From Utricularia gibba (taxonomy: Eukaryota; Plantae; Magnoliophyta), in contig NEEC01000030.1 of the NCBI GenBank assembly GCA_002189035.1, positions 310,001-374,000 of the forward strand: DNA of 64,000 nt. The letters run 5' to 3'. The notes below the pieces were generated by a model. The model had not been told where the DNA came from, searched no databases, and saw only the letters and a program-made list of their open reading frames with translations. The position numbers and the translations under genes are program-made. Below, piece after piece: positions 1 through 64,000 of this stretch (position 1 is its first letter; every line of letters starts with the position of its first letter).

Positions 1-30
1 CCAGAGATTTCTGGAAGGGTTGTCAAATGG

Positions 31-1731
31 GTGGTCGAATTGAGTACAATGGATATTGAGTTTAAATCGATAACAACAATCAAGGCCCAACCTCTTGCCA
101 ATTTTGTGGTCGAAATGACAAGGCCTATAGACCGTTTTGAAGAAGCCAATGACCGATGGGCCATGCACGTTGATGGCTCGACGTACAACGGTGTTGGAGG
201 AGGAATAGACATCCGAACCCAAGATGGGGAACACATTTATATCACGGTGAAATTCTTATTCCCAGCCTCCAACAATGTGGCCGAGTATGAAGCTTTGATT
301 GAAGGAATGAAAATTGCCAAGGAACTAGGAGTGGCGGAGCTCGACGTCTACACTGATTCACGACTTGTGCAAGGACAGTTTTCAAGTGAATACGAAACCC
401 ATGACTCCCTCATGGCTCTGTGCCATATTCAGGTAAAAGAGCTGGCAAAAACCTTCAAGGAATTCACCCTGTCGCACGTGGCACGCGAGGAGAACGGATC
501 CGCAGATAGCCTCGCCCGATTTTCTGCAGGGTTTCATGAGCTGAGGGAGGGAAGTGTGATAATTCGGCTGCGGGATCAACCTTCAGTGACCTTGCGAGCC
601 GTGAATTGTATTACCCAGCAACCAGGAAATGATATCTCTCCACAACTGAGTCATCTCGATGATTGGACATCACCCTACGTCCAGTATCTACGAAATGGAG
701 AAACACCATCTGATAAATCAAAAGCTCGACAGTTAGAGATTAGAGCAAAGAGATATACACTGGTAGATGGAATTCTTTATCGCAGATCCTTAGATGGACC
801 CTTCTTGAGGTGTATCGGGGCAAAGCATTCTCAAGAACTTATAACCGATCTGCATGAAGAGGAATGTGGCAGCCACGTCGGCATACGATCCTTATGCAGG
901 AAAGCCTTGAGAACGGGTATTATTGGCCAACTATGGAGCGGGATATTACCGCCAATACCATGCGAGTACACCAAGAAAGCTGGTAAATAACCTGACCCCT
1001 CTTCCATTCTCATGCCCGTTCGATCGATGGGGAGTGGATATTATGGGGCCATTCCCCCAAACCTCGGGCCAAAGGAAATTTGTCATCGTGGGAGTCGAGT
1101 ATTTCTCCAAATGGGTGGAGGCTGAAGCCGTGGCAAAAATATCAGAGGAGACCGTTATTCGATATCTGTGGAGAAATATCTTCATCCGGTTCGGAATCCC
1201 TCAAGAACTAGTGATCAATAATGGAACCCAATTCGCTGGAGGAAGAATGGAGGCATTCCTGGATAAATATACGGTCAAGCACAACTTCACCTCGGTGTAT
1301 CACCCGCAGAGCAATGGTCTCACAGAGGTGACGAATCGAATGCTCAGGCTAGGAATGAAGACTAAGCTTGAAGATTTTGGAGGATCATGGGCAGATCGCT
1401 TGGATGAATTGCTGTGGTCATATCGCAGCACCCTCGGACCACCACAGAAGAATCCCCGTTCTTATTGGTTTACGGTTCAGAAGCCGTATGCCCTATTGAA
1501 CTAACCCTGAAAAGCTATCGGGTGGAACATTATAATGGAGAAGAAAATGCTGACCTGCGAAAACTGGAGTTGGAGCTGTTGGAAGAAAAACGGAAAAGTA
1601 TTTATAGCCGACTAGGGGCTCATCAGAGAAGAATGGAGAAGAGATATAACAAGTCGGTAGCCCCAAGGGAATTCTCTGATGGAGATTTGGTGCTTCGAAG
1701 CATTCAACCACAGAGACATGTTGGAAATTAG
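31..1731 (+). pseudogene. Tat pol C-terminus (aRNase H + integrase), frameshifted
   Basis: WAMHVDGS...NNVAEYEALIEG...YTDSRLV (RNase H); LHEEECGSH (integrase Zn finger); WGVDIMGPFP, YFSKWVEA, RFGIP, HPQSNGLTEVTNR (integrase core), spread over ORFs 31-990, 923-1504 and 1414-1731. Confidence 0.9.
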
Positions 1732-2674
1732 ATCGCAAGTGGGAAGGCCCTTATCGGATTTCAAGGGTAATCGGGAAAGGAGCATATCGTCTAGAACAAT
1801 TAGACGGCGTGGAATTCCCAAGGTCGTGGAATGCATCACACCTAAGGAAATTCTACACCTAGCTAGCCCAATGTCAATCTCCATCACAGGATTGCGCAGA
1901 ATTCGGTATTCTCTTCTTCAAAACAACAACGCGCCTATAAATTCCTCCAAAGTGGAGATGGGTAAACGAAATCGTAAGCTCTGGCTGAGTCACGTAAGCC
2001 CAGGCAGACCCTCAGAGATCTCAATCACAAGCTTTGGCCAAGTTACGTAAGCCCAGGCGAATCTCCAAAATCGGCATCCCCTGCAGGATACAGCAAATCA
2101 ACTCGGGGTCTCCCCCGATATATATATGTGATCCCCAAAACCCAGGCGTTAGTAACAAGAATAAGCCCTGGTACAATTCAGGCACCGGTTTATATGAACC
2201 ACACGCGTAAGCCCCGAAAAGCCCTTAAGTATTGACCTTATTGTCGAAATCTCGAGGCGGCAAGAGCACCCGGAGCGAATCCCCCCATATTCAAAACAAT
2301 GGGTTGTGGCCAGAAGAGGGCCCTTTCGGATTGGGGAAGTCGCTCAACCCATGAGGGGTTCCGACCTACTTCCCTAGCAGCGGTTCAGCTCGCATAAGGA
2401 AATACTAAGGCAAACTAAAATCGAAAAGCCCAACCAAAGGGTTGGCCCTTAGACACCCACCCTCGGATCACAAAAGCATAGGCGAACCTCCCAAGTCTAG
2501 GCACGTAATAGACATAACAAACCAACTCTGGGCTTCCCCAGAAACATGATATCATCAAAGGCAAAAGTGATGCACAAAAAATGGAGTAAATTAGAAGGAA
2601 ATCCCGAACCGGGATATCAAAAATGTTCAAGAAGCCCCACAGCAGAGGGAAAATACACCAAGTTAAAAAAGTCA

Positions 2675-4765
2675 CTAAAGTGCTGGAGGAGATGAGGGGT
2701 TAATGGGAGGATTGGTAGAGGAACCGGTATGTCGCTCCATCCTGGCTCTCAACTTGGCGTCATTCTCTCTCCCTATCCTCGCCCGAATCAGTGCAATCAG
2801 CCGCTCCCGATCAACTTCGAACCCAAACTCCGGGGCCTGGAAAGTATCTACAATAACATCAAGCATGTTCTCATCCTTCGTCAAGGGGTTAATCCTATCG
2901 ATGCGCGGATCCATGATTGAAAGCCCGAATTCCCGGGTGAACTATCGTCTCTGACGATATAGAAGTAAGCAGATTAAGTCTCCTGCATAGATATCGGAGA
3001 GTTCGGCGAAACAGGCCGAGTTGACAAAGTCATATAGAAGACCCTGCCGAGATGCTTTTCGATCAAGTAATTCGGCCTCTAGTGCTGAAATGCGGCCCCT
3101 GGCATGCTCTAGTTCCGCTTCTCGAACAACTTTATCTAGGCGTTCTGAGCCACAACCTGGGCTTGAAGCCGAGAGACTGCCTCCGATTGAGAACCAATCT
3201 CTCTAACTATTCCCCACCCAAGTTAAAGCCTGAAAGAATATTCCAAGTCAAGGACCGACTACTTAGAATTTAGAAGAGGAAACGGGATACGTACCTGCCA
3301 GATCCCTTCAAGTACCGTCTCTGGCCGAACATCCGAGGTACTAGGCATAGCTCCATCCAGGATTCTCCTTAGTTCAGCTGGAACTAAAGGTAGAGGAAGC
3401 ACCGGGTTATCCCTTACTTCTACGAGGGCAGAATCCCTCTATATCTCGATTGGGGGAGCCGATATTGAAGCACCAGCCGAAAAGAATCTCGTATCAGGAA
3501 TGGGAGTATCACTGAGATCGGGTGATGGCGGAAGTTTCTCTTTCCCTTTCCCGGCTGAAGGACGGGGAGTCAACTCCCGGATCTCGGAGACTTCTACTAT
3601 TTGATCTTCCCCCGAGGAAGGATCGGCGGCGTCCAGCTGAGCTCCAATCGTATCAGCCTGAAAGAAAAACCGAAGAAAGGTTATAATCTGGAATTCGCGG
3701 TAACTGTTAAATAGGGGACAGACTGGAGCAGGGGAGGACTCCTCGAGTTCCTGCATCCTCTGCATCTCGGCAGAGAACCGCGCCATCACCGAATCTTCCA
3801 GGGAGCTTCTTCGAGCCATCTCTTCAGCTGAAAACGAAAATAGGAAAAGTGATAAGGCATAGTGCCGATTCTAAGACTCGGGAAAGCTGAACCCGACTAC
3901 CTCTTTGCCTCTTTGAGGGTTTGTGCGCAACTGCCTTAACCCTCTTCTTTTTCTTGGGGGCCCCGGTTTGAACAGGTGGGGGGATCGAGGGTGAAGCCGA
4001 AACAAGAGGGAAGGATGGAGAGGGGCTAAGAGGAAGGTTTCTCAAATCGGTGCCGTCGAAAGGAATGATATCGGGCCAATGGGGGTCTCGAGAACGACCG
4101 ATAATACCTGATCTTTTCAGCGACTCACCCGAGAACATCAAGGCACGAGACTCGTACCGAACTGAGCCTCGACTAAGCCTCTCGTAAAGGGCTTCACGAG
4201 AGTCGGAAGAAGACCGATGCGCACCAAAGATTTTGATCCTGAAAGGAGTTGGGGGATCAACTGGGAAATTCCACCGAAAACCCAAAGGGGGAGCTACCCA
4301 AACGAAAGAAGACCACCAATCATGGTGGGTATCGGGGGCTTTAACAACAAAGTTGGGGTTATCTTCAAATCGGCGGAATTGAAAATGAGATCGGCCATCC
4401 ATCGAGGACTTCGCTTTACGCACGGCAACCTTGAAGAGATGGAGGAAATCTACTAGAGTCATAACCGGATCCATACCGACCGAATAGAAGAGGAAGGTAG
4501 TGAAGCAGAATATGGAATTCGGGGCGAGGCAATAAAGCGGAATCGCAAAGGTATAGAGAAAGCGGACTATTAAAGGATGGAGTGGGTAGCGTAAACCACT
4601 CTCGAAATAGGCAAGCGGAACCGGAAGATTGAATGGAGGCAGGGGGTCCTCGCCTATCCCCCAACGAATTTCGGCATCCTGAGCAGGAGAAAGTTGATAC
4701 TCAGCAGGGATCGAGTACCAAATGTGAAGAGAGGGGATATTAAGTTCACTAGATCTCCTACCCAT
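2675..4765 (-). pseudogene. Antisense extra gene of the Tat element: Transposase_28 (PF04195)-like N-terminus plus coiled-coil-like C-terminus, predicted to be spliced
   Basis: YFESGLRYPLHPLIVRFL...LAPNSI...HHDWWSSFVWV. GT-AG intron 3900-3828 joins ORF 4765 in frame with ORF 3819; a second in-frame 66-nt GT-AG intron at 3723-3658; premature TAG at 3441-3439; AELEHARGRISALEAELLDR further on. Confidence 0.7.
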
Positions 4766-5311
4766 TTTCGAAAAATCGAAAATGACTCAAGTACGGCGGA
4801 AGTTAGAGAGGGTAAACGACTCAGAAAGGCGATAGCTACCCGTGAAAAATTCCCAAAGACCTAAAAGAGAGTTAAGCAACCGTAGGGATGCAAAAAGTTA
4901 CGGAGAAGGAGTGGATACCTGGAAGATCTGTAATCTCCGGCGGATAACACGGCGGCAAGCACGGCGGAGTTCAAAGAGCGTTGGAATCTCGAGAGCGAAT
5001 AAAGAAAGCAAAGAGGAGAAATGACAAGGGGTGCGGATATTTATAATGGAAGGACTCAGGAGACGAAGCGACGCGACGTTTGAGGTACCCCGAATGGGCG
5101 GGAAAAAACGCGGTATATTTACGAGCCGACGTTTTATGGCTCATGCATGGAAGGCGGCATCTCAAAAGTCGGCGTTATAGTGATTCTGATTCCCCGACTT
5201 ACTCTGGAAGGGCCAATATCGGCAAATCAGAGGGGCTGAATGATAGGGGATAAATCGGTCAAGGGTAACCGGTTTCTAAAAGGCTGTCAAAAGGGGACTC
5301 TGAGGGGATAA

Positions 5312-5735
5312 TGCCAGTCGGCAGACCGATATCTGTCAGAAATCTGACAGGTATGGCCATATGACACAGTTTGGAAAGCGGACGAATTACGGCATAACAG
5401 GCGGTCGATATCTGAAAAGCGAGATCGTATAGCAGTTGCAGAAAGCAACCGGTATTTGCAGATGTCAGGGTTCAGTCAGATTGAGCTCTCCTATAAATAG
5501 AAGGAATTATGACGAACGCCGAAAAGGAGAGGGGGGAAAAAAAAGAGGATTCTTCAACTTGTATTCTCTTCTTCACCACCTCCATCTAGTGGAAACCTTT
5601 TCCGGTGAGCTCCGGTAGCTCCGTAGTTTTTCCGCTTTCCGGCGGTTTCCACGTAAAAATCTTTGCTCATTTTTACTTCAATTGAACCAACCGTGAAAAA
5701 CGCGACTAAGTGCGACATTCCGATCGCACCTAACA
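5312..5735 (+). repeat. 3' LTR of the Tat element (~424 bp)
   Basis: Starts TG right after the PPT, contains ctataaatag (5491-5500), ends ...cctaaCA. Confidence 0.7.
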
Positions 5736-5930
5736 CCTTAAATCGGCCTCCCGCCGAATACCGATTTCACTCGTAACAAGGTGGAAGAGTTTATCCAGGG
5801 AAATGATCCAGAGCAAATGTTGGTGGAAATTAGAAAATCCGAGGCCATTTTTCTTGGCCCAATGAGTCTATTAGAAAATCGCATTTCTCATTGCTTCAAA
5901 TGCATGGGGACATAATCATCCTTGTTTCAG

Positions 5931-6783
5931 CCGGGGTTTTGTTGCCAACAGGAACTTGTTCCTGTCCTGAGGCCTGCTGAAGCACTTATGCCAAACATAT
6001 TTGTTTCCAAGGTTCAACAAGGTCCACGGGGTGGACGGAGGAATTATGCTGCTCCATTGCAGCCAGGCCATAAGCATGTGCCTATGATGCAAGAACAGGT
6101 TGACAGAGATTCATTTCAGTAGGCTTTTCTTGTTTCTCTTTCAAGTTCTTGTATCATTATTTTATCTGTGCAGATGATTCCATGGGGTAGAGGTTCCTGT
6201 TACCCTTCTGGCCGTGGTATGCCTGATGTTCCCCTGCAAAGCAGTATGGCTGGAGATATGACATATGAAATGGGTGGTTTTCCATGGGGTGATATGGAAC
6301 TACTACAGCCAAGCCTAATGAGTGCCCTGGCATCAGCTCTTGCAAATGCTTCCTCTGTTGATCAGAGAACAGTGAGCTTTTTCTTTTCATAAATTGCCGT
6401 ATTCTGTCTTTTATTTCCTCTTTTTTATGGCTGTGCACGCGCCCCCCACCAGATATTCGTCATCCGTACCGTCAGGATTCATTTATGCACATTGGATTCC
6501 TTAACAAAACCCTGGATTCCAACTGTGTTTGCAGACGTTGGGTGAAAATTTGAATTTATACCCACTGGTGGAGCAGATGGAGCCTGAAATGGCAGCTAAA
6601 GAGTCACTGGCATGCTTCTGGACATGGACCAGGTACTGAGGTCCTGCACCTGCTGGAGTCACCAGAAGCTCTCGAATCCATAGTGGCCGAGGCAATGCAA
6701 TGGATGTCCTCAAAAAACGTGGCGCTTCACCAGGGTAACCCTGCAGATGCGATCAGTTAGTTGCCTCGTCCTTGAACGAGTGA
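5931..6783 (+). pseudogene. PAB: Poly(A)-binding protein (class II PABP) 3' exons including the MLLE/PABC domain, decayed
   Basis: PGFCCQQELVPVLRP...MMQEQ | MIPWGRG...ALASALANASSVDQRT | TLGENLNLYPLVEQMEPEMAAK..TGMLLDMDQ.TEVLHLLESPEAL. GT-AG introns at 6099-6173 and 6372-6534; several frameshifting indels in the last exon. Confidence 0.85.
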
Positions 6784-7053
6784 GGGACACTTGGCTTTTT
6801 CTACAGAAAGATGAACCCTCTTCTGGTGTGCCATTTTAGTCCTCGTCAGGTTAGGTGTATGGGTTTGCTCAGTTCCCCTCGAGTGTCTGCCAGACTGAAT
6901 TTGGTCAACGAATATGGTTTTAAGTTATTGAACCGGTTCGTTCCATGGAAGTATTGAATTTTCGAGGCAGCTGTTGGTAGTTCTTGTTTGGCGCCATGAA
7001 CCTAGAGATTGAAAGATCAAGCCCTCCATCGCAAGAGCCGGCTATTGGTAGCA

Positions 7054-8963
7054 TTAGTGACTCTTCCTATTCGATTCTTGTTGACTGGAGCTTCTGGCAG
7101 CTCTCTTCATTTCAAGCAGGGCATCCTCGAAGCATCTGGCAAGAACTTTGGGATCCGGAATTATTTCCTTTGCAACGAGGATCTGCATTTCGGCAACTCC
7201 TGCGTAACTGATCATGTGCATCGTGATGGCCTGCACGATTATCTCAAAGTAAGAAGACAAACCGCGACGCCCGTCATGGGGGTGCCATGAGTGTGCACGC
7301 AGATATATACATATATACGGTCGCAAACTTACATGCGGGAGGCTGCTGGAAGTTACCCTGATGGAAGACATGGGGATGTTGGCCATCATGATCTTCTCCC
7401 TCGGCCCGACGATGTTCGACATTGTGAAACTGGTGTTGCAGATAACGCGGTAATTCAACAGCGCTGCTACCTACGGAAACAACCCAGTTTCTTGAATTTT
7501 GATGTGTTGTTGCAGATGAACAGGATGTCCATTGGGGTTGGGGTAATGAAAAAGCGAAGAAGACTAACTCTGGGTCCAAGAAGAGAAAGAATCAAGTCTC
7601 CAATATGGTAGCTGAATAAAGCTTCCAGTGAGAGCTTCTTATTATCCAACATGGATTTCGATCGCTTCAGAAACTGAATTGGATCGGAGTCACGCTTGTA
7701 GTAGTACACAGGCAAAAGCACGATGCCGAACATGTTCCCCCACCGCGTTCCGGAACCTGGAGCCATCAGCCTGGACAGATCCTAACCAGAAGGAAAAAAC
7801 AAAAACAGTTTTATAGTATTTACAAAAAAAATAAAGAAAAACGCATTTTAGTAACCTGCAATCCCGATTGCGGCCTCAAATTTACCATGGCGAGGCCCGT
7901 GACACGAAGCCCTTCCGTCAGCGCTGCATCGATTTATGCTAACATATAATTGCGAAGCTATATCCAAGGCATGAGTATCTTATTACAACAAGTTGGGAAG
8001 ATTTTCTTACCTTGCGGTGATGTGATGTCCAAGTACCTCGACAGCCCTGATGAGATGATCCCAAAGAGCACGTCGTTTATCGTCTGCCAATTTCACAAAA
8101 AACAACATACACGCTTTTATAGAGAACAAATTTTAGGTGTTTTCCTATTTTACTATTTTTGCGCTAACAGAATACGCATCTTGTCAGAACAAAATGAAAA
8201 TTGATCTCCTGAGGTTGTTATTTGAAAATGACGTTACCGCTTTCTCCAATGAGCCTTTGACGACTTTCATATCGTCCAGCCGGAAGCGCGCTGTCGCCAG
8301 CCGTCGGGGCCAGAGCTCCACCCCGGCGCCGCCGCGGATCGCCGTGTCTTTATCTCTCAACCACAATATCCGGGCCACAAACTCCAGGGCGTAGATGAGA
8401 GTAAACCACAGGACCATGGCCAATTTCAACGCACTCCACCGACGCGGCGGGCCAGAACCTGCACCGACCATACTTGGTGCTTGCGACGGATCATTGATTT
8501 TCCGGCAACAGGACATCATAAGTGACATCAGAGATATTCCATCGCCAAGCGCGTGGTGCACACGGAACACGATTGTTTTGTGCGCTAAAAGCAAGTGCAT
8601 CTCCCACAGAGGCTTATCGATTGGGAGCGGCGAAGAAACGGTTAAATCGGAGATGTAATCATTTACGGCGTCGCAATCGGAGACGCCTGAATCATCGGTT
8701 AGTCTCTCGAATCGGAGGATTAGGTGTTGATCTATGTCGATCTCTGTTTTTCGCCAGAATTCACGGCCGGCGGCATCTCTGACTAGGAGACTGCAGAATC
8801 TAGGGTGCTTCACCATGAGTGAGTTTCGGACCTCACTTTTAATTGTTTCGACGGCGTAGTGATGCTCTAATTCGACCGCGGTGTTGATGACCTGGTCCAT
8901 CTCTGTTCGCAAGAAGAGACGACCGGCCGGAGTCAACGGCTGGTCTGGCTCCGCCGTATTCAT
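7054..8963 (-). CDS. WSD1: Wax ester synthase/diacylglycerol O-acyltransferase (WSD1-like), 6 exons, 464 aa, apparently intact
   Basis: Exons 8963-8238, 8083-8011, 7923-7856, 7781-7569, 7470-7333, 7230-7054, all GT-AG with consistent phase. QPLTPAGRLF, catalytic HHALGDG, TINDVLFG, TSFTMSNIVGP, QILVAKEIIPDP. Symbol is family-level only. Confidence 0.93.
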
Positions 8964-9184
8964 CGCCGTTATTTACGTCAGCCGCCGAATAATCGTGTGG
9001 TCGGAGGAGGAGAATCGGCAGAAGGGGGCGGTTTCGATATCCCCTCACGCGTTTGACGTCTTCCGGGTTGATAGAAAGGGACAAATAACGTCTTCTATTT
9101 TTGTAATCAATTTTAGCGGCTCTTTGGTTAACAATTTCATCGGATACCAACAGGCATTGAGTGTGGACACCCAATGAGTAAATT

Positions 9185-12008
9185 GGCCGAATAGCACTCT
9201 GCAAAAAAAGTATTGGCTGAATAGCACACGTCTGAAAAATGTTTGCAAAAATAGCATTTTTATGATTTTTTTAATTAATTTTATTCAGTATACTTTATTT
9301 TAAAACAAAAAAAAATACAAATGTATATTATATTTTTATATTTTTTTAAAACAAACATTTATAAATAAAATTCAATGCATTATATTTTAATTTTTTATAT
9401 AAAAAATATATGTGATACTCATTAAAATCATATATATTAATTATTTATACTAATATATGAATAACTATGAATAGAGAATCTTTTAAATTAAATCCTTCAT
9501 TGAATGCTATAAGAAATAAATAATATAAGACATCCAAAAAAATAGAGATAGTAATATTTCATTTAATTTTGATTTTTAAGAAACTAAAATTATAATTTAT
9601 TGATATGCAAAAACTAATACTATGGAACTTTTATCATGTGTTACATTATTGAAGGATATGACTAAAAGTCAAACAAATATTACTTTGTATCAAATTAGTG
9701 TTGCTTTTAAATAATTCATCCAACTTTAAATCAAATTATTTTTGCTTTAATCAATTCATGCTTTATGTCAAATCATTGTTCCTCTAATCAATGCTAATTT
9801 GGCCATACTCGTTGATCTAAGTCTATAAAATGGTGCACATTCTGCTCATTTTCTATCACAAGCCATCTTGAGTCATAAGTCAAAATAGTGGTTTTCTATT
9901 TTCATCAATGGTCATCCTCCCGGTTACTCCTCCTTAAGTCTATAAGGAATGTAACCAACCTTGGTATTGAAGGCGTGTGCCCCTCTTCACCTTCTACGAG
10001 ATAGATCACAAGTTTGTTGATCTACAATCCCATCCGTTGAAGAGACCCAATCTGACTTTCTATGTCAGCCACTGCCATTTGTCTCAATTAGCATCAACCC
10101 TCTCTCTAGAATTTGGCTTTTGCACCTCTATAATCCTACCCTAAATATTCTCTTTTATTATCTTGAATTTTACATCTTTTTAGGGGTTCTAATGTCTGAA
10201 ACTCTTATAAATGTGCGAGTTTTCTATGGTGTTAATATCTCAAATGATATATATGGGCATATGGTGTATTCTATTCCTCCAATAGCATCTCTTCGTTTGA
10301 AAAGAAATATTTCTTATGAATCATTTATTCGTCGGATTTATGCGATTCTAGATGTTGAATCCACGCAGTACTCCCTTGCATGCTTTTTATAGTTCTTTGA
10401 AGGTGAATTAAGCACTGTCAATTGCCTTCATATTACAGATGTCGGCACACTACGGTATTTGTTTCAGCCAAATCACACAGGCTCAGGAGTAGACATATTT
10501 GTTGAAACTGAAGCTATCATTACACAACATCAAGCATCATCTTCAAGAAACATAGGTATGTTCTTTATATATATATTTATATATTTAATCATAAATAATT
10601 ATTTGATTTTTGTGCATACTTAAGACGTAGGCTGCCAACTCAACTTGAACCACTCTACGGAACCTCATCCAAGTCAGCAACATGAAAGGCCACGTGGTTA
10701 GTCTCTTCATGCATTTTGTAGTTTCTAGAGAATTCATTTAACATATTTATTTTCCTTATTTACTTTATAAGTATTAAATTTTCATAGAATTTGTAGTTTA
10801 GAATACTTTATAATTTTTTATATTTACAGAATATTGACTTCTCATTTTTCATTTTATCTCCATTTTTTAATATTGAAATTTTATTAAATATTTATTATTA
10901 AAGCTTTTTAAATTTTATATCACATTTTTTTGATAACCAAGTTTTAATTTTTCATTAGATTATTTGTTTTTTCCTGATAACTCATATCCACAAAATATTG
11001 GATGGAACCAAGAGGATTTTGAGCATGTTGAACGACGTGACAATCTTCTAGTTACAGATGAAAATGAATATCATGGAGTTAGTATCCATGATCAAAATCC
11101 AGACCCTGCAATTCTGCAAGATGATATCCCTTTTACAGATTCTGAGAGCGAGATTGTTCCAGACACTCTTTGGAGTGAGGATGATGATTTGCAAATGGTT
11201 GAATCTGATAGTGAGCCCAACAATGAATCTCTTCCTATTGGGCGCAACCCGCCAATGTGGCAAGATTCAGCTGATCTCTCGGAAATTGATTCATCTTATA
11301 ATGCCACCACAATGCTTCTTGCTCCCGGATTTACCTTTGATAGCAAGGATGAGTTGAAAGATGCAGTCACAAAGTATTCTATTTTTGTGGTGAGAAGAGA
11401 GTTTCATGTGTCTAGAAGCAGTAATTCAATCTATCATCTCATTTGCCGTCAAAATCATGAAAAAAAGTCCAGATGTTCATGGCACTTGAATGCGCGCTTC
11501 CAAAATAGGACAAAATTATGGAAGATTACAGATTTCCAAGAACCTCACACATGTGATGTTCGGAGTTCCTTGGCAAAGGAACATGTAAATCTGCGAAAGG
11601 ACTTCCTTGCTCGAGAAATAATTGACTTGATCAAAGACCGACCAAGAATCAAGGCTTCCACAATTCAGGGAGAAGTTTTAAAACAATTTAAATTCAAAAT
11701 CTCTTATTGGAAGGCTTGGTCCATCTTGATACAAGGTTATGAGCTTGTGTACGGCACTTGGCAGGATTCTACAAGAGAATTACCAAAGTATTTGCAAGAA
11801 GTAGAGAGGCAAAATCCTGGATCTGTGGTAATTTGGAAAAATGCCAGTGATAATAGGGGAGGGCCAGTTCTACACTATGTTTTCTGGGCATTTGCGCCAT
11901 GTATTGCTGCATACAAACATTGTCGTCCAGTCATACAAGTAGATGAGATGCATTTATATGGCCAATACAAATACAAACTACTAATTGTCGTTGCCATGGA
12001 TGCTGGTG
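9185..12008 (+). mobile_element. Mutator-like (MuDR) element, 3'-truncated
   Basis: TIR-like start ggccgaatagcactctgcaaaa...aaaatagcatttt followed by a MuDR transposase; no right TIR found. Confidence 0.7.
10192..12008 (+). pseudogene. MuDR/MULE transposase, premature stop and truncated at the start of the DDE domain
   Basis: GFTFDSKDELKDAV...CSWHLNA...WKI...HTC (MuDR domain), ISYWKAW, FWAFAPCI...CRPVIQVDEMHLYGQYKYKLLIVVAMDA; stop at 10390-10392. Confidence 0.88.
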
Positions 12009-12056
12009 GACCAACTCGGCCGACACGCAATCAATGTGCACGCCTTGGGCCGAGTT

Positions 12057-12210
12057 GGTCAAATAGCATTCTGCCGAAAAAGTATTTGCTGAATAGCACA
12101 CATCTGAAATATATTTGTAAAATAGCACTTTCATGAATTTCTTGATTAATTTTATTCATTACTTATATAAATATATATTACTCTATTTTAAAACAAAAAA
12201 TACAAATGCG
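12057..12210 (+). repeat. Second copy of the MULE TIR-like sequence, same orientation as 9185
   Basis: ggtcaaatagcattctgccgaaaaagtatttgctgaatagcacacatctgaaa...ttttaaaacaaaaaatacaaatg aligns with ~9185-9325. Confidence 0.75.
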
Positions 12211-12509
12211 TCCACCAGCATCCATGGCGTTAACTATTATGAATATCTACAAATTTTATAAACAAGTCAAAAATTAAGATTTCATTATAAATTTTAAATA
12301 ATTTCACATTCAATTTTAAATAATATATATAAACTTATAAAATTACCAAATAATTGTGTTAACTATTATGAATATATACTTTTTAAATTTTTAATCAATA
12401 TTATCAATTATTTGAATGTATGATTGATAAATGGAAAATATCGTTGCAATAAAATCAAATTCCGTATCAAATAAATTTATAAATCCTACTATTTACAAAA
12501 TACAAGTTC

Positions 12510-13753
12510 AGAAAACATTCATAGCAGTTTTCGGGATCGATTACAAGGAACGAATGCTTGCTATGTGTTCTAGTCTATGCAAGATCTCAAAATGATTTCA
12601 ATTTTAGTCTAAGGTCGAACTAACAGTAACAGACAAATTCGTGAAGTAAAGTCAAGTTGCAGAGCAGAAAATAACAAGTGGTGGTTCTAAGTACAAGGTA
12701 ATACTAAGATGTCTTAAGTTAATGAAGGTGATGTGGTGCTAAGATACCTAATTTAATTTATCATATTCTTATACTCACAACTCCAAATAACCTAAGTACA
12801 CCCATGTAATTCATCATATTTTCGGCTAATCTAGTTCCTAATATCATCACCAATATTGTAATTAGGTCTACCTGCATAAAAAAGTATATAGAACTAGGTC
12901 TACTCGATTTTACTGATTCTACCCTGCACTAATACGTACTGCTCCTGTCTTGATTTATTGATTTACCTCTAAATCAAGCATCTTAGTTGTGAAGCCACTT
13001 GTTCCCCTCCTTAGGTGTACCTGAGGATTGATCGAAACAAGAACTAAGAGACACAGATCAATTGCATTATTAACCTTAGACCCATATCACCATTCTACAC
13101 CTTAAGGCATCCCTAAAGTTTTAGCTACTAATGTATGGAAAATAAAGCAAGATTTCATAGTCATAAACTGAAGAAAATATTCCCAACATTGTCAAACAAA
13201 CAGCCAACAAAAGTAAAGTTTCAGCAAACTAAGTAAATAAAGTGTTCTGTTTTTCATTTGCTACTGTTTACAACGTGGAATAGTAGCACTGATTGGGTAT
13301 TGGTAGTTTTCTTGAGGCTAGAGAGTCTCCTTCTTCTTCCTTCTGGTTCGGTGTTCGTAGTGTTGGAGGAGCCCTCCCCCCCCCACCTTGTGATTTTCTC
13401 TCCTTCAAAAATTATCTTCTCCTCTCTCATTTTCCAAGGCAAGTACTATCTATGACAACATTGATGCTCCTACCTCTGACTTGTTGACTGCTGCCGTGAT
13501 AGTGCACTCATTGCTCCTTCTTTCATGCTGCCTTTCCTTCTGCAACTTGATGCTTGCACGAAATCCATATTATCTCCCCTGATTTTTGGAAGTTGCTACT
13601 AGACTCAAAACACATTAGTAACATAGAATGAGCTAAATTCAAAGATTTAGCCCATTTGCACACAAAATTCATATATTCACTAAATTACATAAAAATACTT
13701 AAAACTATAAAATAAACAAACAAAACATAATTAAAACTTATAATTTTCATATC
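12510..13753 (-). repeat. Degenerate Athila-type LTR remnant
   Basis: Minus-strand start tgatatgaaaattataagttttaattatg resembles the terminus at 37085; no coding signal; boundaries approximate. Confidence 0.35.
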
Positions 13754-13886
13754 ATAAAAATCGGAAATTTTGTGTACTATCAATGATGATAATTCTACAA
13801 TTACACAAAAATCATTGAAATAATAAATAAAGATCGTTTTCATGACATCTATCTTGATTTTAATGAACAAATCGGCCACACCCCTA

Positions 13887-14720
13887 TTCAAACCAGTTAA
13901 TGGATTATGACAAGGTGAACCTTTATCTCCTTTCCTATTCCTTATAGTAGTTGAGCATCTAAATCTTCTCCTTAGTAGGGTAGTGAGTGTAGCTATGGTA
14001 AAGGGAGTGAGGGTGGGAAAGGAAGGGTGTGATATTTTAATCCTCCAATATGATGATGATATTTTTACCTACACTCAGGATGCTAATAATCTCACTAACA
14101 TCACAATGGTGCTAGAGTATTTCTATCATGTTTCAGGCTGAAGGTGAACTATGGAAATACAAAGCTTGTTAGTGTGATTGTTCCAAATGATGAAGTTAAT
14201 AACATGGTAGAGATGATTGGCTGTTGGTTCATGCCAATCAATTCCATGGGATTACCAATTGGTGAGAGGCTGAATCGTGTGTCTTCATGGAAAAGCTTAT
14301 TGGAGAAAATGAATGAGAAGATCTCAGGTTGGAAACATCACAATGCATCAAAAGGGAGAAAGCTAACTATTTGAAAAGCTATACTAGAAAGCATTCCTCA
14401 ATTTCATTTTTTCTCTATTTCAGGTGCCTAGATTAGTCTGTGCTCAATTACAACAATCTCGGATGCAATATTTTTGAAGGGTGAATCAGTGGGATAAGAG
14501 GAAAATCATATCAGTATCCTAGGGCAAGATGATGCAACCTTATGAGCAAGGACGACTCAACATTACTAGTATATGCATGGCAAATTTGTCCCTCTTAGTA
14601 AAATGGTGTTGGTGGTAGAAAACTTGAGGAGGAGTTTGGAGAAAAATAATCAATCCAATCCATTTAGGCAGGGGAGACGGATTGAACAATCCAATTGGGC
14701 GACGCTTGGACAACATGGTA
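13887..14720 (+). pseudogene. L1 LINE reverse transcriptase fragment
   Basis: GL*QGEPLSPFLFLIVVE, LQYDDD, GLKVNYGNTK, LPIG...WKSLLEKM...KGRKLTI*KAILESIP. Confidence 0.85.
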
Positions 14721-15197
14721 TAGGGTAAGATTGTAGGAGTACGAGATAAAAATGAAAAGTTTCATCCTGAGGTGGACATAAATTCCTGGTTCCACCACAA
14801 ATGGGGGACGAGAGGATGTGAGATTTTGGGAGGATTATGAAGAAGACATATGCTACCAACACATGCTTACAGACAGAAGTTGCAAACCTCTCATAACTCA
14901 CGCATGGATGACGTGCTTAGGATCATGTGCTTGGCATGATCCCTGAAGGTTCGAGAAGTTGGGATATTTTACTTCACTACTTCCTTAGTCATTGCTTATA
15001 AATACTCGAGTCTTGTTACAATCTGTTTGCTAGGCAATTCTGGTTTTATTATTAAGTTTTCTTTCCATTCTCGTGATGCCCAACATCGATTGACTCAGCT
15101 CAATCCCAGAGCATATTCTGATCCGTTAGAGCACCACTCTTGAATTTGTTTATGTTGTGGTGAGTGTGGAGTGAACCTTGAAATCTAACTACCTGAC

Positions 15198-15418
15198 ATG
15201 GATCAACATGAAATGCAATCTCAATATCGTAGCATCAATTCGCTCAATCCGCTAGCAGATTTGCACAGAGCTAATCCACTACAACTGAGTGGCTCTGATC
15301 ACCTGAACGTGTCACTGGTGAACGATATGTTGACAACGCACAACTATTTTGATTGGCGTCAAGGTGTACGACTGGCGCTAAAAGCGAAGAACAAACTCGG
15401 TATTGTATATGGAGGCGT
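15198..15418 (+). mobile_element. Ty1/copia gag N-terminus
   Basis: SDHLNVSLVNDMLTTHNYFDWRQGVRLALKAKNKLGIVYG matches the copia gag SDHPG...NY..W...AL.AKNKLGFIDG pattern. Confidence 0.75.
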
Positions 15419-16985
15419 TAGAATTGGGCACAAATATGGGTTGACCCATTACCTGTATCCACCCAAAATGGTTACGGGATGGGTTGGAGGTGTACGGGTA
15501 TGAGTCGACCTGGCATTTCAGCCCAAATGGGCCTATAATGTAGTCTATCAAGTAGAGTTGGGCTGCTCAATTGTTGGGCTCAATCTCTTTAATGTATATG
15601 AATGTTATAAAGGCCCAATTCACTAGAATATAAATACATGGACTAATAATATGTTTTTCAAATGCTTGTGCCCCTCCCACTTTACATTTTCATGTGTTGT
15701 TCATTGCACATTTAGAAGATTAATTATGCATTATTGAAGGCTTTCAAACCAAAATTGAAGCTGAATCCCTAAAACCCACGTGTTTTGCGGTGTTTGGAGA
15801 CCTTTCAAATTGTATGTGTGTGACTATCCAAAGAGAAATGGAAGCATGTGTATGTGCGGTTAATAGTAACTTATGTAAGGTTTGGAAATCATTTGTTTCT
15901 CCCAATTGTGTTTCAGGTAACCCAATATGGAAGAATCATATCAAAGTATGACACCCTCACATGAGCAATATCCGGAGTGTGATATTGAGGTGTTGGGCGA
16001 TGGGGAAGATGTCTCTTTCACCTCAAACGAGATGCTTCATGTAACAATTGGCATGAACATTTCAACCACGACAAGGAGGGCAAAATGGTATGTTGTAAGT
16101 ATTGCGGTATCGTGTATGATCATGGTAAGAGTGGTTCAACTTCCAATTTCATTCGTCACATTAGAATTAAGCATATAGACAAGACATGTACTTCATTGAG
16201 ACAACCTACCTTGAATTTTGTGCATGGCCATGTTTTGAGCTTTTCATTTGATATTGATGTGCTGAAGTGGATTATGTACTTGTATTGATTGTTAGTGAAA
16301 AGCCTTTTGTAGAAGTACAGAATCCATTTTTTTGACATTTTTATCAATCTAGATTGCAATGTAGATTTGCTCCCGTGTCTAGGAGAAAAGCGATTAGAAT
16401 TGCGTTAAAACAATTCGAAGAAAAAAATCACGTTTGATCTTTGATTTTCAATCTATGAAATGCAAATTTGGTTTAACTTGTGATGGTTGACATGGTATAA
16501 GTGGTGAGAATTATTTAGTTGTAATTGCTTATTGGATTGATTGCAAATGATTTATACAAACGAGAATCCTTGAGTTTATGGATTCTCCACACATAAGGAC
16601 AAAAATTTCTGAATTTGTTACTTCTATATGTATTGAGTATTCAATTGTTGATCGTGTATTTAATATAAATCTTGATAATACCTCCAATAATATTGCTGCG
16701 ACATCCATGCTGAAATCATCTATGAATCCTATTTTAGGTGGGTGTTTCTTTAGGTGATGCATTTGTCATATTTTGAATTTATGTGTATAAGATGCACTGA
16801 ATGTAAATGATATTGAGGCTGTTTTGTCTAGTGTGTGTCGGATAGTTTATCATGTGAAGATGTTTAGCACAAAAGGGCATCTTTTAAGCATTTATGTGAG
16901 TTAAAGAATCTGCCATTCCGAACTCTAAAAATAGATTTACCAACACGATGGAATTCTACATTTTTTATGTTTCACTCTATATTTT
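15419..16985 (+). mobile_element. hAT DNA transposon remnant (5' end, BED finger, partial transposase)
   Basis: tagaattgggcac terminus with acgg/ggg-rich subterminal sequence; CKYCGIVYDHGKSGSTSNFIRHIRIKH (BED finger); LTCDGWT, LDNTSNN, RC..HILNL.V fragments broken by stops. Confidence 0.75.
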
Positions 16986-17002
16986 TATGCTTCAATCCCT
17001 CC

Positions 17003-17247
17003 AGGCACTGCAAATATACCATCGCGGTGCTTGACATTAGAAGGCTTCAATGTCCTCCAGGCACCGCAAACATGACATCAAGAGGCTTCAATGTCCTCCC
17101 GATACCAAAAACATGCCAATGTGGTGTTTGAACATTAGAAGGCTTCAATGTCTTTTAGGCACCACATGCAGGTCATTGTAGTGCGTGGACATCAAAAGGC
17201 TTCTATGTTTTTGGTTCAAGCACCGCAAATTTATTGTTGCGATGCCT
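17003..17247. repeat. Degenerate tandem array (~56 bp period) of a 30-bp dyad alternating with a second palindrome
   Basis: Units start at 17003, 17059 (internally deleted), 17100, 17157 and 17218; e.g. aggcactgca-aatataccat-cgcggtgctt; spacer gacattagaaggcttcaatgtc. Confidence 0.8.
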
Positions 17248-17355
17248 AAACCAGGCAATCTATCTCAATGATCTCCATGCATTATAAATGTAAAGAGGCA
17301 GAATTGCATTACGAATGTGCTACAAAACGAAATCAATGTTTCAATGAAAAATGCA

Positions 17356-19145
17356 TTACAAGTTTGGAAATTTAGAAATAAGTTGCGGATGGTGTCCCTT
17401 CTCTCAAAAAATGCTATGCTTCATTCACGAAAGTTGGCATATTGGAGGCCACTACTAGTCCCTCCAAGAAGTTTCATATCTCACCTCCTTTTGCCAAGGC
17501 AATATCCTCAATATTTTTATGGGTGTATGGCATAAGAAAGATGGCATTATCATGCTGTGGAACATCCAAAGTTACAACTGGTAAGTATGCTGACACAAGA
17601 GTGTAACATATAATATTCAGAGAATTACCATCAGTAACTCGATTCCTAATACACTTGAATGGTGAGTCATCAATAAGTAGTGTATGGTTACTATGATACT
17701 TTCCTTGGAATCCTGCATCTGGATGTCATCAGTGCTCCAACTCTTTTAGCATCACATTCTTTGCATGATTGTTATGAACATCTACATCTATTTCGCTGTT
17801 TTTTGAGGCATCCCATATAAAAGCCAATCTGTTGGCCTCCATAAAGCCAAAGACCCACTTCACTATCCCATCAAGTTGTGCCCTATAAGAGAGTTTCAAC
17901 ATAAGTCACATGTATCAAACAATGAAATATGCAATAAAGTTTATGATGTCAATATTATGCGCCCCGTGATGACCATATCCCCACGTCAAGGTGCTCCATA
18001 CACCATTCAATAAACTATCGGGCATGAGGTTGTAAGAAAACTATAAAAAAAAAAACACAAAGCATTGCATCAGAGCCGTATAATGTATAAACACTGAACA
18101 TATTATCTTCACCTTACCATATCTACCATAGATGACTATGCATAAACACTGAACAGTCTTTGAGATCGACCTCAAAACACAATATCAGCCAACACACCAT
18201 TTACATCTAATACAATCAATTTCCTAGGAGCTTCCACAGCAACGGGTTAGGGGCCACCATAGATCCATCAACTCTCATACCACTCCAATTTTTCACAAAG
18301 TGATATGTTTTCTTCTAGTAGATGACTAACATCTATCTACTAAATCTCTTGATGGACTCGAGTATTGTTACTGGACTCTTCTACAACATCATCATCAATT
18401 TCCTCAACGTGTGCTTGTAGGCATTTACGAGACACCCTAGTTTGACCACATCAAAAGCAACAAGTCCCTATGAAATTGACATATGGTGGCAATATATCAT
18501 TCAAAAATAAACTCTTGTAACCGAAAATATCAAGGAGCGCATCTACTCCTTCACGGGGTATCCTCTCAAACCCTGCGCTAATTTTTAAGTGAGTCAAATA
18601 AATTTTGGATGAGTGTTTTACTTGTGATACAGAAAAAATACCATACCCTTTACCTTTCCGACAGTAGATGAAGACTCAAGTTGTGTGGGAAAATCTAGTT
18701 CTTTCGAAGGGGACACTCACACGAAACTAGTCCACCAATTATTATACCCACTATGCACGTCTTCTACCAATGTTATACTTGGCTTTCCTTTCAATGAGAA
18801 GTGGTTGGTTCTCCAATTTTTCTTACATTTGCTAACTGCAAAAAAAACTAGAAGAGCAAGTACAAGGCGTTCTTTGGCACACACGCTCATGAATGATAAA
18901 ACATATGTGACCAGACAACAAGTTAAATGAGAAAACGGAACTTCTAGGCAATTCACTAATTCAACTAAAAATAGCTCCATGGGCAATCTCAGTCCATGTT
19001 GAAAGTGTTTCGTACTAACCGCAAAACCCAACGGTCCAACCCGCAATGGAAGGTCACCATCATTGGTCTCCTCATCCTCCTTGTCCTATAGGAAGAAGCT
19101 GTCGGGTATTATGACCCACAGCCTCAACTTGTCTGATGTGCGCAT
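17356..19145 (-). pseudogene. TRP28-like + FCP1/NIF-like HAD phosphatase fusion gene, copy A
   Basis: MRTSDKL...FQHGLRLP...HFSLKGKP...WWTSFV; GVDALLDIF; LEWYES*W; RKLIVLDVNGVLADI; FIEWCMEHLDVGIWSSRG; VMLKEL; HTLLIDDSPFKCIRN; PQHDNAIF; multiple stops; colinear with copy B. Confidence 0.75.
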
Positions 19146-19489
19146 CGTCTCGAGTGTGTGTAGTGCTACTTCAAAATTTAAAAAACCACCTAACAAACCT
19201 TTTCTCCAGCTCCTTGCCAACTTGCGCCTTCAACCTTTCTTGGTATGCGTCACAATTCAAGGCAATTATCATAATGATTTACACTCTGTGAAAACGCGTT
19301 TGTAGTGTGTCGAGCGGCGAGTTGTAGTGTGTGTTACCATGGGTGAAAAGTGTGTGTTTTAATTGGGGTGGTGAGGGTTTCAATGAATATATATAATATT
19401 ATTAAATTTTATAAAAAAAAACGGCCGTTCATGCTAACTCTACAATGCTAGCAAGGTCATTGCAAATGCAGATCACTAATGCACAGAGA

Positions 19490-22085
19490 CAAGATACTTG
19501 GTATTGCATAATTTGTAAGAAGGCAGGACACATGGCTAAGAATTGTTTCACCATAAAAGAGCCACCGCCTTGATGGAGGAAAAAATATAGTAAAACCAAC
19601 AATTCTTACCAGCGGTCCCCAAGGCAACATAACCATCAATAATAATATACATATGCTCAGCCCCCACAAGCTTGGGGTACTCTATTCACTCTACCTAGAT
19701 AGTTGGGAACTTATGAGTCATATAAACCTATGGCTTATTGCATGGAGACTTCCATGGATGAATCGTCTCATTTGATTTCCCATGATCATAACCCCACGTA
19801 CTTTGACTATGTGCAGCTCATTCAACGGTAACTTGGCAAGCTCTTGAGTGGGAGTACTCACACACCAGCACCTACCACAGGCAACATATAGTAAATATGA
19901 CTGAGTTGGAGTTCACAGGTACATATTTTGACTCATGCATGGAAAATGACATTTCCACGAATTGTACGTGTAATACTTGGGAGTGGATATTGGATTTTGG
20001 TGCCACAACACACATTGGATACTCGAGTGCCTTTTTTGGCTCTCTACACCTTGCTGTCAACATCCAAGTTCGATTGCCAAATGGACACTCTGTGCCGGTG
20101 AACTACTTTGGTGATATATTCCTCACCGATAGAATTCGATTATTACACACTCTTTGTGCCATAGTTCAAGTTTAACCTTATATCAGTGAAGTGGTTGATC
20201 GATGATGCAGGTATATTGGTTACTTTCTTCAGCCAATATTGTACTTTGAAAGACCGGATTACAAATAAAGTTCTTGCTGTTGGGAGACTCAAGAATGGCC
20301 TATACATTCTGTATAAACGCTCATTCATGTCAGCCCTACTTGACAGTTTTTCTGCATTGCATGGGACAAAGGAGGTAAAGAGTGCTCTCACAAATGTCTT
20401 GCTACCAAAGCTATGCTTCTATGCTGCTAGTTTACAGCCTAATGATGAAAGTCTTTTATGACACTACCATCTTGGCCATGTGTCTGACTCTAAGTCCATG
20501 CATTTGCCCTTTGCTTGTGGATTGAATGGCACTCCCTGTGATGTTTGTTAGTTTGCTAAGTTTCACAATCATTCGTTTTCTTTAAATGCATCCAGAGCAC
20601 CTCATGTCCTCTATCTCATACATTGCGACCTATGGGGACCTTCTAAGTACTTTCTCACGATTGTAGACGATCATACTCGGGTCACTTGGACCTTCTTGGT
20701 CAAGAAGAAGAGCATGGTCAAGGACTAATAGCTGCATTCCTCAGCTATGGGGAAAATCACTATGAGCATACTACCAAGCATATATAGTCTGATCAGGGGG
20801 GGGGGGGGGGGCGAAGGAGTTTTTGAATTCCATGTTTCTGACAGCCCACATGTGCAAGGGCATTCATCATCAGTTTTCGTGCACCCGAAAACCCTAGAAA
20901 AATGTGCGGGTAGAATGGAAGCACAAACACCTGTTAGAAGTGACCTGCATGCTGATGTTCGAAGCCGGCTTACCCAAGGAATTCTAGTGCGAGGCTATCC
21001 TTACTGCAACGTATATCATCAACTGCCTGCCCTCCTTTGTGCTGGAATGGAAAACACCTTTTGAAATTTTGATAAACAAGCCTCCTAACTTTGATCATCT
21101 ACACGTATTTGGCTATCTTGCGTATGCTGGTAATACAAACGAGGACAAGTTGGTGCCTAAAGCATGGAAATATATTTTCCTTGAGCCTCAGGATATGGTC
21201 TCTCGAGATCTAGCCTCATACATTCCTGGGCATAATTTGCCTCAGGCCGATTCTGATCTATCTCCCCACAACAACTCCATGGGCAGTGCTAGGTCTGATA
21301 ATTCAGAGGGTCCTATAGCCCCTGTTTGTAATGAAGACCCTGTGCAGCACAATGTTCCGGACACTAATAATCATATGTTGAGGCACAGTGCTTGCCTATG
21401 TTCCTCACTAATCTATTTACACGACTATTCCACATACCAGATTGATGCTTCGGAGTCTAATGAGCCTTGCTTACTCACAAAGCCCAGGCATTATAAGAAG
21501 GCATCTCAGCATCGTTCTTAGCATGATGCTATGCAGTAGGAGCTGTGTGCTCTCGAGTAGAATCATGCATTGAAATCAAATGCTTGCGATTGTTTGCCTT
21601 TACCCCAAATCAAATGCAGCATCGTTCTTAGCTGGGACATAGTGCCTTTACCCCTCAACAAGCTTGCGATTGTTTGCAAGTGGATCTATAAAATCAAATG
21701 CTTGAAAAATGGACAAATTTTCAGATACAAAGCTCGCCTGGTGGCTAAGGGTTACACACAGGTTGAGGGCATTGACTTTCATGATGTTTTTCTCTTGTTG
21801 CAAAGGCAACCACCATCCGCATCCTCATGGCTCTTGCAGTGCTACATCGGTGGCATCTCCATCAGGTAGATGTCAATAACACCTTTCTCCATGGGTACTT
21901 GGATGAAGAGACCTACATGAACCCCATGAAGGCCTCTCGTGTTGGGTTGGGAACATTTGCTTACTAAGAAAATCCTTATACAGTTTGAAGCAAGCCTCTC
22001 ATCAGTGGAATCTTTGAGATAACAAAGTCCTTCATGGGACAACGAGTCTTGCACCTTTTGATGCATTCCATTTCGTTTTTCATCA
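19490..22085 (+). mobile_element. Ty1/copia internal remnant (gag Zn knuckle, protease, integrase, partial RT)
   Basis: CIICKKAGHMAKNC, WILDFGATTH, GRLKNGLYIL, IHCDLWGP, YFLTIVDDHTRVTW, CKWIYKIK...YKARLVAKGYTQVEGIDF. Confidence 0.85.
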
Positions 22086-22610
22086 ACTGTTGTGTTTTAG
22101 AGTCGAGCATGTGCGTGTGAGTGCTTGCACCTAAGGATTTGTGGTAAAGCCTTACTTGCACAAGTCTTGCACGTGTGACTGTCTTATTATGTTGTTTAGT
22201 ATTTAATTTGAGGTTCGATTCTCTTTTTTCGCAACGTTTTCTTAACTAACGTGCTCTCTAGTACCGCATAACCTTAAAGCCCTCATTTTTCAGGTGGGTT
22301 TAGCCCTCTAAACCCTTAGGTAAAAAGTGTTGTATGTGTTTTTTGTGGTGGTTTAGTAAAACCCAAGGGTTTGTATTGTCCCGAAATAAGCTTGTAGCTG
22401 ATGGTTTCACACAAATACAACTTTTTCGATAATACCCTTCTACTCCATAAGCAAATCCACAACAGTAAATCTGTGTATTTTTTCATCCTCTTCAACACAA
22501 ATCTGTTGGGTTTTTGGAGGTACATGGTGAGTGAGTTCGAATTTTGATATTTCGATGAAAACCCATACTTCAATTTAAGCCAAGAGTTCTTATTTTTTTT
22601 TTTTTCGCAT

Positions 22611-23973
22611 ATGATGGAGTCGGGTGATTTTTTTTTTTTTTTTGAAAATCACAATAGGTTGTGTGTTGCTTATTCAGGCTATTGCAATGCTTTCAAAGAA
22701 GATTATTTTGGCTGCCCTTGTTGCGGCGCATTGCGTTGGTCAACACCTATGCGTTATGCGAATTATGATTGTTATAATGTTGCATTTCTTTTGTACACCC
22801 ACCGATAGGAGAATTCGGTTCTCATAACGAGAAAAGATACCGTGACAAATAGAGTATTTGTCTGCCTTGATATCTTATTCAAGGAGTGCTTGTCTTGAAA
22901 ACTTACGCTTAAGTGCAAATGTCTTCAACAAGTTATGCTATGTTCTTCGAAGTAATGATAGACTAACCACTTCAAGGTATGTTGATGTTCCAGAGCAGGT
23001 TGCATTGTTTTTGGGTATTTTAGGTCATCATAGGAAAACAAGGCAATAAAAATTCGAATTCATGCGAAGTAGCTGGATAGTGTCCAAATATTTCAATGTG
23101 GTATTGTCGGCGATGCTGTCATTGCATCAAAATTTACTTAAGACACCTGTGTCAATTGATGTTTCTGATCCTAATTCTAGCTTCAGATTTTTTGAGGTAT
23201 GCAAGCAGATTTTTCATTGTAGTTCTGTATTCTGCATGCTGTAACTCTCTTGTCTATTTTTTAGAATTGCTTGGGTGCATTGGATGGCTCATATTTCTAG
23301 GTGAAAGTCAAGAATTAGGATAAACCAAAGTGGAGGAATCGTAAAGGAATCGTGTCCACTAATTTGCTAGGAGTGTGTGATGATAAGCTCATGTTCATCT
23401 ATTTGTTGTCCGGGTGGGAGGGATTCGCTGGTGATAGCAGGGTGCTACGAGATGTAGTTTGTTGACAAAGAGCATTCACTATACACAATGGTAAGTGCTT
23501 ACAATGTGTAGAAGTCCATAGTTATGAGTGACTTTCATGCATTCCATTTTTTTGTAGGGCATTATTACTTTTGTGATAATGGCTACACAAACGTAGCGGG
23601 ATTTCTAGCACCCTACAGGGGTGTTCGGTACCATCTGAAAGAGTGGGGTGCTGGGTCCAATGCTCCACAGAATGCGAAGGAATATTTCAACATGCGCATG
23701 CTTCTGCGAGGAATGTTATTGAGAGGGCATGGCGTTTAATGAAAATGAGGTGGGATATTTTACGAAGTTATAGTTTTTATTCGATGAGAAATGCCAACTG
23801 ATCCATGGGAAGAAGTCATTCCGGAAGAGTACCACAATCCGGATTCACAGGACTACGAAGATGATGAACATATTTCCTCCATAGGAAACTTAGAGGAGTG
23901 GACACAGTGGCAGGATTCAATGGCTGAGAGAATGTTTGCGCAATGGAGAGAGACCACACGAAGAAGGGTATAA
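22611..23973 (+). pseudogene. PIF/Harbinger transposase (DDE_Tnp_4-type), with stops and introns
   Basis: CLENLRLS...EQVALFLGILGH; NCLGALDGS; WRNRKG..STNLLGVCD; LLSGWEGFAGDSRVL; HYYFCDNGY...FLAPYRGVRYHLKEW; start coordinate approximate. Confidence 0.88.
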
Positions 23974-24121
23974 AGTGTACTAATAAACACTGATGTTTTA
24001 TTGGTTTGGCTTAAAGACATTTCATTTCATTTTCCAATAGTTGATAAGCATTGCCCTGTGTTGTATTCATATTGTGCAAACACATGAGTTATGCTAGACT
24101 ATTGTCACAACAATGTGATAC

Positions 24122-24436
24122 ATTCATTGGAAACTGGAATTTGCAGTGCTTGGAAAGATAGGATAACTTGAAGGATGCTTTAGGTTTACACACACCGTTC
24201 ACTCATATGTATAGGTGCAACTATTGCATGCTCTACACTATCTCCATGTACATTGGAAGAATTGTGTTCCAGGCACTGCAAATTCCTGCTCTCGGTGTCT
24301 GGATGAAATGCATTCCTAACACCACAAAAACGCCCCTCTCAGTGTCTAGGAGACATGCCTTCCACGCACTATAGAATGCCGCTCTCACCATCTGGAAGAC
24401 ACGTTTTAGGCACTGCAACCTTTGTTCGTGGTGCCT
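24122..24436. repeat. Dyad array 2 (~46 bp period)
   Basis: Units at 24271, ~24317, ~24364 and 24408, plus a half site at 24141-24151; aggcactgca-aattcctgct-ctcggtgtct. Confidence 0.7.
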
Positions 24437-25048
24437 GGAGCAATCATGGGCCGGAATGAATATTAGGCCTCGCTTATCTGGGCCTCATAAGAAACCCTCC
24501 GGCCTAGTCGTCACTTCCCTTCACCACGCACCTAATCGCTGCTCACTGCAGACCAGGGCACACTGTCCTCACCTCAGCCACATGGTCCCTCCACCATTTG
24601 CTTCCCTCAAGAAATGCTTACTTCCAAGAAACTCCAAGTTCGGTTCGCAATTCCAAAGACGTACAATCTATGGGACAAGGCAAGTGATGACACGATTGAC
24701 GGTGAGGTTTTGTCTAGGGTTGGAGTGATCGGATTTTCGGTGTCCACCGAACACTTTCGGTGTGGACTTCGCTTGCCACCACCACCATTCATATGCGAGT
24801 TGCTAGCATGTTTGGAGGTCCCATTGTCCCACCTGACACCCTGCTCAATCGCTCATGTGTTGGCCTTTTTGAGTGTGTGCATGGAAGAACAAATTACTCT
24901 GGCCCTACCAGTTTTTTTTTGCAGTGAGTGTGTGTATTCGAAACTGGAAAACTAATCATTTCTCACTGAAGGGTAAGCCAGGTATTGCACTTGTGAATTC
25001 TATTCGGAGTGGACATGATGCATGGTGGACAAGCTATATTTGGGTGTG

Positions 25049-26331
25049 TGACGAACGTTTAGAATGAGGTTGCTAAATGTTGCGGTCTAGCACATTCAAT
25101 GCATCAAAAGAAATTTATAAACCTAGCTATTCTACTACAAAACAAGGGTCGAATCCACAGGGATTAATGTAGTGTGGCAAGCAAGGGTTGAATCCACAGG
25201 GATTAATGTAGTGTGGCAAGCAAGGGTTGAATCCACAGGGAATGTTTGCAATTTCCTGAAGTTTATCACATTTACTGAAAACAGAGGGGTTTCCTAGGGT
25301 TTAGTTCTAACACGGATAAGACCTAAAATAACAGTGACTGAAAGAAACGAGTTGCAGGGATGAAGAGACACTTAAATTAACACGAATGCATAGGAAACAT
25401 AAAATAAAAATGATTTTACTGGGTTTTACACCAGGGTCTAGCTCTTGTGTCACTCAAGAGAGCCCATAGGCTTAAGTCTAGCTTTGGAACGCTTAAAAAC
25501 AAGGCAAGGGTTTGTAGACACAGAGTATGGGTTCGTAGGACCAGTCAATAGCATATTAAGCTTAAAAGAAAACGTGAAAAGCTTAAACAGAAACATGTTT
25601 ATAAGCTAAAGCAAGGTTACAAAGAGTTTCCCGTTCATAGCAAGGTACCGAAATGCAGCATAAAGCATAAAAACCAAGACAGTAGCAGTAGCAAGTTCAC
25701 GCAGAAATAGAAGTGCAGAAAATGGAAAATAAGGCGTCTAGTGGTTGCTCTCGGTCGAAGATCTGCTGAAAATCAAGTTTCTGGGCAGAATGACGGTGTA
25801 GAAGTGTAGATCTGGAGGTCGCCGAAGATGTTTTCCAGAGAAATGAAGTTCTCCTCACTCCTGCTCCTACTGTTCGCTGTCTGTGCACTCTACGTACACA
25901 GTATGCTCTCCCTTCTCTCTCCCTTCCTTTTTCCTTTTGCCACTAAAAAGCAAGGGTAGCTTTGTCTTTTCCCTAGGCTTCTAGAAGGGAGATCTCTGCT
26001 CCAAATCTTATCTTCTCAGAAGAGCGGCTACTTTCAGCGGAAAGTGACTTTTGCACAGCTTTTCTGTTCTATTTGACTTGTCAACACGGAAAGTGCGCAG
26101 TTACAGTACTAGCTCTTACCCTGGTAAGACTTAAAACACAGACTAGACGAAATATTACAGTTTTCGGTTCAATTGTTTCCAATTGAGCCTGTTTTCACAA
26201 TAAACATATTTCAATAGTCTAAATACGCAAAAGAAGACATTTTAGCACACTAAACAACATTTAACCCTACAAAACACACTTAAAAACATATATAAAAACA
26301 CAATAAAAACACAATAAAAACGGTGTTTTCA
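25049..26331 (-). mobile_element. Athila-type solo LTR (1283 bp)
   Basis: TG...CA ends, TSD gtgtg/ttgtg (4 of 5 match), gtcgaatccacaggga motif; removing it restores the host reading frame. Confidence 0.8.
25143..25241. repeat. 39-bp tandem repeat, ~2.5 copies, inside the solo LTR
   Basis: caagggt(c/t)gaatccacagggattaatgtagtgtggcaag at 25143, 25182 and 25221. Confidence 0.95.
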
Positions 26332-28444
26332 TTGTGTTTGCTGGAAGACCTACGAATTCCAACTACTCTCGGCTCCTTCAAGACAATCGGAAAGGTAAAG
26401 TGTAATGTGTGATGTAGTATGGTTGCATGGCTAGTGTACTATGATTTATGTTATTCAATTATTCATGTTGTAGGATTTGATAGACTATCGAAGCAGGGGT
26501 GGATGCATTGTTGACTATGTTCGATGAAAAGAGTGAGGCGTTGAGTGACATACTACCCCCTGTGGTGGACGCTGCCAGTACTCGCCACTTCTGGTGTGGT
26601 CACGGCAGAGTGATACGCGAGTGCCCAAAGCCTGACGACATGATCATTGAGGAAGAGATGTCACTAGCATTTGCATCTTATTGACAGCGGAATGTAGGGA
26701 GCAATGTGGAGGATACATTGGCCCCAGCTACGTTCAAGGCTAGATTGGTATGAAAGTAGGTGGGCATACACTGGACCCAGTTCATCGCAAGCAACAAGTG
26801 CGCAAGCTCCTTGTGTTGGATGTCAACGGAGTGCTAGCGACATTGTCTTCAAAGCCAAGTACTAAAGGTTGCATCGGAAACTAGACGCTGTGATATATGA
26901 GCGAAATAGTAAGACACCTTAACATTGTCTCATGGTTGTGTCATGTTCAACTGATCCATTAGTTTTTCTCGCTTTGGCAGTCTTCCTCAGGCCCTTTGCT
27001 CACGAGTTCATTGAATGGTGTCTTGGAAACTTTGATGTCGACATATGGTCTTCAAGGGGCACGTAAGTCCCACTCCACAAAATCTGCAGTGCATGCGCTG
27101 CTATCTAATACTCTAACATCTCTCTAGGTTCTATAGTGCACAACTACATGAGATCATCAAGTGGGTGTTTAAGCCAGATGCAGACACCTCACTAGCTTTC
27201 ATATGAGATGCATCAAAGACCACCTAAACGCATGTACGTGTGCATGATAATAGGTCAAAAGATGCTATGTTGAAGGAGTTGTCATGGATTTGAGGGGAAG
27301 ATGAAGGCTTCTTGGGTCGGTATGATGCAACCAACACCTTACTTATTGACTCCGTTCAAGTCCATCAGAAACCCAGTTAAGTCAATCTGCAATCATATGG
27401 TCTGGTACGCATGTTTCTTGCTGACACTTAGGCCATGGTCTTATTGTGCCACAGCATGACAACGCTGTCTTCCCGACGCCATACCAGTACACGGATGTAA
27501 GAGATGCTGCGTTAGCTGAGTGTGGAGAAATACGCATATTCCTTCAAGGTCTACTAGAAGCAAATGATGTACCAAGTTTCGTGAAGCATGCACGAATTGG
27601 ACAGCCTCCATTGGATGCTAATCACCCCTATGGGATTATTACAAAGTACTTGCTTGAACATTCATAGCATGTAACAATGGTTTGAATTTCGGAACATTAT
27701 TATGTGACTCAGTCTATTTTAATCATGGATTTTTCAATATACACTTGATAAATTAAAATAAGTAAATATATGTTCTCAAATATTCTTATATGCATATTTA
27801 TTTTAAATAATACCTTGATTTAATATCTTATATTTCTTAGACTACTTTGTTTACTACAATGCCAAAAGAATCCGTTTTAATAATTGGATTCAAAACATCT
27901 TTTATTTATTACACGTTTTATTGATCATGTATAATATTTATTAGTTTTTAGAAGTATAATCTTTTTACTTATTTTCTTTATGAATTTTAAATATTGACTC
28001 TACGAAACAAATTTAAACATGTGGTAACATTCAAAATAAATGAGAACTAAAACAATCTTGAATCGAAAATTCCATGTAAAATATTACATGTTTTTATAAA
28101 TAAGAAATTTATCAAAAACTTGATGCAAGTTAATGAATTTTTCTTATTGAAAATTCTACATATCCGGATTGTATGTGAACACGTAGTCATCATATATTCA
28201 ATTGTCAGGAAACAAACTAATGGAAATTTAAATATTTACACTCTTACACAAATTCTTGAAAGTCTTATTGAATAAAATTGTGTCTATTTAATTTCCATAA
28301 AATACACATAGGATGTGATCAATCAAACTTGTTGTTATTCGATATGTATGTGCATTGGACATATTTTAATTTATGATAGTTGTTGTAATTAAAATAGATT
28401 ATTATAGAGATATAGTGAATTTACATATCATAATATATGCACAC

Positions 28445-28795
28445 AGGCACTCAGTTGGGGCATCGATGCTAGGTACTGCAAGCGCATATTTGCAGTGCCT
28501 AGAAAGATAGGATGCATGCATCCGAAGGACAATCCAGTGTAGTCAATACTTCAAATCGCATGTGGGAGGTCATGCTGGGTGCCACACACAGCAAGACTCA
28601 GTTGGCGCATCGATGCTAGGCATCGCAAGTGCATATTTACGGTGCTTGGAAAGATAGGATGCATGCCTCCGAAGGGCAATCCAGTGCAGTCAATACTTCA
28701 AACCTAACAGTGGGAGCTCGGGCTGAGTGCCACACACATACACTCAGTTGGCGCATCGATACTAGGCACCGCATGTGCATATTTGTTGCATCAGC
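28445..28795. repeat. Dyad array 3: 146-147 bp tandem repeat, ~2.3 copies
   Basis: ctcagttgg(g/c)gcatcgat at 28450, 28597 and 28743; dyads at 28471, 28618 and 28764. Confidence 0.9.
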
Positions 28796-29398
28796 CTGCA
28801 TCAGCCACAGAGTACTCAGCCTGCTTTGTTGCATCAGTAGCATCAGGGACACATTCTGCAAATTCTCCAGTGGCTCTATCTTTACCAAAGATGATGCACC
28901 AATCTGGATAGTAAGGCTAGCGCTTAAACCGCAACAAGTTTTACACATTCTCATTGTGCTGCACATGTAATCCATAAGTGTACATTAATAATCTCATAGG
29001 AACGACCTACTACATATACATTAGAACAACAATACCTGTTTGAACTCCACCCACAAATCCTCACTAGCATCTACCATGTTTGTTGAGTTATCATAGCCGG
29101 TACATGACTTGTTGAGAAAGTCAGATAGGGTATTGTAATCTTTTTTCCAGTTATGAATCTTTGATTGCATATGGGGAGTGCCTCTGATATCTGACCCAGG
29201 ACACAATTTGAGGAACGCTTCCTCTAGTACTTGAAAGTAATTACCTTTGAATCCATTCTTTGCTTTCCACCCACCTTGAATGATATCCTTTAGAGCGTGG
29301 ATCAGAAAGTGCTCTTCATCAGGTTTCCACTGTCTTTTGGTCTTAATGTTGTCACCACTTCTTCCTCATTTTGTTGTAGGGACGTTTGCTCCAACCAT
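28795..29398 (-). pseudogene. PIF/Harbinger ORF1 (Myb/SANT-like DNA-binding protein), 3'-truncated
   Basis: KRQWKPDEEHFLIHAL...GWKAKNGFKGNYF...HMQSKIHNWKKDY...GYDNSTNMVDASEDLW, intron, then WCIIFGKDRATGEFAE. Confidence 0.85.
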
Positions 29399-31229
29399 GC
29401 CTGCAACCAATATGTAAGTGCACAACCAATGACAAAACCACGATGCACAGGTAGCTGAATATGGCACAGGAAGTATAACAACATTATATGGGTTTCAAGG
29501 GCACCATTCACATCCATATTACTCAAAAAACATCACACACTAACACCCAGTCACTCAATCTATGTGGTTAAGGTCATTCAAGGGGAAAATGAAATAAACA
29601 CCTCAAATTTGAGAAAAAAATACCTGGTGCATCACCCAATACCCAATTTTTCGGTAGATCAAACTTGCTCCCGGAGTTACATGAGCCGAAAATCCATGAT
29701 ATTACATCGCAGATCGATGGTTTCGAATTCCCCAATCTGTGAATCTCACATTTCTATATGTGGGTTTAAAACAGGATAATAAGATATTATATTATGCATA
29801 AAGGGTATATTAGAGAATTCCTTTATTCTAGTATTGAGAACCTATACATAAATCCTTCTAAAAAACATACAAAATTGATAATCCCATATAATTGAACCCT
29901 ATCTACCAAATACATAATTCATTCTAAACCATTATTTATGGGATACAAAAAACTAAAATAATCTAACAAACATGGCTGAAGGAGTTTGAAAGAATCAAAG
30001 TTTGGCCTTAAGCACCTAAGAAGAAGGGCTCAATTGAACATCATTATGTCTAATCTATTTACGAGATGTGAGGTATAGGGGTTAGATTTGGGTGCGGAGA
30101 AAATATGGGTTATCACAATAGGTGACAAAGCTCTGGTGGGATGGTTGATTCTATAATCATACTAAACGATGGACGGTGCTATAATGGTTACAAAGTAGTA
30201 CTATTTTAGAATAACACCCCAAAAGCATGCGCAACCAGGTCAGTTTTCATGGTTTGCACACACACACAAGAATGAGTTTTAGACAAGGTGGATGCTAGAT
30301 CCAAAGCCATTTTTCTATATAGTTTTAAAACCAATCTTTCACTTTATTTTTTCTTTTTTGAGTCATTGTTTTGAAAAGAAAATTCCAATAACAATTTCCT
30401 GTGGATACGATCTTTATTTATTAATTCGAGGGTCTTTGTACACTTGATAAATTAACACCAAGTTTTTGGTGTTGTTGCTCAGGAATTATATTCCTTCGAA
30501 ATCTCTTTTCTGATTTTTTTTTCTTTTTATTTGATATTTTTCTGTTATTTTCAAGAACTTCATACTTAGCGCACAAGGAGTTGCTTTTGACTAGTGTTGC
30601 ATGCGCAAGCATAGGGATTCAACTGAGATGTACTCATTGTACCTGGAAATTGACAGGACTTGTCAGAGAATTTGGTTGGAAAATCATTGAGTGCAAGCGC
30701 AATGAAGGGAAAACATGTTTCGGAGGCATTCTAGACATGAGGAGGACTTTCTATAACATTTGAACTAGATAGCGAATGGGAACAGATGCCAAGACATCAG
30801 CCAAACAGGGCAACTAGATCAACCTTGCTGATAAATCAAAGGGGAACAGGTATAGACAGATCTTCTGCTCATCCTGATCGTGCAGGTTCATATCAAAGGC
30901 CTAGTGACGGATTTGATCAAGGGCATGCACGAGAACAAATAGCTACAAGGTTGGGATCAAATCAAGGGGTGGAACTTCTCTGAGAAGGACCCACTAGTTC
31001 ATTATTAGACTCGGAACGAACCAACAAGGCACTGGAACATGATCTAGGAATGCACAAGCACATAGGAGTTAATGAAGGCCATTTTCAATCAGTGCTTACG
31101 CAAGAATGGCAAGAGAACAGAGCTTTTGTACCTCATCAATGAGGGCATCATAGAGTGAAACCGATGCAATAATTGAAATACTCATCATGAGGAGAGATAT
31201 GAATTAATAGAGGATTTTGAAGAGGAAAC

Positions 31230-32576
31230 TGTTAAGTGTCATTTTCTTATTATTTCTTAGGTTGTTTTTATGTTTAAATGTGATTAGAAGTGTCTAATTA
31301 GGAGTCTATAATGTGATATTTGGGTTTTTATCTAGTTTAGGGTAATTATCCTAAATCTTGTATTTTATCTATTAATTTTACTAGTTTTAATTGAGTTTTT
31401 TTAGAGACGCACACGTGGCAGGAAGTGAGAGAAAGAGGGCATTAGATGGCGACAAATTGGATCTTCCCGAGCTGACATTCCCTTGATTTCCGGAAGACTG
31501 TAGACGCCTAATCATGAGCTTTGACGTGCGGAACACGAGAGTCTCTGACAGGCGGCATCATTAGCGTACCAGTGTCAGACGTTGCTTGCAAGTCATCCCA
31601 AGTTCAGCAGAATCATAGGGACACGAAAGCTCAGACTCTCAATGAAGTTTAGTTCTGTTCAGACAAGTTTAGTTTTACCTTCAGTTTAGTTTTCCCTTTT
31701 GTTTCTCTCTCTAGAGGAATTTTCCTCTAGCTTCTCTCTAGAACCTTATTTCGTTTTCTTTAGTTTGTATGGCCGTTCGCGGCTAGAAACTTCCGTTTCT
31801 GGGTTGGAACACCCCCAGATCTATGTATCGTTAGCTTATCTTCACATTTTCTCTGAATCTGAACGGGTTTCGTATGTCTTCGTTCGACCATGTTGCAGTC
31901 TTTCTGTAATAGTCCCCTTGTTCAAGGTTCATGGTTAGCTGATCACTACCCGCGGATTTTGGAGAGGAGCAAGGTGGAAAGCACCAACTCGAGCCCTTTT
32001 GGCAGGAGGAAGACAACGTTTTGTCTATGCCCGTACCTCAGAATCAATGGACAGGTAGTGACCTCGTATCTGGACTCATTGGGTCATTGGCAACACTCGG
32101 GCACACGCGCGCAATTCGGCCGTGAGGGTACGCTGGCAGGACCTCTTATTCTCACGTTCGTCCAAGGAGGAGCAACATCGGGCTATTCCCGTGCCTTCTT
32201 GCAAGAGAGTGTAAGGGAGGGTAGGCAATTCCTTACTCCTATAACCGAGTACTCGAGAGGACCAGAGAAGAGTGAAGACGCAACGAACATAGCTGGACAT
32301 GATTCCAAACCCAGGAACATTTACTTTATTTAAGGTTCATCGCTTACGTTCATTTTAGTTGTTTGCTCAAAACCCCTCTCATTCCCTTACTCAAGCTTCA
32401 TCATCAATGTTTCTCGCACCTTTACTTTCAAAACTGTTTACAAATCGTGACAGTTGTATTCAGGGTGCCTCATCTTTCACTCAAAAACAACTCCCTGTGT
32501 TCGACACCCGTACTACGCTTTTGTGTTTTACGAGTTTTAAAAGTATTAAAATTTGTTGTGGAAACGACACGCATCA
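31230..32576 (+). mobile_element. Gypsy (Athila-type) solo LTR, 1347 bp
   Basis: TG...gcatCA with perfect TSD gaaac/gaaac. Confidence 0.85.
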
Positions 32577-33462
32577 GAAACCCATGGGAGGCAAACACTA
32601 ACACACAGAAGGAATCCACGTGCTAATGAACCACCTAACAAAGATGAAGGACCAACACATGGTAAATCACTTGCATAAGCCAAGAGTCATTGCGTAGAAA
32701 GAGATAGGTACGTGCATAGGGAATTGAATGCCAACAAACTTGCTGTTGATCCTTGAGATGAAGTCTCTTTAGTTGATAATTTTCGACACACAAGGACACC
32801 AAGTCCAATTACTACACCCAACCTTCGCTGATCACTATGGTGCAAAAAAGCCTGTTTCAAAGGATGAAAATTTGGTACAAGATTTGTGGATAAGATAAAG
32901 ATTTGAAGATGATCTATGAAAATCTAGATAAAAGATTTCAATAAAAGATCTTATCCAAGCTCAGCAAACAAGATCAATACGAAGATTCGAATCTTCTCTA
33001 ATATAAATACTCCACTCTCTTAACCATATCAGACATCTATAGACTATTTTTCCTTTTTATTTTTCCTATTTTCAAATTTATTTTCATATTAGAGTGAAGC
33101 GTGCATGTGTAGGCGTTTTTAGCTGAGGATCTATGGTGAAGCCTTCCTTGCGCAAATCTTGTGCATGTGATTGATTTACCATGTTTTTTGACATTTAATT
33201 TGACGTCTAATTCTGTTTTTTGAAACGCCTTCTTTACAACATGCTCTTTTTACCACATAACTCAAAGGGAATGTGGGAGAATCTCGGATTGGCCTGAAGT
33301 ACCTAAGGAGAAGGGTTCAATCATACATTGTTGGTAAGACACAATTTGTCTGCTCTGTCTGTGAGATGTGAGGTGTAGGGGTTAGATTTGGATGTAGGGA
33401 AAATACGGATTATCACAAGAGGTGAAATGTCTCTAGTGGCATAGTTGATTCTATAATCTCAC

Positions 33463-34534
33463 TGATAACACATATTTTTGAGTATTTAGGAGTAACAAAA
33501 TGTCTAATATTTTGCCAAAAAACTCAAATTCTGGCATGAATTTCTATGCTTTTTTTGACTAATACTGCAGTCACATCTTTTATTCCTAATTGGGACTAAA
33601 TATAGCTTTAGTCCCAATCTTAGTTCTAATTTTTTCCTAGAGCGATGCACCAGTTGTTAGTCAACCCAAATCCTGAGGAGCCAAAGAAGAACAGTGTAGT
33701 TGTAGAAAGTGTGGACAAAAGGGTGAATGGAGTACAACCAAATCCCAAGGAGAAAAAGAAGAGAGATTTTGGTGATAATGAGAGAGAAGGATCTTCCCAT
33801 TGGAGAACATGACACACACTAGAGGGGAGGAGATGTGGGATGAACTAGGAAGAACAATGAAGAAGACATCTTAGGAACAAAGCTCATGTCTGAATACTGT
33901 CTTTAGTTTTCTATTGGACTTTTTACATTCTATGGTTGTTTGTTTTTGGTTATCGAACTTTGATATGAGTACAACATGGATGATATTTTATGTTCTATTT
34001 TCATTTATCTTAAGCATGAGTGGCTAAGCATTTACGGGTGTCTTGGAGGAAGGGGGAGTAGTGTGCTAATCAATCTTTATACCTTGTTAACCATAAATCA
34101 CACTATTTCCTTAACAAAACAAGATAGATCCAAGAGGAGAAAGTAGTGAAACTCATCTTAACAACCTTAGTTAGAGCTAGACTAAAGATTGGGGGGGAAA
34201 CAAGATCTAGACTTTGTGAGACGTTTGATTTGTGGTTTAGGTGAGAGTGTTTTAGAGATAAGCATACATCCCCTGAAAGTCCCAAGGCATCACCTGATCT
34301 CATTCTAGATAATGTTACATTTTTACCTGTTTACTACCTTTCTGCATGTTATTACAAGCTTTTTAATCCTGGCCTAGACTAAATCTCTTAGTTGTGACAT
34401 CTATTGAATGCATTGATTTTCACATAATCACTATGCTCATAATTGTATTATGCTTAAACATGTATTAGGTTTATAAATTTTATTTGATAGAAGAATTTGT
34501 AATTTTGACAACGTTGAATTTTTTTTGTTTATCA
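33463..34534 (+). mobile_element. Athila-type solo LTR, 1072 bp
   Basis: tgataa...ttatca ends; TSD ctcac/cccac; the flanks rejoin to the sequence seen uninterrupted at ~30145-30175 and, reversed, at ~54950-54985. Confidence 0.85.
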
Positions 34535-34839
34535 CCCACTAAACGAGGGACGGTGCTATAATGATCATCAAATAGCACTATTTTAGAATAACATACTAGA
34601 ACTTGTTAAAGCAGGTAGTCTTCAAGGTTTACACACACAAGTAAGGGTGAGTTTTGAGCAAGGTGGAACTTAGACCCAAAGTCGCTTTTTATATTGTTTT
34701 TAAAACCAAACTTTTGTTTTTTTTTCAGTCTTTATGAGTCTTTGTTTTAAAAAAAAATTCCAATAACAATTCCTTGTGGATATGATCTTATTTTATTGCT
34801 TCAATAATTTCTGTGCACTTGTAGAATTACTACGAGAGC

Positions 34840-37800
34840 TCTTGTACCTTGGTTTCTCCAAAGTGAATTGCTGCTTACTTGGGGTGAACCCAAGCCCAGG
34901 ATGTTTCCTAGTTTACGGGTTTTTATATTTTTTCCGGTTCATAACAGCACCTGACATGCTAGGGGTTTGTGATACACTTATTTTCTACACCAATAGCTTC
35001 TCTGTGTTTTAGCAGTAACTAGTTGTATGTTGGAGTTGATAGGAGGAGTTGTTCCTAAACTTCATTTTGGAGAATTGCTCTCATATGTAGTTGTAGAAAC
35101 TCCAAGGGAAGTAGGTAGTTCTTCTTCAATCCAGTTGCAAAGAGAAAAGGATATCCTCTTTTTGCCTCAAACCTCACACAACAGGAGGGATTTAGCATTG
35201 GAAATATGATGCAAATAGGTAGGAAGTTTGGAACAGAACAACATACAATAATTCAAGGGGCATAAGAAACAGCCACCCAAATGATAATAACAAAAAGACT
35301 CAATAAATCCAAACTATGTCCCAACGCACTAGAATCTAAATAGAAACTAGTACACGAATCAACTTCTAGGATCGATTTGCGAAGAGGTCAATAGGAATGG
35401 CCAGAAAATAGTAGCAAAACACATAAATCAGCGTAGGCTGCCATGAGTACATTGCAGAACACCAATGTGCCCAAGAATAATGGACTCTTGACCTTTTGCT
35501 GTTAGTCATACAGTCTTGAAACAAGAAAACAAATCAATGGAAGCACTCTTTCTAAATCTCTCTACTAGGAGATTCAAGAGAAGGAGAAATACCAAATTCT
35601 CAAAAGGTAAATACCTCCCTTTCACGTGTGCTTCCCTTAGGTTAAATCAGTTATCATGGGCTTTATATATGAGGCTATGTCCCAAATCCATGGCCCACAT
35701 AAAAATATCTGATTGAAATGTACAATAGAGAAATTCACAAATCATTCACTTCATTCTCTGTATGAGAGAAGTTCAAGAGCTTAATTGAGCCCATCCATTT
35801 CATTCCATCGTAATCGCAGTCTCTCCATCTCTACATTTCATCAACTATTGTGAGGACCTGGCTCTACATTGCTGGCTTTCCATAGCATCTCCTTGTGCCA
35901 ATATCACAATCTCTGAAATACAAAGAAGAATCAAAACCCACAAGCGAATATCACTTTCAAGGAAAAATATAAGAAAGAAAAGCAATAAATCACTGAACTC
36001 AGTTGTTGTCTAAGATGAGATGGGGGATGCCTTGGGACTCCTAGCACTAGCATGCAAATTACTACAACTATCTCATGTAAACCATAAACCATTCACCTAA
36101 CAAACAAAGTATTAAATCTACCCAAACCCTTGTTTTCCCTAATTTTTTGTCTATCTCTAATTAAGATTGCTCTAGTGAGCTTCACTATTTCCCCCTCTTC
36201 GATCTATACTAATTTGTTTAGGAAATAATATGATGATGTGGTAAATGTGTTTTAGTGAACAATAAACATATTAACCCCTCTTACCCGAAGGCACTCATAG
36301 GTGCTTAGCTACTCATACTAAAGGAAAATGAAACACTTTCATAACATAACATGAAAACCATCTTCATTCCACAACTTAACAGCAAGAAAAAAAAAACAAC
36401 AAAATAAGCAGTAAATGGAATCATAAATAGTTGGATGAAAAAGCCAAAACTAATCTCAACTAGAAGTAATGTTCTTCATAAGCAAAAGAAGTCTGCAAAA
36501 GAGGGCTTTGTTTCTGGTTTGTCTTCTTCATTCTTTCTGTAAGTTTTTCCCCAATCTCTCCTACAGAAGTTTGTGGCATGTTGTTCAAGGTGATGGAGAT
36601 ATTTTTTCTCCCTCTCATTATGTCCAAGATCCATTTTTTTCTCTCCTTGGATTTTGGTGTACTTTCATTTAGCTTGGTCTTCCTTTTGGAGAAATCGCCT
36701 TCATCTTCCTTCTTTCGTGCTCTTCCTCCCCCTCCTGGAGTCTGGTCGTGTTCTCTTCCTTTTCTCCCTCCAAAAATATCTCCCTTTCTTTTCTTTTCAT
36801 TTTCCAAGGGTAGTACACTGTTCCTGGCCTGAATCTACAGACTGTAGGTGACTGAATATTAATCATGTCTCTTCCTTGTGTTTTGTACCCAATCGAATTA
36901 TGCTCATAAACTAGCTAAATATGATCCATAATGCTACTACTAACACTTGAAAGAATATTAGAAATCATAGTATAGACTAAATCAACGATTTAATCTATAT
37001 TATGCATAAAAATACAAATAACACTACAATAACAAAATATTAAAAATCATAATTAAAACACCTAATTTTATCATTACACATATCAATTTTATAACTTAAA
37101 AACACTAATGAAATGTGGGTTATGAAAGCACCAGCTCCTTGTGATTAATCCCGAAATCTACTATACAAGTTTTCTAAATTTATATTTTGTGTAGATTAGA
37201 GGTTATAAATTTATTTGATGCGAAAATTTGATTTTATTGCAACGATACAAAAATTTTCGTTCATCAATATACATTAGGCAAAACAGTCCATATTGCTATG
37301 CCTGTCTCAAAACCAATTACAAGAGGCCATGATGGATCAGAGATAGTTCCGATGATCCAAATTTAGAGGAGCCTATCAGCAAACGCCATTTCTTAAATTC
37401 TTCTATCTCTATGATTAGTGATGTGTCAACTTAGTTGATTGTAACAAAATAAAGTGTGGTGGTGGGTTAATCTCTCGTGTGATGTGTTTGTAAAGATTTT
37501 GGTTTCATGACAATTGATATTTATTTACTACAGATTTTATCTTGGTTATCAATAGTTTAGCATATGTTTAAATGTTATATTATTTCTAGACTCAGGAAAA
37601 GAGGATATAGAGTAAGCATTTGGGATGACAGCAAGGGAATGAGTTAGAGTTAGTGGGATTTTAAGGATGGTGTGTAAGGTTGGCCAATGAATGGCTCACA
37701 TTTTTCACATTTGAAGCAGTGCATTTTTATCAAATAGAGGAAAGAAAATGACGGATTATAGCAGAAATTTTAGATGAGCATTTAGGCAATGTTAAAAGGG

Positions 37801-38760
37801 AAATTCAGTTTAGATGGGAATAATGCGTCAGAAAAATCTTTGTCTTCAGGTGTTTGCTTTTGGTCGCTTCTGATTCAGAATTGGTTTCGATCAAAGATAG
37901 TGTAAGTGGGAGGATTGCTATTATTTAGGTTGACTTGCCTGTTAGAGTCACTTCATGAGACAGGTTTTTGATTCGTAATGTTTTAATTTTTCTGTTTCAA
38001 ATGGCTTCGAATTGGGTTAATTGATGTGCATGAACATTATATTCTTGAATGTAGTTTCTGAAACGTTTTAGTTTTCTCAAAAACTCCAACATGTGTAAAA
38101 GTTATTATTTTTACAAGCGAAGCTACTCGAGGTTATGACCTGTTTTATGAAATTATTTTTTGAGTCCCAATAAAAAATTCTTATCTTTTTATTGAGAGTT
38201 TTATTTTATGTGTTTTCATTTTTGAATGAAAGCTTTTCTTGTTGGCTATGAAATGATACATGATTCATGATTTTTGAGCAAGGTTCTTGGGAGATATACA
38301 TTTTTTTCGCTATGTGTATGAACTGTTCTATATGTTGTTTTGTTTACGTATAAGAGGCGAGGTAGTGTGGACACATACTCTTGGAAACCTGGCTTTGCCA
38401 AGGGATTCATGCTAAAGATTCACACATGTCTGAGGTATCATTTCAGTAGATTTGGTTGGCCTCAAATATGAGATAGCAACAAAGTAACAGACGTCACTCA
38501 AGGGTGACAGAGGCTTAAGCTTATGATGGTTTGGCTTTTGGGTGACTCCTTTGGTTGAACTGCTACAAATGAGAGCATAGATAGTTCTACTCATGCTCCT
38601 ATAGTAAGAATAATACCTAAGTTCGAGAGGGGATGTGCAAAGTTAAATTTAAGGGACTCACTATATGCTTATTCTTGTACATATCATTGTTAATGGTTTT
38701 TCTTGTTTTCTTATCAACAATCCAAAATACTTTTTACTCGGTTATTTTATCTATTTCAGG
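34840..38760. repeat. Mixed degenerate Athila-type LTR remnants
   Basis: 36015-36140 is homologous to 60980-61150 (gatgccttgggactcctag); LTR-like termini at 37085 and ~37265; no credible ORFs. Confidence 0.4.
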
Positions 38761-38910
38761 TGAAAGGGGGTGAGGAGTAAAGCTTGTGATCAACCAAGTC
38801 TCCTAAGGCCTAGTTAGTATCCAAGGAGTGGCCTAGTTAGTATCCAAGCCACTCCAGTGGTAGTTAAGTTGTCTATAACTAGCTTAGGTTATGTTTTGTT
38901 GTGATGATAT

Positions 38911-39085
38911 TGTTAGAATACATAATACCACATCGGAAAATGAAAGTGGAATAGTCTAGTATATAAGAAACTACATATCACAAGTAATTGGTTGGACCTA
39001 ATCTTTTCTATTATGATTCACGTTTCTTGTGTACTTGGGCTTCACGTGTGCGTTCGCCTGACCCATCGGATCCCGAATTTCAACA
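38911..39085 (+). mobile_element. Short solo LTR (175 bp), TRIM- or copia-type
   Basis: tgttagaata...ccacatcgg...ttcaaCA with perfect TSD gatat/gatat. Confidence 0.8.
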
Positions 39086-39389
39086 GATATATGGTCTTAT
39101 TTATACTCTGTATGGCTTAGGGAAAATTGTTAAATCACGTGTACCTTAGCTAGATTCTTTTGTGGTCGTAGTGTTATGGTAGCAATGGTTGAGCAATGTT
39201 TCTCCTGATTTTGCTTCGCATTGCTAGTTTGCTTTTCTTACATAATAACCAATAAAAAATAGCTTAGATAAAAAATTGAAATGTTATGTTTCTTTTCGTT
39301 CTAAGAAAGGTTCATGCTTGGAATTTTTAGAATCCTATGCCTTGAGTTTTGCCTTATAAAATTAAAACTCAGTGGTCTCACCTCGTATT

Positions 39390-40470
39390 TTGGAGCCTTG
39401 AATACGGGTCATGACAGGTTTTCAACGAGTCCAATTGTCATTTCTTTCAATAAATGGAAATTCTTGTGGGTAAGTTTGACGGTAATGAAGTTGGCAATGT
39501 CGATCCTTCTCCACTCACCATTGTAGTTGTGTGGACTGTGGATGAAGGCAGAAGTGTGAATAAACGTATGAAAAAAAAAAATGATAGAACAAGTAAAAAA
39601 AAATACTTTGATACTAATAAGAAAAAGAATTGAGAGAAATAATAGCAATGTTATGTGCAACATGGGTTCCAAGCCACAATGATTCATCATATGAAAATGA
39701 ATACTAAGAGTAGAATAAATAGAGGGCAAATGCGAAACTAATGCCTAAAAAGGTGTCTTCAATTTGTATAAAATCTTCTTTTTAAGTCTTGGATTATTGT
39801 GGTAATGAGACTATCACTCCTCTGAATCAGGTAATGTTGAAATATTATCAAATTTTCCATCTTTAACATTGATAGATCCATCTTGTTATCTCTCTAAACC
39901 TGATTTCCTTTTTCTTCCTTACTACTTCAATGACCTTTTTCTTCAACACGAGGAACTGTGTAAGACCTTGTTGTTGACTCCCCTTCTTGAAAATCTATTG
40001 TAAGAACATGTCTAAAATCAGTCACTGATTCTATTGAGATCCAAAAAAGGAGTAGGATGAGCAGTCATAATTTGATTATTGAGACAGTTGTGAGATCCTC
40101 GGATCCAATCAAAAATTGTTGTCATCGATCAACGTTTTCTCTAATTCGTAGATGCTCCCCCAAATCTCATCGGATGAAAAGAGAGAAGACATAGAGCATC
40201 CAACTCATTCCAAATCTTGTTTAGTTTAGAGAAGTAAACCATGATTGGGTCATCTTTCTATGAAAGAGACTTTAGTTCACCACGAAGGTGAAATTTTGAA
40301 GCTTTAAAGAAGCACGAAATCGACATTCGATTTCAATCCCCATGTTGGGTGCATCAGAAGAAAAAACAAAAGAATCGGAAATCTCTAGCTCAATAGAATT
40401 TAGAATCTATTTCATCATTGATAATGTGCTCTTTTTTAGTCCTGTTGCAATTTGGCGGAAGCTTGCCAAG
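39390..40470 (-). mobile_element. Copia gag fragments
   Basis: IANFITVKLTHKNFHLLKE (39390-39540); ILNSIELEISDSFVFSS and LRGELKSLS*..IMVYFSKLNKIWNELDAL...QQFLIG (40030-40470). Confidence 0.6.
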
Positions 40471-40690
40471 TGCTCATGGGCTGTCATCGTCTCCAATTTG
40501 CCGTCAGGTATTGGTTTGGGACCCTAAACAGGGGCTGCTTCCATTGTTTCGATACGACCCAGCAAATCGCAGCAATTCAAAACAGATCAGCACAATCGCT
40601 GACTACGCGAGGTAGTTCTGGCCATTAAATGGTTGGAAACAAGGGAAGGAGAAGAATTGGATGCCATTTGAGTAGTAGCTCTAACACCAT

Positions 40691-40714
40691 GAAGAAGAAG
40701 AAGAAGAAGAAGAA
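40691..40714. repeat. (GAA)8 microsatellite
   Basis: Read directly. Confidence 0.95.
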
Positions 40715-41264
40715 GAGGAAGAGAGAGTGTTGGACAAAAGTGTGTTGCATTCAACCCATATGGCGGAAGGGAATTACCATATACAAGCTATACAAATTAT
40801 CAAAAAAGATGAGTGCATGGAAAGAAATTTTTTCAACAAGCTCTCTGGCATGAGCATGCCGGAGGGAGAGTCAGCATGGCGCGCTTATGCTATTTTCTTT
40901 CTTTTATTTTTGAAACACATACTGACAATTATTCTTTTTTTTTTAGAGTGATTATTGGATAATTGGAAACACGACATGGCAAGCAATAGAGTAAAAATCA
41001 GTGTGAAATAACTTGATCGGTAAAGATGAAGAATAAGGAACAAATGAAATGAGTGTAATCAATCATCCAATCTCCCTCGGTTCAGTCACCACCCAGCAAA
41101 AATACCAGAAGCGGCGAAGCCCCATATTTTGTGCCCTTGAAGTATCTCCGGCGAGCATCGGATAGTCGAGGAGGAATGCGCACCTCGAAAAGCCGGAACG
41201 TCTGGGCATGAGGCTTTCTTTGGTAAAGAATCAAGAAACAATGAATCGCCACCACCACCAGCCC

Positions 41265-44200
41265 TTACTCTAAACCTCTTGAACTCCGCCCCAATTCCCG
41301 CTGACCTTCTGGTGGCTCGGGAAAAATCTCATTAGAATGCCGTCTGGATGATGAACGACCGTTTCCGCTTTCATGTGAGCCGGGTCCCTGGAAGCTGCCT
41401 CCTCCTCCACCTTCTATTCGGAGGGAGGTAGAGGCAGCTGCAGGAGGAGGAGGAGCGACATCGGAAGAGCTGCGTCGCCAACTGCCAAAGAGTACTGCGT
41501 TCCAAGAGCTTCTGGAGGATGTTGCTCTGAGCCTTGCGGAGTTACTGCTTTCTTTGTCTTCCCTTACAACCTTAAGAGGGTTCTCCAACGCTTTAAGAAT
41601 GTATCTCATGAGGGGGCGTCGATTCGCCCTAGGATTCAGACAAGACCGAGCCACGATCGCCATTGCCCAGACCTCCTCCAGATGATCCTCATCTATGATC
41701 AACGACGGATCGAGGATGTTTGACACGAGGTCCTTGTCGTAAATGCTGATGTTCGGCAGTATCTCCTCCAAGAAATCCTTCACAACAGAATCAGTGGATG
41801 AGCTGATCCCGATCTTTCCTGTTACCAGCTCTAGTAGAACTTTTCCGAAGCAGAACACATCATAAGCACATGTTGCATTATTGTTCCCTGAAAAACATGA
41901 TAGAAGCAGCAAAAGGGGTTATTAGTCTGAATCAAAGGCGCCAACTTTCAAGAGCAAAACTGACAGATGCAACCACTAGATTTCCGAGATGCCGTGGATT
42001 TGATATACCTGAAGCACCCGGCTCTGGTGCCCTGCATAAAAAGAGCATTTAAGTGAGACTTTTGTATACCCGCAGAAAAGCCAGGTCTTTTTTCAAGCAC
42101 GAAATGCGGCACCACATGATGTTCAGAATGTGGAACCGAATACTCACTGTGGAAGCCGCAGCAACCTTGTGAACATCCTTTGATAAGTATCACCCTCCTG
42201 ATAACAAACCTCACTCAAGCTTCCTAATCGTACTTCATATTTATCATCAAGAAGTATGCTGCTTGCTTGAATATCCCTTGATGCGCGAAAAACGGCAAAC
42301 AGAAAAAAATCAGAATGATAAAAGCGTAGCCGTGTTCTGCTGTAATGTAAACAGGGCTATGGTTATAGGCACAATCCGAGATAAAAGGAAATAAGTATTA
42401 TCTGTTGACACCAAAGGAATTTTCGGGTGCAATCTTGAAGCAATCTACAAACCTGTGAACAAGTGGTGGGCTGCACTCATGGTGCAAGTAGGATAGAGCC
42501 TCTGCAGCTCCAATGGCAATTTTGAGCCTAGTGATCCAGTCGAGCGACTGTAAACCGTCATCTCCAGCCTTTGTTTTCTTGAACAAAGAACTAGCAAGAT
42601 CCCCATATGGCATTTGTTTGTAAACAATAAATTTTTCATTCTCATTCTCTAAGCAATGCCCCAGGAGAGGGACCAATCTAGGATGGGAAACCTTGCTGAG
42701 AATTTCCAACTCTAGCTTGTAACCTTCCTTTTTGGCTGATGACTGCAAATCAGTCCTTTTGATTATTACCGGAATCCCGCTAATGAGCTTTCCAGTAAAG
42801 AGATCGCCCGAATGCCCATGCTTGATAAGATTCAAATCATTCAGTTCTCCTGTGGCTTGAAGAATCTGCTGATATGTGAATGCATCTCCAAGGGTAGAAA
42901 GGTCAAGTGATACTCTGAGACCAGGCGAACTACCAGAAGGTACAGGCTCCAGATCATTAACTCCGGTAATAGCTTTTTCTTTGCTCTTGGACAGCAAAGC
43001 TATGATGATTAGCGGAAGTACAATAAGAACAACGCCTCCTAATACAGACGCTAAAATGATAGGTTTTCTTCGGTCATTCCAGAAGGTTGAACGCCTTGCA
43101 CCCAAAGCCACTCCAAAATTATCAAACACAAGGCGCCTTTCAGCATAAAATGTGGAGCAATCTAAAGCACTCCTCTGATCTGTCAAATTTCTGAGACAAT
43201 TCCCGGATAATGATGCATTGCCATTTGCACTAATGGGAACTATGCCTTGAAAGTAATTCCTTGACAAGTCAATAAATGCGAAACTCCCTATTAAAGGTGT
43301 CAGATTTCCATATAACGAATTACCGGAAAGATTAAAGAAGCCTGTGCGCAGATTAGCGTTTGAGCTCATGTTGGGCAGCAGGCCAGTGAAATTGTTTGAT
43401 GATCCATCAAGGAACTGTAACAATGGCATTGACCACAAGATATTTGGAATAATTCCACTTAAATTGTTATGACTCATGACCAGGAACTGCAACTGAGTCA
43501 AAGGCTCAAATATACTGTCCTGTAGCAACCCTGAAAGCAAATTGTTTCCTATGTGCAATCTCCGCAAGTTTCTCAAGCCTGCCAATTCAGGAGGTACAGA
43601 TCCGGAAAATGTATTAAATCCAAGATCAAGTTCAACCAAACTGTGAAGGCCACCAAGTGATGCAGGAATGGTGGATGAAAAACTGTTCCCTGAAAAATTC
43701 AATGACTGCAACCTCGGCAAAGACCCCAAGCTGGGAACAATCTCATCAGATAAGAAATTCATGGACATATCTAACACTGTAAGATTGAAAAGACTGCTGA
43801 ATGTTTCTGGAATAGAGCCAGTAAGAAAATTCCGCGAAAGATCAAGCACAGAAACCTGAAACAGCTGGCCTAAACTGGGAGGAATTATGCCAGTAAGATT
43901 GTTGTCAGATAAATATAGTTCAACCAAGCTACTTAAATTGCCAAGAGTGGATGGAATGGGACCATTTATGGAACAAGACCGAAGATCAAGCACTTGAATT
44001 GAAGGAAGCTGCAATCCAAACCATGCAGGAACTTGCCCAGGCAGCAGAAAATGTGAAGCATTGAAGTATGACAAATGCGGCAGATTTCGAAGGGAATCCA
44101 CTGAGAACTGAGGGTTCATCATACCCAACCTCGTTCTCCTGAATCTTGAGATGTTGATCTCAGTAACATTGCCATTTTTGCACTGGATTCCAACCCATGA

Positions 44201-44380
44201 GTTACATGGGTCGGATTTGATGGGCCATTCTCTTCCCCTCAACCCTAATGTAGATCTCAATCGAAGCAAAGCATATCTTTCTTGTCTCGATATCACGAAT
44301 TGCTGCTCCAATGTATGACCAAACAAAAAGCAAAAGAGACTCAGCCACCAGATGAACACTGCCCAGCTCCCCCGATCCAT
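41265..44380 (-). CDS. LRR receptor-like kinase, At2g16250-like (LRR-XIV type), 4 exons, 900 aa, predicted pseudokinase
   Basis: Exons 44380-42453, 42276-42148, 42031-42009 and 41887-41265, GT-AG and in phase. Signal peptide, DPCNSWVGIQC cap, plant LRRs, TM segment (IILASVLGGVVLIVLPLIIIALL), kinase with HRDIQASSILLDD and RLGSLSE. Confidence 0.93.
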
Positions 44381-45281
44381 GTTTCTGCCGCAACTTCATT
44401 GAAACTTCAAGATAAAAAGCAATTCAACCAAGCAACGGCACTTGCTTCCGACCCACATTTGACAAAATTATCCGCTACGACCCAAAAAAGTCATCACCAC
44501 ACCAAATCAGACCACCGAAATCCTTTTTTCCTTACATCAGAATACAAAAAAATTAAAAAAAAAAAAAGTAATCCTCAACTCATTTACTCTTCAACCTCCT
44601 CTTGACAAACAGTGGTTCAATTAACGCGACTGGGAGATGAGCTTTGACTCCAGACTTCTGGACTTGGTAAGAAAGAGAGAGAGATAATGAACGAAATAAA
44701 AAAACGCCTACTGCAGGCTGCACAATGGGCACTAGAGATGATGACGATGGGGTGTGTAATAGAGAAAGCCTTTCAGTTTCTCTCGCGCTCTCTCTCCCCC
44801 CATAAAGCGAACCCTACAGCGTAAAAATAGAAAACCCGAACACGATATTGCCAAAAAGGAAGCTTTTTATCATCTTTCTCCTTCCTCTCCCCAGTTTCTT
44901 TCTCACCATTAAAAAAAACAAAGAAGCAGCCAAAAGCCTTTGCACGGCCGCAAATGGGTCGGGTGTTGGAATTCGGGTTCTGGCTAATGACTGAAAGTGA
45001 TGATGTCGAACTCGCATTTCCCCGACGGAAATCATCGTTGGCCATTAATCATTCCATGCTTAGTAGACCATTGCTCTTTTAAGCCGTCATTCTTTCACAC
45101 AAATATTCAGCTTTGAGGACTACTTTTGTAACCTCGTGTCCAAGTCAAATCTATTTAATGTTTTTTAATATTTTGGCAAATTATACGAATATATTTAGTA
45201 GAATAGTATAATTAATAATGTATTTGAATTATTCATGTATTATGTAGTTAATATTAAAATTTTTTTATACATAAGTTTTGA

Positions 45282-45301
45282 ATATATATATATATATATA
45301 T
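45282..45301. repeat. (AT)10 microsatellite
   Basis: Read directly. Confidence 0.95.
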
Positions 45302-46171
45302 TTAAAATAACATTATGTTTTGTAGATGTATTTAACACTTTATAAATTTTGTTATTTAATAAAATTCATTTAAAAGGTGTATTTTTAAATTAGTTTACCG
45401 AACATACATTATTATTAATACACGAATATTTATACAATTAAATTAATTTATCAAACACCTCCTAAAATTCATAATGAAATCTATTTATATTTTTTAAAAA
45501 AATCTCAATTATCTATACTGGCTTTTAATGTTCACAAACGAGTTTTATACCCTTTTGCGTATTATTTTGTATTATGTGCCATAGTCTTTTCAATTTCGCT
45601 CTCTCAACTTAATTTCACAAATCAGACATGTAATGTATGTGAGTGGGGGCTATATCTTGAGTGAGAATAATAAACCTCCCACCCCTAGGAGGAGGGTGAT
45701 CCCACACGCACAACACAACGCATTTTCATTTTATATCTATTTCAACTTCTCGTATGTAGTTGGGATTGATTTAATAAGCAAGCACGCTCGAAACATGGAT
45801 ATATGCCAATAGTTTTATTACGTTAAGCTCAAGAAATGGAATGCATTAAATATGCTTTTGTGTGTGGCTTTGTCTTATTTCTCTTCTCCTCTCTTGTAGG
45901 GTAGTTCCTTAGTTCCCGTGTGCTTCTTCCCTGAGCAACCCACTCGCCACACCTAAAGGTTGCTCATTGCATGTAGGATTTGAAGCCTCATTGTGCGGCC
46001 ACCACGGAACGATAAGTAGAACAATACTTGGGGCTAAAGTGAAGGGATATCGACTATGGGAAAGAACGTAATCCTACGCAAAGAGCCTTTGTGAAAGAAG
46101 TGTTGACAATCAAGCGATGATCATATAGACGAAATACTATCCTACACCAATTTGGTGTTTCATTTGCTATC

Positions 46172-49100
46172 TGTTGTTTTGTGATTAATGCACACAAACG
46201 AATTTCCAAGTAAAAACCCCACCATGGGAAAACCTCTTGTTAGGCTCGAGGATTTACTATGATTAGATACAACACAACTCAATGCAACCACACAGCATCA
46301 ACCCAGCACCCACTTTTGCTATTGCAAAACTAGTACTTCAGCAGCCACCTAGACAGAATCTGTTGGATTTGACGATTTGCAAAAAAAAAAAAAAAAAGAA
46401 AAAAAAAAGAGAAAGAGCAAGGACTCCTTAGAAGATCAACAAACTCCCTCCAAACATTCTACATCAATGTCGTAGCTAAGAGAATAAGATAACCCAAATA
46501 CATATGCCACGTCCCATACCTATTACACTCATTACATTTATATTTAATGGTCACGTGGACTTCACACAGCAAAATACAAATACTCATAATGATAAAGCAA
46601 TTACTTCCTAATCTTCAGGTTTTGCTTTCAATGTATTTCTTTCACTGATGTATCTTCAATTCTCCACTACGATCTCCATCACTCCCCCCATCGCCGTAGG
46701 CTGTTAAACCTCCAAATTCTTTTCCATCTATCACCCCAATTTGGATCTGAAACCAAGGAATTGGTTTCTCCCTAATGCTTTCATGAGAGGATCTACAATT
46801 TGAGAGTGTCCAGGTATATACTTCACTGAGATTTCTTCTCTTTTAACATAATCTCTAATCACATGGTATCTAATACGGATATGTTTTGCCTTCCCAAAGT
46901 GAGTTGGATCCTTTGCAATCGATATTGTTGCCTTATTGTCAATGCTCAGCGGAGTGTCCTGCATCTATATAAATCCAAGTTACTTAAGAGTTTGCCTCAA
47001 CCAAATACAATGATTCGCTGCTTGAGTTGCTACAATATATTCAGATTTTACAATTGATTGAGCAATCACGTTTTGCCGTTTTGTATACTGGGAAATTGGG
47101 CATTAGTTCAAGAAGATGATGAACCCAAATGCACTTTTTGAATCTTCTGCCATAGCATAATCAGCATCAGAAAAAGCCTTCAATGTAAGTTCTAGACTGT
47201 TGCTTTCTGAAGGATAGAAGATTCCAAAATTCATAGTAGATTTTATGTACCGTAATAATCTCTTGGCTGCTACCATGTGAGTTTGCTTAGGATTTTTCAT
47301 ATACCTGGATAAAACATTTACTGAATAGTAGATATCTGATCTGGTATGTGATAAGTAGATTAGACAACCAACCATACTTCTATACGTATTTACATCAGCA
47401 TCCTTTTCACTGTCATCTTTCGTGAGTTGAAGCTTGTATTCCATTGGTGTTTTGGCAATATTGGCTTATGATAATCCAAATCTTTCCAGCAATTCTCTGT
47501 AATATTTTTTTCTGTGAGGTAAACATTCCTCGATTAGGAATTTGTTCAACTTCCAACCCCAAGTAGAGAATGACTTCACCCAAATCACTCATTTCAAATT
47601 CTTGCATCAGTTGTTTCTTCATTTTATCAAATTCTTCCACATGGTTGGAGGTGAGCAAAATATCATCTACATAGAGACTCAAAATGAAAACCGATGAGTC
47701 AATTTTTTTGTAGTATAGACTGTGATCTCCATGAGTCTTTGAAAAACCAATAACCTTTAGGTATTTGTTAAATCTCTCATTCCAAACTCTAGGAGCTTGC
47801 TTTAGTCCATATAAGGCTCTTTTTAACTTATAAACATGATTTTCCATACCTTCTTGTATGAATCCTTCAGGTTGCTCTACAAATATATCCTCTTCCAAGT
47901 ATCCATTTAAGAATGCAGTTTTGATGTCTAGGTGATGCACTTTCCACTCTTTTACAGAGGCAATAGCCAGCAGTAATTTCACGGAGTCCATTCTTGCCAC
48001 TGGTGCTAAAATGTCTTTGTAGTTCACCCCTTGAACTTGGGAATAACCCTTAGCAACTAGTCTTGCCTTGTAGATATTTATAGATCTATCGGCATTTAGT
48101 TTTGTTTTGTATATCCACTCGAGTCCTATTGGTTTGAAAGTTGCTTCTTTAGGTCTTTCCACCAATTCCCAAGTTCCATTCTTTTCTATTGCTTCAATTT
48201 CCTTTTTCATTGCAATTTTCCATTTTCCATCGTTGATAGCTTAAGTAAAGGATTTTGGGTCATCCCTTCCCATGCACGATAGGATTTCATAGTCCACCTC
48301 ATGATTGATATTGTGTAGATCATTTATTGTTCTTGTTCTTCTGACTGTACGAGCTCTATCTTGGGCTTCTCTGTAGTCCTCATATCCATCATCCTCAGAT
48401 GAAGATCCTGAATAATTATGATAATTAATATTTTCATTATTGACTTCCTCTTGTTCTTCTAATATAGAGTTTCTTGCTCCATTGGCATCAAGACTAGTCT
48501 CATGATTTTCATTATTCAGATTTGCTTCCTCTTCTTCAGATTTATATATAACTTCTTCTTCTCTTTTGGCATTCACATCTGCAGGTAAACAAGAGATTTT
48601 ATTATTCTGCAGGTATAATAAAATCTTTACCTTCATCAAAGATTACATGTTTGCTGACAACAATAGCTCCAGTCTCTGGTAATTAAACTCTATATCCTTT
48701 TGTTACATTGCCATATCCCACAAAGATGCTGCAATTAGATCTTTTATCCAACTTTGCTCTAACTGGGGTGGGAATTAGAACATGACAAAGACTACCAAAT
48801 ATTCGTAAATGAGAATAGTTGGGTTTCTTTTCATGCCATAATTCATATGCTGTCTTTCCAAGGGTAACTTTAGATGGTGCCTATTCAACAAGTAGACTGC
48901 TTTAGCAGTAGCTTCTGCCCAGAAATATTGAGGCAAGTGTTTTTCATATAATAAATATCTTGCCATTTCTAAGACCATTCGATTTTTCCTTTCAGATACT
49001 CCATTTTGTTCTGGAGAATATGGAGCAGTGAGTTCATGTATAATACCTTGATTTTTGCAGAAGGCCTTCATTACATGGGAAAGGTATTTCCCTCCATTAT

Positions 49101-52100
49101 CTGACCTTAGGATCTTGATCTGTATGCCACTTTGTTTCTCAACCATGGATTTGAATGTCTTAAATATGTCAAAAGTCCGAGCCTTGGATTTTAAGAAATA
49201 TACCCAGCAGTATCTTGTGAAATCATCTATAAATGTAATAAGATATTTGCTGCCGCCTAGAGATGCTTGATTAAATGGGCCACACAAGTCAGAATGTATT
49301 AAATTCAGTTTCTCACATGATCTGTTGGTAGACACTAGATATGCCTTTTTCACTTGCTTCCCTTGTTGACATGTTGTGCACACATGATCAGCGAAGCATA
49401 TATCCCTGAGTTCCATGACTTCAGCATTTTTTTGCAGAATACGTAAATTCTTGAAGCCATAATGCCCGAGCCTCTTATGCCATAAATCACTTTCTTTACT
49501 TACCGTGAGATGGCATTTCTTCTGCTCATATGTATCAATTTTGAGTAGATTATTGGCAACAAACATTGCATTCACAAATATCTTTTTCTCAGGATTGATG
49601 ATGACACAGTTGGTGATTTTTCCATGCAAATTCCGTCCCAACTCAATATTGAAACCTTGTTTTATCAACTGACCGAAGCTTATGAGATTCTGGGATACTC
49701 TCGGAGCATAGTATACATTCGTTATTTCCAGGAAACCTTGTTCAACTAGTAAACAAATGTTTTCTATTCCAAGTATTTGAACTCCATCACGATTACAACT
49801 ATACATGTCCATGCAGTATTCCTTTTTCAATGATGTGAACAATGATAAATTTGAGCATAAGTGATTAGATGCTCCACAATCAAGATAGCAACCCTTGTCT
49901 TTAGTTTTGTTGGTTGTTAATGCGAAATTCAATTCAATTGCTTCTTCAAATGTAATTTCTTTTTCTCCTTCAAAGAAAGTGAAATTTGTAGTTTGATGTG
50001 AGCTTTTTGCAACTTCATTCTGTTCTATGGCACTTTTGCTCCTTTTCTTCATGAGACAAACTCTTTCCATATGTCCCAACTTTTTACAATCTGAACAAAT
50101 AACATCAGGTCTTACCCAACAGTATTTTGATTTATGATTTTGTTTCTTGCAATGCTTGCATGCATTAGAGCTTAGTGACTAGCAATCTTTAGATTTGTGA
50201 TTGATCTTCCCACAATGTCTACAATTTTCTTCTCTGTTTTGAGTGTCATAGTTCTTAGGTTTTCCTTTGTTCATTGAATCTAATGTTGGAGAAGCTTTCT
50301 TGCTGATAAGTGCAAACTCACCTTTCTTGGGTTCCCCTTCTAAACATATTCTAAAATTAAGCCTTTTTTCCACAGATCCTAGCTCCAAAATAAACTCGTG
50401 GAATGTTGGATCTGCAGTTTTCATATACCTAGGTAGAGTCATTTCTAGCTTCCCCTCAATAAGCTTCCTCATCTTTTCTATGTCTTCAAAAGCAATGATT
50501 TTGGCTTTGAATTTACTTGGTAGACTCATGAGTGCTCTATCAATTACTTTGCTATCATCAAGTTTTTTCTCCCAAAGCTCTGATTTCATTTACCATTCTA
50601 GAGCTTCTCTCATAATAATCATTCACAGATTCTCCTTCCAATATTTTTTTCTCTCAAACTCATCCAACTTGATTTTTAGAAGAAACTTTCTTGATTTCTC
50701 ATCACCTTCGTACATTTCACTGAGTGCATCCCATATTTCCTTGGCTGTTGAGTATAATGCAACTTTATCAAACATTGGTTCAGTCAATGCTTGATAAAGT
50801 GCATTCAAGGCTTCTACCTTTTTGTCAAAAAGCCTACTTGCTTGCTTGATTTGCTCAGGCGTTGAAGCATCCGTAACTCTTGGATCTAGAATATTACTCT
50901 CAACAACATCCCACCACTTCTTTACCTGAAAGTATGTCTTCATCTTCTTTACCCATTTGTGATAGTTGGTTCCATCAAAGATGGGAGGACCAAGATGGTT
51001 GCTTTGAGATATTTTGAGACCTTATCTTCTTCACAGGTTCAAGATGTTTGCTCTGATACCATGTTGGATTTGATGATTTGCAAAAAAAAAAGAGAAAGAG
51101 CAAGGACCCCTTAGAAGATCAACAAACTCCCTCCAAACATTCTACAGCAACGTCGTAGCTAAGAGAAGAAGATAACTCAAATACATACGCCACGTCCCAT
51201 ACCTATTACACTCATTACATTCATATTTAATGGTCATGTGAACTTCACACAACGAAATACAAATACTCATAATGATAGAGCAATTACTTCCTAATCTTCA
51301 AGTTTTGCTTTCATTGTCTTTCTTTCACTGATTTATCTTCAATTCTCCATTGCGATCTCCATCAGAATCCTTACCCATCCATTGCACATTTTTCTCCCAC
51401 CATGGCTGCCTATTGAAGCCATCACTCATTCCATAACTACGATAGACACGTGGGAGGATTGAGTTACTTCTGGCCCGCACCACTGTAGATTTGTTGCAAC
51501 AATCCCTCCCTTAGACCAGAAATGATTATTCTTTAACCCTGGAGTATCAACCCCACCTCTTGCATCAGCATGACTTGCATTGAAGAGGCTAGTACTTTTG
51601 TCAATAGATTAGCTAGTTTATGCTCTATTATCACTTTTCCCAGCTCAAATCTCTGCACTTTGAGCATATCTTGAATCCAATGGTATTGTATATCGATATG
51701 CGTTCGAGAGTGATAAGCAACATGTTTACACAATGCTATGGCACCTTGAGTATCACACAAAATCAGAACCTTCTCCTCTTGCGATTTTAAACCCACTTGC
51801 TGGAGAAATCTATCCAGGCACAATGCCTCCTAGCCAGCTTCAGTAAGAGCCATGTACTCAGCTTCAGTGGATGAGAGCGCATCACTTTTCCATAGTGTAG
51901 ATGTCCAAGATACTGTTGCTCCTACTAAAATGGTAATTAGGCCAATAGTAGACCTTCTCTTGTCAATGTCTCTAGCAAGATCGGAATCCATGTACACATA
52001 TGGTTCACAGTTCTTGAACCCAAAACATAACCAGAATTATGTTGTGCCTTTAAGGTACCGAAGCAGCCATTTTGCTGCATCCCAATGAACCTGACCATGA

Positions 52101-54130
52101 TTTGCCATAAATCGACTTAAGCAGCTCACAATATAGGCAATATTAGATCGTGTACTGGCCACCATGCACATAATTGAGCCAATCACATACGCAAAAGGAA
52201 ACTGGCTCATTTTGTACCCTTTCTCCCTCAATGTGAGGGCAGAATCCAACATATAACTTCACGGGTTTACTGTCCATCAATCCAAACTTCTTCACGATCT
52301 ATTGAATATACATACTCTGTTTGAGGCTCAACTTTCCAAGTTCCTGATTTCGCATTATATCAATGCCAAGAAATCCATTTAGCAGCACCCCGATCCTTCA
52401 TCTCAAACTCCTGGCTAAGTTGCTGCTTCAACTTATTAATCAACCCCAAAATGCGGCTAATCAACAACATGTTGTCAACATACGGTACGAGTATCACAAC
52501 TCCATCTACGAATCCCTGGAAATACACACAAGCATCAGATTCAAACTTGAAATAACACAATTTCATCATATAATTTTGATTCCACTACCTTGGAGCATGC
52601 TTTAATCCATATAAGCTCTTCTTAAGCTTGCAAACCAGATGCTTCTTGTTTTCCTTGACAAACCCGGGTATCTACTTTATAAATATCTTATCCTCAAGCT
52701 CTCCATGCAAAAATGTTGTCTTTTCATCCATCTGTTGCAATTCAAGGTACGACGTTGCAACAAAGACTAATAGGATATGTATGACAGCAACCTTGGTGAC
52801 AGGGGAGAAAATCTCCTTGTAGTCAACACGTACATGCTGTTTTGCCACACAGACGTTATTTCATCTTCCATTGCCTCAATCCACTTGATCTTATCAGGTA
52901 CACACATTCGTTCATCCACATTTTCTAGCTCACAAGTTTATGTAATCAGGATAAAATCTGTTGAAGCATATCTGGTCCAAGGCAACCAGATTTTTGGACG
53001 ACCGCCTCAATGTTGCACCTCTTTTGATGTACTACGTTGGTGTGTGATAGCATCGCTTGGCAACACCTTGACATGGGAACCCACTTCTAGTGCAAAATCT
53101 GATGAATTGGGCTATTCAATTTGTTGTTGCCCCAGAGACTCCAAAGTTAGTTGGATTTCTGTGTTTGCATTTACAGGTTTTACATTTGATCATTTTTTGT
53201 CTTCTAAAAACTTCACATCTTTATATCTGACAATTTTCCTTGCTGCTGAATCCCACAAACGATAGCCAAGCTCACTCTCCCCAGAACCAAGAAAAATACA
53301 CAGCTTGGAATGATCATCAAGCTTTTTCCTCTTATCACTAGGAACCAAAACAAATGCCTTGCATCCAAATACCCTTAAATATTGGAAGCTAACCAGTCTT
53401 CCAGTCCACAATTCTTCAAGCACATGGAAATTTAGAGTAGCCTTCGGACATTGGTTTGACAAATAACATGTTGTCTTTAAAGCTTCTCCCCAGAAGCGAT
53501 GTTGCAAATCAGCTCCTTTCAGCATACATCTCACATTGTCAAATTATGTGCAATTAATTCTTTCAACAACCTGATTGTGCTGTGGCATTTCAAGTTCAGT
53601 AGCAACTTTCTTTATCCCCACATCTAGGCAGCATCGCTTGAATTCCAAGCTGCTACACTCACCATCATTATTAGTGCATTGGCATTTTAGTTTGGTTTTT
53701 GTCTCCCTTTCAACCATAGCATAAAACTGTTTGAAGCATTCAAACACTTTCAATTTTTGAGTTACCAGATAAACCCAGGACTTGCGCATACCATCATCAA
53801 CGAATGTCAAATAGTGCTTCACTCCTCTTGCAATGGGTGCATTCAATGGACCGCCCACATCCGAGAAAACTTTAATCTAGCTTCTCTTTACACTCTTGCA
53901 TAGTGGATCTAAAAGTCACTCTATGTTGCTTGCCGTAGATGCAACTTTCACACACACTGCAGGCACTCCAAGATTTAAGGCTCCACTATGAACCAATTTC
54001 TGAATCCTTGTCTCATGCGACAACTCATAGGATGAATCATGCTCCAACGCTTCAATTGTATTTACCACCTCAGGTTTCAGCACTATTTTGTAGCACCGGC
54101 CCACTATAGCACCATTTGTCACCTTCATCT
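46172..54130 (-). mobile_element. Older Ty1/copia element (integrase, RT, RNase H, PPT, 3' LTR); its 3' LTR is split by a younger copia
   Basis: HYLTFVDD..RKSWVY, HFWGEALKT, LRVFGCKAFV, LVPYVDNMLL, HW.AAKWLLRYLKGT, CDTQGAIAL..HSRTHIDIQYHWI; PPT at 51502-51512; LTR halves 51370-51501 and ~46172-46360. Confidence 0.75.
46361..51364 (-). mobile_element. Full-length Ty1/copia LTR retrotransposon with decayed gag-pol
   Basis: LTRs 46361-46681 and 51062-51364; perfect TSD gaatc; tRNA-iMet PBS tggtatcagagc (51050-51061); PPT 46682-46690; CYLDCGASNH, LWHKRLGH, IHSDLCGP, YKARLVAKGY, LYVDDILL, AFSDADYA. Confidence 0.95.
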
Positions 54131-54670
54131 AACCCCTAATTAATTTTTAGGTCTTGACACCCAAACTATGGTGATATCCAGGAACATCTAGCTCACAAGC
54201 AGACAACAGATTCACATGTAGAGCTGGGAGATGGTGTATCTCAATCAGCACTACTTGGGCACCCAAATTTGTACCCTCAATATTGGGTTTCTCATAGATA
54301 TCGCATGTCAGAAAAGAAAAGCGGAATTTAAAATTTTTTTAGAAAACTCAAACGTAGATCTTTCAATACGGTATACATTACATAAGGTGATTTTGAGAAT
54401 ACCTTTCAATGCACTCCGTTATTCACCAACCGCCAATAGTAGATGGCCTCTACAGTATCCACATGTGAAGCACTCCATCAAACCTCCTCAAGGTAGAAGA
54501 ATGATGGTCGATCTACTTAGGTGCTAGTAGAGAAAGTTGCCCCTTGTAAATAAATCTCAGAGAGAATGAGGATTTGAAAAATCTCCGTGGATCGAATCTT
54601 TTGATAGATACTTGGTAATATATCAAATCAAATCTCCGTAAACATCTTCTGCTGTAGAGATATGTGTATG

Positions 54671-55821
54671 TGATGGTGATTCTGCAAGTGAACAGAAACT
54701 GTCGAAGTAATAAAATAAGATCTTATCTACAAGGAATTATTATTAGAATTTTCTTTTCAAACAAAGACTCAAAAAGACCGAAAACAAAAGAAAGATTTGG
54801 TTTTAAAAATAAGAAGAAAAGTGGCATTGAACTTGGGATCCATCTTACTCAAAACTCGCCCAAACTTGTGTGTGTAAACCTTGAAGACTGACCTGCTTGC
54901 GCAAATTCTGGGGGTATTATTCTAAAATAGTGCTACTCGGTGACCGTTATAGCACCATCCTTCGTTTAGTGGGATTATGGAATCAACCACGCCACCAGAG
55001 CCATTTCACCTCTTGTGATAACCCATGTTTTCCCCACACCCAAATCTAACCCCTACACTTCACACCTCGCAGACAGATTAGACAGAATGTGCCTTACCAT
55101 CGATGTCCGATTGAGCCTTTCTCCTTAGGTGCTTGAGTCCAACCTTTGATTCTCCCACACTCCCTTAGGGTTATATGGTACTAAAGAGCACGTTGATAAA
55201 GAAAATGTTGCGAAAAACAAAATCAAACCTCAATTTAAATGTCGAAAAACATAGTAAAACAGTCACACGCGCAGAACTTGCGCAAGCAAGGCTTCACCGC
55301 AGATCCTCAGCCGCAAGTGCCTACATGCGCAAACTCGACTCAAACATGAAAATAGACACGAAAATAGGAAAGATTCAAAGTAAAAGTGGTCAAAGACGTC
55401 TCTAATGGTTGAGAGAGTGAGGTATTTATAGGAGAGTAGATCCAAGTATTTGTATTGAGCTTATTCGATGGGCTTGGATAAGATCTTCTATCCAAATCTT
55501 TTATTCAAATCTTCAAAGATCTTCTTCATATCTCTATCGTATCCACGAATTGTGGACCAAATCTTCATTGTTTGATCGAGTCTTGGGTTGAGATTCGTGG
55601 TCCATCAAGTCCATAATTTGGTGGGTCTTGATTTCTCCTCAAATTGATCCAAAAGTACCCTAAAAATTCACAAAATACACTTTCTCTCTAAAAAGATCAA
55701 AATAGTGTGAAAGATGCAAAATCAATTGAGAATAATGAGAAAGTGGAGTTTAAGATAAGTAAAAACAACACTCAAGAGTAGTGGAAGAACATGTTTTGGA
55801 ACGTCACAAAATCACTTATCA
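54671..55821 (-). repeat. Athila-type LTR (same family as 29980-30460 and 32774-34835), reverse orientation
   Basis: Reverse complement aligns with 30060-30460 and 32900-33460; TG/CA ends; no matching TSD seen. Confidence 0.75.
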
Positions 55822-56218
55822 GATCTTTTATTTTGAATTAATCAATATTAATCTCAAAATAACTCTTTATTTAATTTATCCATTTTACCAATTACATTTC
55901 ATGTAATTGTGTCATTTTATTTTATATCGATGAGTGACTCTACTATTGTGTGTGACCCTATAGTCTTTTTCAATCAAGTCCGTAATAATGGATTTATTAA
56001 TTAACTTTTAATTAATGAAATCCATCATTATCGATCATGAGTGATGTCTAATCAACATCCACAAATAGGTTCAAGTAATCTCATTACATCAATTGTGAGA
56101 ACCATTGCCTAAATAATTTAGGAAAATCAATATGTGTCCGCTTATTCGTATTTGTGATATCCTCATTTTACAAATACTCTAACTAAGGAATTTTTAACTT
56201 GAACATAAATGATTAAAG

Positions 56219-56603
56219 AATCTCACATTATGATCTCATCATAATTTCTATAGCACATAGATCAAGTAAAAAATTTTATCAATGATATAAATTTTATCAC
56301 AATTTAAAGTAAATATTAATAGATAAGATTTGTCAATTAGTTAATTGTCTCTAGAACACATACACCAACATTCAAGTCGTCAATACCCATATTTTAGAAA
56401 CTGAATGGTTGCCCGTCCTCACCGTATTTGAATCACATTTCTTGTCATTCAACATCCCTATTTTGGAAGGTGATGCATGAAACGATGGTGCCGAATGAAC
56501 GAACCATGAATTACTCAATCATGTTTCCCCTACCTCCGCCACTAACAGCACCAATACGGATCTATGTGCTATAGAAATTATGATGAGATCATAATGTGAG
56601 ATT
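56219..56603. repeat. Perfect 45-bp inverted repeat with a 295-bp spacer
   Basis: 56219-56263 aatctcacattatgatctcatcataatttctatagcacatagatc is the exact reverse complement of 56559-56603. Confidence 0.95.
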
Positions 56604-59600
56604 TGGACAAGCATATGTTAGTGGCATTATGGGGTTTCAATATTCAGCTATAGTAAAAAATGGGATATCAACTTTTCTAAGTTCTTAAGCTTCGAAAATC
56701 AATTAGTATCATCTATAACTAATATTAAAATAGTAGAAACAAAAAATACCTAAAATAAAAAGGATTGAATATTAAATACATTTAATATGTCAAAACTTGG
56801 GAACTAAATATATTTGATACATCAAAATTTGAAACTAATTATGCAAATGAGGATTCAATATATCATTTTTCATAAATGCCGCAATTTTGCCAAATTTTTG
56901 AATAGTTGTTCTATGCTAGAAATTATTTCACATTCCATAGCAATTGAATTTCTCTGTTCTTCACTTCTTTCTTTTCTTCGAAGATTTCATTGAAGAGTGA
57001 TCCAAGCCTCTCTTGGAGGTTTCTAGTAATTGATAAATGAAAATTTTTGTAATATTTTAAAAAAATATGAAATCTTTAAATCAAATAAATTTTATAAATT
57101 CAATTTACATAAGATCACTTTCAGAAATGAAAGTGTATAGTGTAATCAGAATCAAACGTAAAAAGCTATTGCTTGTAATGTGCTTTTTAGATGCAGAATT
57201 ATCAAAGAATTTCACTTTAAGTCTTAGTATGAACTAAAAGTTGCATACAAATTCAGTAAACATAATTAAATGTAAATGTAAGAAATAACAAGTTCGGATT
57301 TGACATCAAATAAAACAATGATGCCTTCAAGTTGATTTAAGTGGTGTGGTGAATAAATTCAGAAATCCAAGCTACATCTTTACACATATACAACTCAAAT
57401 AATTTAAGTTTATTTGGGTTTTTTCCTAGATTTTTCGGTTACAATATTCTCTAGTATCCACACACCTATTCATGAAATAAATAAAACTAGGTCCCTCAAT
57501 TTATAAGTTTCTATCCAAGAATATTACCTATTTTACTCATCTCTATTCTTTACTCTACCTTCAAATGGATTTTTCCAAGCTATATTTTAAATTATTTTAC
57601 TCCTTCAATCTACTCGAGATATGGTAAAATAAATTAAAAAATGTGTAAAAATGTAGATCAGAATTAGAAACATGAATTCCATACCACATTTGCACACCTA
57701 AAGGCATCTCATATAACTTAGACATATTGAAAGTAAATGTATAATTTCACAAACTTAGTCTACTCTCATTTGAAAAACTATGTTGTGAAAAATATACTCT
57801 TTTTGTCTATTTCCGTTTTCCAAAACATCTATTATATCTGAATTATGTACTACTAATACCTTAAACCTAAAAACTAGTGGCAAAGATAATCCTTTATGCC
57901 ACCCCTTCATGTAAATGCCTCCTCGACTTGATGTACCTAATTCCAGCATGATTTGTATGCTAATCATGCCGTTGAGACTTAACTAAATGTTCATAAACAG
58001 AAGGTGGATTAAATCAATAGGTTTAGTCCCCTATACACCCAAACTGCGAAATAATATAAATAACATTAAAATATTAAAAAATCACACATAAAACACCTAA
58101 ATTATAAGAAAATCTAATTCAAAGATAATTGTTAAAGTACAAAAAAATATACCATTATCATTGCCTATGGTTAATTATTTTATACTCAGCCAGTTTTATC
58201 TTTGATTTCATTTTTCTCTCATTCATTTGCGTAATTAAATAAGGTGGGCTTGTGTGATTGGACTTTTTTTAGGTCCAGATTGTATGAGTTCAAATCCAGT
58301 ATTACTAATACTAATTCTCTTACCCTTTTTTTCTTTATTTTTCTTTTGCAAGGGATCAGGTGTTCCATCTTCCAGATCAGCTAGAAATTTGTCTCATATT
58401 CATCATCATCATCCATCATAAATCAACCTATTCGAACAATTTACCTTAAATTATGATAAGCCACCAAGTACTGAAAACTACATTGTTGGACATAGGCTTC
58501 ATTTTAATAATATTTTAAATCAAGAGCATTATGCTAACCCCAACATTAAATTTAAATAATATTTTAATCTTAGAATTTTAAGGCTTCGTTTTTGAAGTAG
58601 TCCTTTTCAAAATAAAGGATTGGATATATAAGCCTTTAATAATATTCTAGTATTTTAATGTTAGAATTTTAAAAATTTCATTTTTACATTTATTTGATTG
58701 TTTGGAAAAAGCGTATTCTATGATTTTTTAGGGCATTTTAGATCAATTTGAGGAGAATCAAGATCTCACTATATATGGGTTTGAGAACGTACTAATCTGA
58801 GATCAACAATATGTCAAATGATAAAGCTTTTGTCCAGAATTCATAAATGAGATAAAGATTTGAATATGATAATGGAAAATTTGTATAAAAGATCTTATTG
58901 GTCCCATCAAAAAAACTCAAAATAAGACTCAAATCTTTTTCTCTATAAATAGCTTAATTCCTTAACCATTAAAGATGTATTTGACTATTTTGCTATTTTT
59001 TTTGTATGTTTATATTTATTTTCATGTTAAAGTCACGCATACATGTATAGGCACTTACGCCTAAAGATTTTTGGTGAATCACTTGTGCAAGTCTCTATGT
59101 GAGACACTAATGTTTTATTTTATTCTAATTTTTTTATGGTTAGGTTTTAGTAAAATAGTGCACAAATTGTTTAATTATAAAGGGAAATAACTCAAAGAGT
59201 ATGGACTCCAATTTTATGTGAATTAAGTTTGCTTGGACCTAATTTTTCTTTAATCTGATGTAATATGGGCCTAATGTCCTTTTGAATCTATATGGGTCCA
59301 GTCCATTTGGGTTGAGCCGCATTATCTAATTAGTTTGCAAAGCTATTCTTAGAACATGTATAAAAGTAGAATTACAAAACTATATGAGAAGTCAAAGCAG
59401 TGTTTGAAAATTTTTAAAATATATTTCTACTTTTCAGAAATAAAAATATTTTTGCTCTAGAATACTTTTAATTGTAAAAGTAATTATATCAAAAAAAATT
59501 TTAAAATTACACTACAAAAGTTATTTTTTGAAAATTAAGTAGTTGGTCACTTTTACTTCTTATTTCTAATTTTCTAAAATAATTTTGAAAAGTAAAATAG

Positions 59601-60714
59601 GTTTAAAAATTTTTCCAAAACATTACTTAAATTAAGAAGAAAGAATATTTTCTAAGCAGGGGTTAGAAGAGAAGAAAAAGTGATTTTTTACAAGCAAAAA
59701 GCCAGATACTAACAACTATGACTTGTATGATGATGGGCAAACTAGAATGATCTGGTTGAAAGTAGAAAAAAAAAATTATCAGAATACAAAGGGGGCGATT
59801 CCCGAGGGAAGGTCCATAGACGAAAAGGGGAACTCTCATTGGAGAAGGAGAATTTTCGGTGACTTTTAGTAGAGAATAACGTAGATAGTGACGAACAGCA
59901 TTTTCAGATAGACAAGAAAGATGAAGATGAGTTCGAGCATGAAACTGGAACAAAGCTTCGGCATTTCGATGTTTTGTGGAGATGTAAGGAAAAGAAGTCT
60001 TGCAACCAGCTTATTCAAGAAGAGATGGAGAATCTACTATACATTTTATTTTATGCACCTTTATTTCTCTCACTTTTTACTTATGCATGCATGACATTAA
60101 CATTTCCTGCTTTTAACAACTAGTTGGATTTCTTGTTTTGTTCAAATGAAGGTGTTGCAACTTATGATTTCATTATTGTTCACTAGTATGACTCTAGAAT
60201 AGGATTCAAACCTCACAATGAACTTTTATTTGTTTTCGTGAAGTTAAACTCCTGTTTGAATGCAAAACCAACTAATTGCTATTTGAAATTCGATTGATGC
60301 ATTCTTTTTTTCTTTGCTTTTTAGTTTAGAAGCTAGTAGAAGAATTTTATTAATTTAATTAGAGTAAAAACCCACTTCTAGATAAAGCTCTTTGTTTAAT
60401 TCAGCTTACAAATAGAACCAACAACTAAAAACCATGTACTCAATGTGGATTGACTTGGACTTACTATTACTAAATTAATTTCTTTGTGAATTTTATGTGG
60501 TTTGTATGTTTTGAATACAAATTATTTTTTATGAGAAAACCTTTAGGCTCACAATACCTTCATAATTTTCATTCCATCTAAATGGCAGTGTTGCATGGCA
60601 GCAAGGTGTTTTTTAGTTGTTATTCATGCATTTACGTTCTTTTCTTGGTGATACTCTTATGCCACTTGATGTGGACATTTTGAGAACCACAAGGGAGCAA
60701 AACAAACATGGAAA

Positions 60715-61885
60715 TGATAAACGAAAAATTATGCAATGTCGTTAAATGCAAATTTTCCTATCAAATAAATTTATAACCTAATACACATTAAAACATAATA
60801 CAATTATGAGCATAGTGATTAGTGTCGAACACGAAGAGCAAGTGCTTGCTATGTGAAAGTTGATGCATGAAACTAGTGTCACGTTGGTAAAATTGGTCTT
60901 AGCTAGGATTAAGGTACAACTAAAACAAAATACAGTAAAGAAAAGTAATAAGTTCTAGAGTTCGATTGTTTCTGGAATGGAATGGGTGATGCCTTGGGAC
61001 TCCTAGGGGATGTATGCTCATCACTAAACAAACTCACAAAAAACACAAATCATACAACTAACTCACAAGATCTAGGTCTACCCGGATTCTTGTTTTTCCC
61101 CCTAATCTTTGGTCTACCTCTAATTAGGGTTGTTAAGTTGGGTTTCACTACTTCCCCATCCTGGATCTATCCTGGTTTGTTAAGGAAGTGGCGTGACTCA
61201 TGGCTGTTTAGATCTAAATGTTGATTAACATGTTTCTCCCCTTTTTACCCCAAGGCACCCCCCTAAGTACTTAGCCACTCATGCTTAAGGTAAAAGAAAG
61301 TGGAAAAGAAAACATCACCCACAGTGTGCTCATTTCACAATCAAATACCAGAAAGCAAACAAGCAAGTAATGTGAAGTGTCAACAAAAACTGAAAAACGT
61401 CATTAGCTACTCTTAGCTAGGAGTAATATTCTTCGAAAACAGAAAATAATCTTGAACTTCAGCTTCGTTCCTGTTTGTCTTCCTTCTTCCTCCTCCCCAG
61501 AAAACCTTCTCCCCTGAAAATGTGTTCGTGAGTCTTCAAGGGGAGATCTGCCTTCTCTCCCCACCTTTCTTCCTTTTGTCCAAAATCTTCCTTTTTCACC
61601 TCCTTGGACTTTGTGTGTACTCTTTTTCAGACTTCTGTCACCTTTTCTGCTACCACACTGTTCATACTCGGCTCCTGGGATTGGTGTTGCGACCTATGCT
61701 GCATTGCTCGAAGGGAACTGTTAGAAGGTTGGGACTAAATCACAGATTTAGTCCCAACTAAGACTAAAAGTGCACTCCTACGGTACTTATGTGCAAAAAT
61801 ATAAAAACAGGCAATTAAGCTTAATTTTTGTAGCACAAAATGAGTAAATTCCATGCATTGAGCCACTCAAAAATATGTGTTATCA
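60715..61885 (-). repeat. Athila-type LTR, same family as the solo LTR at 33463-34534
   Basis: Both termini match (tgataacacatatttttgag; reverse complement of ...ttatca), plus the shared tgggactaaat...tttagtcccaa hairpin; flanks ggaaa/catta do not form a TSD. Confidence 0.8.
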
Positions 61886-64000
61886 CATTATGCTACAACG
61901 ACACTGGACTTGTCCTCACGTCCTAACTAAGACTAATAGGAGGTAAATAGTCAATGAATTTCCTACAGAGCGATGTGGATGCTTAACATTCAGCTAAAAA
62001 CGCATGAGTTGTAGGGGTGCTAGTGTGCATGTGAGGGTGTCACTCAAGCATACATGACAATTTCATCCTGAAAGGTGCATTCGAAGATTAAATGAGCAAA
62101 AATGGCATGTGCTTACCTCCAAAGATTGTCACTACTGTTTTTTTTTCTTTTCTTCCTCCTTTTTTTTTTCTACAGAGATCGAAACTAGGGAGAATTTAGA
62201 GTTCAACTCAGGTATACTATTGCTTCCCCTCTTTGTTTGTGAGTGTGGGCTATGCACTCTCCTCCTTATTCCTCCAGGGGTCCCTTCTACTCCTCTAAGT
62301 TGTTCTCATAATCCCCCCTGTGCTCTTTACTTTGTCGTCTACACACACTCTTTTGTTGTGTGTTGCCTTTCAAGACGTGGGTCTCATCGCTTTTATGTTG
62401 ATGATGCTTTTTTTTTTTTTTTTTTGCTATCTACAGATTTCGTGACAACCAATCCCCCATGAAAAATCAACACATGCCAATCTACTAAAAAAATCTTGAA
62501 TGCACCAATCTGACTACATTGAACATGTTGCTATCTCACAAAAATAATCAAAGGGAAAAACATGCTCACTGGTTCATAAAATGGTCATAACAAAATTCAT
62601 GCATTTCGTGCATCATGAAAAACATCCCATGCTTGTAAGGGAATCCCTCAACCATTCACAAAATCCTCCTGACCATAACGTCTCACTACTAAATTACTCC
62701 TAGCTTAGACTAACGCCATAAAATTGAAAATAAAAATAAAAATAAAAATAACAATAGAACTAAAGATGAGGCAATGCAGCGATGTTACTTGATCAGGGAG
62801 GAGTCCTTCACCCCCTACTTCAGTTCCTTCACTTCCCTTAACAAGTCCCCCAGCCTGTCATATAGCATATCAATTCTTTCCTTGCAGCAGCAGTCCTTTC
62901 CTTCCTTCACTTTATTTGGTCCTTGTCGAGAAGTCCCTGCTTTTGCTTTCGGTGCAGGCAGGTTGTTGCAAATTCCTGCTAGAGATTTAAACACAAAACT
63001 ACTCCCCTTTGCTTGGATTAATGCAGCGGTTTTAAGGAAATGAGCATTCAAAGGGAATATTTTTGTCTCCACATGAAAATATTCTAGCTCATGAATTCGA
63101 TCAGCACACAGTCTTTGACCAAGGAAAGTGATTACATTACCAAACCCGAGATTCAATGATTTCTTGTGCAACAAACACCACATGACAAATAATTCACGTT
63201 TATATAATGTATTGAATCCTAGAGCTCTTCCAAATAGCATGGAAGAAATCAGCAAATGGACATATCATGCAGCAGGTTCTGTAAATAAATCAGCTTTTGC
63301 ACCCTTAGGTTTAAATTCTATCATATGCTGACTAGTTAACATCTCATACACTTCCTCAGCATTGAAATCATCAGGATAATCAAATAAGGAGGTGGCGAAC
63401 GCATGCAAGTCGACATGCTGCTCAGAGCAGAATCCTAAGGTTACACACCATTTAGCAATCGAGAGGGAAAATTCTTTTCCTAACAACCTAAATGTAATTG
63501 CTCCTGGTGTAATCACAGTTTCTGGTTTTTCATAACAGAACGTGGAAGCAAATTCATATACAAGTTCAACATAAGAAGGGTAATTCATATCACACAAAAT
63601 TGGCAGCCCAGAATTTTCAAACATTGAGTAAACTTCAGTAACTATTCCCAATTCCACCAAGATCTCATAATCGATGATGCGGCAAGGCATCACCTTTGTC
63701 CCTTTTACCTCATCATACCTGGTGGCGAACTCTTCATCCTCAAACTGAAGATATTTCAGGTTTAACATCTCTGCATGCTGCTTAAAATAAGGAATGCCCT
63801 TGCTAGTCATTCTTCGTTGTGATTTCCCTTTCTCTTCCTCTTCAAGCTTACCTGAACTCAAGAACAACGGGATAAGGTTAGGTAAAAAATTTCTCTTTTC
63901 TTTTGTACCTGTTCCTCCCCCTCACTGGCATTTTTCTCCAATTCCTCTATTTCTGGTTCAGGTTCTTGCTGCTGCTTTGTTCTGCTCCTTGTTCTTTTTG
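61886..64000 (-). mobile_element. Athila-type element 3' region: extra (ATHILA ORF1/env-like) ORF, PPT and start of the 3' LTR
   Basis: ORFs 63867-63265 and 63255-62815 are in frame across one TGA (YPSYVELVYEFASTF; FGRALG..LYKRELFVMWCL); PPT gggggattgg near 62449-62458, then TGTCACG at 62447. Confidence 0.7.

Follow-up and report, generated by a model that had tools for sequence, protein, structure and literature searches.

Two decayed copies of one chimeric gene

The window, by which we mean the whole 64,000-nt stretch of Utricularia gibba DNA that was analysed, holds two related gene remnants.

17356..19145, minus strand: copy A, a chimeric pseudogene (tblastx, tblastn, ORF and frame listings)
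24614..27667, plus strand: copy B, a chimeric pseudogene (tblastx, ORF and frame listings)

The initial annotation had described the two as colinear proteins read across stops and frameshifts, and this description holds: tblastx of the copy A stretch against the copy B stretch gave nine same-sense, colinear protein blocks with a combined E of 2.6e-86 and approximately 56% amino-acid identity, while nucleotide similarity is confined to a few patches of 66-77%. The motifs quoted there are all present in the ORF and frame listings, ahead of the HAD motifs (A/B) as MRTSDKL/MLTSKKL, GLRLP, HFSLKGKP, WWTS, GVDALL, ILPP and LEWYES*W/LDWYESRW, and on the C-terminal side as K-L-[IL]-V-L-D-V-N-G-V-L-A, FIEWC...DV.IWSSRG, KWVF, MLKEL, TLLID(D) and PQHDNA.F, with the D-V-N-G codons exactly at 18196-18207 (copy A, minus) and 26819-26830 (copy B, plus). 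Pieces of the gene searched by tblastn against the entire 64,000 nt matched only copies A and B and, distantly, a PF04195 ORF at 3824-4765; no intact copy of the chimeric gene was seen in this search.

Both reading frames are interrupted, again as first described. Copy A is free of frameshifts within exons 1-2 and carries about ten in-frame stops, including those at 19086-19088, 18717-19, 18451-53, 18268-70, 18015-17, 17726-31 and 17474-76. Copy B is frameshifted near 24930, 26490 and 26745-26800, and has stops at 27204-06, 27225-27 and 27291-93. Copies A and B are pseudogenes: both are dead, and they diverged long ago from a single chimeric gene of five exons. Its first exon would have encoded a complete Transposase_28 (PF04195/TRP28) module, followed by a conserved linker and, in exons 2-5, a putative NIF/FCP1-type HAD module. 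Four introns separate these exons, with GT..AG sites at matching positions in the two copies.

26401..26473, plus strand: copy B intron 1 (GT..AG), at the same position as the copy A intron at ~18568-18650
18175..18567, minus strand: copy A exon 2, linker and HAD motif I in a single frame (tblastx, frame listing)
17417..18041, minus strand: copy A exons 3-5, with motif II (FIEWC..DVGIWSS), MLKEL, motif IV and the C-terminal PQHDNAIF block

The linker in exon 2 of copy A comprises GVDALL, ILPP, a C-x2-C-x8-C stretch and LEWYES, and leads into D-V-N-G. About 1.27 kb at 25065..26340, including a 39-bp tandem repeat at 25143-25241, is present in copy B only; the reading frame of copy A is continuous at this point, and the extra sequence probably inserted itself into exon 1 at a later time.

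An N-terminal Transposase_28 module

18720..19145, minus strand: copy A PF04195 module, from MRTSDKL to WWTSFV (Pfam, BLASTP)
24614..25064, plus strand: copy B PF04195 module (Pfam PF04195 E 4.9e-9, 36.7 bits against a cut-off of 26.2)

Profile comparison firmly identifies the N-terminal module as Transposase_28 (PF04195), the assignment first made by eye. Copy B scores above the Pfam cut-off, and BLASTP and Atlas searches agree, with PF04195 in 70 of the 100 Atlas clusters nearest to the copy B module (score 0.96). Copy A, 52-55% identical to copy B over the module, stays under the gathering cut-off of 26.2 bits (E 0.004-0.005, 17.4-17.8 bits). Its similarity to the Retand-type protein of ORF 3824-4765 (BLASTP E 2e-7) extends past the 69-residue Pfam core, over 120 aa, and reaches the WWTSFV/WWSSFV motif. 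The N-terminal ~190 aa of the chimeric gene, including the flanking I-P-x-x-Y and W-W-x-x-F motifs, thus resemble the TRP28 ORFs of Retand/Tat Ty3-gypsy elements (PMC11963269; PMC6317226). The ORF at 3824-4765 is itself an ordinary TRP28 ORF, lying antisense to a gypsy pol at 31-1504.

A predicted structure of the module is of mediocre confidence (pLDDT 61), and a fold search with it returned other PF04195-bearing proteins, ASY2 and At3g60930 of Arabidopsis. The modelled core looks weakly like a winged helix, its winged-helix matches being very weak (PDB E above 1).

A putative C-terminal NIF/FCP1-like HAD module

26801..27667, plus strand: copy B NIF/FCP1-like HAD module, four exons (Pfam, PDB, Atlas)
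26819-26830, plus strand: copy B motif I (D-V-N-G)
26980-27063, plus strand: copy B motif II
27132-27350, plus strand: copy B motifs III/IV
27440-27667, plus strand: copy B C-terminal exon

The C-terminal module reads, with moderate confidence, as a NIF/FCP1-like HAD domain, a grade held at this level because the gene was searched in pieces. The exon bearing motif II carries the family name: Pfam NIF matches 26932-27066 of copy B with E 0.008 (pieces only; 16.3 bits against a cut-off of 21.8), the best PDB match is UBLCP1, and in the Atlas NIF clusters make up 66 of 100 named matches (score 0.88, 180 shared features), with other HAD families next. Three independent tools therefore name the NIF family for this exon. 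Together with inspection of the motifs, these matches bear out the initial annotation, which had recognised a NIF/FCP1-like part with a DxN motif I.

Both copies present HAD motifs I, II and IV and then a C-terminal N-A-x-F...D-V block in canonical order and spacing. Motif II is D-V-x-I-W-S-S in both; motif IV is read as L-L-I-D-D-S-P-F-K in copy A only (TLLIDDSPFK at 17654-17683), as it is broken in copy B by a 5-nt deletion near 27345-27352. Motif II, where a hydrophobic strand is followed by a Ser/Thr, and motif IV, with the acidic pair in D-D/N-S-P, were judged by inspection against the features of the family. Neither copy has a stop-free stretch spanning the HAD domain. The motif II exon matches the family of FCP1/SCP/CPL/UBLCP1 and Tim50 (NIF, PF03031), in which motifs I, II and IV and the C-terminal helix block are arranged in the same way; motif I itself differs from these phosphatases in both copies, since L-D-V-N-G-V keeps the first Asp and has Asn in place of the second, departing from D-x-D-x-[TV].

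Could these be chance motif matches, in a PF04195 protein with a C-terminal extension of another kind? The single exon with a profile match lies under the Pfam cut-off, seven other pieces of the NIF part gave no Pfam or PDB match above chance level, an Atlas search with the last exon led with low recognition to unrelated bacterial clusters, and motif I is without its second aspartate. Against this stand the agreement of Pfam, PDB (UBLCP1) and Atlas on the motif II exon and the canonical arrangement of the motifs in both copies, and we hold chance resemblance to be unlikely.

Selection and age of the fusion

Over 386 aligned codons, copies A and B are identical at 62/75/41% of first, second and third positions, respectively, with dN 0.37 and dS saturated, whereas a neutral simulation at equal overall identity gave a flat 62/63/60%. 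The PF04195 module, the linker and the NIF module each show this unequal pattern of A/B identity on their own (p 6e-11 to 7e-5), and the four introns are no more similar between the copies than shuffled sequence. Since the pattern is common to all three parts, the fusion predates the split between A and B. On this comparison of the two sequences, selection acted on the chimeric gene as a single unit during its evolution, and the death of both copies came afterwards. Two suggestions of the initial annotation are upheld. Both domains belong to one gene in both copies, and the codon positions, the saturated introns and the flat simulation speak for long purifying selection; the dN/dS check it had proposed, run on the A/B pair, gave a pattern that is not neutral.

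These observations bear on a second alternative, in which a DNA transposon, by Pack-type capture, picked up pieces of a host NIF gene and of a Retand ORF, giving a functionless transduplicate that never encoded a working protein. Capture of gene fragments is common in plant DNA transposons (review PMC13317346), and neither an intact copy nor a full-length homologue was found. A capture that never functioned would, however, be about equally conserved at all three codon positions, like the simulated neutral sequences, and here the third position is near saturation and the second far more conserved in every part of the gene; moreover, the introns are saturated, yet the exons retain 56% amino-acid identity and matching splice sites. 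We therefore give this explanation little credence.

PIF/Harbinger genes beside copy B and dyad arrays at both copies

22846..23970, plus strand: degenerate PIF/Harbinger transposase upstream of copy B (DDE_Tnp_4 pieces with E 0.003 and 2.4e-5, profile-colinear)
28800..29365, minus strand: Myb/SANT gene of Harbinger ORF1 type, downstream of copy B and convergent (Myb_DNA-bind_3 E 3.1e-11, 44.5 bits against a cut-off of 23.6)
16995..17250: array of ~30-bp dyads, AGGCACTGCAA-N7-9-TTGCAGTGCCT, 3' of copy A
24113..24440: dyads of this type, 5' of copy B
28438..28790: three 147-bp units with these dyads, 3' of copy B

What carried the gene? The initial annotation had assumed a Tat-type retrotransposon, and this assignment has to be given up. 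No pol or LTR was found around copy A or B, nor the placement between pol and the 3' LTR, antisense, that Retand TRP28 has. Instead, copy B lies between a DDE_Tnp_4-type transposase, itself carrying a stop and frameshifts, and a Myb/SANT second gene, both of which characterise PIF/Harbinger elements; its position between them indicates that the carrier is a PIF/Harbinger element and not a Tat/Retand retrotransposon. A search for terminal inverted repeats around this decayed copy (21900-22900 against 29350-31200; an inverted 14-nt pair with at most two mismatches and a matching 3-bp flank) found neither repeats nor a target-site duplication, so it is the order of the genes here that places copy B in one mobile unit. 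No Harbinger genes were found beside copy A, which is a solitary remnant, and Rfam gave no match on 16-31 kb.

An exhaustive phmmer search of 1.84 billion representative proteins with a 113-aa N-terminal piece of copy B returned five weak PF04195 matches, the best at 37% identity, and the NIF domain is in none of the five. The two nearest come from contigs of 0.9-1.0 kb without gene context, one of them of 20% G+C and of doubtful relevance. Neither the N-terminal piece nor an alignment of the last exons of A and B gave a match in word-indexed protein searches, whose length window leaves out full-length proteins. No full-length protein with both domains emerged from these searches or from phmmer.

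A third alternative assigns the gene to the host, as a family in which a domesticated PF04195 domain was joined to a NIF phosphatase, with two pseudogenised paralogues in a transposon-rich region and Harbinger genes beside copy B by coincidence. It would account for the lack of Harbinger neighbours at copy A and of terminal repeats around copy B. Host genes typically show a strong signature of purifying selection and keep their exon-intron structure, and MAIL3, like other PMD-PP7 fusions, belongs to the host (PMC7156037). A conserved host gene would nevertheless have shown up, because the searched collections hold many annotated Lamiales proteomes; that the best relative reaches 37% identity, over the PF04195 part, argues against one. 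Both copies are dead, moreover, and conserved dyad arrays flank both, as transposon cis-elements would. We judge a host origin improbable; the chimeric gene is probably cargo of a PIF/Harbinger family of this Lamiales genome, represented here by two dead, diverged copies of a TRP28-NIF fusion.

Discussion

The textbook PIF/Harbinger element is a transposon with two genes. Across 380 surveyed PHIS families, PIF/Harbinger elements are described with a transposase and a Myb/SANT ORF only (PMC4482050). The surroundings of copy B resemble this canonical arrangement in the DDE_Tnp_4 transposase and the Myb_DNA-bind_3 gene (PMC4482050; PMC2836001), and differ from it in a third gene of ~3 kb between the two, in a span of at least ~6.5 kb, where autonomous elements average 4.1 kb (PMC4482050; PMC2836001), and in that the search turned up neither terminal repeats nor a 3-bp duplication. 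TRP28 (PF04195), for its part, is normally encoded antisense in Retand/Tat LTR retrotransposons, and 0 of 63 surveyed Retand clusters carry a phosphatase domain (PMC11963269; PMC6317226). Unlike those ORFs, the domain described here makes up the opening exon of a gene with introns, precedes a HAD module in the same protein and lies in a DNA-transposon setting. Our literature search found no published description of a TRP28-NIF fusion or of such a Harbinger cargo, in keeping with the claim of the initial annotation that the fusion had not been described.

What might such a protein have done? To our knowledge, the function of the TRP28 domain of Retand retrotransposons is not known, widespread as the domain is. 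We speculate that the chimeric protein once served the transposon: the PF04195 module may have tethered it to DNA, perhaps at the conserved dyads flanking the gene, and the NIF-like module may have acted on, or merely bound, a phosphoprotein, for instance a chromatin factor or the tail of RNA polymerase II. The second Asp of HAD motif I serves as general acid/base, and within the NIF family the fold of Tim50 serves as a non-catalytic binding module. As the DxN change removes the usual general acid/base, the module of the chimeric gene may bind substrate rather than turn it over. It is conceivable, if rather unlikely, that a Harbinger family built the DNA-binding retrotransposon module TRP28 and a host CTD-phosphatase-like HAD module into its own dyad-tethered chromatin or transcription effector, long kept by selection.

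The nearest parallel lies in Arabidopsis, where MAIL3 and MAIN/MAIL1-PP7L combine the plant mobile domain (PMD, of Ogre/Tat-type origin) with a phosphatase-like partner, either in cis or in trans; PP7L is regarded as atypical in its catalysis, and the MAIN/MAIL1-PP7L module acts on transposon silencing and gene expression (PMC7156037). The chimeric gene likewise pairs a transposon-derived domain with a phosphatase-like module. The comparison with MAIL3, accurately drawn in the initial annotation (PMC7156037), is one of analogy only, as the folds are unrelated (PMD versus PF04195, PPP metallophosphatase versus HAD); and whereas MAIL3 is a host gene under selection, the chimeric gene is, in our reading, transposon cargo, dead in both copies and known here from its sequence.

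Because both copies in the window are fossils, their value lies in the family and not in the locus. A third Harbinger gene fusing TRP28 to a phosphatase-like module would document domain exchange between transposon classes, and its selection through silent-site saturation would indicate that a DNA transposon can maintain an accessory protein. The fusion would also give TRP28 a phospho-dependent, testable partner. Were the effector reading true, the transposon would encode its own counterpart to the PMD-PP7L module of the host, and the protein would offer a first functional clue for TRP28. The parallel to the independent host PMD-PP7 associations hints at a recurrent solution, that of a transposon domain plus a phosphatase.

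Copies A and B of one chimeric gene

Copies A (19145-17356, minus strand) and B (24614-27667, plus strand) of the chimeric gene share nine same-sense colinear blocks (tblastx, combined E 2.6e-86), and all motifs quoted for them in the initial annotation were found, with the D-V-N-G codons exactly where it had placed them, at 18196-18207 (-) in A and 26819-26830 (+) in B. A single frame of copy A (19229-18621), interrupted by two stop codons only, covers the N-terminal module and the first part of the linker, and exon 2 (about 18567-18175) runs in a single frame from G-V-D-A-L-L through L-E-W-Y-E-S to K-L-I-V-L-D-V-N-G-V-L-A. The positions of the GT..AG introns (65-134 nt) agree between A and B; hence the gene has five exons, and both "domains", whose fusion had been proposed from the sequence, belong to a single transcription unit in each copy. 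Exon 1 of copy B contains about 1.27 kb without counterpart in copy A (25065-26340), within which lies a 39-bp tandem repeat (25143-25241, 2.5 copies, 98% matches).

Both copies are dead, and the locus represents two fossils of a family. Copy A carries about ten in-frame stops, several of which face tryptophan or arginine in B (TGG changed to TAG or TGA; TGA in A where B has AGG or CGC). In copy B, the frame shifts near 24930, 26490 and 26745-26800, motif IV has lost 5 nt internally, and exon 4 holds three stops.

Selection on the fused protein

Was the fusion a functional protein before it decayed? Over 386 aligned codons, A and B share 56% amino-acid identity and 62%, 75% and 41% nucleotide identity at codon positions 1, 2 and 3, with dN 0.37 and dS saturated. 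Taken one at a time, the three parts repeat this pattern (p from 6e-11 to 7e-5): 59/75/35 for the PF04195 module, 64/74/40 for the linker and 65/75/46 for the NIF module. A neutral simulation of equal overall identity, filtered by tblastx in the same way, was flat (62/63/60), so the pattern does not stem from how the method selects blocks. Between the copies, the four introns resemble each other no more than shuffled sequence does. Together, these comparisons indicate that the fusion is older than the A/B split, that its three parts co-evolved as a single protein, kept under purifying selection until silent sites reached saturation, and that each copy was inactivated after that period, in agreement with the old, selected gene initially suggested.

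Domain identities

At 36.7 bits (E 4.9e-9), the N-terminal piece of copy B exceeds the curated cut-off for Pfam Transposase_28; copy A matches weakly, and PF04195 accounts for 70 of the 100 nearest clusters in the Atlas search, confirming the identity assigned to this module. Two further features of the window bear on its origin:

31-1504, plus strand: gypsy RNase H-integrase
3824-4765, minus strand: intact 313-aa PF04195 ORF, antisense to and downstream of the RNase H-integrase

Whole-window tblastn with pieces of the gene found this distant ORF in addition to copies A and B only; copy A matches it at E 2e-7 over 120 residues, up to W-W-T-S-F-V. A gypsy pol followed by an antisense PF04195 ORF is the ordinary Retand arrangement (PMC11963269; PMC6317226), and the pair likely shows the kind of source that gave rise to the chimeric gene's first exon.

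When the PF04195 module of copy A was modelled with AlphaFold, residues 30-105 were predicted with moderate confidence (pLDDT 70-80) to form a core in which three helices precede a beta-hairpin. Only the PF04195-like regions of two Arabidopsis proteins, ASY2 and At3g60930, resemble the model well (TM 0.58). Winged-helix domains (ORC2, Cdc6, MarR, IscR, Fur) are over-represented among its very weak PDB matches, which is compatible with the predicted DNA binding of the PF04195 domain (PMC11963269).

The linker of both copies contains [CH]-x2-C-x8-C (A 18421-18470, minus strand, C-F-*-C-G-Q-T-R-V-S-R-K-C; B 26575-26624, plus strand, H-F-W-C-G-H-G-R-V-I-R-E-C), which resembles a degenerate zinc knuckle of the gag type; the stretch had no match in Pfam.

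The C-terminal half, searched piecewise only, is likely but not proven to be NIF. The proposed NIF/HAD identity is supported by the motif II exon, which matches Pfam NIF at E 0.008 (16.3 bits, under the 21.8-bit cut-off), has a single PDB match, at the same motif of the FCP/SCP-family phosphatase UBLCP1, and has NIF as 66 of its 100 nearest named Atlas clusters, with other HAD families ranking next. In both copies, the order of HAD motifs I, II and IV and of the C-terminal N-A-x-F...D-V block is also canonical, with motif I being DxN, not DxD. The remaining C-terminal pieces gave no informative match in the Pfam, PDB or Atlas searches.

Carrier element and flanking dyads

Copy B is bracketed by two genes, with a retrotransposon fragment between its element and copy A:

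19445 to about 22000: Copia fragment
22846-23970, plus strand: degenerate DDE_Tnp_4 transposase, 640 bp upstream of the start of copy B
29365-28800, minus strand: Myb_DNA-bind_3 gene (44.5 bits), convergent, 1.1 kb beyond copy B

PIF/Harbinger elements canonically carry two genes, a DDE transposase and a Myb gene (PMC4482050); the carrier is thus a Harbinger-type element, not Tat/Retand as the initial annotation had implied. No terminal repeats or target duplication could be defined around B's element, and no Harbinger neighbours were found beside copy A.

Both copies are accompanied by arrays of a dyad of about 30 bp, AGGCACTGCAA-N7-9-TTGCAGTGCCT (9 matches observed, 2.1 expected):

16995-17250: array 3' of copy A
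24113-24440: array 5' of copy B
28438-28790: array 3' of copy B

Some dyads form DNA hairpins (z-scores -2 to -3.6). Their persistence in both copies despite saturated neutral sites and introns suggests that they function as cis-elements of the family, and proteins of the element may bind them.

Distribution and possible function

When 1.84 billion representative proteins were searched exhaustively with the N-terminal piece of copy B, five matches were obtained, the best 37% identical, each a plain PF04195 protein or fragment without NIF, and word-indexed protein searches with pieces of the gene gave none. A conserved host gene would have appeared among the many annotated Lamiales proteomes in these collections, which argues for a lineage-restricted, transposon-borne gene masked by annotation pipelines. 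A Logan contig of SRR2033663 (L001; 909 bp, 20% G+C), of doubtful relevance, contains a 70-aa ORF that starts at the same methionine as copy B and is 37% identical to its first 67 residues. No account of this architecture or of such cargo emerged from literature searches on Transposase_28/PF04195 with phosphatase, Harbinger with NIF/HAD, or Harbinger with an additional ORF, consistent with the initial annotation's view of the fusion as undescribed.

Based on the PF04195 model, its very weak winged-helix resemblance and the DNA-binding prediction, we propose that the chimeric protein would have been tethered to DNA, acting as a NIF-type phosphatase or as a phospho-binding protein. We hypothesize that it served the transposon, possibly acting at the dyads. 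PMD-PP7 (PMC7156037) offers an apt comparison, by analogy only.

Other features of the window

Both host genes and further transposon pieces lie elsewhere in the window:

7054-9204, minus strand: WS/DGAT acyltransferase gene
10964-12136, plus strand: 390-aa ORF, MULE-like by eye, no Pfam match
41265-44380, minus strand: LRR receptor kinase gene (At2g16250-like)
46399-51364, minus strand: Copia element with long gag, integrase and RT ORFs
63265-63867, minus strand: Athila ORF1

The window is plant DNA, the best matches of the receptor kinase (42398-44380, minus strand) being 65-67% identical, in Paulownia, Sesamum, Rehmannia and other Lamiales. The LTRs of the Copia element (46399-46681 and 51082-51364, 283 bp each) are 94% identical.
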